Of a DNA stretch of 64,000 nucleotides, positions 1-64,000 are shown piece by piece (the first letter of the stretch is position 1; each line of letters begins with the position of its first letter). Location of the stretch: positions 8,455-72,454 of the forward strand of contig CAVSGX010000004.1 in NCBI GenBank assembly GCA_963727715.1, written 5' to 3'. The position numbers and the translations under genes were made by a program. Source of the DNA: an uncultured bacterium (GTDB lineage Bacteria; Patescibacteriota; Minisyncoccia; Phycocordibacterales; DATDWN01). The notes under the pieces are model-generated. The model saw nothing but the letters and a program-made list of their open reading frames with translations, was not told the DNA's origin and ran no database searches.

Positions 1-780
1 ATTGTTGGAGAATGTTGATGATGCTGTGGAGAAGAGACCGTTGAATCCGATGACTGTAGATGTGGAGTTGTAACCTGAATTAGAAGTGAATGGAAAGACT
101 TGACCTGACAGTGTTGAAGTGGAAATGGTTTGCACCAGTCCGTTTGATCCGAGGTAGTTAAATCCTTGTGAGAGATTGGAAAGGTAGAGATTGTTGGAGA
201 ATGTTGATGATGCTGTGGAGAAGAGACCGTTGAATCCGATGACTGTTGATGTGGAGTTGTAACCGGTGTTGACGGTGAATGGGAAAGCGAAAGATGATTT
301 GGAGTTGAGTATGGTTTGCAAATCATTTCCGTTCAGTGAGATTGTTCCGGCTAGGAGGTTAGTTGTGCTTGCTGTCAGGAAAGAAGAGTAAACAGTGGAT
401 GATGAGTAGTTAAAGTTCTGCAAGACTGTCCAGGTGTTGGTGTGATTTAGAGCAAGTCCCAAATCCGAAACTGAAGCTGAACCGTTGTATGATGTTCCTG
501 TCAAAGAAGTGTCGTGCGAGAGAGAGTAGAGACTTCCACCAAGTGAGACACCAGAGATGGTGGAGTTGGCTAGAGCGGAGTTAGGTAGATTCAAAGATGA
601 AGTGGCAATAGTCTGAACTAAACCATTTGAACCGAGGTAGCTAAAGCCTTGGGTAAGATTGGAGAGGTAGAGATTGTTGGAGAATGTTGATGATGCTGTG
701 GAGAAGAGACCGTTGAATCCGATGACGGTTGAGGTTGAGTTGTAACCGGTGTTGACGGTGAATGGGAATGAAAAATTTTG
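1..780. repeat. Imperfect tandem direct repeats (unit starts at about 1, 191, 671; 55-nt cores almost identical) inside the large surface-protein gene
   Basis: attgttggagaatgttgatgatgctgtggagaagagaccgttgaatccgatgac occurs at 1, 191 and 671 with similar flanking sequence. Confidence 0.7.
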
Positions 781-2655
781 ATAGTCCGTGCCAAGTATGG
801 CCGGAATAACTGAACCGTTGGCATTTGTTTTGAGCAGAGAAGAAGTGATGTTGGTGATGGCTAGGTTTGTGGTGGTGGAATTATTCGCTGACAAATTTGT
901 GATGAAAGCATTTGTTGTTGTGGAATTGTTGACCGACAAATTCACGCTAAACAAATTTGTTGTGGTCGCGGTTGTGCCGGAAGCGGTTTGAAAATTAAGA
1001 TTTTGCACAGTTGTGGAACCTGTCACCAAAAGATCAGCCAGTGTAGTTGACCCAGTCACAGCAAAATTACCGCCGATTGTCTGACCGCTGGTAACAAGAG
1101 AACCAACAGTTAAAGATCCACTAACATTTGCATTGCCAACAACATCAAGCGCGTCTTGCGGTGTGGTTGTGCCAATACCGACATTGCCACCAAATGTTGC
1201 TCCACCACTAAATGTTCCAGAACTGGCGGAAAGGGTTACGACCGACAAGGAATTCGTGTCAATGCTTATCATGTCCTTTATCGAACCCCCGTTTATCGTC
1301 GGCGTATTGATTTGTGTACCAGTCAGCTGATCAATCCGTTGGGTGCCAGCAATTTCATTGTAGATATTGTTTACACTGCCACCACTGCCAGTGGATAATT
1401 GGGCGAACTGAGATGTGATTTTGTTTTCTAGTTCTTGCAGGCGTAAATTTAATTCATCACTTGATATGCCAACCACTGTTGGCTGTGAAATTTTTTCAAT
1501 AATGGTTGTGACTACTTGCTTTGATTGATTCGTTGATTTGGCAAAATTATTTTTCAAAACAATTGGTGTTTGAGATATTTGAGCAATAAACGGAGATTTG
1601 TTTGGTATGACAATGGTTGTAATCTTTGAATTAAATAATTCGGCCAGTGGATTATATATGCCAGAATAGAAAAGATTATTAAAATAATCATAAACATACA
1701 CTCCGGTCCGATCTACCGAGGTAAGAGCTTTGTGTTGTGTGGTTGGAGAAAATACATTGGCGGTCAATTCCTCGGTGCCATTAACCACATTTTTTGTTTC
1801 TGTATTGACAAATGACAATGTGCCGACAGAATTGGAAACAAAAGAAAAAGTTTTAAAATAGGCTAGACTCAACTGACTGCCGGAAAAAGATAAGCTGTTG
1901 TCAACTAAACTTCTTTCAGTTTTAGAAAAACCGATTATGTTATTGACAACATAGAGAGGAGGATTTTTAACAAAAATTTTAGCCCCATCGGTTAACGCTG
2001 AGCTAGAGTTTATAATAAAATCTCCGGCAAAAATAAGATTTTTTGATAATTTGTCAGAGTAAAAATTTGTCAGACCATTTAGACTTCTGTACAAAATAAA
2101 AGGCGAATCTGAAATATCCTTTGAAATTTCCGGATAATTTGCCAATAGATTACTTGATGCTTTTGAAACAACTCTGGCTACAGAGTTAGATATCTTGGAT
2201 GCATCGGAAGCAAGATTTGCAATTTGATTTTTTGTGGAAAAAGCCCCAATTATCAAAACCAAAAACAAAAAAGCGGTGATGATTTTGTTTGAAAGATTTA
2301 GATTGTAGGAGAATATTCTATTGTGAGATCTCTTGACATATTTTGGTAATCCAGATTTCCCGAATGAAGGTAAAACGGGTATGCTGGGTAATTTCTCAAT
2401 TATTTTCTTTTGGTAAGATACCGCTTTCCTGGGTTTTTTGGGAAGAATTTGCAATTCGGACAAGGATTCTGCGCCAAAATTTTTATAATTGATGATAGAT
2501 TCCTTGTTCACATACCATGTGTGACCAATCTTCTTAGCATCAATTTTATCTGACCTGCAAAGTTGCCCAATGTAGTCACTTGTGTACGAAGTGATTAGGG
2601 CTGCATCTTTTGCAGAAATGTATTTTTTATTTTCAAAAAATAATTCAGAACTCAT
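1..2655 (-). CDS. Very large repeat-rich surface protein, 5' part only (runs off the window at coordinate 1). N-terminal excisionase-type HTH (HTH_17-like), one TM helix, then a Ser/Thr/Asn/Gly-rich extracellular region with ~60-80 aa tandem repeats
   Basis: Hand translation of the minus strand from ATG at 2655-2653 gives MSSELFFENKKYISAKDAALITSYTSDYIGQLCRSDKIDAKKIGHTWYVNKESI..., then a hydrophobic segment IITAFLFLVLIIGAFS, then a long open frame. Tandem DNA repeats start at about 1, 191 and 671 and encode NTGYNSTSTVIGFNGLFSTASSTFSNNL-type units. The supplied ORF track has no complete ORF here, consistent with an ORF truncated by the window edge. A TATAAT box lies just upstream of the ATG. 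Confidence 0.55.
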   Translation of the reverse strand, partial: MSSELFFENKKYISAKDAALITSYTSDYIGQLCRSDKIDAKKIGHTWYVNKESIINYKNFGAESLSELQILPKKPRKAVSYQKKIIEKLPSIPVLPSFGKSGLPKYVKRSHNRIFSYNLNLSNKIITAFLFLVLIIGAFSTKNQIANLASDASKISNSVARVVSKASSNLLANYPEISKDISDSPFILYRSLNGLTNFYSDKLSKNLIFAGDFIINSSSALTDGAKIFVKNPPLYVVNNIIGFSKTERSLVDNSLSFSGSQLSLAYFKTFSFVSNSVGTLSFVNTETKNVVNGTEELTANVFSPTTQHKALTSVDRTGVYVYDYFNNLFYSGIYNPLAELFNSKITTIVIPNKSPFIAQISQTPIVLKNNFAKSTNQSKQVVTTIIEKISQPTVVGISSDELNLRLQELENKITSQFAQLSTGSGGSVNNIYNEIAGTQRIDQLTGTQINTPTINGGSIKDMISIDTNSLSVVTLSASSGTFSGGATFGGNVGIGTTTPQDALDVVGNANVSGSLTVGSLVTSGQTIGGNFAVTGSTTLADLLVTGSTTVQNLNFQTASGTTATTTNLFSVNLSVNNSTTTNAFITNLSANNSTTTNLAITNITSSLLKTNANGSVIPAILGTDYQNFSFPFTVNTGYNSTSTVIGFNGLFSTASSTFSNNLYLSNLTQGFSYLGSNGLVQTIATSSLNLPNSALANSTISGVSLGGSLYSLSHDTSLTGTSYNGSASVSDLGLALNHTNTWTVLQNFNYSSSTVYSSFLTASTTNLLAGTISLNGNDLQTILNSKSSFAFPFTVNTGYNSTSTVIGFNGLFSTASSTFSNNLYLSNLSQGFNYLGSNGLVQTISTSTLSGQVFPFTSNSGYNSTSTVIGFNGLFSTASSTFSNN

Positions 2656-3173
2656 CCACTAAATTATACAATTTTTTATCATCCGAGAATACAAAAAACT
2701 GTGGATAAATAAAGATATATCGGATAATCTCGGCAAAACGAGTTTATCAATTTTTTTATCAAATTTTATCTAAAATTTTTCCAAATTTTAACCTATTTTA
2801 CGAACCGACAAAAAGAGCCCTTTGGATCAACCTAAAATGATATTCTCGGATCTTCTCGGCATTCTAAATGACCCAAACCTTGTCAAGTTTTAGTCAAAAT
2901 TCTAATAGATTTATCAAATAAAGACATTTTTGTGGTCAAAAACCCTATAAACACTTGTTGATATTTGCCAATTGATATATAATTAATATGTAAAGGTTAT
3001 TTTGAGATGAAAAATGTCTGAATTATTTTTCAATTAACAAATAAAAAACTTTAAAAATGTTTTTAATCTAATTTTTACAGAGTTGTTAGATAAGAACATT
3101 TGTATTCTTTCTTATTATTTAATATCATGTATAATATAGTTTAGTAAGGTTTATAAATGTTAACAAATAGAAT

Positions 3174-3419
3174 ATGGCTAATTTATATATTACAATTAAA
3201 CAAGCTTCAAAAATTTTAGGTGTGTCAGCTATTACTCTTCGCAATTGGGATAAAAACGGTAAACTCAAGGCCCACCGCCACCCAATGAACAACTATAGGG
3301 TCTATAAGATTGAGGATCTAGAGAAGGTTATACAGGAAATTGAGACTAATGCCGGTTTGCGTAAAAGCACTAAACAACAAATCCATAAACTTATTGTCAA
3401 ACACCTGGAAGAAGAATGA
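3174..3419 (+). CDS. MerR-family HTH DNA-binding protein (N-terminal HTH domain only, 81 aa)
   Basis: ILGVSAITLRNWDKNGKLKAHR...NNYRVYKIEDLEKV matches the MerR N-terminal HTH pattern (..TLRyYe..GLl.p.r...gYRlY..edl..l). It is transcribed divergently from the large surface-protein gene. Confidence 0.6.
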   Translation: MANLYITIKQASKILGVSAITLRNWDKNGKLKAHRHPMNNYRVYKIEDLEKVIQEIETNAGLRKSTKQQIHKLIVKHLEEE

Positions 3420-3442
3420 TGAATAACTGAGCCAACACATAC

Positions 3443-3476
3443 AAAAAATACCGCCTAGGCGGTATTTTTTGTTTTG
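3443..3476. terminator. Bidirectional intrinsic terminator between the convergent HTH gene and gatB
   Basis: aaaaaataccgcctaggcggtattttttgtttt: a GC stem (ataccgcc/ggcggtat) flanked by A-run and T-run. Confidence 0.55.
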
Positions 3477-3485
3477 TCATTTGTC

Positions 3486-4910
3486 TTACTTATTCAATAT
3501 TTCCAAGATGATCTTTTTCAAAATCTCCGGGTTAGCGCTACCTTTGCTTGCTTTCATCCCCTGCCCCACAAAAAACTGCAGAACCGATTCTTTACCGGAT
3601 TTATAATCGGCAACCACTTTTGGGTTTTCTAAAATTATTTCTTTTATTATTTTATTTAATTCTTCTGAATCATTTTTCTGAATTAAATTTTTCTCTTTGA
3701 CAATTTGTTCTGGCTTCCCACCAGATTCAAACATCATTTTCAAAATATCTTTGACCCCGCGAGAAGAAATATTTCCTTTCTTTTGCATTAAAATAAGTTG
3801 TTTAAAAGTAGTCGGAGTCACTTTACCGAAATCAAAATTACTTTCTCCAAAAGATTTTGAAAGACCCAATAAGTCGGATGTAATGTAGTTTGAAAAAGTT
3901 TGTAAAATATTTTTATCGGATATTCCTGTGGTTGCCTCTTCAAAAAACGTCGCTACTTTCGGGTTGTTGATGTAGACTTCCACATCTTCTTTTTTCAACC
4001 CTAAATCAGTCTCAAATCTTTTTCTTTTTTGCCATGGCAGTTCCGGCAATTCAGCTTTTAATTTTGCAATAGAAAATTCCGGTATTTCTGAAATGATTAA
4101 TTTTGGCAGATCCGGTTCCGGAAAATATCTGTAATCATGAGCAGATTCTTTTGATCGTTGGGAAAAAGTAATGCCTTTATTTTCATCAAAACCGCGAGTT
4201 TCTTGAACGACTTTTTCTCCCCTCTGAAGAAGAGATTTCTGTCTTTCAAATTCATATTCCACAGCCCGGCCTGCAGACCTAAAAGAGTTTATATTTTTAA
4301 CCTCTACTTTTGTGCCGAAAATATCAGAGTTTGAAATGGAAATATTTACTTCCACTCGCATTTCACCTTTTTCCATATTGGCGTCGGAAACTTGTAGGTA
4401 CTGTAGAAGCAATTGTAATTCTTGAGCAAACTTCATCACCTCTTCGGCTGAATGAATAACCGGTTCAGTTACCAGTTCTAGGAGTGGCACGCCGGCTCTG
4501 TTGTAGTCTACCAAACTGATATCCTTTGTATCGTGACTGGACCTGGCTGTATCTTCTTCAAGGTGGACGCGAGTCAACTTCACCCCGCATAGTCCCCCAC
4601 CGGAAACCAAAGGATATTTATACTGGCTGATTTGATAGCCTTTCGGTATATCCGGATAAAAATAATTCTTGCGATCAAACTCGGTAAAATCAGCCAAGTC
4701 GCTGCCGAGAGCTACGCCAACAAGCAAAACTTTTTTGACCGCCGATTTATTTATAACCGGCAAGGTGCCGGGATAACCCATACATATCGGACAAATATTT
4801 ATATTAGGTTCTTTCTCGTCCGGCACATTCAGACAACCACAAAACATCTTGGTTTTTGTCTTCAGTTCGGCGTGAATTTCCAGCCCAATAGTTATTTTGT
4901 AATCCTCCAT
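3486..4910 (-). CDS. gatB: Asp/Glu-tRNA(Asn/Gln) amidotransferase subunit B
   Basis: 474 aa; MEDYKITIGLEIHAELKTKTKMFCGC... has the typical GatB N-terminus and C-terminal GatB/YqeY domain. Confidence 0.9.
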   Translation of the reverse strand: MEDYKITIGLEIHAELKTKTKMFCGCLNVPDEKEPNINICPICMGYPGTLPVINKSAVKKVLLVGVALGSDLADFTEFDRKNYFYPDIPKGYQISQYKYPLVSGGGLCGVKLTRVHLEEDTARSSHDTKDISLVDYNRAGVPLLELVTEPVIHSAEEVMKFAQELQLLLQYLQVSDANMEKGEMRVEVNISISNSDIFGTKVEVKNINSFRSAGRAVEYEFERQKSLLQRGEKVVQETRGFDENKGITFSQRSKESAHDYRYFPEPDLPKLIISEIPEFSIAKLKAELPELPWQKRKRFETDLGLKKEDVEVYINNPKVATFFEEATTGISDKNILQTFSNYITSDLLGLSKSFGESNFDFGKVTPTTFKQLILMQKKGNISSRGVKDILKMMFESGGKPEQIVKEKNLIQKNDSEELNKIIKEIILENPKVVADYKSGKESVLQFFVGQGMKASKGSANPEILKKIILEILNK

Positions 4911-4921
4911 ATGGAGTTATA

Positions 4922-5890
4922 TTACATTTTTTTCAAAATTTTTACCAGGTTTTCAGAAAGTTCTTTGACTGATTTATCGTCCAAAATAGAGACACCAAGA
5001 ACCGTCTTTTTTTGTTTTTCAAAAAGTTTCTGTCTAGCTTTAAGAGTCTTTTCGTCTATCAGATCTGTTTTGGTCAATAAAATGACCTCTGGTTTGTTCA
5101 AAAGCTCTTTATCATAAGCGTTTAATTCATCCTTTATCGTTTTATAAGCCGTTAAGGAGTCGTCAAATCCGCATGAAATGCAGTGTAGGAGCATCTTAGT
5201 GCGCGAAATATGTCTTAAAAACTTGTGGCCAAGCCCCTTTCCTTCCCCAGCACCTTCAATTAGACCCGGGATATCAGCAATAATATACCCATAAAGATTA
5301 CCGAGGTTTGGTGTGAGTGTGGTAAATTGATAACTGCCAACTTTGGCATTGGCATTTGTAATTGAATTGAGTAAACTGGACTTACCAGCATTTGGAAACC
5401 CTACTAAACCTATATCAACAATCATTTTTAACTCAATAAAGAATTGACCACTTTGACCATCTTTACCAAGGGTTCTTTCTTTAGGATTGATATTTTTTGA
5501 GCCCTTGAAATGAGCATTACCGTAACCACCATTGCCACCTTTCAAAAAGAATATTGGTTTTTCTGTCAACACCTCAATCTCGTCACCCATTTCGGTATTC
5601 TTTAAAACACTACCAAGCGGTAATTCCAGTATTAAATCATTCCCTGCCGCTCCATGCATACAATCACTTTTGCCGTTTTCACCATTTTCGGCCTTAAAAT
5701 CCTTTATGAAGCGATAGGCTGAGAGACGAGCAATATCTTGAACGCCCTTCAAATAAACATCACCGCCACGACCACCATCACCTCCACCCGGCCCGGCGTG
5801 ATCAATACCTTTGGTGTGCATCCAAGACACTACGCCGTCGCCACCGCGACCGGCAGATATATTAAGAGTTATCTCATCAATAAAAGCCAT
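4922..5890 (-). CDS. obg: GTPase Obg
   Basis: Glycine-rich Obg fold N-terminus (RGGDGGRGGDV), G1 motif GFPNAGKSS, G3 DIPGLIEGA. Confidence 0.9.
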   Translation of the reverse strand: MAFIDEITLNISAGRGGDGVVSWMHTKGIDHAGPGGGDGGRGGDVYLKGVQDIARLSAYRFIKDFKAENGENGKSDCMHGAAGNDLILELPLGSVLKNTEMGDEIEVLTEKPIFFLKGGNGGYGNAHFKGSKNINPKERTLGKDGQSGQFFIELKMIVDIGLVGFPNAGKSSLLNSITNANAKVGSYQFTTLTPNLGNLYGYIIADIPGLIEGAGEGKGLGHKFLRHISRTKMLLHCISCGFDDSLTAYKTIKDELNAYDKELLNKPEVILLTKTDLIDEKTLKARQKLFEKQKKTVLGVSILDDKSVKELSENLVKILKKM

Positions 5891-5966
5891 GGAAACACTC
5901 TAACAGAAAAACAGACAAAAAGAAAACTCTTTTTAAGAGTTCATGGATTTTAAAAACGAAATAGAA

Positions 5967-6518
5967 TTAGTGACTGGTTTTTTTATCGTGTTTGTAATAA
6001 ATAAATTTCAGTGCAATTATATAAGCGAAAACAGTAAACGACATAAACGGTATGGTAATGTATGAATATTCCAAAACAAATACCTTGGCACAGGCGCTAC
6101 CTACCGCGGTGCAAGCGAAAAGCGAACCGCCAAAACCCCACTGGACAATTGATTGGTAGAGAGAAATAATCGCTCCGAGAATGGAGAGTGGTACAAGATA
6201 GTCAATTATCCCTTTATCTTTACGACGCATTGCCACAAAAAGTATGATGGCTTGAGGATACATAAAAATGCGTTGCCACCAGCAAAGATCACATGGCGGG
6301 AAGCCGATAATATTTGAATAAACTAAAGAGCCGACAACAGCAGATAACACAGCCCAAAAAAGAAGTTCCAAAATATATTTGTGAACGAAAGCCGAAAGAC
6401 GCACTCGTGTGCCGGCGTGAACAAGCATAGCGATCAAAACTCCGACAAAAATAATGTTTGAAAGTAAAGTTAAAAATCCGATAATCGGCGTGGCGTTTGT
6501 TTGGATAAATGTAATCAT
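5967..6518 (-). CDS. Disulfide bond formation protein, DsbB/BdbC family membrane protein
   Basis: Polytopic membrane protein; CDLCWWQRIFMYP closely resembles the Bacillus BdbC CVLCWYQRIAMYP CxxC loop. Confidence 0.6.
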   Translation of the reverse strand: MITFIQTNATPIIGFLTLLSNIIFVGVLIAMLVHAGTRVRLSAFVHKYILELLFWAVLSAVVGSLVYSNIIGFPPCDLCWWQRIFMYPQAIILFVAMRRKDKGIIDYLVPLSILGAIISLYQSIVQWGFGGSLFACTAVGSACAKVFVLEYSYITIPFMSFTVFAYIIALKFIYYKHDKKTSH

Positions 6519-6522
6519 ATTT

Positions 6523-6900
6523 TTATTGTGGCAATGGACACCCTGTTTTTTGAGTAAGATCGGAAAGTTGTTCTACACCTGGTGTTGTGCTGGTTGAGTT
6601 TGGAAATTGCCAAGTTGGGTATTCAACAATTCCTTTGTCCTTGCAAGCTTGGGTCTGACTCTGACCATCTGGAGTAGAACATTCTACGTAAGGAAGCAGG
6701 TGTACAGATGAACCAAACATAGCTTTCTGTTCCTGACAGTGTGGACACCAGAAAGCACCGTAAAAAACCGCCCCACTGTTTTTAATACAAGTGGCAAAGC
6801 TGTCATATTTCCCAACCGTCACCCTCGGCGGAGCAACAATAATATAGACAACACCAACCAAAACAACCAAACCAATTAAAATATAAAGAATTTTTTTCAT
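6523..6900 (-). CDS. Thioredoxin-fold thiol-disulfide oxidoreductase, DsbA-like (CPHC active site), membrane-anchored
   Basis: N-terminal TM/signal anchor; AFWCPHCQEQ is a CxxC thioredoxin motif identical to the DsbA CPHC site; adjacent to the DsbB-like gene. Confidence 0.65.
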   Translation of the reverse strand: MKKILYILIGLVVLVGVVYIIVAPPRVTVGKYDSFATCIKNSGAVFYGAFWCPHCQEQKAMFGSSVHLLPYVECSTPDGQSQTQACKDKGIVEYPTWQFPNSTSTTPGVEQLSDLTQKTGCPLPQ

Positions 6901-6960
6901 ATAAATATATTATAATAACGTGCCATTTATAGTAGCACACCTAAAAATTATTTCCATTAT

Positions 6961-7599
6961 TTAAATGAGATTCCATTCTAAAATTAGACTGGTTTTTCTG
7001 CTGGACTCGGCTACCAAGTCTATTGAATCTACGGTGAACTTCTCCACACTAAGCATAAAAGATATTTTATCTATTATTTGGCCCATAGAGTTTTTCTTGT
7101 CCGGCAGAAAACCCAGAGTGATGTGGGGTTTGAAATCGGTTACATACGGATTGCCGTATTTTTTCAAACTTTCCACCTGCTTTTGATTAAGCTGAGAAAT
7201 TCTTTTTTCATAATCTGGATCAAGACGATCCCCTTTAAAAGGCTCTACGGCAGCCAAAATTTTCTTCTGCAACCTGTCCAAATCAGGATTGTTTTTTATT
7301 TCCACATATAAAAGCCCAAAAGAGAAAGATTTCATTTCGGAAATCTGACATTCAATTTTTGGCTGGCTAACTAAAATTTCGTCTAGAGCGATTTTGATTT
7401 TCTCCACATTGCCGGTCGGCACCGAAAGATCATAGAAATTAAGATGGGGTTTCAGATGGTCGGAGTAAGCCATGCCGGCCGACAGTTCACGAACTAGATA
7501 GTTGTTTATTTTCTTCAAATCAAAAAACAAAGCTGAATTTTCTTTAATCACAGCCGACACGCCAAGCCATTTGTAATTCGGGTCTATTTCATTTTTCAT
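6961..7599 (-). CDS. Hypothetical protein (weak resemblance to 2H phosphoesterase: HITLGF motif)
   Basis: 212-aa ORF with coding-like composition; only one clear H-x-T-x motif, so the 2H/LigT assignment is tentative. Confidence 0.45.
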   Translation of the reverse strand: MKNEIDPNYKWLGVSAVIKENSALFFDLKKINNYLVRELSAGMAYSDHLKPHLNFYDLSVPTGNVEKIKIALDEILVSQPKIECQISEMKSFSFGLLYVEIKNNPDLDRLQKKILAAVEPFKGDRLDPDYEKRISQLNQKQVESLKKYGNPYVTDFKPHITLGFLPDKKNSMGQIIDKISFMLSVEKFTVDSIDLVAESSRKTSLILEWNLI

Positions 7600-7605
7600 T
7601 TTGAA

Positions 7606-8277
7606 TCATTTTATGATTTCTATAATTTTATGACCTTTATGATAACCACCATTTTTGTCACCATCCAGTGTGTTGAAAATTTCAAACGGAGTCAAACCAA
7701 CAGACGGTTCTTCTTTTTTATTTTTATCGTCGTCGTGAAATAAAATTTCGTCAGACAATGGATATAATTTGTAGTCATATCTTGTTTTTTTAATTCTTAA
7801 TGTCTTTCCGTTATGAATCACAAAATAAATTGATCCGTTCTCTGTTCTGAAGACGTACAAAAATCTGTCCTTAACACCTATCAGCTTTTCAATGAATTTT
7901 TCGTATAACTTATGAGCATCTTCAAACATCTTGGCAGTTCCACTGAATTTATCCTCAATACGCTGTAAATCACTTTTAAAAACTTCAACCATTGACAACA
8001 ATTCCGATTCTTCCAAAAAATTTACTGCTTCAAATTTATTTCCTTCTTCAACTTCTTCCCAAAAATAATATGGCTCATCGGGCAGTTGGGAAGGCTCGTT
8101 AACATTATACTTTTCAAGAATTTTCCATCTGGAATCCCACCCCGGGCCAGGGCCTTTTTCCGGCGTGTGGTGCGAAAAAAACTGCCGTAAAGTATAGCCA
8201 CTAAAAACTTTGCGGTACTTTACACCATCAACAATTCTCTCCTCATTTCCTTGAATAAATTGTGGTTCTTTTTCCAT
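7606..8277 (-). CDS. Hypothetical protein (start chosen at MEKEPQ..., since the longer ORF would overlap secA by about 100 bp)
   Basis: ORF track 7606..8382; the internal Met at 8277 abuts the secA stop (8279-8281). Confidence 0.45.
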   Translation of the reverse strand: MEKEPQFIQGNEERIVDGVKYRKVFSGYTLRQFFSHHTPEKGPGPGWDSRWKILEKYNVNEPSQLPDEPYYFWEEVEEGNKFEAVNFLEESELLSMVEVFKSDLQRIEDKFSGTAKMFEDAHKLYEKFIEKLIGVKDRFLYVFRTENGSIYFVIHNGKTLRIKKTRYDYKLYPLSDEILFHDDDKNKKEEPSVGLTPFEIFNTLDGDKNGGYHKGHKIIEIIK

Positions 8278-8278
8278 A

Positions 8279-10771
8279 TTATTCCCCATGGCAATGTTTG
8301 AACTTTTTACCGCTTCCGCACCAACACTTGTCATTCCTGCCAATTTTTTTACCATCCGGCGTGTTGCGACGAGTATCAACAACTTTGACCTCGCCCTGCC
8401 CCGCTAGAGTGCCGACCGGACCGCCGGCGTCTCGCGCTTCGGAAAGCTTGATTGGCTCCTCCAATCTAATCTGCTGTTGCCCGATTTGTGGAATGAGTTT
8501 GATAATTTCCAGCCCAATCGAAAACTCCATATCTTTGAAAAGTTTTAATCCTTCGCGTTTGTATTCCACCAACGGATCACGCTGGCCGTAAGCTCGCAGA
8601 TTAACCGAGGAGCGCATATAGTCCATCATCTCCAAGTGATCAATCCAGAACATATCAATGGTCGAGAGAATCAGTCGGCGGATATTTTGCAAGTATTCCG
8701 ATGATGCGCTTTCCAAAAGTTTTTCAACCGGCGCTCTTTCTTCATCGCTGACTGTCAGCAAAATTTCGGCCAGATAATTTTTGACTTCTTCATCTCCCCC
8801 GCGCAGAATGGCGTTGCGCCGAGCATACATTATTTTGCGCTGGAAATTCAAAACATCATCAAATTCCAAAATGTGTTTGCGGGCATCAAAGTTGAAACCT
8901 TCAATGCGTTCCTGGGCATTTTCCAAAGAGCGGGTAATCATTTTATTTTCAACTGGCTGATCATCACGAAGCCCCAGTTTGCTCAAAAGACCTTTAAAGT
9001 TTTCCCCGCCGAAAATTCGCATCAGATTGTCTTCTAGCGAAACGAAAAATTGCGTCTCGCCCGGATCGCCTTGGCGACCGCTACGGCCTCGCAGTTGGTT
9101 GTCTATGCGACGAGCATCGTGTCGTTCCGTGCCGAGCACAAAAAGCCCGCCAAGAGATTTGACCTTTTGATAATCCTGTTGGTTGCCCGGGTTGCCACCG
9201 AGTTTAACATCCACGCCTCGACCAGCCATGTTAGTGGCAATGGTTACTGCACTTGGTCTGCCAGCTTGAGCGATAATTTCTCCTTCTCGAGTGTGATTTT
9301 TGGCGTTCAAAATCTCATGGGGCACTCCTTCGGTCTTAAGATATTCGGAAAGTGTTTCGTTTTTTTCAATGGAAACCGTGCCGATCAGAACAGGCTGGCC
9401 GAGTTTGTGTCTTTCTTTGACTTCTTTGGCGATAGCCTTGAATTTACCAGCCTCTGTCTGAAAAATCAGATCATTTTTGTCTAATCGAATTGATTTTTGA
9501 TTTGTTGGAATAACTACCACTTCCAAACCGTAAACTTTGTAAAACTCCTCGCTGGATGTGACCGCTGTGCCGGTCATACCCGACAGTTTTTTGTAAAGTC
9601 TGAAATAATTTTGGAACGTTATTGAAGCGAAAGTTCGAGATTCCTTTTGGATTTTGACCCCTTCTTTGGCTTCAATGGCCTGATGCAGACCTTCCGACCA
9701 CCTTCGGCCGGGCTGAAGACGCCCGGTGAATTCATCCACGATAATCACTTCATTATCCTTGACCACGTATTCCTTGTCTTTGTGAAAAAGGGCTTCTGCC
9801 CGGACCGCCGTCTCCAAATGATGAACAAATTTGACTCCTTTTTCGGTGTAAATATTTTCTATCCCCAGAAGTTCCTCGGATCGGCTGATACCACTGTCGG
9901 TTAGAGAAATTGCTTTAAACTTCTCGTCCACTGTGTAATGCTCGTCTTTTTGGAGCTTGCTGGCGATTTGGGCAAAACGAATATAAAGCTCGTCGGAATC
10001 TCCAGCCGGCGCGGAAATAATAAGCGGAGTGCGGGCTTCATCAATCAAAATGGAATCAATTTCATCAACAATGGCATAATTAAACTCTCTTTGGCGCAAA
10101 CGAGCGACATCTTGTTCAATATTGTCTCGCAAATAATCAAAACCGAATTCATTATTGGTGCCGTAAGTGATATCGGCTTCATAGGCCTCGCGCCTAGTAG
10201 CTGGCCGCAAGAATTCGTTCACCACTTTGAAAGAACCAAGTTCATCGCGTTCTTTATCAAGCTCTCTGTGAGTCGGATCGTATAAAAATGATTCCTCATG
10301 GTTGATGACACCAACAGAAACACCAAGAAAATCATAAATTTGCCCCATCCACGTGGCATCTCTTTTAGACAAATAATCATTGACCGTGACAATGTGCACG
10401 CCGGCGCCGGATAAAGAATTAAGATAGGCCGGCAACGTGGCCACCAGCGTTTTTCCTTCACCAGTGCGCATCTCGGCTATGTTACCCTGATGCAAAACTA
10501 TGCCTCCCAAAAGCTGGACATCGAAATGTCTCTGTCCCAAAGTGCGCACAGAGGCCTCACGGACAACAGAAAAAGCTTCCGGCAAAATATCATCAAGAGA
10601 TTGGCCATCCTTAATTTTAGCCTTAAATTCTAGGGTTTTGGCCCGAAGAGCCTCGTCGGGTAGCGATTTAATCCCCGGCTCAAGCTGGTTGATTTTCTCC
10701 ACGACAGGCTTCAAATCTTTCAGCATTTTGCCCGATCTGTCACCCCCTAATTTATTCAAAAATGACAACAC
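8279..10771 (-). CDS. secA: Preprotein translocase ATPase SecA
   Basis: 830 aa; DEAD-like motor domains; C-terminal zinc-binding tail KCWCGSGKKFKHCHGE is diagnostic for SecA. Confidence 0.95.
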   Translation of the reverse strand: MLSFLNKLGGDRSGKMLKDLKPVVEKINQLEPGIKSLPDEALRAKTLEFKAKIKDGQSLDDILPEAFSVVREASVRTLGQRHFDVQLLGGIVLHQGNIAEMRTGEGKTLVATLPAYLNSLSGAGVHIVTVNDYLSKRDATWMGQIYDFLGVSVGVINHEESFLYDPTHRELDKERDELGSFKVVNEFLRPATRREAYEADITYGTNNEFGFDYLRDNIEQDVARLRQREFNYAIVDEIDSILIDEARTPLIISAPAGDSDELYIRFAQIASKLQKDEHYTVDEKFKAISLTDSGISRSEELLGIENIYTEKGVKFVHHLETAVRAEALFHKDKEYVVKDNEVIIVDEFTGRLQPGRRWSEGLHQAIEAKEGVKIQKESRTFASITFQNYFRLYKKLSGMTGTAVTSSEEFYKVYGLEVVVIPTNQKSIRLDKNDLIFQTEAGKFKAIAKEVKERHKLGQPVLIGTVSIEKNETLSEYLKTEGVPHEILNAKNHTREGEIIAQAGRPSAVTIATNMAGRGVDVKLGGNPGNQQDYQKVKSLGGLFVLGTERHDARRIDNQLRGRSGRQGDPGETQFFVSLEDNLMRIFGGENFKGLLSKLGLRDDQPVENKMITRSLENAQERIEGFNFDARKHILEFDDVLNFQRKIMYARRNAILRGGDEEVKNYLAEILLTVSDEERAPVEKLLESASSEYLQNIRRLILSTIDMFWIDHLEMMDYMRSSVNLRAYGQRDPLVEYKREGLKLFKDMEFSIGLEIIKLIPQIGQQQIRLEEPIKLSEARDAGGPVGTLAGQGEVKVVDTRRNTPDGKKIGRNDKCWCGSGKKFKHCHGE

Positions 10772-11387
10772 AACCGGTTAATGGTAACACAAAATTGATA
10801 CTTTCTCAAATTTTTAAATCACTAACAAAAATCCGCACCGGATTATCGGAGCGGGTTCTTGTAAGTAGGAAAGAAAAGAGCGATTATGCTCGTTTCTTCT
10901 TTGCAGCTTTTTTCTTCTTTGCCATAAAAGTGTATTTGAAACCAACCGGCTAGCCAATTGATTCCAGAAAAAAATTAATTTTTTTAAAGTTCGCAACGAA
11001 AATATTTTTTCGTTGTTCCGACCTGTCATAATTATAGTACAGAAAAAAATAAAAAAATATTTTTTTCAGACAAAAGTGTGGATAACTATTTTTCGAAAAA
11101 ATATTTGCAAAACAAATTTTCAAAAAGTATTTTCTAGAGCACGAATATTTTTCTGCTGAAAAATTTCTCTCGCTCGCCACTCAAGAAAACAATCGTCCTC
11201 GATGACGGGACTTCCGGCGAACTCCTCGCTTCGCTCGTCAAACACCGCCTTCACCCTCTCCCATCTCGTCGTTGTTTTCTAAGTGGCTCCGCAGTCTCCA
11301 AAAAACACTTTTTGAAAATTTTTTTTGTGACATATTCTTGTCTCAGCGGGATTGGAAAAACAAAAAAACACCGCGTGGTGTTTTTTG

Positions 11388-11468
11388 TCCCGCCGATGAG
11401 CGGCGGGCGGAGACGAACCTCCAACAAATGTCATTTTGTGAGTGTTATCCGCCTGCCACTCATCAGTA
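11388..11468. other. Long imperfect stem-loop (about 20-bp stem, about 35-nt loop) in a 930-bp noncoding region
   Basis: ccgATGAGcGGCgGGCGGAgacg...cgTCCGCCtGCCaCTCATcag; the arms are reverse complements with two mismatches. Confidence 0.4.
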
Positions 11469-11524
11469 AGACAAATAAAGCATAGCAAATTGGCCAAAAT
11501 CAGGCAACCCACCAATTTACATAA

Positions 11525-11555
11525 ACCACAAAGCCCGCCGTGAGGCGGGCTTTGT
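11525..11555 (-). terminator. Perfect 13-bp hairpin with GTGA (GNRA) loop; candidate terminator for the 11700..13901 gene
   Basis: cacaaagcccgcc GTGA ggcgggctttgtg; on the minus strand it is followed by GTTTATGTAAATT. Confidence 0.4.
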
Positions 11556-11699
11556 GTGACATTCGTTGAGAGGTTGTGCCTTATTGCCGAAGCAATCCTG
11601 CATTCCACTCACCCCCACAGTATACTACAATTCGACAAATAAAGCAAATCAGAAAAAGTTGTTTGTTTTAGCCGTTTTTCAGCATAGGATATCCACAGA

Positions 11700-13901
11700 T
11701 TATTGATTCTCTATCTGCTGAATGTATTGTTCCCCTTGTGTTTTGAAATCAGGTTGTTGAGTTATTATTTGGTTTATGAGGTCAATAGCCTTCTGTTTCT
11801 GTCCTATCTGCAAATAAGCTGAGGCCAAAGACAATTTGTATTGCAAGTTGGTTGGATCACTTTGCAAACGAGTGGACAAAATGGAAATGACATCTTGATA
11901 ATCATGGACTGCGGCATAAGTTTCCAAAAATCTGTTGTCGGAAATAATGACTTTCGGATCAATTTTTGATTCCATTTCTTTCAAAACATCCGGCTTTTTA
12001 TCATAAATCGCGCCAACAGCATAAATTATCTTTCCATCGGGAGAATCGGGGGCCAAATCGTAACCAGTCTGGAAAGCTTGAAAACCAGAATCATAATCCC
12101 CGGCCCCGATATAAGCCTGACCAAGAGCAAAGTATATGGAAGGTTTGTTTGGTGATTCAGCAGCAGCTCGTTTCAGATAAATCAGGGCTGTACTATATTG
12201 TCCGAAATTTCCGTAAAACTCGCCGGCAAAAAGCAAATAACGAGCATCATGCGGAGTGTTGGCAATTTTAATTTTAATCTGCTCCGCCCCAAGATTGTAG
12301 AATTGCTGTTTCAAATCGCTCGGCACTTGCTGGGAAGATTCAACTTGAGCAGAAAAAGAGACCATCTGTTCCAGAGCTTCGCTTGTGCCAAAAGAATTGT
12401 AACTGAAAACTTTTTTAAAATTCTGCAAATTGTTTGAGAGATCAGTAAGAGATTTTGGCGGAGTGATAGCCGAGATAAGAGTGACATTAGCCAAAATAGC
12501 TGGAACATTTATAAAATAGATTCCAGCCACGACCAAAATGGTGATAAGCGGAGCAAAAATATAGTTTTCACTGTCTTTGGAAAAAGTTTTGCTGTAAAAC
12601 TGGCCGGATGGTTTTTCATCGGCTGTGCTTCTGGTATGGACATAACCCAAAATAGAAAAGAACAAAATGTAACTTATGAGGTTGTCAAAGACGAAGAGAT
12701 TATGAAATACATAAGCGGCAATCATCCCGGTCAGAAGACTTTTTTCCGTCACAGACATCTTGCTCCCCCTTCTCCATATATAATAGAGTAGAGCGACATA
12801 CATTGAGGCATAAGCCAGAAAACCGACAATGCCTCCGGCTATGAGCCAATCCAAAACTATGTCGTGAGTGCGGTCAAACCACTGCTCCTGATTCCACATC
12901 CGCGTATCGTAATATTTGTTAAAGACAAAATTGAAACTTTCCTGCCCCCAGCCGAAAATCGGTCGTTCAATGACGCCTTTGACGGCCATAGGCCAAACAT
13001 AATAACGGCCCTGACTTTGAAGTTCCCCCAGACCCATTGAGGCAAAACGCGACAGAACCGGACTTTTCTGGACGAAAGAAACATTGCGAAGACTGATAAA
13101 ACTGACAATCAAAATGACAATGCCGATAAGCACGCCGTAAGCGGTTTTGCGCAAAGTTTTATTTTCTTTTTCTTTCCAAGCAACAATGATGGAAGCCAAA
13201 ACGAGACCGCCGATAAGGCCAAGAATCGCTCCCCTGGTGGCTGTGAAATACAGAATCCACGCTTCAAACAAAACCACCAAACCATAAATCCATTTTTGCC
13301 ATTTTTTGGTATCTTCTCGGAAGAAAAAATAAAGTGACAGGAAAATATTGAAAACCAGATAAATGGCCAGATAGGAAGCATTGCCAAGTGTGGCATCAAG
13401 TCTGACACCGCCTTGGTTGATTGTCAGCAAACCCAGAAGTTGCAAAGTCCCGTAAATAGACATCAGGACACTGGCCCCGATAGAGATGTTGAAAAATTGA
13501 TACCACCTTTTGGCGCTTTGAAAAACTCCGGTAGCCACAATGTAATAAAGAACAAGATGAAAAATCAAAACAAAACCTTCCATTCTTTCGTAGTTGCTCC
13601 ACAAACTTTTGTAAACATTGGCGGAAAGCAGATCGGCCACAAGCATTGCTCCGGCAAAAATAAGGATTGATTTGGTGATCCAGGACATTTTCGGTCGATA
13701 TTCGGGCGATATGACGCACAACATGGCATAAAGCCCGAACAAAATTTCAACTAAGATGCGAAAAACAAAACCTTTGCCGGAAATAAATGGGAAAAACATA
13801 TTGACTGGAACAAAAAAAGCGATGAACGGAACAAGAAACAGGCCGATTGTTGTGGCCCACAAAAGTGCGTTTTTGGTTTTCATATGGAAAGAGTATAGCA
13901 A
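11700..13901 (-). CDS. O-antigen ligase/polymerase-like (Wzy_C-type) polytopic membrane protein with C-terminal TPR repeats
   Basis: 733 aa; about 12 predicted TM helices in the N-terminal 450 aa, then a soluble C-terminal region with TPR-like repeats (..YFALGQAYIGAGDYDSGFQAF.., ..LASAYLQIGQKQKAIDL..). Confidence 0.55.
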   Translation of the reverse strand: MLYSFHMKTKNALLWATTIGLFLVPFIAFFVPVNMFFPFISGKGFVFRILVEILFGLYAMLCVISPEYRPKMSWITKSILIFAGAMLVADLLSANVYKSLWSNYERMEGFVLIFHLVLYYIVATGVFQSAKRWYQFFNISIGASVLMSIYGTLQLLGLLTINQGGVRLDATLGNASYLAIYLVFNIFLSLYFFFREDTKKWQKWIYGLVVLFEAWILYFTATRGAILGLIGGLVLASIIVAWKEKENKTLRKTAYGVLIGIVILIVSFISLRNVSFVQKSPVLSRFASMGLGELQSQGRYYVWPMAVKGVIERPIFGWGQESFNFVFNKYYDTRMWNQEQWFDRTHDIVLDWLIAGGIVGFLAYASMYVALLYYIWRRGSKMSVTEKSLLTGMIAAYVFHNLFVFDNLISYILFFSILGYVHTRSTADEKPSGQFYSKTFSKDSENYIFAPLITILVVAGIYFINVPAILANVTLISAITPPKSLTDLSNNLQNFKKVFSYNSFGTSEALEQMVSFSAQVESSQQVPSDLKQQFYNLGAEQIKIKIANTPHDARYLLFAGEFYGNFGQYSTALIYLKRAAAESPNKPSIYFALGQAYIGAGDYDSGFQAFQTGYDLAPDSPDGKIIYAVGAIYDKKPDVLKEMESKIDPKVIISDNRFLETYAAVHDYQDVISILSTRLQSDPTNLQYKLSLASAYLQIGQKQKAIDLINQIITQQPDFKTQGEQYIQQIENQ

Positions 13902-13945
13902 ATAGATTTTCTAAGCGCTAGCAATAAGGCTTATAATAAAGTAAT

Positions 13946-15223
13946 ATGGAACCTATGAATAAATTGAAAGAGAAAGGAATCAGTTGGCTAAAGTGGTTGG
14001 AGAAATACACCAAAACCGATATGCTTTACCTGGCCAGAGGCGGTTTTTGGGGTCTAATAAGCCAAATAAGCCTCGTAATTATGACTTTTGGCCTAGCTAT
14101 AGCCTTTGCCCATCTAGTGCCAAAAGAGGTCTATGGTCAATATAAATACATTCTTTCCATCATCAGCTTACTTGGCACATTGACTTTGACCGGACTTGGC
14201 ACAGCCACATTGCAATCAATCAGCCGTGGCTATGAAGGGGCTCTTTCCTACGCTTTTTGGAAAAATATAAAATGGAGCGTATTATTTTTTCTCGGCGCCG
14301 GATTGATATCGGTTTACTATTTTATCCACGGCAATTTCACTTTGGCCGTCTCTATGCTCATTGCCGGATGTCTCTGGCCATTTTTTAACAGCACTAATTT
14401 TTATTCTTCCCTCCTGATAGCTAAAAAAGATTTTCGTCGGATAACTATTTATTTTGATATCATCGGCAACTTTGTTCCATATATTTGTTTATTCGTCACA
14501 ATGTTTTTGACCAAAAATCCTGTTTTCTTTGTGGCGGTTTATATTATCTCAAATACACTTATTGGTATCATATTATATAGACGTATCATTTCAATCTACA
14601 AACCGAACAACAAAGTTGACCCTGAGATGCTTACTTACAGCAAACATTTGAGTTTGATTGGAATATTGTCAGGTCTTTCCGATAATTTGGATCAGATACT
14701 GGTTTTCCATTATGTCGGCGCAGCCGAGCTGGCCGTCTACAATTTCGCCACGGCCATTCCGGACCAGATTAAAGGCCCGGTAAAAAATTTGGGTAATATG
14801 ATTTTCCCAAAATTCGCCGAGCGTGAAGACAAAGAGATAAAATCTGGGATGGGATTAAAAATGTTGATATTGCTGGCCGTTTGCCTCATTATGACTGTCG
14901 GGTATATTGCGTTGGCTCCGTATATATTCAAAATATTTTTCCCAAAATATCTTGATTCGGTTTTTTATTCGCAGATTTTCAGTCTTTCCTTGATTTCTTA
15001 CATAGCCATACCGGCGAACACATATCTAGTTGCCAAAAAAAAGATTCGAGAGCAATATATCACAAATGTCACAATGTCCATTTTTCAGATAATTATTCTT
15101 TTTGTGTCAGTGGTGGTTTGGGGGCTTATTGGTCTTGTAGTGGCCAGAGTGTTGGTCCGCACCCTTTCGGCCGTTATCAGCATTGTATTTTATAATGTTT
15201 CCATAAAAAGGGTTGGGACATAA
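13946..15223 (+). CDS. Polysaccharide biosynthesis flippase (MOP/Wzx-like oligosaccharide translocase)
   Basis: 425 aa; 12-14 TM helices; architecture and position at the head of the glycan cluster. Confidence 0.55.
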   Translation: MEPMNKLKEKGISWLKWLEKYTKTDMLYLARGGFWGLISQISLVIMTFGLAIAFAHLVPKEVYGQYKYILSIISLLGTLTLTGLGTATLQSISRGYEGALSYAFWKNIKWSVLFFLGAGLISVYYFIHGNFTLAVSMLIAGCLWPFFNSTNFYSSLLIAKKDFRRITIYFDIIGNFVPYICLFVTMFLTKNPVFFVAVYIISNTLIGIILYRRIISIYKPNNKVDPEMLTYSKHLSLIGILSGLSDNLDQILVFHYVGAAELAVYNFATAIPDQIKGPVKNLGNMIFPKFAEREDKEIKSGMGLKMLILLAVCLIMTVGYIALAPYIFKIFFPKYLDSVFYSQIFSLSLISYIAIPANTYLVAKKKIREQYITNVTMSIFQIIILFVSVVVWGLIGLVVARVLVRTLSAVISIVFYNVSIKRVGT

Positions 15224-15229
15224 AACATT

Positions 15230-15841
15230 ATGATTAAAGCTGTTTTATTCGATCTTGACGGAGTATTGGTTAATATGCCAGATGGGCACTATGAAGCTCT
15301 TAATAAAGCCCTGTCTCTTTTTGGCGCACGCATAGAAAGGGAGGAACATGACAATCATTTCAACGGATTGCCGACAAGAAAAAAGTTGGAGTTGTTGGAA
15401 AGGGAAAAAAGATTACCACCAGGATTGTCTGAATTTATAAATTCAATCAAACAAAAATATACCAAAGAAATTATACCGAAATATTGCACTCCTGATTATT
15501 CAAAAATCATCATGCTTGAACATTTGAAAAGCAGAGATTTGAAACTTGCTTGTTGTTCAAATTCAATAAAAGAAACACTAAATTTAATGCTCCAGTCCGC
15601 CAATATTTTTGACTTCTTCGATTTGATTATGGGCAACGATGAGGTTGTAAATCCAAAACCCCATCCGGAAATATATTTGAGAGCCTTTGAAGAATTGAGA
15701 GTTAAACCGCTCGAATGCATAATTGTGGAAGACGCTCCTCATGGCATCGCCGCGGCAAAGGCCTCCGGAGCCCGGGTCATAGAAGTCCGCGGAGTTGAAG
15801 ATGTGAACTTCTCTTTATTTGAGGGTATAATTTTTGATTAA
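15230..15841 (+). CDS. HAD-superfamily hydrolase (beta-phosphoglucomutase-like subfamily)
   Basis: MIKAVLFDLDGVLV motif I (DxDGxL), motif IV EDAPHGIAAAKASG. Confidence 0.8.
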   Translation: MIKAVLFDLDGVLVNMPDGHYEALNKALSLFGARIEREEHDNHFNGLPTRKKLELLEREKRLPPGLSEFINSIKQKYTKEIIPKYCTPDYSKIIMLEHLKSRDLKLACCSNSIKETLNLMLQSANIFDFFDLIMGNDEVVNPKPHPEIYLRAFEELRVKPLECIIVEDAPHGIAAAKASGARVIEVRGVEDVNFSLFEGIIFD

Positions 15842-16162
15842 ATGAAAATACAACGTTTGGAAAATTTCACTAAAGGATGGGTTGTCGGAGACTTTGACCC
15901 GTCAATCATCAAAACCAAAGATTTTGAGTTCATGGTTCGTTATTACAAAACTGGAGATACCGAGGCAAAACATGTCCATAAAATAGCTGAGGAAATTACT
16001 GTCATCGTTTCCGGAAAATTCAGAATGAATGATAAAATTGTCACGGCTGGAGATGCTGTTCATTTGATGCCTGGCGAAGCCACTGATTTTGAATGCATAG
16101 AAGACGGCTCAAACGCGGTTGTAAAAATCCCCTCGGTTCTAGGAGATAAATATATTGTTTAA
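15842..16162 (+). CDS. Small cupin-domain protein
   Basis: 106 aa; His/Glu-containing beta-barrel-like pattern (HVHKIAEEITVIVSGKF...GDAVHLMPGE). Confidence 0.45.
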   Translation: MKIQRLENFTKGWVVGDFDPSIIKTKDFEFMVRYYKTGDTEAKHVHKIAEEITVIVSGKFRMNDKIVTAGDAVHLMPGEATDFECIEDGSNAVVKIPSVLGDKYIV

Positions 16163-17002
16163 ATCTTTAACCAAATCGGGCCAATCTGTGCACACAGCAT
16201 CTGGTTTCAGATTGATTATTTCTTTTAATCGTTTGATTAAAATTTCCTTACTGCTGGCGTCTTGATGAGCTTCCCCCCCTAAAAGTCCAGGGGATGTGGC
16301 ATGAAGTTCTGGAGTAACCAGGGCGATTTTTATGTTATTTTTTCTTAACAAATCAAATGTCTGCTTTTCATAAAAAGTTTTTTCTCCTCCACCAAGCAGA
16401 GATTTATCCCATTCATCCAACCAAACCCAGTCGAACAAATTTTTATTTTTTATGGCTTCGTCCAAGGTTATGAGTGTTTTGCCCACCACTTGAGAATAAC
16501 GCTCAATATCGTAAACATGCGATACCGACGGAGCAAGATGAGTTTTTGGATTTTTTCTTTTCATGTAAGAGGCTGTTTTGACTGTAGCATCAAAAATAAT
16601 TAAACAGTCTAAATCAATTTTTTGAAGTTCGTGGGAAAGAAGATCCAAATATTCCGGGTTTTGCCAAAGATATTTCAAATGAAGAGCGGAAATTCGCGAC
16701 TCAAAAGACATTAATAAATTAAAAATTTTTGGTATTGTCATCAAGTGACAACCGGAAAAATCCATATTGAGAATTTCTTCGGCTGTTACTTCACTAATCA
16801 ATCTTTCATCTCTACCTTGAGTTATGCGTTTAAGATTTGAATCGTGAATAACAACCATTTGACGGTCTTTTGTAAATTGCAGATCAAATTCCAAGCCAAA
16901 TCCCCTACTAAGCTGATCGGTAAAGGCCTCTCTTGAACTTTCCGCGAAATAATGGTCGCGACCGCAGTCTATCCCACGATGGGTGATTATTTGCATATGC
17001 AA
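16139..17002 (-). CDS. Glycerophosphodiester phosphodiesterase family protein
   Basis: IITHRG...ESSREAF...GLEFDLQFTKDRQMVVIHD matches the GDPD catalytic pattern (HRG, E..D, HD). Confidence 0.7.
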   Translation of the reverse strand: MHMQIITHRGIDCGRDHYFAESSREAFTDQLSRGFGLEFDLQFTKDRQMVVIHDSNLKRITQGRDERLISEVTAEEILNMDFSGCHLMTIPKIFNLLMSFESRISALHLKYLWQNPEYLDLLSHELQKIDLDCLIIFDATVKTASYMKRKNPKTHLAPSVSHVYDIERYSQVVGKTLITLDEAIKNKNLFDWVWLDEWDKSLLGGGEKTFYEKQTFDLLRKNNIKIALVTPELHATSPGLLGGEAHQDASSKEILIKRLKEIINLKPDAVCTDWPDLVKDLNNIFIS

Positions 17003-17067
17003 ATAATATCACTTTAAAAATCACTTTAAAAATGCTAGGATTGCATATAACAAACTAATAAAAATCT

Positions 17068-17889
17068 ATGAAAAATAAAGGCAAAAAACAAGGAAATTTG
17101 TCAGCCAAAAAAATGACAAAAAGTGTTAAAGAAAAGGAAAAAACACTCAATATCGTCATCCCCATGGCCGGTAAGGGCTCGCGCTTTATAGAGGCCGGGT
17201 ATACTTTTCCTAAACCGCTTATATCCATAAAAAATAAAACTATGATTGAGGTGGTTATAAAAAACCTCAAACCAAAAATCAAACACCGTTTCATTTTCAT
17301 AGCCCAAAAAGAACACTGCGAAAAATACGATATATACAATGTCTTGAAAAAAACAACGGACAACAATTTTGAATTGATTCAAATAAATGGGGTGACCGAG
17401 GGCGCGGCATGCACAGTTTTATTGTCATCACAATACATAAACAACGACGACGATTTGCTTATCGCTAACTCAGATCAATATATAGACACAGACATAAACG
17501 ATTTTATAAAAAAATCCAGAAATCTGAAAATGGATGGAACGATTATGACCTTCGAAGCCAGCCATCCGAAGTGGAGTTACGCCAGAACGGATAATCTTGG
17601 TAGAATAATCGAGGTAGCCGAAAAAAAAGTCATTTCGCCCAATGCCACCGTGGGCATATATTATTTTTCAAAAGGTTCCAATTTCGTAAAAGCGGCATAG
17701 TCCATGATCCAAAAAAATATACGTCACAACAATGAATTCTATGTTTGTCCGGTATATAACGAGATGATTTTAATGGGGAAAAATTCTTATGTTTATAAAA
17801 TAGAACCGGAAGATATGCATGGGCTTGGCACACCGGAAGATCTTAACCTTTTTATGAAAAAACTGGACGAGGGAAAAGTTAAAATTTAA
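17068..17889 (+). pseudogene. Sugar-phosphate nucleotidyltransferase interrupted by a single in-frame TAG (17698-17700). The 17068..17700 part (210 aa) and the 17704..17889 part (61 aa) are in the same frame
   Basis: NIVIPMAGKGSRF is the NTP_transferase G-x-G-x-R motif. The 61-aa downstream ORF continues the fold in frame (..LGTPEDL..). Other plus-strand genes in the window end with TAA or TGA. Confidence 0.5.
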
Positions 17890-17904
17890 CCATTAATCCT
17901 AAAC

Positions 17905-18729
17905 ATGACCAAACTATATTACAATTTCAAAAAAATGTGCATTTTGGTATTTAAATGGACAGGTTTGAGTGTATTGCTCCGCTATATTTCCGATGTTTAT
18001 GAGGTGAAATGCAACGCCCCCAAAGCAAACTTTGATGAACTAAAGAAAGGGTGGTCAATAATAGTCATAACCGATGGACACAATAAAGATTGTCTTGATA
18101 AATTAATACAGACGGCCGGTTTAGAATTGAAGGATTCTCCTTATGAGATAATAATAGTTGGCCCGCCGAATTTAGATATAAATTCATACAAAAATTATAA
18201 TGTTATACATTTCCCTTACAGAGAATTGTTGCTGTGGGGAGTGCCCGGTTTTATAAGCAGAAAAAAGAATGCCGGGGCAAAATTGGCCAAATATGACAAA
18301 TTGGCGGTAAGTCATGATTATGTATCTTTTTTGCCGGGTTGGAAAAAAGGATTTGATCAGTTTGGAGATTTTACAGTCGGCACAAATATTGTTTTGAATC
18401 AAAATGGAAAAAGGCATAGAGATTGGATAACATTTGACTACCCCGGTATCGGACAAGCGATGATACCATATGATAAATCCTGCAACAAATATCAATATCT
18501 CAACGGAACATATTTTGTGGTCAAAAGAAATTTTTTTCTGGAAAATCCGATTGATGAAAAACATAGATGGGGTGAAGGAGAAGATGTCTGGTGGTCAATG
18601 AAAATCAGAGAGAAGACAAATTTTTCAATGAATACACTTAGTTCCGTGATATATTCAAAACTGAAACCAAACCCTTCTGAACGTTGGCAAAGAAATTCAG
18701 AAAAATTAAAATTGGAATTGGAGAAATAA
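17905..18729 (+). CDS. Hypothetical protein, possible GT-A fold glycosyltransferase
   Basis: 274 aa; RWGEGEDVWWSMK resembles the WGxEDxD motif of some GT-A families; weak. Confidence 0.4.
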   Translation: MTKLYYNFKKMCILVFKWTGLSVLLRYISDVYEVKCNAPKANFDELKKGWSIIVITDGHNKDCLDKLIQTAGLELKDSPYEIIIVGPPNLDINSYKNYNVIHFPYRELLLWGVPGFISRKKNAGAKLAKYDKLAVSHDYVSFLPGWKKGFDQFGDFTVGTNIVLNQNGKRHRDWITFDYPGIGQAMIPYDKSCNKYQYLNGTYFVVKRNFFLENPIDEKHRWGEGEDVWWSMKIREKTNFSMNTLSSVIYSKLKPNPSERWQRNSEKLKLELEK

Positions 18730-18746
18730 TTGATAAAAATATTCAA

Positions 18747-19535
18747 ATGATTCATAAATTATTAAAAAGAATTAAAGGTATCAAGAGAACTCAAAAAATT
18801 TTTGGAAGACTTTTCAGATTTTCTTTGGCCGGGATGAATTATGGCAACGGCGATAACTTTACAGAAAGCGGAGAAATAAATACACTCAATTACATAAAAA
18901 ATAAAATCAAAAATGGAGAAAGGGCGGTAATTTTTGATGTGGGCGCAAATATAGGAAATTATTCATATCTCCTATCGGAAATGTTTGGCCCAGAATCAAT
19001 AGTCCATTCATTTGAACCATCAATAAAGACATTTGGGGTGTTCAAAGAAAATACAAAAAAGAAGGCGAATATTTTACCAAACAACTTTGGCATGAGTGAC
19101 TCAAAAAAAGAAGAGTTACTTTATACAAACGCTGAAGGCTCTGGAATAGCTTCCATGTACAAGAGAAACTTGGTTCACTTCGGAATAGTCTTGGATAAAA
19201 ATGAGAAAATAAAACTATCCACTGTGGATGATTATTGCGAAGAAAACAAAATCAAAAAAATAAACTTTCTTAAAATAGATGTGGAAAGGCATGAATTAAG
19301 TGTTCTTAAGGGTGCAGAAAAAATGATAGCTGGCGGAAAAATAGATTTCATACAGTTTGAATTTGGGGGTTGTAATATAGACTCCAGAACTTATTTTCAG
19401 GATTTTTTCTACAAATTAAAAGATAATTTCCGCATATACAGGATACTAAAAGATGGCCTCTTTGAAATACCTAGATACGACGAAACTTTGGAGATTTTCG
19501 TTACGACAAATTATTTAGCTGAAAAAATAAAATAA
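18747..19535 (+). CDS. FkbM-family SAM-dependent methyltransferase
   Basis: VIFDVGANIGNYS matches the FkbM (Methyltransf_21) DVGAN.G motif; start moved to the internal Met to remove overlap with the upstream gene. Confidence 0.7.
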   Translation: MIHKLLKRIKGIKRTQKIFGRLFRFSLAGMNYGNGDNFTESGEINTLNYIKNKIKNGERAVIFDVGANIGNYSYLLSEMFGPESIVHSFEPSIKTFGVFKENTKKKANILPNNFGMSDSKKEELLYTNAEGSGIASMYKRNLVHFGIVLDKNEKIKLSTVDDYCEENKIKKINFLKIDVERHELSVLKGAEKMIAGGKIDFIQFEFGGCNIDSRTYFQDFFYKLKDNFRIYRILKDGLFEIPRYDETLEIFVTTNYLAEKIK

Positions 19536-19538
19536 TCT

Positions 19539-20435
19539 ATGTCTCTAAAAAATGTAATAATCACTGAACTATCCGGTGGTTTAGGTAACCAGCTCTTTCA
19601 ATACTCTGCCGGAAAATCTTTGGCTAAAAAACTTGGCGTTCCTCTGATTTTAGATCTGGGAAATTACAAAGACAGTAAAAGGCCTTATGCTCTAGATATA
19701 TTTGATATCAATCCAAGAATCGCCACAATAGAAGAAATAGAACAAGCCAAAAGGGGAGAAATTTTCAGAAAAATAGCTCATAAAATTTCAGCGAGATTGG
19801 AAAATCCAGTTTCTTATATACTCTTATTGATAACCGGTTTTTATGTTTTTAAAGAGCCATATTCCCATTTTTATCCAGATTTTTTCAGATTGCCGAAAAA
19901 TTCTTTACTGCGCGGTAACTGGCAAAGTCAAAAATATTTTGAAAACATTATCGATGATTTACGTAATGAGCTTGTCTTTCGTTCCGATATAAAAGAAAAA
20001 TGTTTAGAAATGTTATCCCAAATATCTTCTATAAATTCCGTATCAATCCATGTAAGGCGAGAAGACTATTTGGACAAGCCCGAGAAATATCCTGTTTGCT
20101 CAATTGAATATTACAAAGAAGCAGTAAAAATTCTAGAGCAAAAAATATCTGAGCCGGTGTATTTTATTTTCTCCGATGACACAAAATGGTTTAAAGGAAA
20201 TATGGGTTTTATAAAAAATGCTATTTTCATATCTGATAAAACATACAGGGATTGCGATGAATTTTTTCTAATGAGCCTTTGCAAACACAATATTATTGCC
20301 AACTCATCATTTTCCTGGTGGGCGGCTAAACTCGGCAAAAACCGGGATAAACTGGTAATCGCACCTAAGATGTGGTTTGGTGGCCATATCAAAGACACTA
20401 TGGATATTGTACCGAGCTCGTGGATTAAAATATAA
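19539..20435 (+). CDS. Alpha-1,2-fucosyltransferase (GT11)
   Basis: ITELSGGLGNQLFQYSAGKSLAKKLG is the diagnostic GT11 N-terminal motif. Confidence 0.8.
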   Translation: MSLKNVIITELSGGLGNQLFQYSAGKSLAKKLGVPLILDLGNYKDSKRPYALDIFDINPRIATIEEIEQAKRGEIFRKIAHKISARLENPVSYILLLITGFYVFKEPYSHFYPDFFRLPKNSLLRGNWQSQKYFENIIDDLRNELVFRSDIKEKCLEMLSQISSINSVSIHVRREDYLDKPEKYPVCSIEYYKEAVKILEQKISEPVYFIFSDDTKWFKGNMGFIKNAIFISDKTYRDCDEFFLMSLCKHNIIANSSFSWWAAKLGKNRDKLVIAPKMWFGGHIKDTMDIVPSSWIKI

Positions 20436-20438
20436 ATC

Positions 20439-21455
20439 ATGAAATCACAGCCGAAAGTTACAGTTTTCATTTCCCTCTTTAACGCCGAGAAATATATCGG
20501 TATGACCATTGACAGTGTTTTGGTTCAAACTTTTTCTGATTTTCAGATTTTGATTGTGGATGACTGTTCAAAAGATAAAAGTGTGGAAGTGGTCAGGTCG
20601 TATAAAGACCCAAGAATCCGTCTAATCGTCAACGATAAAAACATCGGGTTATTGAAAAGCCGAAACATGGGGCTGGAAGAAGCAAAAACTGAATACGTAG
20701 CTATTATTGACTCGGACGACATTATGTACCCGACGCGTCTGGAAAAACAAGTTTCTTTTCTGGATTCACACCAAGATTTCTCCATGGTCGGGACGTGGAC
20801 AGAAATAATTGATTCCAATGGCAAAAAAACCGGTGTGGAGTGGAAAGACCCGATCCCGCCGGAAAAAATTCCCATGGTTCTATTATTTCATAATTGTTTC
20901 GCTCATTCGTCTGTTATGATAAGAATGAACGCGCTTCAAGGAGAAAGATACCAGACCGATGTGGTAGAAGACCGTGATTTGTGGATTCGACTGTCCAAAA
21001 AATCAAAAATCTGGAATATTCCAAAGATACTGACACAATATCGGGTTCACCAAACAAACAGAACGGTTGGTGTTATGGGAAAAGTGTCCTTCACAACCGA
21101 TAAAATTATCAGAAGAGAATTGAATTATTTGAATATAGATCCAACCGACGAGGAACTGGTGATACACAAAATAAGCTACGCATACAATAATGCCAATATA
21201 AAAGAATTTATAAAAAAGCGCCAAGACTGGCTTTTAAAACTGTTGGAAAAAAATACTCAAACCCATTACTTTCAGCAAAAAACATTTGAGGAAGTTTTGA
21301 AGGAAAGGTGGCTCATTAGTTGTAGCGCCAACGCGCAAGTTGGATTTTGGGTCTGGAAAACTTTTTGGAAATCTAGTTTGAGCAACAGGGCTTTATTTGC
21401 TCAACCAAAACAAGTGATAAAATTTTTTATTAAATGCTTGTTAAAGATTAGATGA
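20439..21455 (+). CDS. Glycosyltransferase family 2
   Basis: VTVFISLFNAEKYIGMTIDSVLVQTFSDFQILIVDDCSKDKS is the classical GT2 N-terminus with DD/DxD. Confidence 0.85.
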   Translation: MKSQPKVTVFISLFNAEKYIGMTIDSVLVQTFSDFQILIVDDCSKDKSVEVVRSYKDPRIRLIVNDKNIGLLKSRNMGLEEAKTEYVAIIDSDDIMYPTRLEKQVSFLDSHQDFSMVGTWTEIIDSNGKKTGVEWKDPIPPEKIPMVLLFHNCFAHSSVMIRMNALQGERYQTDVVEDRDLWIRLSKKSKIWNIPKILTQYRVHQTNRTVGVMGKVSFTTDKIIRRELNYLNIDPTDEELVIHKISYAYNNANIKEFIKKRQDWLLKLLEKNTQTHYFQQKTFEEVLKERWLISCSANAQVGFWVWKTFWKSSLSNRALFAQPKQVIKFFIKCLLKIR

Positions 21456-23169
21456 TTTTATAAATATAGATTCCTTTTGAAAAATACAGGATTTTATATG
21501 TTTTTGGTATGACCCAGTTTGGATTTTTGTTACTGTCCCAAACCAAATAATCCACTCTATAAGTTTTGATGATTTTGGCAAAATCAATTTTTTGCATTTG
21601 GACAGCGTCCGCCAAAACTTTGATGACTTGTTCTTGAGGAACCAAAGGACTATTATCCTGTGGCAATCCGAGAATTCTGCGAATCTTGTTTTTGCTTTGG
21701 TTGTGACCGTATTCGTCCGTGTAGTAACCGCCAAAAATCATTCTCTGATTTTGGACAATATGGGCCGGTGTAAAATTGTCAAAATAATGGTTGATAATAA
21801 ATCTCTCTTCTACTTCCCTGCCAGACATAAAAAACAATATTCCATAACCAGAATAATAAACATTTTGCGAAGTGTAGATGGGCAAAAAGAATCCGATATC
21901 ATCGTTGGTGTAAACCACCTCGTCCGGTTTGGCATTTTTAGATAGCCAATCAAATACCCCGGCATAATTTTGAGTGTAAATATCGTAAGAAGAATATGTC
22001 ATTTCAACTTTTATCATATTTGCCACACTGTATACAGACATAACACAAATCAAAAACATCATGATGTAAAAAAATATTTTCTTGAATTTCGACGACAATA
22101 TATTTTGCCATGAATAGATTACGTACGCACCGACAAAAACAAAGGTATACAAATTGCCCAAGAGATAATGGCTGGAAAATTCAAGATTCTTCCCTGTCAA
22201 TAAATGTTGATTGATAACTATGACCGCAGACAAAACAGCCGAGAAAAGAAAAATGGATAATTCACTGACAACAATTTTTTCCTTTTTGTAAGAATATAAA
22301 AACAGACAAATGATAATGACAGCCAAACCAACGCTCAAAAAACCGGACGGAAAGTGGGTGGCGATCATCCCAAGACGGCGGAGAGATTCATTGTAAACGG
22401 AAAGATTACTGCTTTGCCAGACAGAAACAAAATACGGTATGCCTATGACAAAAGCCCCCAAACATACGACAAGATATGTTTTATATGACATATCTTTTAC
22501 TTTCAGAACAAAAACCAGAACTAAAAAGACAGCAAACAAAACCACAAAAAATGTCCAGAAATACGGATAGAGATGAAATAAAAGACCAAACGAAAGAGCT
22601 GACAGAACAGCATACATTTTTTCTTTCTTTTTTATATAAAGCAGAAGAAATAGAAAAGTTAAGAGCCAGAAAACAAAATTGAAAGCCGGCGACGGCAGGC
22701 GCAAAAAAGTATTGGCTGAAAGAATAACATTGGCAAAAAACATACCCAAAATAGACCAGCTTTTTGAACCGGTTAAAACATATAAAATGACATACGATAG
22801 AACTGCAAGCAGAGCCGTCAAAATCCCCGTCCAAATAATAAACCCGACCGGCACGGAAAGACCGAGCCAGCCGATTGGTTTAGCCAAAATGTAATCAGGC
22901 AACCAAAATTGCATGGGGGAACCGTCTTTATGTTCGTAGATATACGGATTGGCTAAGTTTGGGTGACCGTCCAAAACATCACGGGCCCGAGCTTCATAAT
23001 ATATTTCGTCGTCAGTCACACCGTGATATATTCCCTGAAAATTCGGAGAATTTTTAGCGCCCATATATTGCGGAACGGAAGAAGCAACGCCTATCAAAAC
23101 GGCTAACAAAAGAATAACCCAATTATTCAACAAAAATTTAAATATTTTTTTCATCTTGTTTTTTGGCAA
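21448..23169 (-). CDS. Large polytopic membrane protein of the glycan cluster (function unassigned; possibly a polymerase/transferase)
   Basis: 573 aa; 12 or more hydrophobic helices in the N-terminal two thirds, soluble C-terminal domain. Confidence 0.5.
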   Translation of the reverse strand: MPKNKMKKIFKFLLNNWVILLLAVLIGVASSVPQYMGAKNSPNFQGIYHGVTDDEIYYEARARDVLDGHPNLANPYIYEHKDGSPMQFWLPDYILAKPIGWLGLSVPVGFIIWTGILTALLAVLSYVILYVLTGSKSWSILGMFFANVILSANTFLRLPSPAFNFVFWLLTFLFLLLYIKKKEKMYAVLSALSFGLLFHLYPYFWTFFVVLFAVFLVLVFVLKVKDMSYKTYLVVCLGAFVIGIPYFVSVWQSSNLSVYNESLRRLGMIATHFPSGFLSVGLAVIIICLFLYSYKKEKIVVSELSIFLFSAVLSAVIVINQHLLTGKNLEFSSHYLLGNLYTFVFVGAYVIYSWQNILSSKFKKIFFYIMMFLICVMSVYSVANMIKVEMTYSSYDIYTQNYAGVFDWLSKNAKPDEVVYTNDDIGFFLPIYTSQNVYYSGYGILFFMSGREVEERFIINHYFDNFTPAHIVQNQRMIFGGYYTDEYGHNQSKNKIRRILGLPQDNSPLVPQEQVIKVLADAVQMQKIDFAKIIKTYRVDYLVWDSNKNPNWVIPKTYKILYFSKGIYIYKII

Positions 23170-24022
23170 TTAACAAAAAATTATCTTTTAGATTAATGGG
23201 AATGGACAACTTCGGATATTTTTTTGCAAAAAAATTGGCCAGATAATTCCACAGTGAAATTTTTTGCCATTTATGCAATGTTTTGAAAATGTAAGAGAAT
23301 GTGAATTTTTTGGAAACCGAACCGGTGTATAAAATTTCAAAACCGTTTTTGCCGAGGTACTCCGACAAATTTTGCGGACTGAAATAAAACAAGTGCTCCG
23401 GCGGGACGACTAGGTGCCACCGAGTTTTCATTATCTTTGAAAGCAAACTTTGGCCATTTGGCGTATTGATGACTAGCAGGCCACCGGATTTAAGAGTGAG
23501 ACGAGCCTCAAGCATTTCCCTAAATGGATTAGTCATATGTTCCAAAACATCAAACATAGTGACAACGTCAAAAAAATTCTCCGGTTTTTGGTTTGACAAA
23601 ATATCACCGACGGAAATATTCAAACCCTTTTTTCTGCCTATATTAGCGGCAAAAGCCGATATTTCCACACCAGAAACAGCAAAACCGCGCGATTTGGCAA
23701 TGGACATAAAAAAACCGGTGGCAGCGCCGATATCCAAAAGATTACCATTTTTTTTGCCAAATTTTTCGCATAAACCAAGATATTTCTCAAATGTAGGAAT
23801 CATCGGTTCTTTGTCCGAGTCATAATTAACGTAGCCGAAACCATCTTCGGCCCCGGAAAAATAATCCTCATTGTAAAGGGAAAATGAATTTGGAATCGGA
23901 TAGACAAAAATCAACTTGCAATGATCGCATCTGTATAAATCAAAATTATTCTTCCTCCCCCATTTTGAAGAAACAACACTCCCACAGAGAGGACATTTTA
24001 TTTTTTGAATCTTATTTTCCAT
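23138..24022 (-). CDS. Class I SAM-dependent methyltransferase with N-terminal Cys4 zinc ribbon
   Basis: CPLCGS...CDHC, then LLDIGAATGFF (SAM motif I). Confidence 0.75.
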   Translation of the reverse strand: MENKIQKIKCPLCGSVVSSKWGRKNNFDLYRCDHCKLIFVYPIPNSFSLYNEDYFSGAEDGFGYVNYDSDKEPMIPTFEKYLGLCEKFGKKNGNLLDIGAATGFFMSIAKSRGFAVSGVEISAFAANIGRKKGLNISVGDILSNQKPENFFDVVTMFDVLEHMTNPFREMLEARLTLKSGGLLVINTPNGQSLLSKIMKTRWHLVVPPEHLFYFSPQNLSEYLGKNGFEILYTGSVSKKFTFSYIFKTLHKWQKISLWNYLANFFAKKYPKLSIPINLKDNFLLIAKKQDEKNI

Positions 24023-24744
24023 GGAGCTATTATACCTTCGCCAATAATATGATTTGATATTTTTGATTCGCCCCCGATTCGACTGCCGAAGATGATTGGT
24101 AATTCTTTGAATTTGGCTCCATTTTTCCGAAGCAGATTTTTAAATTCCATTTGAAAAGCGTATCCTGAAGAATCAATATCTTGCAAGTCAACCTTTTTCA
24201 GCACAGACATATCAATCATATAGAAACCGGCGGTTAAATCTCTGACTGGTATGCCGGTAATAATCCTGGCGTAAAGATTGCCAAAATACGACAGGGCTTT
24301 GCGCCAAGTTTCCCAGCCAATGGTATCACCGCCAGGGACATAGCGCGAACCGATGACAACCGAAAAACCTTTGTCAATCAATTTTTCCATTTCTTTCAAA
24401 TATTTCGGATGATGCGACATATCAGCATCCATCATGGCCACAATCTCCGGATCATATTTTTCAAAAATATGATTGAACGCGCCAATGTAAGCTTTACCAA
24501 GACCCTCTTTGCTTTTTCTAACCAAGAGGTGCACTTTGTTGTTTGTCAGTTTTAGATGTTTGACAATATCAGCTGTGCCGTCAGGTGAATTATCATCAAC
24601 TACCAGAATATGAGAGTGAGGGATACGCAAATTTATTTCATCAATGATTTTGACGATAGTGTCTTTTTCGTTATAAGTTGGAATGATGATAAGAAGCTTC
24701 ATTTTGTTATGAATGAAATAATATTTTCTGCACGTTTCCCCCAT
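23998..24744 (-). CDS. GT2 glycosyltransferase, polyprenol-phosphate mannose/glucose synthase-like (DPM1-like)
   Basis: KLLIIIPTYNEKDTI...ILVVDDNSPDGTADIV. Confidence 0.85.
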   Translation of the reverse strand: MGETCRKYYFIHNKMKLLIIIPTYNEKDTIVKIIDEINLRIPHSHILVVDDNSPDGTADIVKHLKLTNNKVHLLVRKSKEGLGKAYIGAFNHIFEKYDPEIVAMMDADMSHHPKYLKEMEKLIDKGFSVVIGSRYVPGGDTIGWETWRKALSYFGNLYARIITGIPVRDLTAGFYMIDMSVLKKVDLQDIDSSGYAFQMEFKNLLRKNGAKFKELPIIFGSRIGGESKISNHIIGEGIIAPWKIRFKK

Positions 24745-25823
24745 GTATATTTTGATATCACATCCTCGTAAGCTTTCTGGCTTATTTTTTTTGCAACATC
24801 AGGATTTTCTTTCAAAAAAACAATCTTTTCGGCAAGAGCTTTCGGATCGTTCGGCGGAATAAGGATGGCATTTACTCCATCTGTAAGCACCTCTCGTATT
24901 GAAGGCAAATTTGTCGTTACAATCGGTTTGCCACTGGCCATATACTCAAAAATCTTCAGTGGTGACATAAAATAAGCATAATGTTCAATATTTGGAAACG
25001 GAGCGACCAAAACATCACAGAGCGACATATAGCTCGGGATTTCAGTGTGAGAAACTTTACCGACAAAAATAGCTCTGCCAGACAAACCCAAATGTTTAGT
25101 CATATTGGTATAATATTCTATATCGTCCTTCTCCCCACCAACAATCAATAGTTTAAAATTATTATTCAAGTATTTCAAAGCCAGTAAGCAATCAGATAAA
25201 CCTTTCTCTTTGCCCATTGTTTTCAGAGTGCCAATATACCCGAAAATAAAATCACTTTGTTCAATATTTTCAATTTTTTTAGCGGTAACATTTTTTCTAA
25301 AATTTTCCATATCAACTCCATCCGGAGCGATAAGTATTTTCTCTTTTTCAATTCCAAACTTTACCAATCTGTCTTTTATAAAAGAAGTCAAAACTATAAT
25401 TTTTGAAGAAAGATTGAAAAATATTTTCTGGGAGAATGACATTTTTTTCGGAAAAGAGTGTCTTTCCAAAACCACATTTGGGAAAAAAATTGCCGAGTAA
25501 GTGTCGCGAGAATACAAAATATCAAAATGATTCATCCAGACAAAAACTCTGGCCGACAGATAAAATGAGATGAACCTAAGCCAATATAAAACTATGCTTT
25601 GATTTCCCGGTATAATATCCAGACACCAAACTTTTTTGACAACAAAAGTTTTAGCCATGCCGTAGTGATCAAAAGGATCCACTCCCTGCAAAATTTTCCT
25701 TTTCGGCACAACCAAAATCACCTCTTCCCCTTTTTGAGCAAAGGCTTTGCACATACTCATAATCTGGATAGAATGCGCCCAATCGTCCGGAATATTAGCG
25801 TTGACTACATAAGCCAATTTCAT
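24699..25823 (-). CDS. Glycosyltransferase family 4
   Basis: 374 aa; C-terminal GT-B Glycos_transf_1-like region (..FVGKVSHTEIPSYMSLCDVLVAPF..EH..). Confidence 0.75.
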   Translation of the reverse strand: MKLAYVVNANIPDDWAHSIQIMSMCKAFAQKGEEVILVVPKRKILQGVDPFDHYGMAKTFVVKKVWCLDIIPGNQSIVLYWLRFISFYLSARVFVWMNHFDILYSRDTYSAIFFPNVVLERHSFPKKMSFSQKIFFNLSSKIIVLTSFIKDRLVKFGIEKEKILIAPDGVDMENFRKNVTAKKIENIEQSDFIFGYIGTLKTMGKEKGLSDCLLALKYLNNNFKLLIVGGEKDDIEYYTNMTKHLGLSGRAIFVGKVSHTEIPSYMSLCDVLVAPFPNIEHYAYFMSPLKIFEYMASGKPIVTTNLPSIREVLTDGVNAILIPPNDPKALAEKIVFLKENPDVAKKISQKAYEDVISKYTWGKRAENIISFITK

Positions 25824-26822
25824 TTATATGTGTTTTAGAAATTGCTGGGTATGGGCCATCGGATTTTTGTATTTTTCCAAGTCCGCCTCAACCATCATCT
25901 TAACCAGTTCCTTGAAAGATACTTTTGGTTTCCAGCCAAGTATTGTTTTTATTTTTGTCGGATCACCGAGAAGATAGTTGACATCAACAGGTCTGTAAAA
26001 TTGTTTATCAACTTTGACATAATTTTTGTAATCAAGACCGACGGTAGAAAACGCTTCTTGGCAAAATTCCCTGACGGAATGACTCTCTCCAGTTGCTACC
26101 ACATAATCATCCGGTTTGTTGTGTTGAAGCATCATCCACATGGCCTCGACATAATCCCCGGCAAAACCCCAGTCTCTTTTGGCATCCAAGTTGCCCAGGA
26201 AAATTTCTTTGTTATAACCCATTTTTATTCTGGCCACACCATCGGTAATTTTTTTGGTCACAAATTCTATCCCGCGTATTGGCGATTCGTGATTGAAAAG
26301 TATACCCGAGCAGGTGAACATGTTGTACCCATCCCTGTAATTTTTGTTGACCCAATGCCCATAAAGTTTGGCGACAGCATATGGACTAGCTGGCTCAAAA
26401 GGTGTTTTTTCACTTTGCGGATGCGGAGCATTGCCAAACATTTCCGAGGTTGATGCCTGATAGAATTTTATTTTTGGATTCACTATGCGTATTGAATCCA
26501 AAATTCTGGTAACACCGAGCCCGGATATTTCACCGGTTGTAATGGCTTGTTCAAAAGAGACCCCAACAAAACTTTGGGAGGCCAGATTGTATATTTCATC
26601 TGGTTCAGATTCTTTGATGGCATTTATAATGGATGTTTGATCCAGAAGATCGAACGGCAACAGTTTTATATCCTTTTTTACATCCAAATAATGCAAGCGC
26701 CAAAAATTCCTAGTGCTTGATCTTTTATACCCACCAAAGACTTCATACCCTTTGCTGACTAAAAACTTGGCCAAATACGGGCCATCTTGACCTGTGATGC
26801 CTGTGATAAGTGCTCTTTTCAT
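25824..26822 (-). CDS. gmd: GDP-mannose 4,6-dehydratase
   Basis: ALITGITGQDGPYLAKFLVSKGYEV...KFYQASTSEMFG matches Gmd closely. Confidence 0.9.
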   Translation of the reverse strand: MKRALITGITGQDGPYLAKFLVSKGYEVFGGYKRSSTRNFWRLHYLDVKKDIKLLPFDLLDQTSIINAIKESEPDEIYNLASQSFVGVSFEQAITTGEISGLGVTRILDSIRIVNPKIKFYQASTSEMFGNAPHPQSEKTPFEPASPYAVAKLYGHWVNKNYRDGYNMFTCSGILFNHESPIRGIEFVTKKITDGVARIKMGYNKEIFLGNLDAKRDWGFAGDYVEAMWMMLQHNKPDDYVVATGESHSVREFCQEAFSTVGLDYKNYVKVDKQFYRPVDVNYLLGDPTKIKTILGWKPKVSFKELVKMMVEADLEKYKNPMAHTQQFLKHI

Positions 26823-26835
26823 AAAAAATAAATGA

Positions 26836-27975
26836 TTATTTCCTTTTAAAAATATTCTTTAAATTTTCCGCTATATATTTAATATCTTTGTCCAAAAGTT
26901 TTGAACTACTCGGTAAGGTCAAACCTTTTTTATGCAACATTTCGGCTACCGGAAATTTTTTACCTCTGGCAAATTCAGGATAAGCCTTTTGACTACTGAT
27001 GGTAGGAAAGAGAGGTCTTGTATCAATTCCTTTATCAGATAACAATTTTCTGATCTCATCTACACTACCATCAATTAATATATTGAAAAACCAGAAAGAT
27101 GGTACGGTACCAGAAGGAATAGGTTGAAAAGAAATCTCTGGAATACCTTTTAACAAACTTTTATACAAATGATCGTGCTCTTTTCTTTTTTTTATAAAAG
27201 CACCAATCCTTTCCAGCTGAGCAAGCCCTACTGCAGCCTGGATATTTGTCAGTCGATAATTATAACCTACAACTTCATTCAAATAGACTCCTGGTTGATT
27301 CATACCATGATGTTTTAACACCCTCATTTTTTCATACAATTTTTCGTCATTCATGAGACACATACCACCCTCTCCAGTCGTAATAATTTTATTTCCAAAA
27401 AAAGAAAAACAACTAACATCACCAAAACTTCCGACCATTTTGTTTTTGTATTTAGCACCATGAGCTTCTGCGGCATCCTCAATAAGAAATATTTTGTTTT
27501 TTTTACACCATTTTTCTATGTAGTCGTAATTGCAAGGCACACCATATATGTCGACAGATATAACGGCTTTGGTTTTTGAAGTTTTTAACTTATCAAGCTG
27601 ATTTTCATCAAGAGTCCAGTCATCTATTTTTGAGTCGATAAAAACAGGGGTGGCGCCAACATGCCTAACAACCGCTGCAGTGGAAACAAAAGTAAAAGTC
27701 GGAACTATCACTTCATCGCCTTTACCTACTCCTAAACCCAAGAGGGCCAGATGAAGGGCTGTAGTCCCATTACTGGTCGCCAGAGCATATTTTCTATTAC
27801 AAAAAGACGCAAAATCTTTTTTGAACTTATCTAAATACTTTCCGCTTGAAGAAACCCTCCCCTCGACCAAAACTGCATCTCTAAGATATTTCATTTCATT
27901 ACCACTCAAATCTGGCTCTGCAACTGGTATTTTTTTTATTTTTAAGCTCATGTGATTAGAATAGTATAGACCCAA
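26836..27975 (-). CDS. DegT/DnrJ/EryC1/StrS-family PLP-dependent sugar aminotransferase (perosamine synthetase-like)
   Basis: 379 aa; ..GDEVIVPTFTFVSTA.. and the Lys-containing C-terminal half; adjacent to gmd. Confidence 0.8.
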   Translation of the reverse strand: MGLYYSNHMSLKIKKIPVAEPDLSGNEMKYLRDAVLVEGRVSSSGKYLDKFKKDFASFCNRKYALATSNGTTALHLALLGLGVGKGDEVIVPTFTFVSTAAVVRHVGATPVFIDSKIDDWTLDENQLDKLKTSKTKAVISVDIYGVPCNYDYIEKWCKKNKIFLIEDAAEAHGAKYKNKMVGSFGDVSCFSFFGNKIITTGEGGMCLMNDEKLYEKMRVLKHHGMNQPGVYLNEVVGYNYRLTNIQAAVGLAQLERIGAFIKKRKEHDHLYKSLLKGIPEISFQPIPSGTVPSFWFFNILIDGSVDEIRKLLSDKGIDTRPLFPTISSQKAYPEFARGKKFPVAEMLHKKGLTLPSSSKLLDKDIKYIAENLKNIFKRK

Positions 27976-28017
27976 AAGGGTTTAAAATATACCCTTGACA
28001 TTTTACACAAAAAATTA

Positions 28018-28653
28018 TTATTTTTTAATTTCAAGTACGAGAGAAAGCCCACGAATTCCAAAAAATCTCTGAATCTTTGACACAGTGCTCGGAGTAATGT
28101 CCATAACCCTCATTATTTTCCCCAGACCAGGAAAACATCTAAAATCTTCACAGACTAGAATATTTTTAAACCCAGCATCGTAGGCAACCATACTCAGACT
28201 CTTTTTTGTAAACGGGTGTTTGTGTGTATAATCATCCCAAAATGCACGATTTAACATATAAGGACAGTTTGGTGTCAAAATTATTGCTTTGCCTTCAAAC
28301 TTCAAAATCCTATTAACCTCTTTAAAAAAAAGTAATGGATCGGAAAGATGTTCCACCACATGTTTAATATATATTCCTTCATATGCTTCATCTTTGAGGA
28401 TAGACATTGGCTTCCCCGGTTCAATTTTATCAACATTAAATCCCCTGCTCCTGGCAATAGCAATACTATCATCATCAATATCGACTCCAGATATTTGATT
28501 TGGGGCCAGAGCTATAAAATTACCGGTCGCACAACCAATATCTAGAATTTGACCTTTTGTGTCTTTAAACCAGCGATTAAAATATAGACGATCAAACCAT
28601 AATTCTTCTTGTGAATACTTAGGTCTGTATTCTTTATCTGAAAAGTAGCTCAT
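28018..28653 (-). CDS. Class I SAM-dependent methyltransferase
   Basis: ILDIGCATGNF motif I. Confidence 0.7.
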   Translation of the reverse strand: MSYFSDKEYRPKYSQEELWFDRLYFNRWFKDTKGQILDIGCATGNFIALAPNQISGVDIDDDSIAIARSRGFNVDKIEPGKPMSILKDEAYEGIYIKHVVEHLSDPLLFFKEVNRILKFEGKAIILTPNCPYMLNRAFWDDYTHKHPFTKKSLSMVAYDAGFKNILVCEDFRCFPGLGKIMRVMDITPSTVSKIQRFFGIRGLSLVLEIKK

Positions 28654-28655
28654 TT

Positions 28656-29939
28656 TTATTTTGTGACACTTAGTAATAAAGAAAACAACTCGACAGATGT
28701 TTTTTTTATATCAAACAAATCTTTTGCTTTTTTCGAGTTAAGTTCTCTGTAGTGTTTCTTTTGGTCTTCTGAAATTAAACTCATCTTGTATATAACATCG
28801 GCAAGCGCTTGTTTGTCTCCGGTCTTGACCAAAATACCATTGACATTATTTTCGACTGCCTCCTTTATACCACCGGTATCATAAGCAACCACCGGAAGGC
28901 CTACAGCCATAGCCTCTTTCATCGCCATACCCATACATTCACGTGGAGTTATCGATGGAAAACAAAAACAGTCGACAGCAGAATATAATTCAGCCAAATC
29001 TTGTTCTGAAAGAGCTTGAAAAATTTTTAGGTTTTCATCCGGAAAACCTATTTCTTCTGCCCTAGCTTTAAGTTCCAAAATATCCCCCATCCCACACAAT
29101 ACAACAGCCATAGAGTTTCGTACATTCACATCAAGTTTAAGTAAAGATTCAAATAACTGGTCGTGACCTTTTCTCATCTTAAGTGCTCCCACAGCCATAA
29201 TTAAATATTTATCTATCGGAAGATTAAATTTTATTCTTGCCTCTTTCTGATTTGAAAGCATCCTGCCATAAAAAACATCAAAACTTATTCCACTATATAC
29301 GACATGAATTTTTGAATGATCGTCTAAATATTTTTTAGGACCAATCGCACAGTGTTCGCTTGCCGGAACAACCATGTCAACTTGGTCTAAAATGTATTTC
29401 CATAGCTTTTCATATCTTGGCGCAATATTTATTCCATCGGCTTTTGCTTTAAATTGAATCTCTGCATAATTTTCAAAAACAATCGGTAATTTGTTATTTT
29501 TTGCTACCATGACCGCAACAAGAGTCTGCAAACTACCCGTTTCACTTACAATAATATTTGGTTTAATTTTTTTAATAGCATTATCAATAACAACCCCCCT
29601 TCCGGCACAATACAAAAAATATGTTAGATCAAAATTCGGAAATAATTTTACTTGTTTAGAAAATAGCCTTGCATATAAAACGGGACTGTTTAAAAAATTG
29701 CTCAGAATAAATAGTATTTTATCCATTCCATCCGGCTTTTTCTTGAAATCATATATACGACCAACACCAGAATCCAAATCATTTTCACCACCATGATAAT
29801 GGTGGGCATGCAAATATACTTCAGCATCAGCTTTTTTCCATTCTCGTGCATGTAATAAACACCTCTTCATAATTCCTCCGTACGGTGGAGGAATACATTC
29901 GCCATTGTCACCGGTAATTATAATTCTTAATTTATTCAT
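28656..29939 (-). CDS. Glycosyltransferase family 4
   Basis: 427 aa; GT-B architecture; C-terminal ..CFPSITPRECMGMAMKEAMAVGLPVVAYDTGG... Confidence 0.7.
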   Translation of the reverse strand: MNKLRIIITGDNGECIPPPYGGIMKRCLLHAREWKKADAEVYLHAHHYHGGENDLDSGVGRIYDFKKKPDGMDKILFILSNFLNSPVLYARLFSKQVKLFPNFDLTYFLYCAGRGVVIDNAIKKIKPNIIVSETGSLQTLVAVMVAKNNKLPIVFENYAEIQFKAKADGINIAPRYEKLWKYILDQVDMVVPASEHCAIGPKKYLDDHSKIHVVYSGISFDVFYGRMLSNQKEARIKFNLPIDKYLIMAVGALKMRKGHDQLFESLLKLDVNVRNSMAVVLCGMGDILELKARAEEIGFPDENLKIFQALSEQDLAELYSAVDCFCFPSITPRECMGMAMKEAMAVGLPVVAYDTGGIKEAVENNVNGILVKTGDKQALADVIYKMSLISEDQKKHYRELNSKKAKDLFDIKKTSVELFSLLLSVTK

Positions 29940-29962
29940 ATGGATAATTCTACATTAAACAT

Positions 29963-31651
29963 CTATTTGTGCACATCCGGAGCGTGACTGCAGTCATACA
30001 CCTTGGCCGAGATGTAATGGTCGGTTTGGTTGTAGATTATTTTGCAGGAGTCCAGATATTTGCGGTAGACGCTGTTTGGATCAATGCGCGGAATATTTAT
30101 TTCCAAATAAATCTCTTTGTACTGATTAAGGGTAGCGATTTTTTCGTTTATGTCAAAAGCCGGATCGGTGTAAAGTCTTTTTCTGTATTTGCCTATCTGT
30201 TGTATTTCATATCCGCCATTGTCATTGTAAACCGTTACGTATTTTATGTCCGGGTCGTTTTTAATGAATCCCACGGCACCAGAAAGAAGTTTCGGCGCCG
30301 AGCCGTAAAGACCACCGAACAAATATTCCTCGGCGAAAAGTCCGTTGTAGACAAGCCCAAGAGGAATGAGTAAAAGCAAAGCCATGCGACGCAGATGTGG
30401 TTTCCAAATAGCCACGACAACCAAGACCAGAGAAAAAATCCAAGACAAACCCATAAACAAAAAAGAAATATAAAATCCAAGAGGTCCGGAACCACCGGAG
30501 AACGGGTAAAGAAAATTCCATTTGAAACTTAGAATGCGACCAATCCAGGCCGTCTTCGGATAAAGCGACGGCACACTGTGAGGCAATGTTGCCAAGAACA
30601 AAAACACCAAAGCAACAAAAGTTCCAAGAAGAAGATATTCCGTGTCTCTTTTTTCTCTTGATCTAAAACAAGAAACCAAAACAACAGCTGATAAGACACA
30701 TAGCGGAATTATTATAAACTGCATATATCTGTCCAAAGCGCCGAGAGAAAAATCAAAAAGAATCGTGTAAAAAATTATACCGAACAAAATGTAAAACAGA
30801 AACGGTCTGACTTTTTTGACAAGATGTTTGTCGAGAAGAAAAGGAACCAAAACCAAAAACGGAGAAGAATACAGGAGGGCTTTGAAAACTTGGATGCCTG
30901 TCTGCAACCAATTTCTGTGAATGTTGGCAAAATGCATCCAGTATTCAAAGGATGTTTTCAGATTGAAAAAAGAAAAGAAATATTGAGAAACAAATAAAAG
31001 TAGCCAGAGCAAAACAACACCGCCGAAAATAAAACCAGCGTATCGAGCCATATCTTTTTTAGTCAGAAAATTTTTCTTCTGCCAGAGGAAATCGGCCAGA
31101 AGCGCGCAGATAGCCAGAGCAAAACTGACTTTGACGAAAAAACCCATAATGCACGAGAGAGCGAGCACGGCGACCCAAACCATTTTTCTTTTGCCAAAAC
31201 TTTGCCAGATTTTGTCGTATGAAATGAGAGCAATCAGAAAAAAGAACGGCATTATTGCCCCGTCGGTGTCCACCATAAGAGAAGCCAGAATGGAAAAATA
31301 AGACAGAACAAAAATGACCGAGCCGACAGTCGCTGTTTTTTTATCAAACCTTTGCCTCAAAAAATAATACAGGAGGAGCAAATTCATCACACCGAAAAAT
31401 AACGGCACGAAACGAAAATGAACATCGAAGCCGACAATCTCGCCGGCCACGCGATATATAAACTCCGAAAGTGGCGGGTGAGGAATATCTGTCCCGAGAG
31501 CAGTGGCCGGGTTGGCTATTTGTGGCCACTTGTACTCATCCTGATGGAGAGGTGAAGAAACCCCAGGCAGACGCAGGGCCAAGAAAGCCAAAACCAAAAT
31601 CCCGACAACAACCCACTCGTTTTTTCTAAAAAATTGTTCTATTTTTCCCAT
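29963..31651 (-). CDS. Polytopic membrane glycosyltransferase, GT39/GT83 (ArnT/PMT)-like
   Basis: 562 aa; first extracytoplasmic loop LHQDEYKW (DE motif), 11 or more TM helices, soluble C-terminal domain. Confidence 0.5.
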   Translation of the reverse strand: MGKIEQFFRKNEWVVVGILVLAFLALRLPGVSSPLHQDEYKWPQIANPATALGTDIPHPPLSEFIYRVAGEIVGFDVHFRFVPLFFGVMNLLLLYYFLRQRFDKKTATVGSVIFVLSYFSILASLMVDTDGAIMPFFFLIALISYDKIWQSFGKRKMVWVAVLALSCIMGFFVKVSFALAICALLADFLWQKKNFLTKKDMARYAGFIFGGVVLLWLLLFVSQYFFSFFNLKTSFEYWMHFANIHRNWLQTGIQVFKALLYSSPFLVLVPFLLDKHLVKKVRPFLFYILFGIIFYTILFDFSLGALDRYMQFIIIPLCVLSAVVLVSCFRSREKRDTEYLLLGTFVALVFLFLATLPHSVPSLYPKTAWIGRILSFKWNFLYPFSGGSGPLGFYISFLFMGLSWIFSLVLVVVAIWKPHLRRMALLLLIPLGLVYNGLFAEEYLFGGLYGSAPKLLSGAVGFIKNDPDIKYVTVYNDNGGYEIQQIGKYRKRLYTDPAFDINEKIATLNQYKEIYLEINIPRIDPNSVYRKYLDSCKIIYNQTDHYISAKVYDCSHAPDVHK

Positions 31652-31655
31652 ATTT

Positions 31656-32300
31656 CTATTTTTGTGCTACGAAAAGCATTTGGCCGGCGAAAGGTTTTAG
31701 TGGAGAGTGGATGTAAGCGCGGACAATGAAGGGCAGAAGAAAATCCGGGATGAGTGGAGAATTGGATCGCATAGAAAAAGGTAGAAAGCGTGGCATGGCG
31801 AGTAAGATATCGAAACTGTTTGAAATCAAAAAACTTTTAAGCGAAGCATCGCTCCAGATTTTCTTGTGAGTTGGATCGTCAAAATATTTTTTGGCCGACA
31901 GGCGGTAATTCGGTTGCATCAAAATAAGAATTCCTCTGGGTTTCAGTACACGCATTATCTCGGTGGTCGTCTTCTGGATCTCTTCGTCAGTGAAATGTTC
32001 CAAAAGATTGCTGGCAAAAACAACATCGGTCGACCGGCTTTTGATTAGAGATAGATTCCAAGCTGGAAATTTTATTTTTTTGACATCTTCTCCGGCAAAT
32101 TTGTCGATCTCCGTAGAAATATCAACCGCATATTTTTCTTCGGCCGAAGTATTGTTTATAAAATCGCAGTAGCCGGCGCCTAAGTCAACGACCACTTTTT
32201 TGTCACACAGAAAAGGTCGCAAAAATCGGACAATTTCTTTCCAGACGATCGTCCGTCTTTTGTCAAAAGTATATCGCGATGTGTAATATGGGTCTGTCAT
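31656..32300 (-). CDS. Class I SAM-dependent methyltransferase
   Basis: VVVDLGAGYCDF motif I. Confidence 0.65.
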   Translation of the reverse strand: MTDPYYTSRYTFDKRRTIVWKEIVRFLRPFLCDKKVVVDLGAGYCDFINNTSAEEKYAVDISTEIDKFAGEDVKKIKFPAWNLSLIKSRSTDVVFASNLLEHFTDEEIQKTTTEIMRVLKPRGILILMQPNYRLSAKKYFDDPTHKKIWSDASLKSFLISNSFDILLAMPRFLPFSMRSNSPLIPDFLLPFIVRAYIHSPLKPFAGQMLFVAQK

Positions 32301-33010
32301 AGCGTTTTGAATCGATATTTAACAATCATCGGTAACATTTTAAAACCAAGTTTTGTGGCGCGCCAAATACTGCCGGTGTAGCCGGAGAGACCGACACGCG
32401 GTTTGTACATTATCGGAATTTCAATAACCATTTTTTCTTTCCTGACGAGCCAGATCATAAGTTCCGGAGAAAATTTCCCGTCGCCGTCGGAATATTTGAA
32501 ATATTTTTTTATGTCTTCCAGTGAAGCGCGGTTTAGAAGTTTGTATGTGCAACCGACATCGGTCAGAGTCGGACCGTTGTGCAAAACTTCCAAAACTTTT
32601 GCCACAGCCCAGTTGCCCAGACGCACCGGAAAAGGCATAAAAGCGCCGGACCAAATAGCTGCCCGAGAAGTGCGTGTGCCGAAAACCACCGGGAAATTAT
32701 CGCTGTACAAAAGAAACTTGGCAATATCAGCCGGCTCAAATGTCCCATCCGCCTCAACCATAACAGTCAAATCCCCTGTCGATTCCATAAGCCCGCGCAT
32801 CAAGGCATAACCATAGCCCTGCTTTTTTTCTACCACCAATCTAGCCTTTGTTTTGGCCACTTCTTCTTTAGTTTTACCCAAAGCATTATTATCCACCACG
32901 ATAATTTCATCAACAAAACCAGTGGCAAAAAAACCGTTTATAACAAATTTGATTGTTTTGTCCTCGTTGTACGTTGGTATGATAACCGTTACTTTTTTTG
33001 ATTTATACAT
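32297..33010 (-). CDS. GT2 glycosyltransferase (polyprenol-phosphate sugar synthase-like)
   Basis: KVTVIIPTYNEDKTIKFVI...IIVVDNNALGKTKEE. Confidence 0.8.
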   Translation of the reverse strand: MYKSKKVTVIIPTYNEDKTIKFVINGFFATGFVDEIIVVDNNALGKTKEEVAKTKARLVVEKKQGYGYALMRGLMESTGDLTVMVEADGTFEPADIAKFLLYSDNFPVVFGTRTSRAAIWSGAFMPFPVRLGNWAVAKVLEVLHNGPTLTDVGCTYKLLNRASLEDIKKYFKYSDGDGKFSPELMIWLVRKEKMVIEIPIMYKPRVGLSGYTGSIWRATKLGFKMLPMIVKYRFKTL

Positions 33011-34023
33011 AAAAACAAATTGTCCATTAAAGTCTTTAGACTTTGGGACAAGACTGCTTTCTCAGCCAGATTACCATACTCCAAATATTGATCTTGGTCA
33101 AAGGAGAGCAAATTTAGAGCTCCTTTCAAAATATCTTCCTTGTTGTTTGAAACACATGACGACGGTGGCAATATTTTTTTGAATGATTGATTAGTAATTA
33201 AAACCAAAAGGCCACAAGCCAAAGCTTCAATGACGGTCTTGTCAAAACTGCCGGTGTCAGTGAAATTTAAAAAAATTTGATATCCTTGATAAACTCGCGG
33301 AGTATTTTCAAAAGAAACTCCTGGGGAGAGAAATACTTGTGACCGAAGTTTTTTCTCCGAGACAAGACTTTTCAAATTCTCAAAATATCTCTTATCTTTT
33401 GGAAGGACATCACCAACTATGGAAAGTCTTGGTTGAAGACCTTTATCAACCAAGTTGGAAATGAGATTTATGCCGGTTTCAATGTTTTTTATTTTGGCTA
33501 TGCGACCAAGCATCAAAAAAGAACATGGTTTGGTTGTGACACCAGTTTTCTTGAACATATCGGTATCAATACCGGCTGGCATTATTTTAGTCTTCTTAAA
33601 ACGAGCGGTGTAAGAACTCTCGGATGTGGCAAAGACGGTGTCTGAAAACCAGACGGCGAGGCCAGTCAGAAAATTGCCGTAGCGGTGATTGCGCCAGAAG
33701 AAAATTTTCTTGCCGAGCGATTTCCAAATCAATCCGCCTAAAAGAATGTACTCCTGATTCATATGGACAAAGACCAAGTCATATTCCTTGTGGTATTTCC
33801 AAATATATGAAAAAAATCTGGCCAAATATTTCATTTTGGAAACGCCATCTTCTTTGCCCAGAGAATAAACGGAAATATTTTTCGGCAAATCATATTCTCC
33901 TTTGGACAAACAAATAACAACAATCTTGTCGCATCTTTTGGCCATCTCCAAAAGCCAACCGTGAAAAAAACCAAGAGTTTTGTCTTTTTTATCAACCGTC
34001 TGTGTGATGACAAGCAATTTCAT
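32989..34023 (-). CDS. Glycosyltransferase family 4
   Basis: 344 aa; GT-B fold pattern. Confidence 0.65.
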   Translation of the reverse strand: MKLLVITQTVDKKDKTLGFFHGWLLEMAKRCDKIVVICLSKGEYDLPKNISVYSLGKEDGVSKMKYLARFFSYIWKYHKEYDLVFVHMNQEYILLGGLIWKSLGKKIFFWRNHRYGNFLTGLAVWFSDTVFATSESSYTARFKKTKIMPAGIDTDMFKKTGVTTKPCSFLMLGRIAKIKNIETGINLISNLVDKGLQPRLSIVGDVLPKDKRYFENLKSLVSEKKLRSQVFLSPGVSFENTPRVYQGYQIFLNFTDTGSFDKTVIEALACGLLVLITNQSFKKILPPSSCVSNNKEDILKGALNLLSFDQDQYLEYGNLAEKAVLSQSLKTLMDNLFLCINQKK

Positions 34024-34457
34024 AATTTGAATTCTGTTTCAATTTTAATGTTATTGTCTTCTTCGCGTATTTTGAAGACAAAATGTTTTGATAAGAAAAA
34101 AGTGCAACAAGCCGTGACTATACCGGCGGTTATTTGGCCGGCCAGAGCGTAGAATTTGAAATATTCAACGGAGACATACAAAACAAAAGTATTGATCAAA
34201 AGACCTAATAAAGAGGTTAGTAAATATTTTCCGATCTGATGATGAAATCTGTCCATCGAATGATCACGAAATGTCCAGAATTTTTGCAAAATCAGACTGA
34301 TCAAAAAAGCTACTGTGAAAGCTACAACCGAGGAGGTAATATAGTAAACGTGGTAGATATGATGCAACAAAAAAAATAAAGACAGGTTGACCGCCGCGCT
34401 GGTGCCACCGGAGATAATATATCTGATCAACAAATGTTTAGTTAAATATTTAATCAT
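34020..34457 (-). CDS. GtrA-family membrane protein
   Basis: 145 aa, 4 TM helices; YIISGGTSAAVNLSLFFLL matches the GtrA signature. Confidence 0.8.
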   Translation of the reverse strand: MIKYLTKHLLIRYIISGGTSAAVNLSLFFLLHHIYHVYYITSSVVAFTVAFLISLILQKFWTFRDHSMDRFHHQIGKYLLTSLLGLLINTFVLYVSVEYFKFYALAGQITAGIVTACCTFFLSKHFVFKIREEDNNIKIETEFKL

Positions 34458-35626
34458 TTTGAATTAATTCCCGGGTTGTCGTGAGTCGCTTCTTTCAAGA
34501 GAGCTGTGTACGATTCGACATATTCCTCTCTTGTGCCGATTCTGGATTCAATATCTTCCAAAAGGACCTGGGCCATCATATAACGCAAGGAGTTGTTACC
34601 AATCAATGTTTTTATACCTTCGGATATGCAAGCTATGTCGCCAACCGGACAGATGTAGGAATTTTTGAGATGAACTAAAATCTCGCCGGAAACACCAACA
34701 TCGGTAGACAAAACCGGCAAGTGAGCCAAGCCGGCTTCAATCAACGACATTCCGTATCCTTCGTATTCGGAAACGGACAAGAACATATTGGCTGATTTCA
34801 TTAGAGAAAAAATATCTTCCCGGAAACCCAGAAGAACGACTTTGTCAGAGAGTCCGAGTTTTTCAATTTTTTTCAAAAGTTTTTGGCGAAAAGGACCGTC
34901 GCCGGCGATAACAAGTCCGGCGTGAGGATAACTTTTGACCACATCAAAAAAAGCCGAGAGCGCGTCACTAAAACATTTTTCTTCGGTCAAACGACCGGCC
35001 GAGAGGATTATAAACTTGAATTGCGGAAACATTTTTTTCAGATCAGAATTTTCGTTTTTAGGATTTTGTGAAATGATAGATTCAACATCAATGCGTATGG
35101 GCAATATGCGGGCCGGATGTTTTAATTTTATCCCAGCTTCTTTTAAAGATTCGGCAATGCGCAAGGAAACAACCCTGACAAAATCAGCTCGAGGAATTAA
35201 AAATCTCGCTGTAAAAACCCTGAGACTTTGAAGAAAAGAATTTTTAAAATATGGGCTTAGAAAATCAGTATGTATTTGCAAATGGAGCGATAGGCGGAAA
35301 TATCTGGCCAGACGCCAACCGACAAACCCGCACTCAAAAGGATCTTGGCAGGTGATGACGGAATCCCCGCGGACAAATTTGTTTTCTTTTATTATTTTTT
35401 TGCCAAGTGAAATGGCATCAAAAATAAAAAACCAGCGCGAAGAAGAGTTGGTGGAATAAACAATTACATTTTCACTTATTGCGGTTTTCATCAGATTCTG
35501 TTTTTTTGTGGAAAAAACTATGATATGGAGAGAGTCCATCAATTTTCCATAATCCAAAGTACGCATAGCCACGGCGCTATTTTTTTCAAATAATTTTCTG
35601 TCTGTGCCTATGGATAAAACTTTCAT
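34454..35626 (-). CDS. Glycosyltransferase family 4
   Basis: 390 aa; ..SVSEYEGYGMSLIEAGLAHLPVLSTDVG.. Glycos_transf_1 core. Confidence 0.75.
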   Translation of the reverse strand: MKVLSIGTDRKLFEKNSAVAMRTLDYGKLMDSLHIIVFSTKKQNLMKTAISENVIVYSTNSSSRWFFIFDAISLGKKIIKENKFVRGDSVITCQDPFECGFVGWRLARYFRLSLHLQIHTDFLSPYFKNSFLQSLRVFTARFLIPRADFVRVVSLRIAESLKEAGIKLKHPARILPIRIDVESIISQNPKNENSDLKKMFPQFKFIILSAGRLTEEKCFSDALSAFFDVVKSYPHAGLVIAGDGPFRQKLLKKIEKLGLSDKVVLLGFREDIFSLMKSANMFLSVSEYEGYGMSLIEAGLAHLPVLSTDVGVSGEILVHLKNSYICPVGDIACISEGIKTLIGNNSLRYMMAQVLLEDIESRIGTREEYVESYTALLKEATHDNPGINSK

Positions 35627-36645
35627 ATTTGCGAGTAAATATCTACGAATTGTTGGGCGATTTCATCCCAAGAATGACCGTGGGAACTCAAGAGAATATT
35701 TCTTTTATAATTTTGATATATTTCCGGCTCAAGTAAAATCTCCACATTACGGACCAAATCATCAACCGAAAAAGGATTGGTAAATACTACCATACCTTTC
35801 AGTTTTTCAAACATACCATTATCGGAAGTCAAAATGACTGGCAAATCAAAACGAATGGCATCACAAACCAAATTCGGGCTAACTTCCGAAAAAGAATTGA
35901 TAATAATGGCGTAAGATTTGGAAATTTTTTCCAAAAGAACTTCGTGGGAAACTTGATTTGTGTCCAAGATCAGATCTGGATGTTTCTGTTTGATTCTGCG
36001 GAAAGCTTCCGCCAATCTTTTTTTATTTTTTATAACAATGTCGCGAGACGGAGATAGAAATATTTTCTGCTCGATATTCTGGGCGACGGGCATTTCCGGC
36101 ATAGGAAAAAAATTCTCTATAATTTTTGTTTTGTTTAAATTCAAGTTGTACGACTCTTTCATAATATTTCTTTGCCATTCGGTACTGAAAATAACCATGT
36201 CAGCCGAGTGTAAAACAAACTTGGTGGTATTGAAAATAATCTTCTCTTTCAAAGAAAACTCGCGAGGAGTTTGATAGAAATGTGAAAGTAAAATTTCTTT
36301 TTTGGTTCTCTCAACAAAAGATTCCCATAAAAAATCTCCACCCACTCTTAAAACCATTTTTTTGCCAAGCAATTTGCTAAAAATGAGTGTCGGTAAACCA
36401 ACACTAAAAGAGTCCAGAGCAATGATATAGTCGGCAAAAAGAGCATCAAAAAATAGTTTGACAAAATAAAAAAAATGGCGAACTCCTGTGGGAAATTTTT
36501 TCAATTCACCATAAGTGACAACCGAGACATTATATTTTTGGATTAAAAATGAATTAAAAAGCTCCTTGGCATATCCCGCCGGACCGCCTATTTCCGGAGG
36601 GTAAATACCTGTTGCTATGACAATATTTTCCGGTATTTTGTTCAT
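35623..36645 (-). CDS. GT-B glycosyltransferase (GT4-like)
   Basis: 340 aa; N-terminal IVIATGIYPPEIGGPAGY is typical of GT4. Confidence 0.55.
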   Translation of the reverse strand: MNKIPENIVIATGIYPPEIGGPAGYAKELFNSFLIQKYNVSVVTYGELKKFPTGVRHFFYFVKLFFDALFADYIIALDSFSVGLPTLIFSKLLGKKMVLRVGGDFLWESFVERTKKEILLSHFYQTPREFSLKEKIIFNTTKFVLHSADMVIFSTEWQRNIMKESYNLNLNKTKIIENFFPMPEMPVAQNIEQKIFLSPSRDIVIKNKKRLAEAFRRIKQKHPDLILDTNQVSHEVLLEKISKSYAIIINSFSEVSPNLVCDAIRFDLPVILTSDNGMFEKLKGMVVFTNPFSVDDLVRNVEILLEPEIYQNYKRNILLSSHGHSWDEIAQQFVDIYSQI

Positions 36646-36654
36646 ATCCCATAA

Positions 36655-38508
36655 TCAATGCTGTTCAGGTTTATTTTTATCAATTGTGTCGTCCACATTA
36701 AGCACTTTACGCAAAACCTCTTCCGGCACTTCTTTCCCCGACGCTGGCGCGGCTGGGGTTTGGACGATTTCTTTTTTAATTCCGGGTTTTATTTCCGTTT
36801 TTATTTCCGGTTTATTCATAACTTGAGACAGAGCATTTTTCAAACTGGAAATATTTTCCACTGTCGGATTTTTTTTATTTTCACTTGAATTCAGAGTAGA
36901 TAATGAAGCTGTTTGCGCAGTTGGAGGATTCTTATTTGAATCTACTGGTTTTCTCTGCGAAAAAGATTTGTTGCGCAAATCTTCGGTGGCTTTTATAAAA
37001 GCCAACTTATTAGGATCAGGGGTTGCAATTGTTGGAGTATTGTTCTGGTTGTTATATTTCTCTTTCTCACTGAAAGGCTTGTTAAAAATCGGACGATTGT
37101 CGACGCTTCGCTGAGGAGATGCCGGCGCAGATAAGGGCATAGGCGAAAAGCTGGAACGTCCTGTTCCTATATTTCCGTCGCCTTGCCCACCACCAGCCAT
37201 TTTGTCTCTTTGGGCCGATGTCCCCTCTTCATGCCATTTTTTTATTTCTGCCTCGACTTCGCCCCGTGGTCGGGTAAACTGTTTCCACGAGCTTTCCATA
37301 ACTTCTTTTTTGAATGAGACATCCGGCCTAGTAATCGGTGGCATAGTGACAGCTGAAAACGGCGCTGAAGAAACTTCATCGATCATCAATTTCAAATAAA
37401 TTTGGTATTTGCCAAGATTGACCAAATCTTCGGCGGTGAAAGTTGGAGCGAATTCTTTTTCCAAAACTTCAGCATCAAAAGCGCCGACTCGAAATGTGAC
37501 CATGGTGCCAACGTTGCCGAAAACGGCGTCGCGCACTTCCTCTTCCATTTGCTCAATGTACTGATGTGTGATGTTTAAACCTAATTTGTACTTGCGGGCT
37601 TCGGACAAAATGTCGGCAAAAGATTTGTTGGCGAAAGATTGAAACTCGTCCACATACAAATAAAAATTCGGCAGTTTGGCTAATTGCTCTTTGTTTTTGT
37701 CCGCTCGAGACATGGCCGCCAAGTATATTTTTGTGATAAGCATTGAACCAATGAGGTTGGCATTGCCCTCACCAACAAGCCCTTTGGACAAGTTGATGAG
37801 CAATATCTTTTTCTCATCCATAAAATCGCGAATGTCAAAAGATGATTTCGGCTGGCCGATTAAATTTCGGACAAGCGGGTTTGATGTGAATTGTCCGACT
37901 TTGTTTTGAATAGCCGGTGTGGCTTCGGCTGCGTATTTGTCGGTGTATTTGGCAAATTCCTCCGTCCAAAAAGTTTTGACCGATGGATCTTTGATGTTCT
38001 CCACCACTTTTTTGCGATACTCTTTGTCAGCTAACATTCGATTAACACCAAGAAGTGTGGCACCCGGATATTCCAAGAGCGCCAAAAGAGTGTTGTTTAA
38101 AATGTAAGCCATGCGAGCTGACCAAGCATCCACCCAGATTTTCTCAAACGTGGACATGAGGCCGTTGACCACCAGATGTCTTTTGTCCACACCAATATCT
38201 TCCAAGACATTGAAAGAAACTGGATGTTCCAAATCAAATGGCGCGAAATAAAGCACATCTTTGATGCGATTTTCCGGGATGTAATCCAGCAGTTTTTCGG
38301 CCATTGAACCGTGCGGATCTATGACGGCGATACCGTTGCCATTTTGAATATCCTGGATGGCCATATTTTCCAAAAGATTGGACTTGCCAACGCCGGTTTT
38401 GCCGATAACATAAACATGACGCAAGCGATCGCTTTCTTTGATACCAAAACGGATTTTTTTGTTGCGAGCGTCCGTTTCGGCAAAATATGTGATGGGGTTT
38501 GGGTCCAT
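36655..38508 (-). CDS. P-loop NTPase of the FtsK/HerA/TraD (type IV secretion DNA-binding domain-like) class with low-complexity Pro/Ser/Asn-rich C-terminal tail
   Basis: Walker A VIGKTGVGKSNLL, Walker B LYVDEFQSF; no TM segment; 617 aa. Confidence 0.55.
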   Translation of the reverse strand: MDPNPITYFAETDARNKKIRFGIKESDRLRHVYVIGKTGVGKSNLLENMAIQDIQNGNGIAVIDPHGSMAEKLLDYIPENRIKDVLYFAPFDLEHPVSFNVLEDIGVDKRHLVVNGLMSTFEKIWVDAWSARMAYILNNTLLALLEYPGATLLGVNRMLADKEYRKKVVENIKDPSVKTFWTEEFAKYTDKYAAEATPAIQNKVGQFTSNPLVRNLIGQPKSSFDIRDFMDEKKILLINLSKGLVGEGNANLIGSMLITKIYLAAMSRADKNKEQLAKLPNFYLYVDEFQSFANKSFADILSEARKYKLGLNITHQYIEQMEEEVRDAVFGNVGTMVTFRVGAFDAEVLEKEFAPTFTAEDLVNLGKYQIYLKLMIDEVSSAPFSAVTMPPITRPDVSFKKEVMESSWKQFTRPRGEVEAEIKKWHEEGTSAQRDKMAGGGQGDGNIGTGRSSFSPMPLSAPASPQRSVDNRPIFNKPFSEKEKYNNQNNTPTIATPDPNKLAFIKATEDLRNKSFSQRKPVDSNKNPPTAQTASLSTLNSSENKKNPTVENISSLKNALSQVMNKPEIKTEIKPGIKKEIVQTPAAPASGKEVPEEVLRKVLNVDDTIDKNKPEQH

Positions 38509-38587
38509 AATCGTTTATTATTATATCACAGATGATTAAAATCCAAACCACTAAAAGCTCGCCTGATTTTGCTCCGCAAAATCAGAA

Positions 38588-38672
38588 AGTAAAGAAAAAT
38601 TCAAAATTCAAAAACAAAAGAAAAAACAAATCGACAAGAGACAAGCTACCTTTTTGGAAATCACAAGAACGA
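38588..38672 (-). repeat. Conserved 3' flank downstream of the DGR VR/IMH (copy 1 of 3; other copies at 40604..40682 and 43418..43492)
   Basis: aaaattcaaaattcaaaaacaaaagaaaaaacaaatcgacaagagacaagctacctttttggaaatcacaagaac is present after all three target genes. Confidence 0.8.
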
Positions 38673-39650
38673 GCGGGAGAGGCGACCACCCAGAGGCGGA
38701 TGGGAACTGGACGGAGCATCGGCACGGACACCGAGCCGGGAACCGGCGGGGTTCCAATAGGCGCAGACGACACGAAAGGAAGATGGGGCGGTTTTGTCAG
38801 GGTTTGGCACTTTAGACCCGGGCAAAGCGGTCCAGTAGTATAGACCATCTTTCTCGTTTTTGGTGTCTATGTGCTTGCCTGTTTGTTCAAAGATTTTTCT
38901 TTGCAGGATGAGATAATCGGACAGAGTTAGAGATTGGTTCGGAGGCAAGGAGAGAAAGGTTTCAATCTTTTTGTTCAGAGTTTGTTTAAGCTCTGATTGT
39001 TGCCAGAGTTCTTGACTGTGGACTAGAACGATTCTTCTTTTTTTGTCTTCTATTACTCCTTCAAACCCGCCACCCGAGTTGAAATTGCTTCCGGTGTATG
39101 TTTCGTTGTATCCTTCCGACATTTTAGCGTTTAGGTCTGTCAGGTTTGGCAGAGTTTCCGGAATGAGCAGGATTGTGTCAAAACCGTGTTTTTCTATTTC
39201 TTCTCTGATTTGGTCAATGTTTCTTTCCCAGATGTTTTTCATCGTCTCGGAGAAGTCTTTCGGTCTGTCTATGGAGTGGGTTGTGTAAAAGGAAGTAAAG
39301 TATTCTATTTCTTTTTCAATATCTATGGTTATGGTTTCTTTCTTTTCTTCAGTGGTTGTTTTGCCGGTTTTTTCGTCTTTTGTCTCTTCGATATGTTTGT
39401 ATTCCACTTCTAGAGTTGTTGAGGATTTGCCTTCTATCTTTCTTTTGAGAGAACGGCATTGGGAGAGTGTTTCTTTGATTTTCAGGCTTAGTTCTTTCTG
39501 TTTCTCTGTATCTCCGCTCTCAATGGCTTTTAGGAGTTTATCTTTCATTTCTTCGGCCTGAGAGAGCAGGCCTTCCATTACGGTCAAGTCGGCCAGAGCT
39601 TGTTCTTTGGTTGGTGGAGAGTTTGGGATTTTGGGAGATTCGTGGGACAT
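38661..39650 (-). CDS. DGR target protein 1 (329 aa): Glu/Lys-rich coiled-coil N-terminus, conserved ligand-binding-type C-terminal domain ending in the variable repeat
   Basis: C-terminal region is shared with 40671..41660 and with the C-terminus of 43485..45512 (..YNETYTGSNFNSGGGFEGVIEDKKRRIVL..). The VR lies at the extreme 3' end, and the stop follows the IMH-like GC-rich TCGCCTCTCCCGC. Confidence 0.8.
   Translation of the reverse strand: MSHESPKIPNSPPTKEQALADLTVMEGLLSQAEEMKDKLLKAIESGDTEKQKELSLKIKETLSQCRSLKRKIEGKSSTTLEVEYKHIEETKDEKTGKTTTEEKKETITIDIEKEIEYFTSFYTTHSIDRPKDFSETMKNIWERNIDQIREEIEKHGFDTILLIPETLPNLTDLNAKMSEGYNETYTGSNFNSGGGFEGVIEDKKRRIVLVHSQELWQQSELKQTLNKKIETFLSLPPNQSLTLSDYLILQRKIFEQTGKHIDTKNEKDGLYYWTALPGSKVPNPDKTAPSSFRVVCAYWNPAGSRLGVRADAPSSSHPPLGGRLSRSFL
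38674..38771 (-). repeat. DGR variable repeat VR-1 (3' end of target gene 38661..39650)
   Basis: 98-bp match to the TR at 43081..43177; within the TR/VR alignment it differs from the TR only at template adenines (sense strand), apart from one sense-strand T-to-G difference in the IMH-proximal segment; encodes VVCAYWNPAGSRLGVRADAPSSSHPPLGGRLSR. Confidence 0.85.
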
Positions 39651-39666
39651 AATGGATGGATGATAA

Positions 39667-40347
39667 TCAGTCTAATTTTATTAATTTCTTTGTCAGAACA
39701 GGAATTTCTTTTTGAAAAAAAGTTTTGACCGAATTCCAATCAGCGTCAAAAAAGATGACCGGCTCTGGATCGCTTTCGGCATCGTCAAAATAAACCATAC
39801 TTTTCAAGATATGGTGATAGTCGTGAGCCACAGACGGATACTGTCCCGGCAATCGTCTGATAATATTTTCCAGCGGTTCCACATTTTTGGCGCACCAGTA
39901 CAAATCAAAGAAATCTCTTTTTCTGCCTCTTTGCGAGCTGGCGATTATTTTCATCACGGCCACATCCGTTTTATTCAAAATTTTGACAAAACCGTATTCC
40001 AAAAATTTTTGTTTTGGAATAAAAAACGGATAAGCGATAAAACTGATTTTGGTGTCATACAATACGCCATATAAAGTGTTTGGTTCATCAATATCCGTGC
40101 TCCAATTTTCATTGCTTGCAAAACGAGATAACAGTTTCTTTGTTATAAAACTTTTTTCTGTGGTAAAAAAATCCAAATCAACAGATTTGCGATTGCCGGC
40201 CTGCAAAGCTAAGGCGGTGCCACCGGCCAGATACCAGCCTGATTCACTCAGCCATTCTTGGGTTGATAAAAAATCCAGAGCTGTTTTGGTTGATTTGGGT
40301 AAACATGAAAAGTTGATGATATTTAATTTTGAAGTGTCAGTGTCCAT
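39667..40347 (-). CDS. Nucleotidyltransferase AbiEii/AbiGii-family toxin (DUF1814)
   Basis: WYLAGGTALALQAGNRKSVDLDFF matches the AbiEii GGTAL...R.S.DlDf signature; 226 aa. Confidence 0.7.
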   Translation of the reverse strand: MDTDTSKLNIINFSCLPKSTKTALDFLSTQEWLSESGWYLAGGTALALQAGNRKSVDLDFFTTEKSFITKKLLSRFASNENWSTDIDEPNTLYGVLYDTKISFIAYPFFIPKQKFLEYGFVKILNKTDVAVMKIIASSQRGRKRDFFDLYWCAKNVEPLENIIRRLPGQYPSVAHDYHHILKSMVYFDDAESDPEPVIFFDADWNSVKTFFQKEIPVLTKKLIKLD

Positions 40348-40603
40348 AATGCTTTTGTTCTTGGTCTCAAAGACCGTGATGCAGAAACAACTTTTCTCAA
40401 CAATGCCTTGTCATAAAAATTCCAAAGCCAGCGAACCTCATTATCCCTGCCAAAATCTAAAATTCTCTCAATTATATATTGAGCGTTTTTTTCAGTGTCA
40501 ATTCTGCTGACATCGGTGTCCCAAAACAAAGATTGTCTAAATGGCATACCTTCATTATATCAAATTTTGAGACAATATTCAACAAAAATCAAAATGCAAA
40601 AAT

Positions 40604-40682
40604 AAAAAATTCAAAATTCAAAAACAAAAGAAAAAACAAATCGACAAGAGACAAGCTACCTTTTTGGAAATCACAAGAACGA
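40604..40682 (-). repeat. Conserved 3' flank downstream of the DGR VR/IMH (copy 2 of 3)
   Basis: Same 3'-flank repeat family as 38588..38672 and 43418..43492 (aaaattcaaaattcaaaaacaaaagaaaaaacaaatcgacaagagacaagctacctttttggaaatcacaagaac); lies immediately downstream (minus-strand sense) of target 2 and its VR/IMH. Confidence 0.8.
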
Positions 40683-41660
40683 GCGGGAGAGGCGACCACC
40701 CAGAGGCGGATTGGAAATGGACGGATCATTGGCAACGACATTGAGCTGGGAACCGTCGGGGTACCAATGGGCGCAGACGACACGAAAGGAAGATGGGGCG
40801 GTTTTGTCAGGGTTTGGCACTTTAGACCCGGGCAAAGCGGTCCAGTAGTATAGACCATCTTTCTCGTTTTTGGTGTCTATGTGCTTGCCTGTTTGTTCAA
40901 AGATTTTTCTTTGCAGGATGAGATAATCGGACAGAGTTAGAGATTGGTTCGGAGGCAAGGAGAGAAAGGTTTCAATCTTTTTGTTCAGAGTTTGTTTAAG
41001 CTCTGATTGTTGCCAGAGTTCTTGACTGTGGACTAGAACGATTCTTCTTTTTTTGTCTTCTATTACTCCTTCAAACCCGCCACCCGAGTTGAAATTGCTT
41101 CCGGTGTATGTTTCGTTGTATCCTTCCGACATTTTAGCGTTTAGGTCTGTCAGGTTTGGCAGAGTTTCCGGAATGAGCAGGATTGTGTCAAAACCGTGTT
41201 TTTCTATTTCTTCTCTGATTTGGTCAATGTTTCTTTCCCAGATGTTTTTCATCGTCTCGGAGAAGTCTTTCGGTCTGTCTATGGAGTGGGTTGTGTAAAA
41301 GGAAGTAAAGTATTCTATTTCTTTTTCAATATCTATGGTTATGGTTTCTTTCTTTTCTTCAGTGGTTGTTTTGCCGGTTTTTTCGTCTTTTGTCTCTTCG
41401 ATATGTTTGTATTCCACTTCTAGAGTTGTTGAGGATTTGCCTTCTATCTTTCTTTTGAGAGAACGGCATTGGGAGAGTGTTTCTTTGATTTTCAGGCTTA
41501 GTTCTTTCTGTTTCTCTGTATCTCCGCTCTCAATGGCTTTTAGGAGTTTATCTTTCATTTCTTCGGCCTGAGAGAGCAGGCCTTCCATTACGGTCAAGTC
41601 GGCCAGAGCTTGTTCTTTGGTTGGTGGAGAGTTTGGGATTTTGGGAGATTCGTGGGACAT
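40671..41660 (-). CDS. DGR target protein 2 (329 aa); recent paralogous duplicate of target 1
   Basis: Protein is identical to target 1 except within the VR-encoded tail. About 1.07 kb of DNA (40604-41670 vs 38588-39660) is near-identical outside the VR. Confidence 0.8.
   Translation of the reverse strand: MSHESPKIPNSPPTKEQALADLTVMEGLLSQAEEMKDKLLKAIESGDTEKQKELSLKIKETLSQCRSLKRKIEGKSSTTLEVEYKHIEETKDEKTGKTTTEEKKETITIDIEKEIEYFTSFYTTHSIDRPKDFSETMKNIWERNIDQIREEIEKHGFDTILLIPETLPNLTDLNAKMSEGYNETYTGSNFNSGGGFEGVIEDKKRRIVLVHSQELWQQSELKQTLNKKIETFLSLPPNQSLTLSDYLILQRKIFEQTGKHIDTKNEKDGLYYWTALPGSKVPNPDKTAPSSFRVVCAHWYPDGSQLNVVANDPSISNPPLGGRLSRSFL
40684..40781 (-). repeat. DGR variable repeat VR-2 (3' end of target gene 40671..41660)
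   Basis: Encodes VVCAHWYPDGSQLNVVANDPSISNPPLGGRLSR. Within the TR/VR alignment all differences from the TR are at template adenines (sense strand), apart from one sense-strand T-to-G difference in the IMH-proximal segment. Confidence 0.85.
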
Positions 41661-41672
41661 GGAAGTATTCTA

Positions 41673-42700
41673 TCATGTTATAACAATATCATTCAATATT
41701 GAAGTCAGTTTGTTTTTTAATCCAAATGAATCGCAGTGTTTCAGTAAAGCAAAATAAGACTGAAAATTATTCTTGTTCATTCTTTCAAAAATTTTTTGCT
41801 TGGTTTTATCTCTCAATAAAAGACAATCTGGCAAAGTCAGAGATCCTAGAAAATCTACTCCCCATTTTAATTTTCTGATTGAGATTTTATCATCCGGGAT
41901 TTGCAGAAACAGTTTTGCCATAAATTTTTTAATTTCAACCAAACAAAACCCCAATCTTTTTTTATTTTTATTTACCAAAATAAAATCGTCGTTGTATCTT
42001 ATATAAAATCTGGCGTTTAATTTTTTCTTCACAAAATGGTCAAAATCGTTCAAATAAATGTTGGCGAAAATCTGGCTGGTGATGTTGCCGAGCGGGATGC
42101 TTTTGTCAGAGCCATGAAGCGAGCAAAAACTTTCTACTATTTTCCCCACTTCCAAAAAAATATTTTCATTTTTCACTTTTCTTTTGATAAATTTCAGCAG
42201 TAGGCGGTGGTTGACACTTTCAAAGTATTTTTTGACATCGCATTTTAAAATAAAAACATCCCCATTTTTTCTTTTCGCCAATCCATTGAAATATTGGAGA
42301 GTTTTGACGGCTTTATGCGTTCCTTTTCCGTCTCTGGATGAATAACGGCTTTATGCGTTCCTTTTCCGTCTCTGGATGAATATGAGTCGGCAATAAATGC
42401 CGGCTCAAATAGATTTTTCAAATAATCGGATATTATTTGATGAATAATTCTATCTTTAACTTCAGCTTTGTGAATATTTCTTTTCTTGTTGTCAGTAACA
42501 ATAAAATGCGAATACCCGCCATGGCGGTAAGTTTTGTTTTTCAGATCTCTGTGCAAATCAAAAATATTGTCTTCCAAATGTCTTTCAAAAATCATTACAT
42601 CCATCTTGGAGGACTTTCCCCGCCGAAATTTCCGCCAAGCTGAAAATATATTATCAAGACTGAATAATTCGTTATAATTTTTATGGAACAAGACGCTCAT
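41673..42700 (-). pseudogene. DGR reverse transcriptase, reading frame broken by a 38-bp tandem duplication (ORF track pieces 42245..43024 and 41673..42281)
   Basis: N-terminal piece: LFSLDNIFSAWRKFRRGKSSKMDVMIFERHLEDNIFDLHRDLKNKTYRHGGYSHFIVTDNKKRNIHKAEVKDRIIHQIISDYL...DSYSSRDGKGTHKAV (DGR-RT motifs 1-2). C-terminal piece: ILKCDVKKYFESVNH, IPLGNITSQIFANIYLNDFD, YIRYNDDFIL (YxDD). Deleting one copy of the 38-bp unit fuses the two pieces in frame to ...GKGTHKAVKTLQYFNGLAKRKNGDVFILKCDVKKYF.... Confidence 0.85.
42307..42382. repeat. Perfect 38-bp direct tandem duplication (2 copies) inside the RT gene
   Basis: acggctttatgcgttccttttccgtctctggatgaata occurs twice in tandem; 38 is not divisible by 3, so this is a frameshift. 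Confidence 0.9.
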
Positions 42701-43057
42701 AAAATTGAAAAATTGGAAATGCCTATTATGGCCAAACTCTTTATCATTTACGAACTGACGCACAAGCTTATTTTCAAATTGCCGAAATTTGAAAGATACA
42801 CTTTGGGTGAAAAAATTGAAAATATCATCTTGGAAACGATTGAAATAATTGTCATCGCCAATGGGACGAACAAATACGAAAAAGAAAAATATTTGCTCAA
42901 AGCCAATGCCAAAGTGGAAATGCTTAAGTTGCTTTTTCGCATCGTTTTGAACTGCCAAATCATTGATTTCAAAAAATATTTGGAGGCGGAAGGGTTGCTT
43001 CAAGAAATCGGCAAAATGGCGCAAGGTTGGATAAAATACACCAGAAACGCAAAATAG
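42683..43057 (+). CDS. avd: Avd (accessory variability determinant; four-helix-bundle protein, bAvd/23S-rRNA-IVP family), transcribed divergently from the RT; likely start at Met 42719
   Basis: KLFIIYELTHKLIFKLPKFERYTLGEKIENIILETIEIIVIANG...LLKANAKVEMLKLLFRIVLNCQII...EAEGLLQEIGKMAQGWIKY matches the four-helix-bundle family pattern (FPK.E.Y.L..Q..R...SI..NIAEG......f...A.GS..El...l..a..l.yi......l......igkml.gli). The antisense strand here gives only a Phe-rich nonsense extension of the RT ORF. Confidence 0.7.
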   Translation: MEQDAHKIEKLEMPIMAKLFIIYELTHKLIFKLPKFERYTLGEKIENIILETIEIIVIANGTNKYEKEKYLLKANAKVEMLKLLFRIVLNCQIIDFKKYLEAEGLLQEIGKMAQGWIKYTRNAK

Positions 43058-43080
43058 CTTTTGTATAAAGCAAGAACGGC

Positions 43081-43177
43081 GGGAGAGGCGACAACCCAGA
43101 TTCGGATTGGAATTGGACGGATCATTGGCATTGACATTGAGCTGGGAATTGTCGGGGTTCCAATTGGCGCAGACGAC
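43081..43177 (-). repeat. DGR template repeat (TR), noncoding, between the VR-bearing main target gene and avd/RT
   Basis: Sense strand reads ..VVCA NWNPDNSQLNVNANDPSNSNPNLGCRLSR with 9 AAT (Asn) codons and no in-frame stop context. IMH*-like end TCGCCTCTCCCGCCGTTCTTGC differs from the VR IMH ends (..CCCGCTCGTTCTTGTGA). Confidence 0.85.
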
Positions 43178-43417
43178 TGCGGTCGCCCCTCGATTAGCTT
43201 TGCGTCGTCATTTCCGTTTGGAAACAAGACTCTATTTATTAGGGGCTACTTCCCCCTGACGCAAAACTGCTGTTCTTGTGTTTTATTTCCACAAATCAAC
43301 GACTATTTGGTTTCTAAAATTCAGAAACCATCTTTCGCCGTCAATTAGCGCTTCGGCAAACCAACTCATCACTGATGGCTTACGAGCCGAAGCGGGCGAT
43401 TTTTGCTTCGCAAAAAT

Positions 43418-43492
43418 AAAAAATTCAAAATTCAAAAACAAAAGAAAAAACAAATCGACAAGAGACAAGCTACCTTTTTGGAAATCACAAGA
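43418..43492 (-). repeat. Conserved 3' flank downstream of the DGR VR/IMH (copy 3 of 3)
   Basis: Same 3'-flank repeat family as 38588..38672 and 40604..40682 (aaaattcaaaattcaaaaacaaaagaaaaaacaaatcgacaagagacaagctacctttttggaaatcacaagaac); lies immediately downstream (minus-strand sense) of the main AAA+ target and its VR/IMH. Confidence 0.8.
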
Positions 43493-45512
43493 ACGAGCGG
43501 GAGAGGCGACAACCCAGATTCGGATAGGAATAGGACGGATCATCGGCACCGACAACGAGCTGGGAATAGCCGGGGTCCCAATGGGCGCAGACGACGCGGA
43601 AACCGCCGGATGGATTTTTGACTGTTGAGCCGGGTAGCCATGTCCAACCGTCTTCATCCAAATGTTTGCCTGTTTGTTCAAAATATTGCTTTTGATACAA
43701 CAAATAATCTGTCAGAGACATTTTTTCACCTTGCGATATAAACTCCTCGGCTTTTTTATTCAGAGTTTTCTTCAGTTCCGAATGGTCTTTCAGATTTTGA
43801 GCGCTGTTTTTATGAATCAAAACGATTCTTCTTTTTTTGTCTTCTATTACTCCTTCAAACCCGCCACCCGAGTCGAAATTGCTTCCGGTGTATGTTTCGT
43901 TGTATCCTTCTGACATTTTTTTATGTATATCGGTTATGGTCAATCCTCCGGGCACAAGCAAAATCTCATCAAAACCATATTTTTCTACTTCTTGTTTTAT
44001 CTCGTCATAATTGTTCACCCATATATCCGCCATTTCTTCCGCAAATGATTCCGTCAATTCAATTTCGTGAGCTTTATAAAAAAGAAGAGAATCCTCAAGT
44101 TTTTTGTCAAAATTTATTTCTATTTTCTCTTTCTTTTCTTTGCCTTTCTCGTCCACGATTTTGTGTTCGGCAGAAACCACCGGTTCAAACGAACTGCCGG
44201 TCAATTCTCTTCTTTTACTTCTGAAAAATTTCTCCAAATCGGCTATTTCATTTTCAATCTTCTCTATCCCGTCCGCCGGACTTTCGGTTTTACCACCTTC
44301 AGGAATTGCCTCAGCAGACGCTTCTTTTTCTTCTTCGTTATTTTTCTTTTTTCTTTTCGTTCCTTTGCGTTTGGAATCTTTGGTTTCTATTTTGACTTCA
44401 ACCAATCGGATGATTTCTTCCAATTTTGTTCTGTCTTCGGCGCTTTCCAGTCTGTTGACATAATAATATTTCAGGGCTTTTTGAAAAGTTTCGCTGATGT
44501 CGCCATTGTAAAAACGCAAAACAAAATTTCTGACCCGCCTCGGCTCTTCGCGGTCGTCATAGGTGAAAACTTGTGGTTGATCTTCGGCGATTTGCCTGTT
44601 TTTCAAAAGTTCTTTGGCGGTTTTGTGAAATTCCTTGTATTTTTCCAAAATTTCGGCAATGCCTGGAATTTCCGAAAGTTGTTCCTGCGTCAAACCACCG
44701 GCGCCGGATAAAAACATATCATCAGGCAATTCGGCGGTTTTCTTTTCCAAACCGTTCTCTAAACCAAACAATGCACCAGTCGCTTGCTTAAAGGTCTCTT
44801 CCGGTAATTCATTTGGCATTTTTTTATAAACCCATCTGCGAAGCTGAGCTGGATCAAGTGGCTTTCTATCCAAATAACCGGCTCCCGGAGGATTCATAAA
44901 AGCGATGATTTTGGTTTTTTGTTTAGAAACTTTAACTGTTTCCGAAGCGTCTTCTGACAAAATGACATCGCTATCACGCTCCAGAGAATCCAAAACTTCA
45001 TGCAAACGAATCAAAATGTTCGGCGCCGATGAGTTGAATTCGTCCAAAACAATAATTTTGACTTTACCGTCTTCCTGTCGTAAACCGCTAGTTACTTTTC
45101 CGTCGGCGAAAATGTATTCCGGGTCTTCCGCATTATTTTTACGAGGATTTGGTATATATCGGCCCATCAAATCCTCCACATCCGTGGCACCGTTTAAGTT
45201 TATGTAATGAACTTCGTAGCCGAGCTCACTGGCCATTTTTCGCACCGTGGTGGTCTTACCAAAAGATGTTCCGCTTTCCACGGCAATAGGGTCGCCCATG
45301 GAAAACGACACGGCGATGTCACGTTGCAGTGGCAGAGCCACTTCGGTATCATTGGTGTAGTCCTTGTAATTTTCTCTTCTTGGCACAAATTGGCCATTTC
45401 TGTTTTTAGCTTTTTCCAGAGTAACACCCATATAAGAAACACTCCCGTCAGTTTCCATTATCGGCTCCAGTTTTGCTTCCGGATTGTTAAATTGTCCTTC
45501 TGGTGTTTTCAT
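43485..45512 (-). CDS. DGR main target: AAA_5/MoxR-type AAA+ ATPase fused to a long acidic linker and the conserved DGR-diversified C-terminal domain (675 aa)
   Basis: Walker A VESGTSFGKTT, Walker B KIIVLDEFN, sensor region ..IIAFMNPPGAGYLDRKPLDPAQLRRW. The C-terminal 170 aa is homologous to targets 1 and 2 and ends in VR-3. No signal peptide or TM segment. Confidence 0.85.
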   Translation of the reverse strand: MKTPEGQFNNPEAKLEPIMETDGSVSYMGVTLEKAKNRNGQFVPRRENYKDYTNDTEVALPLQRDIAVSFSMGDPIAVESGTSFGKTTTVRKMASELGYEVHYINLNGATDVEDLMGRYIPNPRKNNAEDPEYIFADGKVTSGLRQEDGKVKIIVLDEFNSSAPNILIRLHEVLDSLERDSDVILSEDASETVKVSKQKTKIIAFMNPPGAGYLDRKPLDPAQLRRWVYKKMPNELPEETFKQATGALFGLENGLEKKTAELPDDMFLSGAGGLTQEQLSEIPGIAEILEKYKEFHKTAKELLKNRQIAEDQPQVFTYDDREEPRRVRNFVLRFYNGDISETFQKALKYYYVNRLESAEDRTKLEEIIRLVEVKIETKDSKRKGTKRKKKNNEEEKEASAEAIPEGGKTESPADGIEKIENEIADLEKFFRSKRRELTGSSFEPVVSAEHKIVDEKGKEKKEKIEINFDKKLEDSLLFYKAHEIELTESFAEEMADIWVNNYDEIKQEVEKYGFDEILLVPGGLTITDIHKKMSEGYNETYTGSNFDSGGGFEGVIEDKKRRIVLIHKNSAQNLKDHSELKKTLNKKAEEFISQGEKMSLTDYLLYQKQYFEQTGKHLDEDGWTWLPGSTVKNPSGGFRVVCAHWDPGYSQLVVGADDPSYSYPNLGCRLSRSFL
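43496..43593 (-). repeat. DGR variable repeat VR-3 (3' end of the AAA+ target gene)
   Basis: Encodes VVCAHWDPGYSQLVVGADDPSYSYPNLGCRLSR. It differs from the TR at 12 positions, all corresponding to TR adenines. Confidence 0.85.
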
Positions 45513-45515
45513 ATT

Positions 45516-45917
45516 TTATGAACGATAAACCGGCCCAACTTTGTCTATAATTTCAAAACTTCTTTCTTTCAATTTCGCCAAAACGCTTTCCGTAGCGACC
45601 AAAACCAAAACCTGACTTTGATAATCAGGTGAAAAAACTTTTGATTCATTTTTTTCTTTATCAAAAATCTCAACTTGACCTGTCGGATACTGCGCGACAA
45701 AATCATATAAGTCCTTCGGTAGATTTTCGTCCAAAACCAGATACATTTTTTGAAAACCAAAAAAATCAAAAACATTTTTTGATGTTTGAAATCCACTATC
45801 TTCAAAAAACTTGATAAAACCACCCATCTCGCTTTCATCCCGCGCCAAAACAAGTCCGACATCTTTTTGTCCTTTCAAGATATCCAGAAACTCATGCAGA
45901 CCTTCGTTTTTGTTCAT
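45516..45917 (-). CDS. Hypothetical small protein (133 aa) between the VWA partner and the AAA+ DGR target
   Basis: Complete ORF; 4-bp gap to the downstream gene suggests co-transcription. Confidence 0.5.
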   Translation of the reverse strand: MNKNEGLHEFLDILKGQKDVGLVLARDESEMGGFIKFFEDSGFQTSKNVFDFFGFQKMYLVLDENLPKDLYDFVAQYPTGQVEIFDKEKNESKVFSPDYQSQVLVLVATESVLAKLKERSFEIIDKVGPVYRS

Positions 45918-45956
45918 AGTTGTATTCTAACACTAACCGGAAAATTATCAAATTTT

Positions 45957-48242
45957 TCAACCAACAACTTCTTTCTCAAGTATTTCTGATATATCTTTTA
46001 TTATTTTGTCCACTTTTATATTATCGGATTTTAGCGGGTAATAAATAAGCTTTACACCGCCGGCTTTTTCGATTTTGCCTTTAATTTTTTGAAAATCATA
46101 TTTTGAGCCGGGATGTTTAGTGGATTCAGCTGGTCTGTCATCCGAAAAAACAATCATTATTTTGTTGTCTGTTTTTTGTTTTGCAAGTCTTGCCGAAGCG
46201 GTTTCCATAGCCCAACCAATGTCGGTTTCATTATGCTCATTTCCGCAATTTTTGCAACAACTATCTTCAACCTCTTTAAACATTCCTCCCATGTGTTCCC
46301 TGATTTTTTTTGACATTGGCTCTCCAAATTTTTGATACTCGTATATATCATCATTAAAACCGTTAATTTCAACGTTCAATCCTAGTTTGTTTAATGCTTC
46401 AGCCAGCACAACTTTTGCTTTGAAATCTTCTTCAATTTTTTTACGCATAGAACCAGATAAATCGTTTAGAATGGAAATTGAATATTCTTTTTCATCTGGT
46501 TTTTCTCTTTTTTGCCAAGCGTTGCTTTCTATTGGCGAAATGCGTCTGGCTTTTTCCTGAATCCTTGTTTTTATATCAATTCTTTTGCCTATTCTAAAGC
46601 CCTTTTTCCATCTTGTGGTTTGGGTGTCAACAAATATCTGTCTTAGTTTATTTTCCAATTCATCAATCAGCGACGAAACTTCTCGTCGGTGCTTTTCATA
46701 AATATTTTCGTCTTTATTGACTTCTCTTTTTAATCTTTCTTTGTATATTCTCAATCCTTCCAAATCAAGAGGTTCTTTTCTTAAAGTTCCGGTTCTGACC
46801 GGAGCGCCGCCTTGATTTTGATTGTTTATTTCAACCCCTGGCAAATTTTCCGGCGGTTCTGGATTTTTTCTTTCTGCTTTTTCCTCCGGATTTTCAGTCA
46901 ATTTGCCTTCCATTTCTTCGTTTAGTTTGTCTTCAAATTCCTTCAGCGCTTTTTCGGCTCTGTCGGCCAGCTCTTTTTTCACATCTTCCGGAAGCGAGTC
47001 GACATAATCCCTTATTTTTTGTTTTATTTCGTCGGAAAGGTCGTTCAGGTTTATTGTCCTCGCACCGATATCGTCTAGCGTCTGTGGTTGTTCATTGCCG
47101 GTGTTGTCTTCGTGTGGAGTCGGCTTGTTTGTGATTTTATCTTCTCCCTGCCCACCTGTTGACATTGGTTTGATTTTTTCTTTCTCTTTTTTTGCTTCAT
47201 CAATAGCTTTGTCAATAGCATTTTCCAACGTTTTCTTTTCTTCTTCGGTTAATTTGTCTTCCAAATCTTTTGGCAGTTTTGATTTTTTTTCATTTTTTTT
47301 ATCTTCACTTTCTCCTTCCTGATTTCCGTTATCTTTTTGTCCATCACCACCTTCCTTCCCATTTTCTCTTTCTTGCTCTTTTTTCATTTCTTCCATCATC
47401 TTTTTCATCACATCTTTCAACACTTCTTCCATTTTCTCATCCTCTTTATCTGCTTCAACCAGTTTTTTAAATTCTGGCCAAATTTCTTCCAGATTTATTT
47501 CATACGACACTTTGGCGTATTCTTTTATTTTTTCTTCACTTTCATCCGCTTCCTCTCGCGACGGATATCGCCACCAAGAATCCTGAGCTGATTTCAGTGT
47601 GGCTAAAACAACAGCTTTGACTTCTTCGGGCAAATCTTCCGAAATTTCAAAATTCTGTCCCTGTTTTTCACGAAACCATTGTCTAATATATTCATACCCC
47701 GCTTGCACAAAACGCGGTTGGAAACCCAGTTTTTCGGTAGCTTCTTTCTTTTCTTTTTCTCTTTTGGCAAAAAAATCATCCCAAGCAAATTTTATATTTT
47801 CATCGTATTTCGGATAACTCTCGGAAACAAAGTTGTCGTTTCTGGGATCTTCAATGAAATTCATCATAGCTGAAAAGCCCGGTTGTCGCCATGTTTCAAT
47901 CGGAATAAAATCTGTTCTGGAAACTCGTCTATGTCCTCCTTCGTGACAAATTAAATATCTCAATAATTCAATTGGCTCCGTCAGCAGAGTTTTCGGGTCA
48001 ACTCTGATGACATTTTTTTGAAAATCCCAATGCCAGCCAGCGCCTGGTTGGTTTAGTTCTATCGGCATCTCAAAATCTTTGCCAATAAAATAAGCCAGAG
48101 ATGACAAAATATTTTTCTTGCGCAGAATTTCTTTTTGTTCTTCTTCGTTAAATCGCTTCAAGATTTCCTCTTCTGGATTTTGCCGGAGAGAATCGTAGGT
48201 TTGTTCGTTTTGATTGAATTTTGGTCCTTCCATAATTTGCAA
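45957..48242 (-). CDS. Putative zinc metallopeptidase (HExxH) N-domain, Glu/Lys-rich low-complexity linker and C-terminal VWA (MIDAS) domain; DUF2201-like AAA-partner architecture
   Basis: LICHEGGHRRVS (HExxH); central 300 aa of E/K-rich repeats; C-terminal ..ISILNDLSGSMRKK.. (DxSxS MIDAS) ...IMIVFSDDRPAEST... Confidence 0.75.
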   Translation of the reverse strand: MQIMEGPKFNQNEQTYDSLRQNPEEEILKRFNEEEQKEILRKKNILSSLAYFIGKDFEMPIELNQPGAGWHWDFQKNVIRVDPKTLLTEPIELLRYLICHEGGHRRVSRTDFIPIETWRQPGFSAMMNFIEDPRNDNFVSESYPKYDENIKFAWDDFFAKREKEKKEATEKLGFQPRFVQAGYEYIRQWFREKQGQNFEISEDLPEEVKAVVLATLKSAQDSWWRYPSREEADESEEKIKEYAKVSYEINLEEIWPEFKKLVEADKEDEKMEEVLKDVMKKMMEEMKKEQERENGKEGGDGQKDNGNQEGESEDKKNEKKSKLPKDLEDKLTEEEKKTLENAIDKAIDEAKKEKEKIKPMSTGGQGEDKITNKPTPHEDNTGNEQPQTLDDIGARTINLNDLSDEIKQKIRDYVDSLPEDVKKELADRAEKALKEFEDKLNEEMEGKLTENPEEKAERKNPEPPENLPGVEINNQNQGGAPVRTGTLRKEPLDLEGLRIYKERLKREVNKDENIYEKHRREVSSLIDELENKLRQIFVDTQTTRWKKGFRIGKRIDIKTRIQEKARRISPIESNAWQKREKPDEKEYSISILNDLSGSMRKKIEEDFKAKVVLAEALNKLGLNVEINGFNDDIYEYQKFGEPMSKKIREHMGGMFKEVEDSCCKNCGNEHNETDIGWAMETASARLAKQKTDNKIMIVFSDDRPAESTKHPGSKYDFQKIKGKIEKAGGVKLIYYPLKSDNIKVDKIIKDISEILEKEVVG

Positions 48243-48263
48243 GATTATAGCAAATTTTTGGAA

Positions 48264-49526
48264 TTATTTCGCTTCAAGGGCCCCGGCGGTGTATTTATTG
48301 GACGCTGACCAAAGAAGCCACGAGGAAAGGCCCGAGTCGTTCACTGCTTTGATCTCAGCCGAAACTTCGGTCGGACCGTAATCCATAGTTAAACCGAAAT
48401 CTTGTAACCAAGGGCGCAACTTCTCGGCTGTGCTGGCAAAATCACTGGTGGAACTGGCTAGATTTTTTTCACGAGCAACGGCTGATTGCATAGCGTAAGA
48501 AACGATTTGATACGGATACTGTTCCGGATTTTTGAAACCGTCAAAGTTTTTAGAGTAATGGGATGGATAAACCATAGGCGAGACATAATCAAAATACGGC
48601 AAGGCATTGATTAAAACCTGCCCGATACCCATATCGTCATTGGCTGTCGTGGTTTCCCCGAAAAGATCGGCTGAAATTTTCAGAGCCGACGCTTTGGTCG
48701 GCTCCCCGACCTTCGATTTTGCAATCAAAGCGTCGGGGACGCCATCTTTTTGTGGCGTGCCGTCATTTTCGGCCAGACGGTCGCGCAAATAGCTGAAAAA
48801 ATTTTTCAAAATTTCAGTTTTCGGGGTGCTCGTGCTGAACGGATAGGAAATGTCTTGCATATTTCCATCGGATGGAAAACGAATATAATCAAAATTAACC
48901 TCATCAAAACCAATGGCTCGCGCTTGTCTGGCCAGCGAAACAATGTAATCCCAATACTCTGGCGCGCCCGGATCAATCCAAGAAATACCTTTGTTATCTT
49001 TCCAAACAGCCGTACCAGCTAAATTTTTGACAGCTAGGTCAGGACGAACTTTAACGAAGTAAGCGTCTTGAAAAACAGCAATGCGGGCAATGGCGTAGAT
49101 GCCGTTTTGGTGGAGCTCCGCCACAAAATTTTGCATATCCGGCACGCGATCATCCTCGGAACCGTAAGCTTTCAATTTTGGATCGCTGATCGGAAAAAAT
49201 ATTTTGCCGGAATAATCCTTGATATCAATAACCAAAGTATTGAGTTCAGTATCGTCAATCAACTTAACCAACGGCTCTCGCAAACTTTTGTCCGAAGCTG
49301 TCCAGCTAGTCATATAAATTCCCTTGACCGGATCCGGTGTCGGCACATATGACGGCAGAAAAATTTTAGCTGGCGCTTGGACAACTGAAGTGGAGGAAGT
49401 GGTGACGCCAATAGAATTAAAAACAAAATGTCGGCTAAAAATCTGCGGAAGATAAAAACAAAAAACAACCAAAAAAAGGACGACACAAAATATGATTACC
49501 TGCCTGTGTCGCGATAAAAAGTTCAT
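48264..49526 (-). CDS. Putative glycoside hydrolase-like TIM-barrel protein (DUF4015/GHL15-like) with N-terminal signal anchor
   Basis: ..NTLVIDIKDYSGKIFFP..IYAIARIAVFQD..IGFDEVNFDYIRFP.. resembles the DUF4015 conserved blocks. Confidence 0.55.
   Translation of the reverse strand: MNFLSRHRQVIIFCVVLFLVVFCFYLPQIFSRHFVFNSIGVTTSSTSVVQAPAKIFLPSYVPTPDPVKGIYMTSWTASDKSLREPLVKLIDDTELNTLVIDIKDYSGKIFFPISDPKLKAYGSEDDRVPDMQNFVAELHQNGIYAIARIAVFQDAYFVKVRPDLAVKNLAGTAVWKDNKGISWIDPGAPEYWDYIVSLARQARAIGFDEVNFDYIRFPSDGNMQDISYPFSTSTPKTEILKNFFSYLRDRLAENDGTPQKDGVPDALIAKSKVGEPTKASALKISADLFGETTTANDDMGIGQVLINALPYFDYVSPMVYPSHYSKNFDGFKNPEQYPYQIVSYAMQSAVAREKNLASSTSDFASTAEKLRPWLQDFGLTMDYGPTEVSAEIKAVNDSGLSSWLLWSASNKYTAGALEAK
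48684..48735. repeat. Copy of a double-hairpin motif AGCCGACGcTTnGGTCGGCTCCCCGACC...GCGTCGGGG (other copies at 54826..54870 and 58833..58876)
   Basis: The 15-mer gtcggctccccgacc is shared exactly by all three loci. This copy lies inside the CDS 48264..49526; the other two flank the 16S gene. Confidence 0.6.
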
Positions 49527-49543
49527 ATTATTTTCAAAAAATT

Positions 49544-49849
49544 TTAGAGTTGTTTGTCCTGGTTAGAAATTTCAGTGATCGTTTCAACTGTATCAGGTTT
49601 CGGTTCGGGTTTAGGTAAAATCTCCTCTCTCATCTCCGGTGCGCTTTCGCTCCAAATTGGAGTGATTTTTTCTCGGCGACGGCGAGGAATATTGTGACGG
49701 GGCAGAGAAAATTTAACCGAGAGTAAAATCAAACAGAGGCCGGAGATAACAGCCAAAAAAGTTCGGCCGGATGACGGCAAACCGAAAAAAGGAATGAGAA
49801 AAATAAATATCCCCAGAAAAAATGTTTTGTTGTTTTTTATCATATACAA
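49544..49849 (-). CDS. Small membrane protein (101 aa, two TM helices)
   Basis: Hydrophobic N-terminal two thirds; no homolog recognised. Confidence 0.4.
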   Translation of the reverse strand: MYMIKNNKTFFLGIFIFLIPFFGLPSSGRTFLAVISGLCLILLSVKFSLPRHNIPRRRREKITPIWSESAPEMREEILPKPEPKPDTVETITEISNQDKQL

Positions 49850-49971
49850 ATCTTAATATAAAAATGTGAAAATGAAAAGCTGATAGATATAAAAAGAAAG
49901 GCCCGGCGCTTGCGCACCAGGCCAGGATTCTTCGGGTCCCAACCGCCTCTCGTGAGAGAGGAAAGAACGAA

Positions 49972-50763
49972 CTAGACCGCGGCCGGCTCCTCAACTTCGG
50001 CGTCGTCGCCCGTCCAGCCGGCTCTCTCCAGGGCCGTTGCCATGATGGCAGTGCCATTGGGACCCGCTGGGTAACTCGCGTCTTCCTGGGCGACCGCCCC
50101 CGGCGAAGTGAATTTGCTGTCCGGGAATGGCTTCTTGTGACCGCCGCCACGTTGGTTGCTGGACGAATTCGGCAGGTGGTATTTGCCCTTGTTGTGAACG
50201 CTGTCCACCAGGCCCCACAGACTGTCGTCCGATTCCATCCGGTCGGCGTAAGCCAACTTGAGGAAACCGGCGATGTTCTTGAATTCATCTTCGCCGGCGC
50301 CGAGACCGAGAAGAGCGGCCAGAAGTCCCTGAACGGCGTAGAAGAAGTCTTCCGTGTCGCCGTGCGCCTTGGTCCATTCCGGCGCCTGCCAGGTCGGTTT
50401 CGCGAAGTCGTCCGAGAGTAGTCGATGGAGATAGATATCTCCGATTTCCTGGCGGTCGGTCAGCCTGATGAACTCCGGAATCGCCCCGACCCACAAACGG
50501 TTCGGGAACTTCGTGACGAATCTCACGGCAGCATCGACGCCCGCCGGGCACTCGATGGCCGCGAAGATCGTCTCAGTGCTCGTCATCACATCGGCCAACC
50601 TGACTGTGCCGGCGACGAGCCGGTCAAGGATAGAAACAGCCTCGACCGAGCGCCTCTCCCGATGTCGGAGGCTAGTAGCCTCCAAGGTCTCCTTGACAGC
50701 TTCATTTGGAGGCGGCATGACAGTGGCAGCCGCCTTAATCCTGCGGAGCAAATTCAATCCCAT
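49972..50763 (-). CDS. Hypothetical protein encoded in a high-GC (about 60%) island; compositionally foreign
   Basis: 263-aa ORF with strong GC3 bias (Ala/Gly/Arg-rich) embedded in about 37% GC host DNA; flanked 3' by GC-rich hairpins (cctctcGTGAgagagg; ggcccggcgcttgcgcaccaggcc). Confidence 0.6.
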   Translation of the reverse strand: MGLNLLRRIKAAATVMPPPNEAVKETLEATSLRHRERRSVEAVSILDRLVAGTVRLADVMTSTETIFAAIECPAGVDAAVRFVTKFPNRLWVGAIPEFIRLTDRQEIGDIYLHRLLSDDFAKPTWQAPEWTKAHGDTEDFFYAVQGLLAALLGLGAGEDEFKNIAGFLKLAYADRMESDDSLWGLVDSVHNKGKYHLPNSSSNQRGGGHKKPFPDSKFTSPGAVAQEDASYPAGPNGTAIMATALERAGWTGDDAEVEEPAAV

Positions 50764-50985
50764 AAAAACCTCTTCTCCTCCATTTAGCCTAGGAGGTCGG
50801 CATTTTTCGAGGATCGTGCCTTTGGTTTAAACCTCCAGCATTCCGCAGATAAGTATACACCTTTTAATAATTTTGTCAAGCACATTTTTGGCCATATTTT
50901 AAGCCACTTTTTTAAGCATAAAAAATTACCTATTTATTTTTCCAAAAAAAATCCTGTGGCGTGTGGCCAGCAGGATTATCAAGAA

Positions 50986-51513
50986 CTATTGCTTTTTATA
51001 CAACTTTTCCTTCACATGACTGTAGACTTCATCGCTCAATCGAAACTCTCCCATAAGATACGAGGCGATTTCCTTGGCGAATCTGACCATGGCCGGCCGC
51101 TCGAGATCCCAATCTGTGAAGGTGTGACAATTTGGATTTCTCTTACCGTCAGCGTCAAGAGTAACATCAACGAATGCTACATTTCTACAGAGAGAAAAAA
51201 TGAAATCGGTGCCGTAGAAATAATCCATCGGCGTACCGAAGGCAGTCAAAAGCCTGAGATGACGACGCAGTCTTTTTGGCAAATGCTGTTTGACTTCGAC
51301 AAACACTTGCCAGAAGAAAGCGTTGTTTTCTTTCAAAGCATTCTGATCGGCATTGCGAGCTAGGACTAAATTAATTGTCTCCACCATAGCGGTGGGGAAA
51401 TCAAAACGTTGGCTGTCTGGCCCATATGCCACCCAGCCGGTATCTACGGAAGAAAAACCCCCACAAAACCTTTCAAAATCATATCCGGTTCGAAATGACT
51501 GTCTCGTTTGCAC
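50986..51513 (-). CDS. Hypothetical protein (175 aa), moderately elevated GC, adjacent to the high-GC gene
   Basis: Complete ORF with coding-like periodicity; no recognisable family. Confidence 0.45.
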   Translation of the reverse strand: MQTRQSFRTGYDFERFCGGFSSVDTGWVAYGPDSQRFDFPTAMVETINLVLARNADQNALKENNAFFWQVFVEVKQHLPKRLRRHLRLLTAFGTPMDYFYGTDFIFSLCRNVAFVDVTLDADGKRNPNCHTFTDWDLERPAMVRFAKEIASYLMGEFRLSDEVYSHVKEKLYKKQ

Positions 51514-51558
51514 ATTTGGACTCCTCTGCTACTATATAAGCATAAAGCAAAAATAAAG

Positions 51559-52596
51559 TCAACTGATTTGCAAGTTTGGCAAAAGTTCCCTGTCTCGCTC
51601 CGTTTCTTCAATAATTTTTGCCATATCTGCCACTACTTCCAAGGGGTACTTGCCAACGGCCGTTTCTTCGGAGAGCATGACTGCTTCAGCGCCATCCAAA
51701 ACGGCATTGGCCACATCAGAAACTTCGGCCCGAGTCGGTCTTTCGTTTTCCACCATTGATTCCATCATTTGAGTGGCGATGATTGTCGGTTTACTGACCT
51801 CGTTGCATTTTCCGGTGATCATTTTTTGAACGAACGGCACTTTTTCAAAAGGAATCTCCACGGCCAAGTCTCCGCGAGCCACCATTATGGAGTCCGAAGC
51901 GGAAATAATTTCGTCTATGTTCTCCACAGCTTGTGGTGTTTCTATTTTGGCGATGATTTTAGCTTGGCACCCGCGCTCTTCTAGAATTTTCCGTAATCCT
52001 AAAATATCCGAAGCTCTGCGAACAAAAGATACGGCCACAAAATCAACTTTGTTTTTTATACCGAACTCCAAACTGGCCAAATCTTTTTCGGTCAGAGCAT
52101 TAACCGAAAGTTCCGAGCCAGGCAGGTTGAGCCCCTTTCTGCTTTTGACTTCCCCGCCGATTAAAACTTTGCAGACGACATCATTGTCTTTGATTCCCGA
52201 GACTTCCAATTTTATTCTGCCATCGTCAATATAAATAAAATCGCCCGGAGAAACTTCTTTCGGCAAGAATGGGTAATTGACCGAAACACGGTTTTGGTCG
52301 CCTTGGCACTGGTCCGTGGTCAGAGTAAACATTTTTCCTTCTTTCAAACAAACAGTGTCGGATCCGAAATTGCCGATGCGGATTTTTGGCCCGGGCAAAT
52401 CCTGAATGACCCCGGCGACAATGCCGGTGTTTTTTACAGCTGTTTGAATATTGTCAAAGCGTTTTTGTTGCTCATCTATATCGGCTTGAGAAAAGTTGAG
52501 ACGAAAAATATTAGCTCCAGCTTTGAGCAATTCTTCAAGCATCTCCACATCTCTGGTTGATGGACCAATGGTGACAATAATTTTAGTTTTTCTCAT
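51559..52596 (-). CDS. pyk: Pyruvate kinase (short form without C-terminal regulatory domain); start at MRKTKII
   Basis: [33 protein letters not shown]..., ..[12 protein letters not shown].. catalytic motifs. Confidence 0.85.
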
Positions 52597-52672
52597 TACA
52601 AATATAATACAGGAAAACGGGAAGAAAGAGAAATGGAAATAATCTGTTTTACACAAAACAAAAGCCAGTTGT

Positions 52673-53281
52673 TTAGAGCAACTGGCAAATTTTTGGGGTT
52701 CTTTGTTTTTGCGTCATTCGGTACGCATCGACAATAAAACCCAAAGAAATTATTTGTTGAACGAAAAGCCATGGGTAGTTTTCTATATACATCAGCCACC
52801 CACAAGCAACGTGCATAAGAACATACCAGAGATATCCGCCAGACCGCTCTTTGGCAAGCATGTATGTGCCTATAAGAAAACCTGACACAAGCCCAACCTC
52901 CAGCCATTGATTAACAGTTTTGAGCCCACCGAAATCATATAGACTGTAAGTGAACCCAAGTGCAATGCAAATGACAGCAAGGTGATCAAGCCAACGTGGT
53001 GGTTTTTTAGTTATGCCACGAATAGCAATCACTAAACCCAGCACCATTGCTGGAGCTCCACTTGTTTCTACTGAAGCGGCGATCCAGTTTCGCTCCTTCA
53101 CAAAAATAATCACCCATGGAGGTAAACCAATAAGATACACTGCCCATGAGGCGATTTTCCAATTCCGCTTTTTCCCTATATCACCCCGATTGTGGGCATG
53201 TTCCGAAAATGAGAAAAAAATCTTATTGAGAAGATAAAATATCCCCCCAAGGTACTGTAACAGCAAAACACCCCTAGCCAC
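52673..53281 (-). CDS. Small polytopic membrane protein, possibly PnuC-like nicotinamide riboside transporter
   Basis: 202 aa, 6-7 TM helices, Trp-rich loops; assignment tentative. Confidence 0.35.
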
Positions 53282-54296
53282 CTTTGAAGTAGGACAGTTA
53301 GAATTAATGCATTAGTCGAAAATTAATTTTAATTGTCATATGAAAAACAAATATCATCATTTGTCTTTTGAAGAGAGGTTTTGTATTGAAAAGATGTATT
53401 GCGCCGGTTCGGCCATTCGCAAAATTGCCGAATTTCTCGGTCGGAGTGTCAACACTGTGAGCAGAGAAATACAAAAACACAGTGTTAATGGGGTGTATGA
53501 AGCGGAAAAAGCCAAGCAGAAAGTTTCAATGAAAAGATGGCGAGCCAAACAGCAGTGTCTGAAAGTGGCGCTTGACCCGTTTCTCTGTCGATTCGTGGTG
53601 GAACGATTAACCAAGCCGTATCATTGGTCGCCGAAGCAGATTAGCGGGTATCTTGAATGTGAAATGGGTATCATCTGCTCGGCCAAAGCCATATACAAAT
53701 TTGCCGAGTCGAGAGGTCTAAACCACCTGCTTTTTTGGGGTTGGAACAATCACAAGGGTGGGAGAAAACGAAATCATTGGAAGCACATTCAGGATGGCAG
53801 GAAGTATATTGATGTCAGACCGGAGAGAAAAGGTCTAGGACACATTGAGCTCGATTTCATCGTTTCCAAAGACAGTTCGTGGGTACTTTTGGTTGCTGTG
53901 GATTGGCAAGCCAAAAGAACATGGGTCAGGAAACTGCCCAACAGAAAACGCGACACTATTCGTGCCGCGCTTTCCCGTCTGTTCCATGGTGTTGAATTGA
54001 AGAGCATCACCACAGACAACGATATTGCATTCACCTGTTGGAAAGAGTTGGAAACTCTCCTGCAAGTGCCAATCTATTTTACACATCCATACCATTCTTG
54101 GGAAAAAGGTCTGGTGGAAAACACCAACAGATGGATCAGATGTTTTGTGCCTAAACGAAGAGATATTGAGTCAGTCACTGAGGAAGAATTGCAAGAAATA
54201 CATTCCTTCCTAAACAACCGACCGAGAGAAGTGATTGGCTTCCGCGCGCCAATGAGTTATTATTCAAACATTAGTTCTGTCCTACTTGAGGGGTAA
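53282..54296 (+). mobile_element. IS30-family insertion sequence (about 1.0 kb) with imperfect terminal inverted repeats
   Basis: IRL cctttgAAGTAGGACAGttagaatTAATG (53282-) against IRR reverse complement cctcAAGTAGGACAGaacTAATG (ending about 54292). Single transposase ORF inside. Confidence 0.8.
53340..54296 (+). CDS. IS30-family DDE transposase
   Basis: N-terminal HTH (HLSFEERFCIEKMYCAGSAIRKIAEFLGRSVNTVSREI), DDE core with ..FTHPYHSWEKGLVENTNRWIRCFVPK... Confidence 0.85.
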   Translation: MKNKYHHLSFEERFCIEKMYCAGSAIRKIAEFLGRSVNTVSREIQKHSVNGVYEAEKAKQKVSMKRWRAKQQCLKVALDPFLCRFVVERLTKPYHWSPKQISGYLECEMGIICSAKAIYKFAESRGLNHLLFWGWNNHKGGRKRNHWKHIQDGRKYIDVRPERKGLGHIELDFIVSKDSSWVLLVAVDWQAKRTWVRKLPNRKRDTIRAALSRLFHGVELKSITTDNDIAFTCWKELETLLQVPIYFTHPYHSWEKGLVENTNRWIRCFVPKRRDIESVTEEELQEIHSFLNNRPREVIGFRAPMSYYSNISSVLLEG

Positions 54297-54353
54297 TTGG
54301 AGGACACACCTCCATTAAATAAAATATCACAATAAAATAATAAAGTCAAATTG

Positions 54354-54427
54354 TGCGCGTGCCAGGACTCGAACCTGGGACCTCGTCATTATCAGTGACG
54401 TGCTCTAGCCACCTGAGCTACACGCGC
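54354..54427 (-). tRNA. tRNA-Ile (anticodon GAT), no encoded CCA
   Basis: Reverse complement GCGCGTGTAGCTCAGGTGGCTAGAGCACGTCACTGATAATGACGAGGTCCCAGGTTCGAGTCCTGGCACGCGCA folds as a cloverleaf with anticodon loop CUGAUAA. Confidence 0.9.
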
Positions 54428-54825
54428 GTATTTCAGAAAAATATAACAAAAAAAACGTTTTTAAGCAAACAAAAAAGGTCAGAGGGGACAAGCCCTCTAA
54501 CCCCGAGAATAAGGATGATTTTCCTTTTTCAAAATCTTGTATTCTAAAAAACCATAACCAAAAAGCAAAATGAGACAAACAATGAAAAAGATAAGCGACC
54601 GAAGTGGCTCCTTGGGATCGATGGGTTCCAATTTGTTTGGGAATCCTATACAAACCACAACACAAATCGCCACCGCTAGTAAAATCGGTATTCTGATTTT
54701 TTTTAGTGTACTAAGACTCATAGGTGAACCTCCACATAGAACTATATCATACTTTGTCCACAAAAGTCAAGTATAAATTTTTATACGAAAAAACCACTTT
54801 GTTTAGCGGTTTTTTCGAGCTATAA

Positions 54826-54870
54826 GCCGACGCTTCGGTCGGCTCCCCGACCGCAACGTCGGGGTTGTCC
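54826..54870. repeat. Copy of the double-hairpin motif (AGCCGACGcTTnGGTCGGCTCCCCGACC...GCGTCGGGG) in the 16S 3' flank / 16S-tRNAIle spacer
   Basis: Shares the exact 15-mer gtcggctccccgacc with 48684..48735 and 58833..58876; together with the 58833..58876 copy it brackets the 16S gene (candidate pre-16S processing stalk). Confidence 0.6.
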
Positions 54871-55350
54871 TTTATTTTGTTCCGTTCACCCGAGTCTTTC
54901 CTCGGTGTCAAACTGTTTTAGGACGCACAGTCATCGTCCATTGTCTGCTCAATTGAGGCAGGCAATATCGACTCAATCGTTCGACACATTCTAGGAACGC
55001 GCCGGACTTCTCGATCAGAGACCGAGAGTTTTTCAAATTGAATTATTCCACGACCAGCTTCCGCTAGCCGTGCCTTGTTACGACTTAGTCTTTGTCATTG
55101 AGCTTACCTTGGTGCCGCAAAAACGACGCTTCGGGTATTCCCAACTCCCCTGACTTGACGGGCGGATTTCGATAACTTTCGTTTCAGGTTCCCTGAAGTT
55201 TTTAACTTCACCATATCGCTTCCCGTTATTCACGACTTTGGACGTAGCGAGCGGATTTCCCGCACTACGCGAGTTCGATAGTTTCTAGAACTAACGATTT
55301 TGTCCTTCATTTTGTTTTTCAACAAAACTACTACGACGCAGCTGACTTCC

Positions 55351-55605
55351 AGCACTAATTTTTGGAGTCAAGATTTTCACTTGACAAACACATTTTTTTC
55401 TTATTATTTCATAGGAGGTACTTCGTATGCACATATTTGAGGTTTTTGTATGTGTTGTTTTGGCAATCATGTTTCTTCCTTTGCCAATTTTCTTTTTGCG
55501 TTTTATTGCTTGTATAATAACTGATGCTGATTAAATCTAATCAGTTATTAGTCGACTTGAGTGATTTTGTCAAATCACTCTTTTCTTTTTCCAAAAATTA
55601 GTGCT
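55351..55605 (+). mobile_element. MITE-like cassette with 15-bp terminal inverted repeats AGCACTAATTTTTGG / CCAAAAATTAGTGCT, inside 16S intron 2 and antisense to the rRNA; carries a promoter, RBS, 35-aa ORF and terminator
   Basis: TTGACA (55381) -N15- TATTAT, AGGAGG (55414), ATG 55427, terminator gagtgattt-tgtc-aaatcactc followed by a T-run. Confidence 0.6.
55427..55534 (+). CDS. Small hydrophobic peptide (35 aa) MHIFEVFVCVVLAIMFLPLPIFFLRFIACIITDAD
   Basis: Consensus RBS 8 nt upstream, single predicted TM helix, own promoter and terminator inside the TIR cassette. Confidence 0.5.
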   Translation: MHIFEVFVCVVLAIMFLPLPIFFLRFIACIITDAD

Positions 55606-56425
55606 GGATCTCCCAGGGTCATTTATATTTCTGTTCCAAACATCCGAATCGAGATTTTCGATAAGATTTATCGTGTGCTTCCTTCTGACTCACCGCAGAA
55701 GTCGCACATCTCTTTTTTTTGATTCGGCTGCTCTTTGCTACTAGGATCCTTCAGTCCAGTCATTGCTGATTGTGGACCTACCCGTTCGCTATTTTCACAC
55801 TCCTGTGAAAAGTTGGATTTGAACCAACTAGATATATAAACTGCCTGGCGCATTTTATTCTGAGTACAAGACTTGAGAACGTATTCACCGCGGTATGTCT
55901 GACCCGCGATTACTAGCAATTCCAACTTCATGGGGTCGAGTTTCAGCCCCCAATCTGAACTGGGGCGACTTTTCTAAGGATTGGCTCAGGGTTACCCCGT
56001 CGCAACCTGTTGTAGTCGCCATTGTATTATGTGTGTAGCCCAAGGTATCAAAGGGACATGCTGATCTGGCGTCATCCTCGCCTTCCTCCCAGCTCCAGTT
56101 GCGCAAGATGAACGAACTCGGTTAAGACCGAATACGGACATCGATGTTTGCACAGAGAGACATCTACTTATGATGTTCTTGTGCAACTGGAGCTGGGCAG
56201 TCTCGCCTGATACTTATAACAGACAACGAGGGTTGCGTTCGTTACCCCACTTAAGGGAACAATTCAAATCACGAACTGACGACGACCATGCATCACCTGC
56301 CTAACTGTCCTTGTGGGACCGCAAACGTTTCTGCTTGCATTCAGTTAGGTTTCAAACCTTGGTAAGATTCTTCGTTTATCATCGAATTAAACCACATAAT
56401 CCACTGCTTGTGCAAGTCCCCGTCT

Positions 56426-56457
<32 letters not shown>

Positions 56458-56641
56458 ACCCAGGCGCTTGACTTAACGCGTTAGCTACGCCACGCAGAGG
56501 GTCGATACTCCGCATAGCTAGTCAAGATCGTTTAGGGCGTGGACTACTGGGGTCTTAATGTTACTTCAAAATTTTGGGAAATTTTGAGGCACAACATTTC
56601 TGTTGTACTCTGCATGTTGCCATGCAGTTCGGACTATATCT

Positions 56642-57403
56642 TTATCTGTATGTATTCCACTTAGCTTTTTTCTTTTCATATTCTGCTATTATGACAGATT
56701 CTGAAAAATTACTAAGAGAAACCATTTCAGATATCCAGCGTTCTTGAAATTGAGAGTTTTTATATAGAAGAATTGCTTTGGATAACATGCTCGATACTGG
56801 TATGTATGGCAGTATGATACGCAAGAATTTTTTTAATTCTTCTTGTGACCTAATCCATAACCGCCAGTATTGTTCTTGCTTCCCATCTTGCTTACGCCCG
56901 ACGGGGGCAACAATGGCACGAACATCCCAAACAACTTTAAGATAGCGAGCTAGCATTTCGACTGATTGTTTTGAAAAACCATCAGTACAAAACACACCTT
57001 TTCTGGCGCCGTAACCAATAAGCGAACCGTCATCACACCACCAAACGGCGAGTGATAACGCTGTCATTTGATTAAGCCACCTACGCTCTATAAGCAATTT
57101 ATTTTGTTTGTGAGTTAAATGATGAAGTTCTGTAAGAGATGAAGTTCGCCTACTGGCAAATCTCCATTTTTTGTTCTTACTGTATCCATCAGGTTCCTGC
57201 ACAAACACACTGCTATCTCCTGCTATCTCTTTGAGAGCTTGCGCTTTCCATAAGAGATAATCTTTCTGCATTTCCGAATGACGAATTTGTAAATTCGCAT
57301 TGAAATAATTTTTTTGGATTTTTAGCGAGCCGTCTCCAAGGATTGAACCGAAGATAATAGCTTTCGCTTCATCCGACAAAGGCACATATTTCGTATCATG
57401 CAT
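56642..57403 (-). CDS. LAGLIDADG-family homing endonuclease (double-motif) encoded within 16S intron 1
   Basis: IIFGSILGDGSL and LAVWWCDDGSL are two LAGLIDADG motifs; 253 aa. Confidence 0.85.
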   Translation of the reverse strand: MHDTKYVPLSDEAKAIIFGSILGDGSLKIQKNYFNANLQIRHSEMQKDYLLWKAQALKEIAGDSSVFVQEPDGYSKNKKWRFASRRTSSLTELHHLTHKQNKLLIERRWLNQMTALSLAVWWCDDGSLIGYGARKGVFCTDGFSKQSVEMLARYLKVVWDVRAIVAPVGRKQDGKQEQYWRLWIRSQEELKKFLRIILPYIPVSSMLSKAILLYKNSQFQERWISEMVSLSNFSESVIIAEYEKKKAKWNTYR

Positions 57404-57480
57404 ATAATTTTAAGTTAATTGCACGACGACAGAATAGCACCAACTATCTTACTCAATTTCATAGTCTCTACGGGGTTTCT

Positions 57481-57702
57481 AGCACTAATTTTTGGAGTCA
57501 AGCTTTGACTTGACAAGATTCATTTTATGATTTAACATCAATTCCAGGAGATTAACTCGATGGAATTTATTATGATATTGATCTGTTTAGGAGTTTTTTG
57601 TTTGATCACAGATATGATGATAACTGTTGCTATTGATATCTGTGAATGGATCGATCATTACCTGCACCGGCTTTTATAGCGGTGCAGTTTTCTTTTTCCA
57701 AA
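57481..57702 (+). mobile_element. Second copy of the TIR cassette (same AGCACTAATTTTTGGAGTCAAG terminal repeat), inside 16S intron 1 and antisense to the rRNA
   Basis: TTGACA (57510) -N17- TAACAT, AGGAG (57546), ATG 57560, terminator ctgcaccgg-cttttatag-ccggtgcag followed by a T-run; the interior differs from copy 1. Confidence 0.6.
57560..57679 (+). CDS. Small hydrophobic peptide (39 aa) MEFIMILICLGVFCLITDMMITVAIDICEWIDHYLHRLL
   Basis: RBS AGGAG 10 nt upstream; one TM helix plus a short polar tail; same cassette architecture as 55427..55534. Confidence 0.5.
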   Translation: MEFIMILICLGVFCLITDMMITVAIDICEWIDHYLHRLL

Positions 57703-58832
57703 AATTAGTGCTAGAAACTTCCCTCGGGGTTGTCCATACGAAATCAGTAAATTTCATATTGTATGGAGTTTCCCCGATATAGCTAGATTACAATTCTATG
57801 TCACCATAGAAAAGAGACACCTTCGTCCTATATTTTATTAGCGGGACTGGATTATCTAATCCCATTCGCTACCCACGCTTTCGTGTTTCAGTGTCAGGAG
57901 TGGCCCAATGTGCTGCCTTCGCTTTCGGTGTTCCCCATGATATCAACGGATTTCACCCCTACTCCATGAGTTCCACACATCCCTGCCATCCTCTAGTCGT
58001 GCCGTTTCGCTCGCACTTCCGGGGTTAAGCCCCGGGTTTTAACAAGCGACTAACACAACCACCTACACACCCTTTACGCCCAATAATTCCGGATAACGCT
58101 CGGGGCACTCGTATTACCGCTGCTGCTGGCACGAGTTTAGCAACCCCTTATTCTTGAGGTACTATCAATAAACTTTCTCCCTCACAAAAGATGTTTACGA
58201 CCCAGAGGGTCTTCATCCATCACGCGGCGTCGCTCGATCAGGCTTTCGCCCATTGTCGAATATTCTCGGCTGCTGCCACCCGTAGGTGTATGGACCGTCT
58301 CTCAGTTCCATCGGTGGGGGCCAAGCTCTCACTCCCCCTACGCGTCATAGCCTTGGTAGGCCGTTACCCTACCAACTAGCTGATACGACGCAGACTTTTC
58401 CTTTAGCGATAAATCTTTCCTCCGAAGAGAATATCAAGTATTACCTAATCTTTCGACTAGCTATTCCTGACTAAAGGGTAAATCTCTGCGCATTATTACC
58501 TCGTTCGCCACTGTCCTTGCGGACCGTTTGACTTGCATGCCTTATCCACGCCGCCAGCGTTCATCCTGAGCTAGGATCAAACTCTTAATAAAGATTTATT
58601 AAGATCTATCTTTTAAGAACGGAACAAAATAAAGGAAAATACTTTTGGTATCGCGATTATTTTATTTTTCTTTGATGAACACTGATTGTGTTTTTGGTTG
58701 ATTGTTATTGATGTTGTGAATTTTGCTGAATTCACTTTCCGGAATTATTTTAAAAGAATATTTTGCATCCGACTGTTTTTGACAAAACAGCCGAACTGTA
58801 AAACTTGCACGTTTTACATTCTCTAAATAAAG

Positions 58833-58876
58833 CCGACGTTTTCAGTCGGCTCCCCGACCTAATGCGTCGGGGTTCA
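58833..58876. repeat. Copy of the double-hairpin motif (AGCCGACGcTTnGGTCGGCTCCCCGACC...GCGTCGGGG) in the 16S 5' leader
   Basis: Shares the exact 15-mer gtcggctccccgacc with 48684..48735 and 54826..54870; lies upstream of the 16S 5' end and together with the 54826..54870 copy brackets the 16S gene. Confidence 0.6.
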
Positions 58877-58971
58877 TTTTGATTGTCAACGAACTATCCA
58901 GTAAAGAAAATGCCTTTTGAGGCACCTAGATAGTATAGCCACGCCAAAGAAAAAGTCAAGTCAATCAGCGG

Positions 58972-59307
58972 TCAATTTTGCAAAAAAGAAACCTGGGAGG
59001 ATGACCCAGGTTTTGTTTGCCTTTTCCCTTGTTCTTTCAGCAAAGGCTTAATCTTTTTAGGAACTTCTTTTATTTTATTTTTTGCTTTTCTTACATCTTT
59101 TATATCTCCTTTATTCTGCAAACAACCAGAATAAAAATAAAAGAGATTGTCTTCAATGAGCAACGTCTGAGAAATTATTCCATCAAAATTTCCTTTGGCC
59201 ATGGCCTTTTCAAGATCAGCGATCGACTGTTTCAAATTGTGATTGCTTTGACAAAAACAAAAAATAGAAAAGGCAAAAAACAGAACAATGAGTTTTGTTA
59301 GCTTCAT
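58972..59307 (-). CDS. Small secreted/lipoprotein-like protein (111 aa) with N-terminal signal peptide
   Basis: MKLTKLIVLFFAFSIFCFCQS signal peptide; Lys-rich mature part. Confidence 0.45.
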   Translation of the reverse strand: MKLTKLIVLFFAFSIFCFCQSNHNLKQSIADLEKAMAKGNFDGIISQTLLIEDNLFYFYSGCLQNKGDIKDVRKAKNKIKEVPKKIKPLLKEQGKRQTKPGSSSQVSFLQN

Positions 59308-59364
59308 CGTTCGATCTCCACCAATAATATTACACCAAAACAGATTTTTGTAAAGTTGAGAAAA

Positions 59365-60267
59365 TTACTTCTTTTGCAATTTTTCCAATGTCACTAGAAG
59401 TGGCGAGGCAATGAAAATTGACGAGTATGTGCCGGCGATGATGCCGATGATGAGGGTCAGAGCGAAATCGCGAGTGGTTTGTCCGCCGATGAGGTACAAC
59501 GCCAGAAGAGCCAGAAAAATTGTCAGAGATGTGTTGATGGAACGACCAAATGTTTCGGAAACGGATTTGCCGACAGTTTCGGTGAATGTCTCTTTGGTTT
59601 TTGTTGTTTGATTGACGCGCAGATGTTCGCGGACACGATCAAAAACGACGATGGTGTCGTGAACCGAATAACCGAGAATGGCCAGAAGTGCCGTGACAAA
59701 AAGCAAGTCAATTTCTCCACCGTGAAAATGGGTGTAAGCCACATAAAATCCAGCCGGCAAGAGCACGTCGTGAGCCAAGGCGACGATAGTGGCAAAACCG
59801 TATTTCCACGATGAGACCGGGTAGGAAACCTTGCGGAAAGCAAAAGTGATGAACAGAACGATACAGATGATGACCATCAAAATGGCGTACATGGCTTTGC
59901 TTTTCATTTCATTGCCGACAGACGGGCCTATTGTGTTGGAGAGTTGTTCTACAGCAGGATTGTTTTGATCAACAGTGAAAGCCGAAAGAACCGCGGTGTT
60001 TTCAGGTTGCGACAGCTCGCGCGATTTTAAAATAAAACTATCCGCGCCGGATGGTGTTAAAACATATTCACCGAGATTTAATTTATCCAAATTAGCTTTG
60101 ACGGGAGCCAGTTCTGGTCGTGCCGACTGATAGTTAACTTCAGTGATTGATCCTCCTTTGAAATCAATGCCAAGATTAAAACCGAAAGCGAAAAAAGAAC
60201 AAATCGCGGCCAGAACCAGAATAGCTGACAAAGTGAAAAATATTTTTCTGTGGTTTACGATAAACAT
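59365..60267 (-). CDS. secF: Protein translocase subunit SecF
   Basis: 300 aa; LGIDFKGGS motif and six TM helices. Confidence 0.85.
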   Translation of the reverse strand: MFIVNHRKIFFTLSAILVLAAICSFFAFGFNLGIDFKGGSITEVNYQSARPELAPVKANLDKLNLGEYVLTPSGADSFILKSRELSQPENTAVLSAFTVDQNNPAVEQLSNTIGPSVGNEMKSKAMYAILMVIICIVLFITFAFRKVSYPVSSWKYGFATIVALAHDVLLPAGFYVAYTHFHGGEIDLLFVTALLAILGYSVHDTIVVFDRVREHLRVNQTTKTKETFTETVGKSVSETFGRSINTSLTIFLALLALYLIGGQTTRDFALTLIIGIIAGTYSSIFIASPLLVTLEKLQKK

Positions 60268-60275
60268 AAAGGTTT

Positions 60276-61619
60276 TTAAAAATGAAGACCGTTGCTAAAA
60301 AGAAATTTCTTAAATCGACTTTGGGTTTTCGGCGCGATGGCGAAAAGGAATGTGCGCGAAACAGAAATAGCGGTGAACATTGAGACGAGCACACCAAGAC
60401 CGAGTGTCAGAGCGAAACCTTTGATGGCGCTTGTGCCGAGCCAGAAAAGAACGACAGCCGTGATGATTGAGGAAATGTTCGAGTCGCGGATGGAAAGCCA
60501 GGCTCGAGTGAATCCTTCGTGCAAAGCTTCGTAAATGGTTTTACCTCTTTTCAATTCTTCTTTCATTCTTTCAAAAATCAAAATGTTGGCGTCCACAGCC
60601 ATACCGATGGACAGAATAAACCCGGCGATGCCGGCCGCGGAAAGCGTCACCGGAATCAATTTGAAAACAGAGAGAGACAAAACAATGTACATTGAAAGTG
60701 AAATGGAAGCCAAAAGTCCCGGCAAGCGATACCAAAGGATTAGGAAAATAACGATGAGCAGAAAGCCGATAGCCCCGGCTTTAACACCTTGCGTCTTGGC
60801 ATCCTGGCCGAGCGACGCGCCGATGGTTTGGTTTGAAACCAGAGTGATCGGTACAGGCAGAGCGCCGTAATTTAGATTTTGCACCAGCGATTTGGCATCT
60901 GCGGCAGTAAATTTACCGGAAATGACCGCCTGTCCATTTGTAATGGCATCTTGAATGACCGGGGCGGAAATAATTTGACCATCCAGTACAATGGCTAAAA
61001 TTTCACCTTTGTGCTGCGTGGTGATTTTAGAAAATAGAGTGGTGCCTTGATCATTGAAATTTAGAGCGACAAGCGGTTGGCCGGCAATCTGCCCACTACC
61101 GGTAGTGGTAAACTGCAAAGAAGCGTTGCTCAAATATTGCCCAGTCAACCCGGTTGATTCATAGACTTGATCAAGTGTCGCTGTCTTGAGTTGATCGGCT
61201 GTAAAGTTTTTGGCCTCTGGCCGTTGTAACATAAATTCAAGTTGCGGAGTTTGGCCGATCATGGCGATGGCCTGATCGATTCTTGTCACGCCCGGCAAGT
61301 CCACGATCAAACGATAATCTTTTTGTCCGGAAACCAATCCAGCTTCTTCTGTTTGCACCACCGGCTCCGAGACGCCAAAAATGTTTACTCGTCTTTCAAT
61401 GACAGAGCGTAGAGAATCCATAGCTGCCGAAATATCTCCGCCAATAACTTTGGAAACATCGGCACGGTATGTCAGCTCGGTTCCACCGTTTAGGTCCAGA
61501 CCAAGCTTGAATGCATATTGCTGAAAATGTCCGCCGACTTTTTGCGATTGGTAAACAAAGTAGCCGAGAAAGACAAGGACAACTAGTAAAAGCAGTGACA
61601 GAAATCTATGTTTGGTCAT
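60276..61619 (-). CDS. secD: Protein translocase subunit SecD
   Basis: 447 aa; LGLDLNGGT motif, large periplasmic domain, C-terminal TM bundle; directly upstream of secF. Confidence 0.85.
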   Translation of the reverse strand: MTKHRFLSLLLLVVLVFLGYFVYQSQKVGGHFQQYAFKLGLDLNGGTELTYRADVSKVIGGDISAAMDSLRSVIERRVNIFGVSEPVVQTEEAGLVSGQKDYRLIVDLPGVTRIDQAIAMIGQTPQLEFMLQRPEAKNFTADQLKTATLDQVYESTGLTGQYLSNASLQFTTTGSGQIAGQPLVALNFNDQGTTLFSKITTQHKGEILAIVLDGQIISAPVIQDAITNGQAVISGKFTAADAKSLVQNLNYGALPVPITLVSNQTIGASLGQDAKTQGVKAGAIGFLLIVIFLILWYRLPGLLASISLSMYIVLSLSVFKLIPVTLSAAGIAGFILSIGMAVDANILIFERMKEELKRGKTIYEALHEGFTRAWLSIRDSNISSIITAVVLFWLGTSAIKGFALTLGLGVLVSMFTAISVSRTFLFAIAPKTQSRFKKFLFSNGLHF

Positions 61620-61685
61620 ATGGCGTATAGTATAGCGATTTCGGAAGAAAAGACAAGTGAAGATTTCGAGGGCACAAATCCGACT

Positions 61686-61842
61686 GGCATAATAAATTTT
61701 TGGAGATGTAAACTTTTCCAGCGAAAAGTTTACTCGGTCCTCGGCTCGGATTTGTCAAGAGCCTTCGCTTTGCTCAGGTCATTGACAAAACCAGCTCCTC
61801 GCCTGCGTATGCTCCAAAAATTTATTATGCCAGTCGGATTTG
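61686..61842. repeat. Structured MITE-like element: 23-bp perfect terminal inverted repeats (ACTGGCATAATAAATTTTTGGAG) enclosing about 110 bp with internal hairpins
   Basis: actggcataataaatttttggag (61686-) pairs with ctccaaaaatttattatgccagt (-61842); internal gtaaactttt-ccagcg-aaaagtttac. Confidence 0.55.
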
Positions 61843-61928
61843 TTCAGTGATGATTTCCCACTTTGCTTTTCTTCCAAAATCTAGTGGGAATGGAAAAAAG
61901 AAAAGCGCCGGTTGCCCGGACACTTTAT

Positions 61929-62231
61929 TTACTGTTGATGATGCCTATTGTGAGACCATTCCCAAACCGCCATGGTGGCGGGCAAGACAGAGAGTGGACC
62001 CAAAAGAAATGAGAGCAGGAGTGATGTTATTTTATAATCCATCATCCAATACTCTCTACCTGTTGGGTAGTTTCCCGCTTTCCTGTCAGCAAAAAACATA
62101 ATACCCCAACTCAACAGAGCCAAAGAAAACAAAACAGAGAGCTTTGTAAAAACATACTTATGATTAATACCAAACACAAACATGTAATTCAAAAACCCTA
62201 AATAGAACCAAAGGATTGCCTTTGTGAGCAT
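61929..62231 (-). CDS. Small membrane protein (100 aa, three TM helices); gene call tentative
   Basis: Hydrophobic ORF; the alternative plus-strand ORF 61847..62101 looks non-protein-like. Confidence 0.3.
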   Translation of the reverse strand: MLTKAILWFYLGFLNYMFVFGINHKYVFTKLSVLFSLALLSWGIMFFADRKAGNYPTGREYWMMDYKITSLLLSFLLGPLSVLPATMAVWEWSHNRHHQQ

Positions 62232-62272
62232 AGAGTCTCCGTTTTATAGGTTATCATTAAAACAAAATTTTG

Positions 62273-63622
62273 TCAAACTCCCCTTCTTGAAACAAGTTCA
62301 CGAATGGTTTTCAAAGCGATTTTGATATCCAACCAGAATGAGCGATTTTTGATGTAGAAAAGATCGTAGGAAAGTTTGGTTTTGGTTTGAATATAATCGG
62401 TGGCAAATTTCGGCGGAGTTTTTTGATAGAGTTGAGCCCAACCGGAAAGCCCCGGCTTGATCAAATGACGAACATTGTAGAAACTGATTTCTTTTTCGTA
62501 GAGTTCCACTAGCTTCGGCAATTCCGGACGCGGGCCGATAAGTGAAATGTCCCCGCGCAAAACGTTCCAGAGTTGGGGCAGTTCATCAATACGCGAGGCG
62601 CGCAGAAATTTCCCAACATGAGTGATTTTTTGCTCCCTGCCGACGCGTCCGTCTCCGGAGTCATCCACGGACATTGTGCGAAATTTTAAAATGCTCACGG
62701 TGTGGTTGTTCTGGCCGACTCGCTCTTGGCGAATGAAAATTTTCCCACCATCATCAAGTTTTATGAGGAACCAAACAAACAGATACAAAACAAGAGAGAT
62801 GACGCCAAGGAAAAAAGAAATAACAACATCCATAATTCTTTTCAAAAAATCGTAAGTAAACTTCGGCGAGACGGAAATATTTTCCAGAAACCAACTGTAT
62901 GTGACGAGTGAAAGTGGGATGCGGTCAAAAATATCTTCGTAGATGCGATGCGAATCAATAAAGCTCACTTTAGAAAAAATCAGATTATAAAGATGGGGCA
63001 AAAGCGGACCGACCCCGCGGTGAGAAAAATCCACCGCCACTATTTTTATGTTGTTCTCGTAAATCGGAGTGATGACTTCGTTTTGGATATCAATGCCGGA
63101 AATATCCGAAACATCCAAAGAAGAAATAAAATTTATGCCATAGCGACTGTTGCCGTTAACTTCTTCCAGAAGTTCTTTCATTTCCTCGCCAGAACCGATG
63201 AGAAGAGCCGGCTCGCGTGTTCTGACGCCCAGAAGTCCGACGCCGTACGTCCTCCACAAGACGCTCAAAACAAAAGAAATAATGAGGTAGATGAAAAGAA
63301 TTGTCTTCGGGGTGATGCCGAAAAACGGAATGATGTAGAAAAAGACAATGGCAAAAATACTGTTGACCACTTGAGCACTCCAAATGATACTCGGCAACTT
63401 GCCTTTCAGAATTAAAGTGTGTTTTTCATAAAGACCGGCGATAAAATAAATCAAAAACCAGATGACAAAAAGAAAAGAGAAAGGCACGAGGTGCGTTTGA
63501 AACCTTTGCCAAGACGGCACTTCGCCAAAACGAATATAAAGGGAAAGCCAAAGAGAAAAGGCAAAGAAAAAGATGTCGCCTAAAAATAGAATTATGGCTT
63601 CTTTTTTACCGAGGCTTTTCAT
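62273..63622 (-). CDS. Polyprenyl-phosphate sugar phosphotransferase (bacterial sugar transferase, WbaP/EpsL-like initiating enzyme)
   Basis: N-terminal TM bundle plus C-terminal ..DLFYIKNRSFWLDIKI.., ..ISLIGPRPELP.., ..PGLSGWAQ.. conserved blocks. Confidence 0.85.
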   Translation of the reverse strand: MKSLGKKEAIILFLGDIFFFAFSLWLSLYIRFGEVPSWQRFQTHLVPFSFLFVIWFLIYFIAGLYEKHTLILKGKLPSIIWSAQVVNSIFAIVFFYIIPFFGITPKTILFIYLIISFVLSVLWRTYGVGLLGVRTREPALLIGSGEEMKELLEEVNGNSRYGINFISSLDVSDISGIDIQNEVITPIYENNIKIVAVDFSHRGVGPLLPHLYNLIFSKVSFIDSHRIYEDIFDRIPLSLVTYSWFLENISVSPKFTYDFLKRIMDVVISFFLGVISLVLYLFVWFLIKLDDGGKIFIRQERVGQNNHTVSILKFRTMSVDDSGDGRVGREQKITHVGKFLRASRIDELPQLWNVLRGDISLIGPRPELPKLVELYEKEISFYNVRHLIKPGLSGWAQLYQKTPPKFATDYIQTKTKLSYDLFYIKNRSFWLDIKIALKTIRELVSRRGV

Positions 63623-63659
63623 AGATTATTGACGTATTTTATGCTAAAATCCTGAAATA

Positions 63660-64000
63660 TGCAAGGGAACGAACAAAAAATCAAGCCAAGAATAAAAGTG
63701 ATGTTCTGTATCACAAAAGGCAAACCGTTTGGCGGCGCTCAAAAATATGTATTCGATTTGGCGGTGAATCTGCCGAAAAATAATTTTGATGTTTCGGTCG
63801 TTCACGGTTTTGGCGATATTTTGGCTACAAAACTTTCGGAATATTCCGTGCCGACTTTTTATATCAAAGATATGGGCCGGGACATAAATTTTTTGAAAGA
63901 TATAAAATCTTTTTTTGATCTACTTTTGATTTTCAGAAAAAATAAACCGGATATCGTTCATCTGAACAGTTCAAAAATCGGTGGCATCGGAGCTTTGGCC
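63660..64000 (+). CDS. Glycosyltransferase family 4, N-terminal part (runs off the window)
   Basis: KVMFCITKGKPFGGAQKYVFDLAVNL... is typical of the GT4 N-domain; no stop before the window end. Confidence 0.55.

Follow-up and report, generated by a model that had tools for sequence, protein, structure and literature searches.

A DGR-diversified, lectin-tailed MoxR/midasin-class ATPase within a conserved three-gene cassette of CPR bacteria

Why would a DGR diversify the tail of an ATPase that appears to remain in the cytoplasm? DGRs account for ~80% of reverse transcriptases in CPR bacteria (PMC8632793), most CPR reverse transcriptases fall in a separate clade (Dore et al. 2024, PMC10907252), and CPR DGR targets have been described as lacking TM domains (Roux 2021). 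Wu et al. (2018, PMC5758913) reported CPR targets matching the midasin AAA domain ('UVR4'), leaving the fold of the VR unclassified and the VWA partner unmentioned, and the commonest CPR target architecture is a CLec domain joined to an AAA ATPase (Paul et al. 2017, as cited by Dore et al. 2024), in which the ATPase was suggested to transduce signals sensed by the C-terminus in a cytoplasmic role (Dore et al. 2024). By these 2017–2018 surveys, the earlier represented here through its citation, the AAA-lectin fusion is real, widespread and not new. An initial examination of the letters and open reading frames alone (hereafter the sequence-only reading) had taken the fusion to be uncharacterized, which holds for experimental characterization but not for its being reported. 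Published work treats the target as a single protein, and we did not find obligatory zincin-VWA and small-protein partners described there.

We analyzed a 64,000-nucleotide stretch of DNA (hereafter the window) whose source is a tiny CPR/Patescibacteria bacterium of the symbiotic type. The minus strand at 43485-48242 carries three protein genes, and all the elements that the sequence-only reading had placed in this interval were found there. In order, they encode a 761-aa protein with a zincin-like domain, a charged linker and a VWA domain (45957..48242), a conserved small protein of 133 aa between the VWA and AAA genes (45516..45917), and a 675-aa AAA_5 ATPase that is a DGR target (43485..45512).

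The associated element is a canonical adenine-specific DGR consisting of a template repeat (TR), Avd, a reverse transcriptase (RT), the AAA_5 target and two extra targets of 329 aa. The TR (43079..43177, minus strand) pairs with VR1 of the ATPase (43497..43595, minus strand; 33 codons, residues 640-672 of 675), and all 11 mismatches between the two fall on TR adenines. Every one of the 21 TR adenines occupies codon position 1 or 2. Summed over the three VRs, 35 of 37 mismatches are at TR adenines, and the 25-nt core pattern shared by TR and VR occurs four times in the window, with none expected from shuffled sequences. The avd accessory gene (42683..43057, plus strand) matches Pfam bAvd (E 1.4e-17, 64.5 bits against a cut-off of 40) and the PHROG Avd family (E 2.5e-21); it runs against the direction of the RT and the targets, an orientation shared with related loci L002-L013.

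The RT gene (41673..42700, minus strand; RVT_1 E 9.8e-15 on the 3' ORF) is split into two ORFs by a frame-shifting 38-nt tandem duplication (copies at 42344-42381 and 42306-42343). Deleting one copy in silico restored a 329-aa RT ORF containing YNDD. Either a genuine mutation or an error of assembly could account for the frameshift; if the RT is indeed frameshifted in this genome, the element may currently be inactive. The DGR could then be a relic in a decaying locus and the VR differences a record of past diversification. We regard such decay as possible but on balance improbable; it is compatible with the other readings considered below. The duplication could equally be a consensus artefact or a population polymorphism, and the two stand-alone targets argue for recent activity. 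The first (40671..41660, minus strand) joins a coiled-coil N-terminus to the same CLec module as the ATPase tail, and its VR2 (40683-40781, minus strand) differs from the TR at nine A and one T. The second (38661..39650, minus strand) is a recent, near-identical duplicate whose VR3 (38673-38771, minus strand) differs from the TR at 15 A and one T. The two genes differ at only 12 nt over 1056 nt, and every difference lies within the VR, indicating very recent diversification. The 329-aa target is 58-59% identical to the tail of the ATPase.

The N-terminal module of the ATPase (residues 1-382; 44367-45512, minus strand) matched Pfam AAA_5 at residues 85-226 (44835-45260; E 5.4e-12, 46.3 bits against a cut-off of 22), in agreement with the AAA_5/MoxR-class assignment made by the sequence-only reading. 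Its Walker A (45249-45272) and Walker B (45039-45044) motifs, sensor 1 and arginine residues are intact: G85, K86 and T88 of Walker A, D157 and E158 of Walker B, and N207, R225 and R226 do not vary among 39 homologues. Across many CPR classes the module keeps 60-76% identity, and its best match among solved structures is midasin (6or5, E 2e-24). Judged by sequence, it is an intact and highly conserved ATPase module of the MoxR/midasin class. We rejected a phage origin for it, as a tblastn search against 50,697 phage records returned no match and the PHROG matches of the cassette were solely to CobS-like/CobT families (PHROG 249, 17276). A charged linker (residues ~383-445) follows, leaving a tether of ~60-100 residues between the AAA_5 domain and the C-terminal module (residues 430-675; 43488-44225, minus strand). 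Checking the fold of this tail, as the sequence-only reading had suggested, yielded a C-type-lectin fold with the VR on display at the C-terminus.

The 761-aa partner also contained the HEGGH motif, E/K-rich linker and MIDAS-bearing VWA domain first noticed in its sequence. Its N-terminal domain (residues 1-260; 47463-48242, minus strand) is predicted to be zincin-like in fold, its HExxH conserved and an E/D located downstream, and is a putative gluzincin-like peptidase. The HEGGH (47931-47945) corresponds to residues 100-104; across 53 homologues E101 and H104 never vary, and H100 reaches at least 90% conservation. None of the 53 family members matched any Pfam peptidase family. Counted against 1.84 billion representatives, the family of this N-terminal domain is small and self-contained, with 246 clusters; in those distant members that were checked, the domain is N-terminal and mostly accompanied by a C-terminal VWA. 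In the 761-aa protein it is followed by a linker (residues ~261-500; 46743-47462, minus strand) in which E, K and D together make up 43% of residues 260-500. The C-terminal VWA matches CobT_C at residues 580-708 (46119-46505, minus strand; E 1.4e-6, 28.6 bits against a cut-off of 21), as do 52 of the 53 members, and carries the MIDAS motif DxSxS as DLSGS (residues 594-598; 46449-46463); its best solved-structure match is the midasin MIDAS domain (6qt8, E 2e-5).

The sequence-only reading had called this pairing DUF2201-like. DUF2201 proteins paired with MoxR ATPases do share the layout of an N-terminal HExxH, a C-terminal VWA-like domain and an adjoining AAA_5 gene. However, none of the 53 partner proteins matched either the DUF2201_N or the DUF2201 Pfam model (E up to 0.05) and the VWA belongs to the CobT_C type, so we dropped the assignment. 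Of that reading as a whole, the ATPase class and the lack of TM segments and signal peptides stood, whereas DUF2201 membership and the novelty of the fusion did not.

The 133-aa protein gave nothing significant in Pfam, NCBIfam, PADLOC, PHROGs or PDB with single-sequence and profile searches. It has a conserved core, YDFxxQYPTGQxEIFD.

By sequence comparison, the closest relatives of the cassette are CobS/CobT-like pairs and midasin. With CobS/CobT and their phage-encoded counterparts it shares an AAA_5 ATPase and a partner in which a charged linker precedes a C-terminal CobT_C-type VWA. It differs in lacking the CobT N-terminal and CobS_N domains, having instead a zincin domain at the N-terminus of the partner and a lectin tail on the ATPase, and no Pfam match to CobN was found in the neighbouring genes scanned within the window. 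With only the CobT_C VWA and AAA_5 matching, we did not assign it as a CobS/CobT cobaltochelatase. Midasin/Rea1 provides the best solved matches for both the AAA_5 and the VWA/MIDAS domains and likewise has a long charged linker before its MIDAS, but it is a giant eukaryotic polypeptide combining six AAA domains and a MIDAS. The system here is not a midasin: each chain has a single AAA_5 domain, and the MIDAS belongs to another protein. It also has extra domains, the zincin and the lectin.

The VMAP/iSTAND MoxR-vWA ternary systems are similar in other respects. MoxR-vWA systems with DGR-diversified lectin domains have been read as sensors (PMC7159879, PMC10907252), and CPR were omitted from the multicellularity statistics of Kaur et al. 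(2020, PMC7159879). Like them, the locus combines a MoxR-class ATPase, a vWA/MIDAS protein, a third component, a DGR-diversified C-terminal lectin fold, a putative peptidase, short lectin-only targets beside a long one and a predicted cytoplasmic location. Unlike them, it carries the lectin domain on the ATPase rather than on the vWA protein, its vWA protein bears a zincin at the N-terminus where theirs has effectors at the C-terminus, and its third component, at 133 aa, has no match to VMAP, iSTAND, FtsH or a beta-propeller. We did not classify the cassette as a VMAP-ternary conflict system, the 133-aa protein having no match at all to Pfam, whose profiles alone were used for this assignment. 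The locus is an instance of the CPR AAA-VR targets (Paul et al. 2017, as cited by Dore et al. 2024; Wu et al. 2018), sharing their lineage, their AAA/midasin-like N-domain and their C-terminal VR; those surveys, one of them represented through citation, give the target alone, and the window adds a CLec-like fold and a three-gene cassette. The target thus becomes a component of a MoxR/VWA/zincin cassette of three proteins that is near-universal and predicted to be cytoplasmic, which ties CPR DGRs mechanistically to the MoxR-vWA conflict systems of multicellular bacteria.

The cassette is retained in 15 of 15 genome loci and in ~96% of the metagenomic loci with room for it. Among the latter, the VWA was present in 47 of 48 loci and the zincin domain in 46 of 48; the small gene was found in all 15 genome loci and in 69 of 72 metagenomic loci with room. 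A search of other genomes proposed by the sequence-only reading returned AAA_5-VR fusions at 7 further loci, where the AAA gene ends in a VR that differs from a TR downstream at 14-20 positions, all of them adenine sites, and a VWA neighbour at 15 of 15. A DGR follows the cassette in about half of loci. One conserved ATPase chassis carries at least five CLec-type tails, other tails or none, and this exchange of tails fits, on sequence grounds, a role for the tail as a ligand-selecting adaptor. Because a nearby DGR is missing from about half of these loci and a lectin tail from some, the core machine has a function for which diversification is not required.

Taken together by analogy with better-known MoxR-VWA pairs, we tentatively favor, at a little below even confidence, the view that the cassette works inside the cell as an ATP-driven machine for recognition and proteolysis, programmable in its specificity, and not as a surface adhesin; from sequence, an intracellular sensor is a plausible reading. 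The ATPase would form a ring, as in MoxR-VWA pairs, CobS/CobT, BchI/BchD and midasin, and the MIDAS face of the partner VWA would dock on this ring or on a client. Flexibly tethered lectin domains, with a choice of ligand that the DGR reprograms, could make the capture, after which ATP hydrolysis would remodel the captured ligand or pass it to the gluzincin-like peptidase beyond the charged linker; alternatively, ligand capture might activate the peptidase of the partner. The pair of lectin-only targets of 329 aa, which share this fold and TR, would act as free binders. The likeliest ligands would be changing intracellular proteins, either of invaders such as phages and mobile elements or exchanged with a host cell, and with such ligands the cassette would be a recognition machine rather than an adhesin. 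Several points weigh against this view. MoxR-class ATPases are not known to act as substrate feeders for proteases, the cassette contains no classical toxic effector, and its neighbours are housekeeping genes. PADLOC identified no catalogued defence system, giving a weak match of the ATPase to mad8 (E 2.5e-5) and an AbiEii match for a neighbouring gene, and NCBIfam gave zero matches for the four proteins searched. The role of CPR DGRs is recast as a question about a machine predicted to be cytoplasmic, one that concerns how its subunits assemble, whether they hydrolyse ATP and cleave peptides, and what VR variants bind, and if programmable binding is coupled to ATP-driven remodelling or proteolysis, the cassette would make an attractive engineering scaffold.

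The cassette might instead be a housekeeping chaperone, a CPR-specific maturation factor of the MoxR, CobS/CobT or midasin kind. Its C-terminus would select a client for metal-cofactor insertion or for assembly or disassembly of a large particle, and the DGR would be a secondary add-on tuning an endogenous interaction. The high identity of the ATPase module across CPR classes is consistent with such a role, as are the assembly or chelatase functions of its nearest relatives and the cassettes with no DGR, a non-lectin tail or no tail (L012, L014, L015; RT absent in 17 of 37 metagenomic loci with room). So is the genomic setting: core genes, including those for ATP synthase, glycolysis, RNA polymerase and ribosomal proteins, neighbour the cassette. 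The sequence-only reading had suggested looking for defence islands, and none was recognisable around the cassette in the loci examined. However, a fixed endogenous client needs no hypervariation, yet most tails are lectin-type, and VR variation is adenine-only in 7 of 7 related DGR-bearing genome loci, as it is in the window. That no CobN, CobT N-terminal or CobS_N domain was detected in the genes scanned also argues against this reading, and overall we consider a housekeeping function unlikely.

A more specific form of the recognition machine is less probable still. In this 'antibody-directed' degradation or disassembly, a MoxR ring would bear DGR-reprogrammable lectin binders, the MIDAS-VWA would act as adaptor and the tethered zincin would cleave intracellular phage- or host-derived proteins, amounting to immunity by direct neutralisation. 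If true, it would mean anticipatory diversity in immunity and would make this the main job of DGRs in CPR; we hold it to be rather a long shot.

The maximum of a 19-residue Kyte-Doolittle scan was at most 0.88 in all three cassette proteins. This simple hydropathy scan, which is not a dedicated predictor, revealed no TM segment, signal-peptide-like stretch or hydrophobic N-terminus in them, as had been claimed for the ATPase. All the proteins look soluble and cytoplasmic, a prediction with which non-classical export remains compatible. The least probable reading is that the lectin domain binds a host surface after such export, with the ATPase aiding export or assembly: host attachment has been proposed for CPR/DPANN targets (PMC8632793; Paul 2017, as cited in PMC10907252) and a type-IV-secretion coupling-protein-like ATPase (36655-38508) lies 150 bp past the third target, but five proteins lack any signal peptide, TM segment or lipobox-like N-terminus, the intact AAA+ modules and MIDAS-VWA partner require cytosolic ATP, and the secretion-like gene is not conserved beside the cassette in other loci.

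Synteny outside the cassette, including the DUF4015 gene upstream, is not kept in other loci. The NCBI-called version of the target is 657 aa long. The type of tail in the window, ending in GCRLSRSFL, is rare, and elsewhere it is found mostly on stand-alone proteins of ~300-350 aa.

Three closely packed ORFs were called at positions 43485-48242 on the minus strand: a 761-aa protein furthest upstream (45957-48242), a 133-aa protein in the middle (45516-45917) and a 675-aa ATPase last (43485-45512). The sequence-only reading had described an AAA_5 ATPase with a C-terminal variable repeat and these two neighbors, and the ORFs and domains bore this out; the anatomy of the locus is secure. Residues 85-226 of the ATPase match Pfam AAA_5 (E 5.4e-12; 46.3 bits against a cut-off of 22). 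The 761-aa protein carries an HEGGH motif (residues 100-104) and an E/K-rich linker (43% E+K+D over a 240-residue stretch); its C-terminal part is a VWA domain (Pfam CobT_C at residues 580-708, E 1.4e-6, exceeding the curated cut-off) whose MIDAS motif, DLSGS, is at residues 594-598. The 133-aa protein had no match in Pfam, NCBIfam, PADLOC or PHROGs, nor in the PDB by profile.

The ATPase is a target of a diversity-generating retroelement (DGR). The window holds a 99-nt repeat in four copies: the template repeat (TR, 43079-43177), VR1 (43497-43595), which encodes residues 640-672 of the 675-aa ATPase and so places the variable region at its C-terminus, and VR2 (40683-40781) and VR3 (38673-38771), each at the 3' end of a separate 329-aa ORF. 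TR adenines account for 35 of the 37 TR/VR differences across the three VRs, and all 21 lie in codon positions 1 or 2, typically in AAY codons. A 25-nt core pattern of the repeat was found exactly four times, versus never in 100 shuffles. The TR and the next target are separated by avd, which is on the opposite strand (bAvd, E 1.4e-17), and by the reverse transcriptase gene (RT; 41673-42700, minus strand; RVT_1, E 9.8e-15). The RT gene is frameshifted into two ORFs by a tandem duplication of 38 nt (42344-42381 and 42306-42343, minus strand), and deleting one copy in silico regained a 329-aa RT with YNDD; the duplication may be a genuine mutation that inactivates the gene, a polymorphism within the population or an error of the assembly. 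The two 329-aa target genes (38595-39650 and 40605-41660) are identical over 1056 nt save for 12 positions, all within the VR; they therefore duplicated very recently, and the DGR drove their divergence afterwards. Within the lectin tail of the ATPase, a 99-nt tract (43821-43919) shares 98% identity with the 329-aa genes (39027-39125, 41037-41135), versus ~70% in its flanks and ~71% in adjacent repeat segments, suggesting that targets within the locus have undergone gene conversion or recombination with each other.

The nearest solved structures were the AAA modules of midasin/Rea1 for the AAA domain (summed E 2e-24) and the midasin MIDAS domain for the VWA region (6qt8, E 2e-5), and PHROGs assigned the ATPase to the CobS-like family phrog_249 and its 761-aa partner to a CobT family. 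The pair thus belongs with the AAA+–VWA couples of the MoxR/CobS-CobT/midasin branch. The partner had been called DUF2201-like, a label we drop, as none of 53 family members of the zincin-VWA protein matched a Pfam peptidase family, DUF2201_N included. Its N-domain is consistent, at weak statistical strength, with a gluzincin-like peptidase; fold relatives include minigluzincins (projannalysin, selecase, proabylysin), M48 peptidases (ZMPSTE24, BepA), M1 and LTA4H, BlaR1 and IrrE. A C-type lectin fold, raised earlier for the ATPase C-terminus, was recovered with moderate scores: relatives of the tail comprise EgtB, OvoA, SenA, PvdO and dozens of animal C-type lectins, and the CLec-type domain has an additional N-terminal alpha/beta part. 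These matches place the VR where canonical DGR targets have it, at the C-terminal end of a CLec-type domain.

The cassette recurs widely. ATPase homologues number in the hundreds, essentially all from Patescibacteria, with 60-76% identity over residues 1-382 and invariant catalytic residues. The order zincin-VWA, small protein, ATPase held in 15/15 genome or long-contig loci. Among 78 metagenomic loci, counting only those whose contig extends far enough to show the gene in question, 69/72 had the small gene, 47/48 the VWA domain, 46/48 the zincin domain and 20/37 a DGR RT downstream. AAA_5-VR fusions beside VWA genes do occur elsewhere: seven RT-bearing genome loci have a VR as the 3' end of their ATPase gene, differing from a downstream TR by 14-20 adenine-only changes. 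The zincin N-domain family is small (246 clusters at E <=1e-3 among 1.84 billion representatives); the domain is N-terminal in the family matches listed, and 7 of 10 distant members scanned have a C-terminal Pfam VWA.

Comparison of homologues indicates that the ATPase tails are swappable. Lectin-type tails show at least five endings (..GVSLSRRL, ..GVVSVR, ..GFRxAVVLG, ..CGVRPAVRI and, in the window, ..GCRLSRSFL), and other homologues have non-lectin tails (e.g. repeat-containing DUF7721-type) or none. Elsewhere, the window's tail type is found mostly in stand-alone 300-350-aa proteins resembling the two 329-aa targets.

Related loci show further variation. The 938-aa homologue of locus L010 (10001-12817) has a tandem pair of lectin modules, each of the tail type seen in the window and each holding VR-like repeat copies, the C-terminal one with 15 adenine-only mismatches to a TR at 13078-13191. 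At L014 (11176-11742; also L041-L043, L051 and L057), a non-lectin tail with a faint DUF7721 match contains ~6 tandem repeats of ~90 nt, and this type occurs in cassettes without a nearby DGR. At L016 (8001-13717), an 859-aa protein without a Pfam match, among the most distant zincin N-domain relatives listed, has ORFs of 162 and 563 aa after it on its own strand, in a stretch of hypothetical genes that includes a resolvase; it may be a remote cassette version outside the main family.

The fusion itself, for which the sequence-only reading knew of no characterization, belongs to a class already known among CPR DGR targets. The class 'UVR4' matches the midasin AAA domain, with the VR fold unclassified and a VWA partner not mentioned (Wu et al., 2018; PMC5758913), and Dore et al., 2024 (PMC10907252, citing Paul et al., 2017) give CLec fused to an AAA ATPase as the commonest observed CPR target architecture. 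CPR targets typically lack TM segments or other recognisable domains (Roux et al., 2021). In full-text searches on DGRs with MoxR/vWA and CPR/Patescibacteria, we found no paper on the partner genes of the CPR ATPase target. What appears new is the setting of this target, as a subunit of a near-universal three-gene cassette (zincin-VWA/small-protein/AAA_5) whose tails are swappable. In the MoxR-vWA 'ternary' conflict systems of multicellular bacteria, a treatment with CPR outside its scope (Kaur et al., 2020; PMC7159879), the DGR-diversified FGS/lectin is fused to the vWA component, whereas in the window it is fused to the ATPase; the cassette is an inverted variant of this known theme.

The best-supported reading, in which function is inferred, is a cytoplasmic MoxR/midasin-like machine. 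The ATPase ring would bear tethered lectin binders reprogrammable by the DGR, the VWA partner would supply a zincin at the end of a long charged linker, and ligand capture would be coupled with ATP-driven remodelling and/or proteolysis. The intracellular sensor proposed earlier is reasonable and not a new idea, since Dore et al. already suggest that signals detected by the C-terminus may be transduced by the ATPase. A conflict or surveillance role is favored by the need for hypervariation and by the parallel with MoxR-vWA-DGR systems. This role is weakened by the genes flanking the cassette, which vary by locus and are mostly housekeeping rather than a defence island, by the lack of catalogued defence matches, and by cassette versions without a DGR or a lectin tail. 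The main rival is that the cassette core is a housekeeping chaperone and diversification an add-on. A surface adhesin is unlikely, because the ATPase chemistry argues otherwise and a simple hydropathy scan (Kyte-Doolittle 19-residue mean, maximum <=0.88) found no TM-like or signal-peptide-like segment in the three cassette proteins or the two 329-aa targets.

Several other features lie near the locus. The two 329-aa targets flank a gene for an AbiEii-type nucleotidyltransferase (39667-40347, minus strand; Pfam E 3e-14), with no AbiEi antitoxin recognisable; L010 has a 52%-identical homologue (8936-9586), inserted between the VWA and small genes of its cassette, and none was seen across the 78 metagenomic loci. 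Directly beyond the third DGR target is a 617-aa type-IV-secretion coupling-protein/HerA-like ATPase (36655-38508, minus strand; T4SS-DNA_transf, TrwB_AAD_bind), whose C-terminus is long and of low complexity; a series of glycosyltransferase genes comes next. A patch of ~50% G+C (49700-51600), versus ~40% in the remaining genome, holds two ORFs (49972-50763 and 50986-51513), neither with a Pfam match, and near it is an IS30-like transposase (HTH_38 + rve, 53340-54296).
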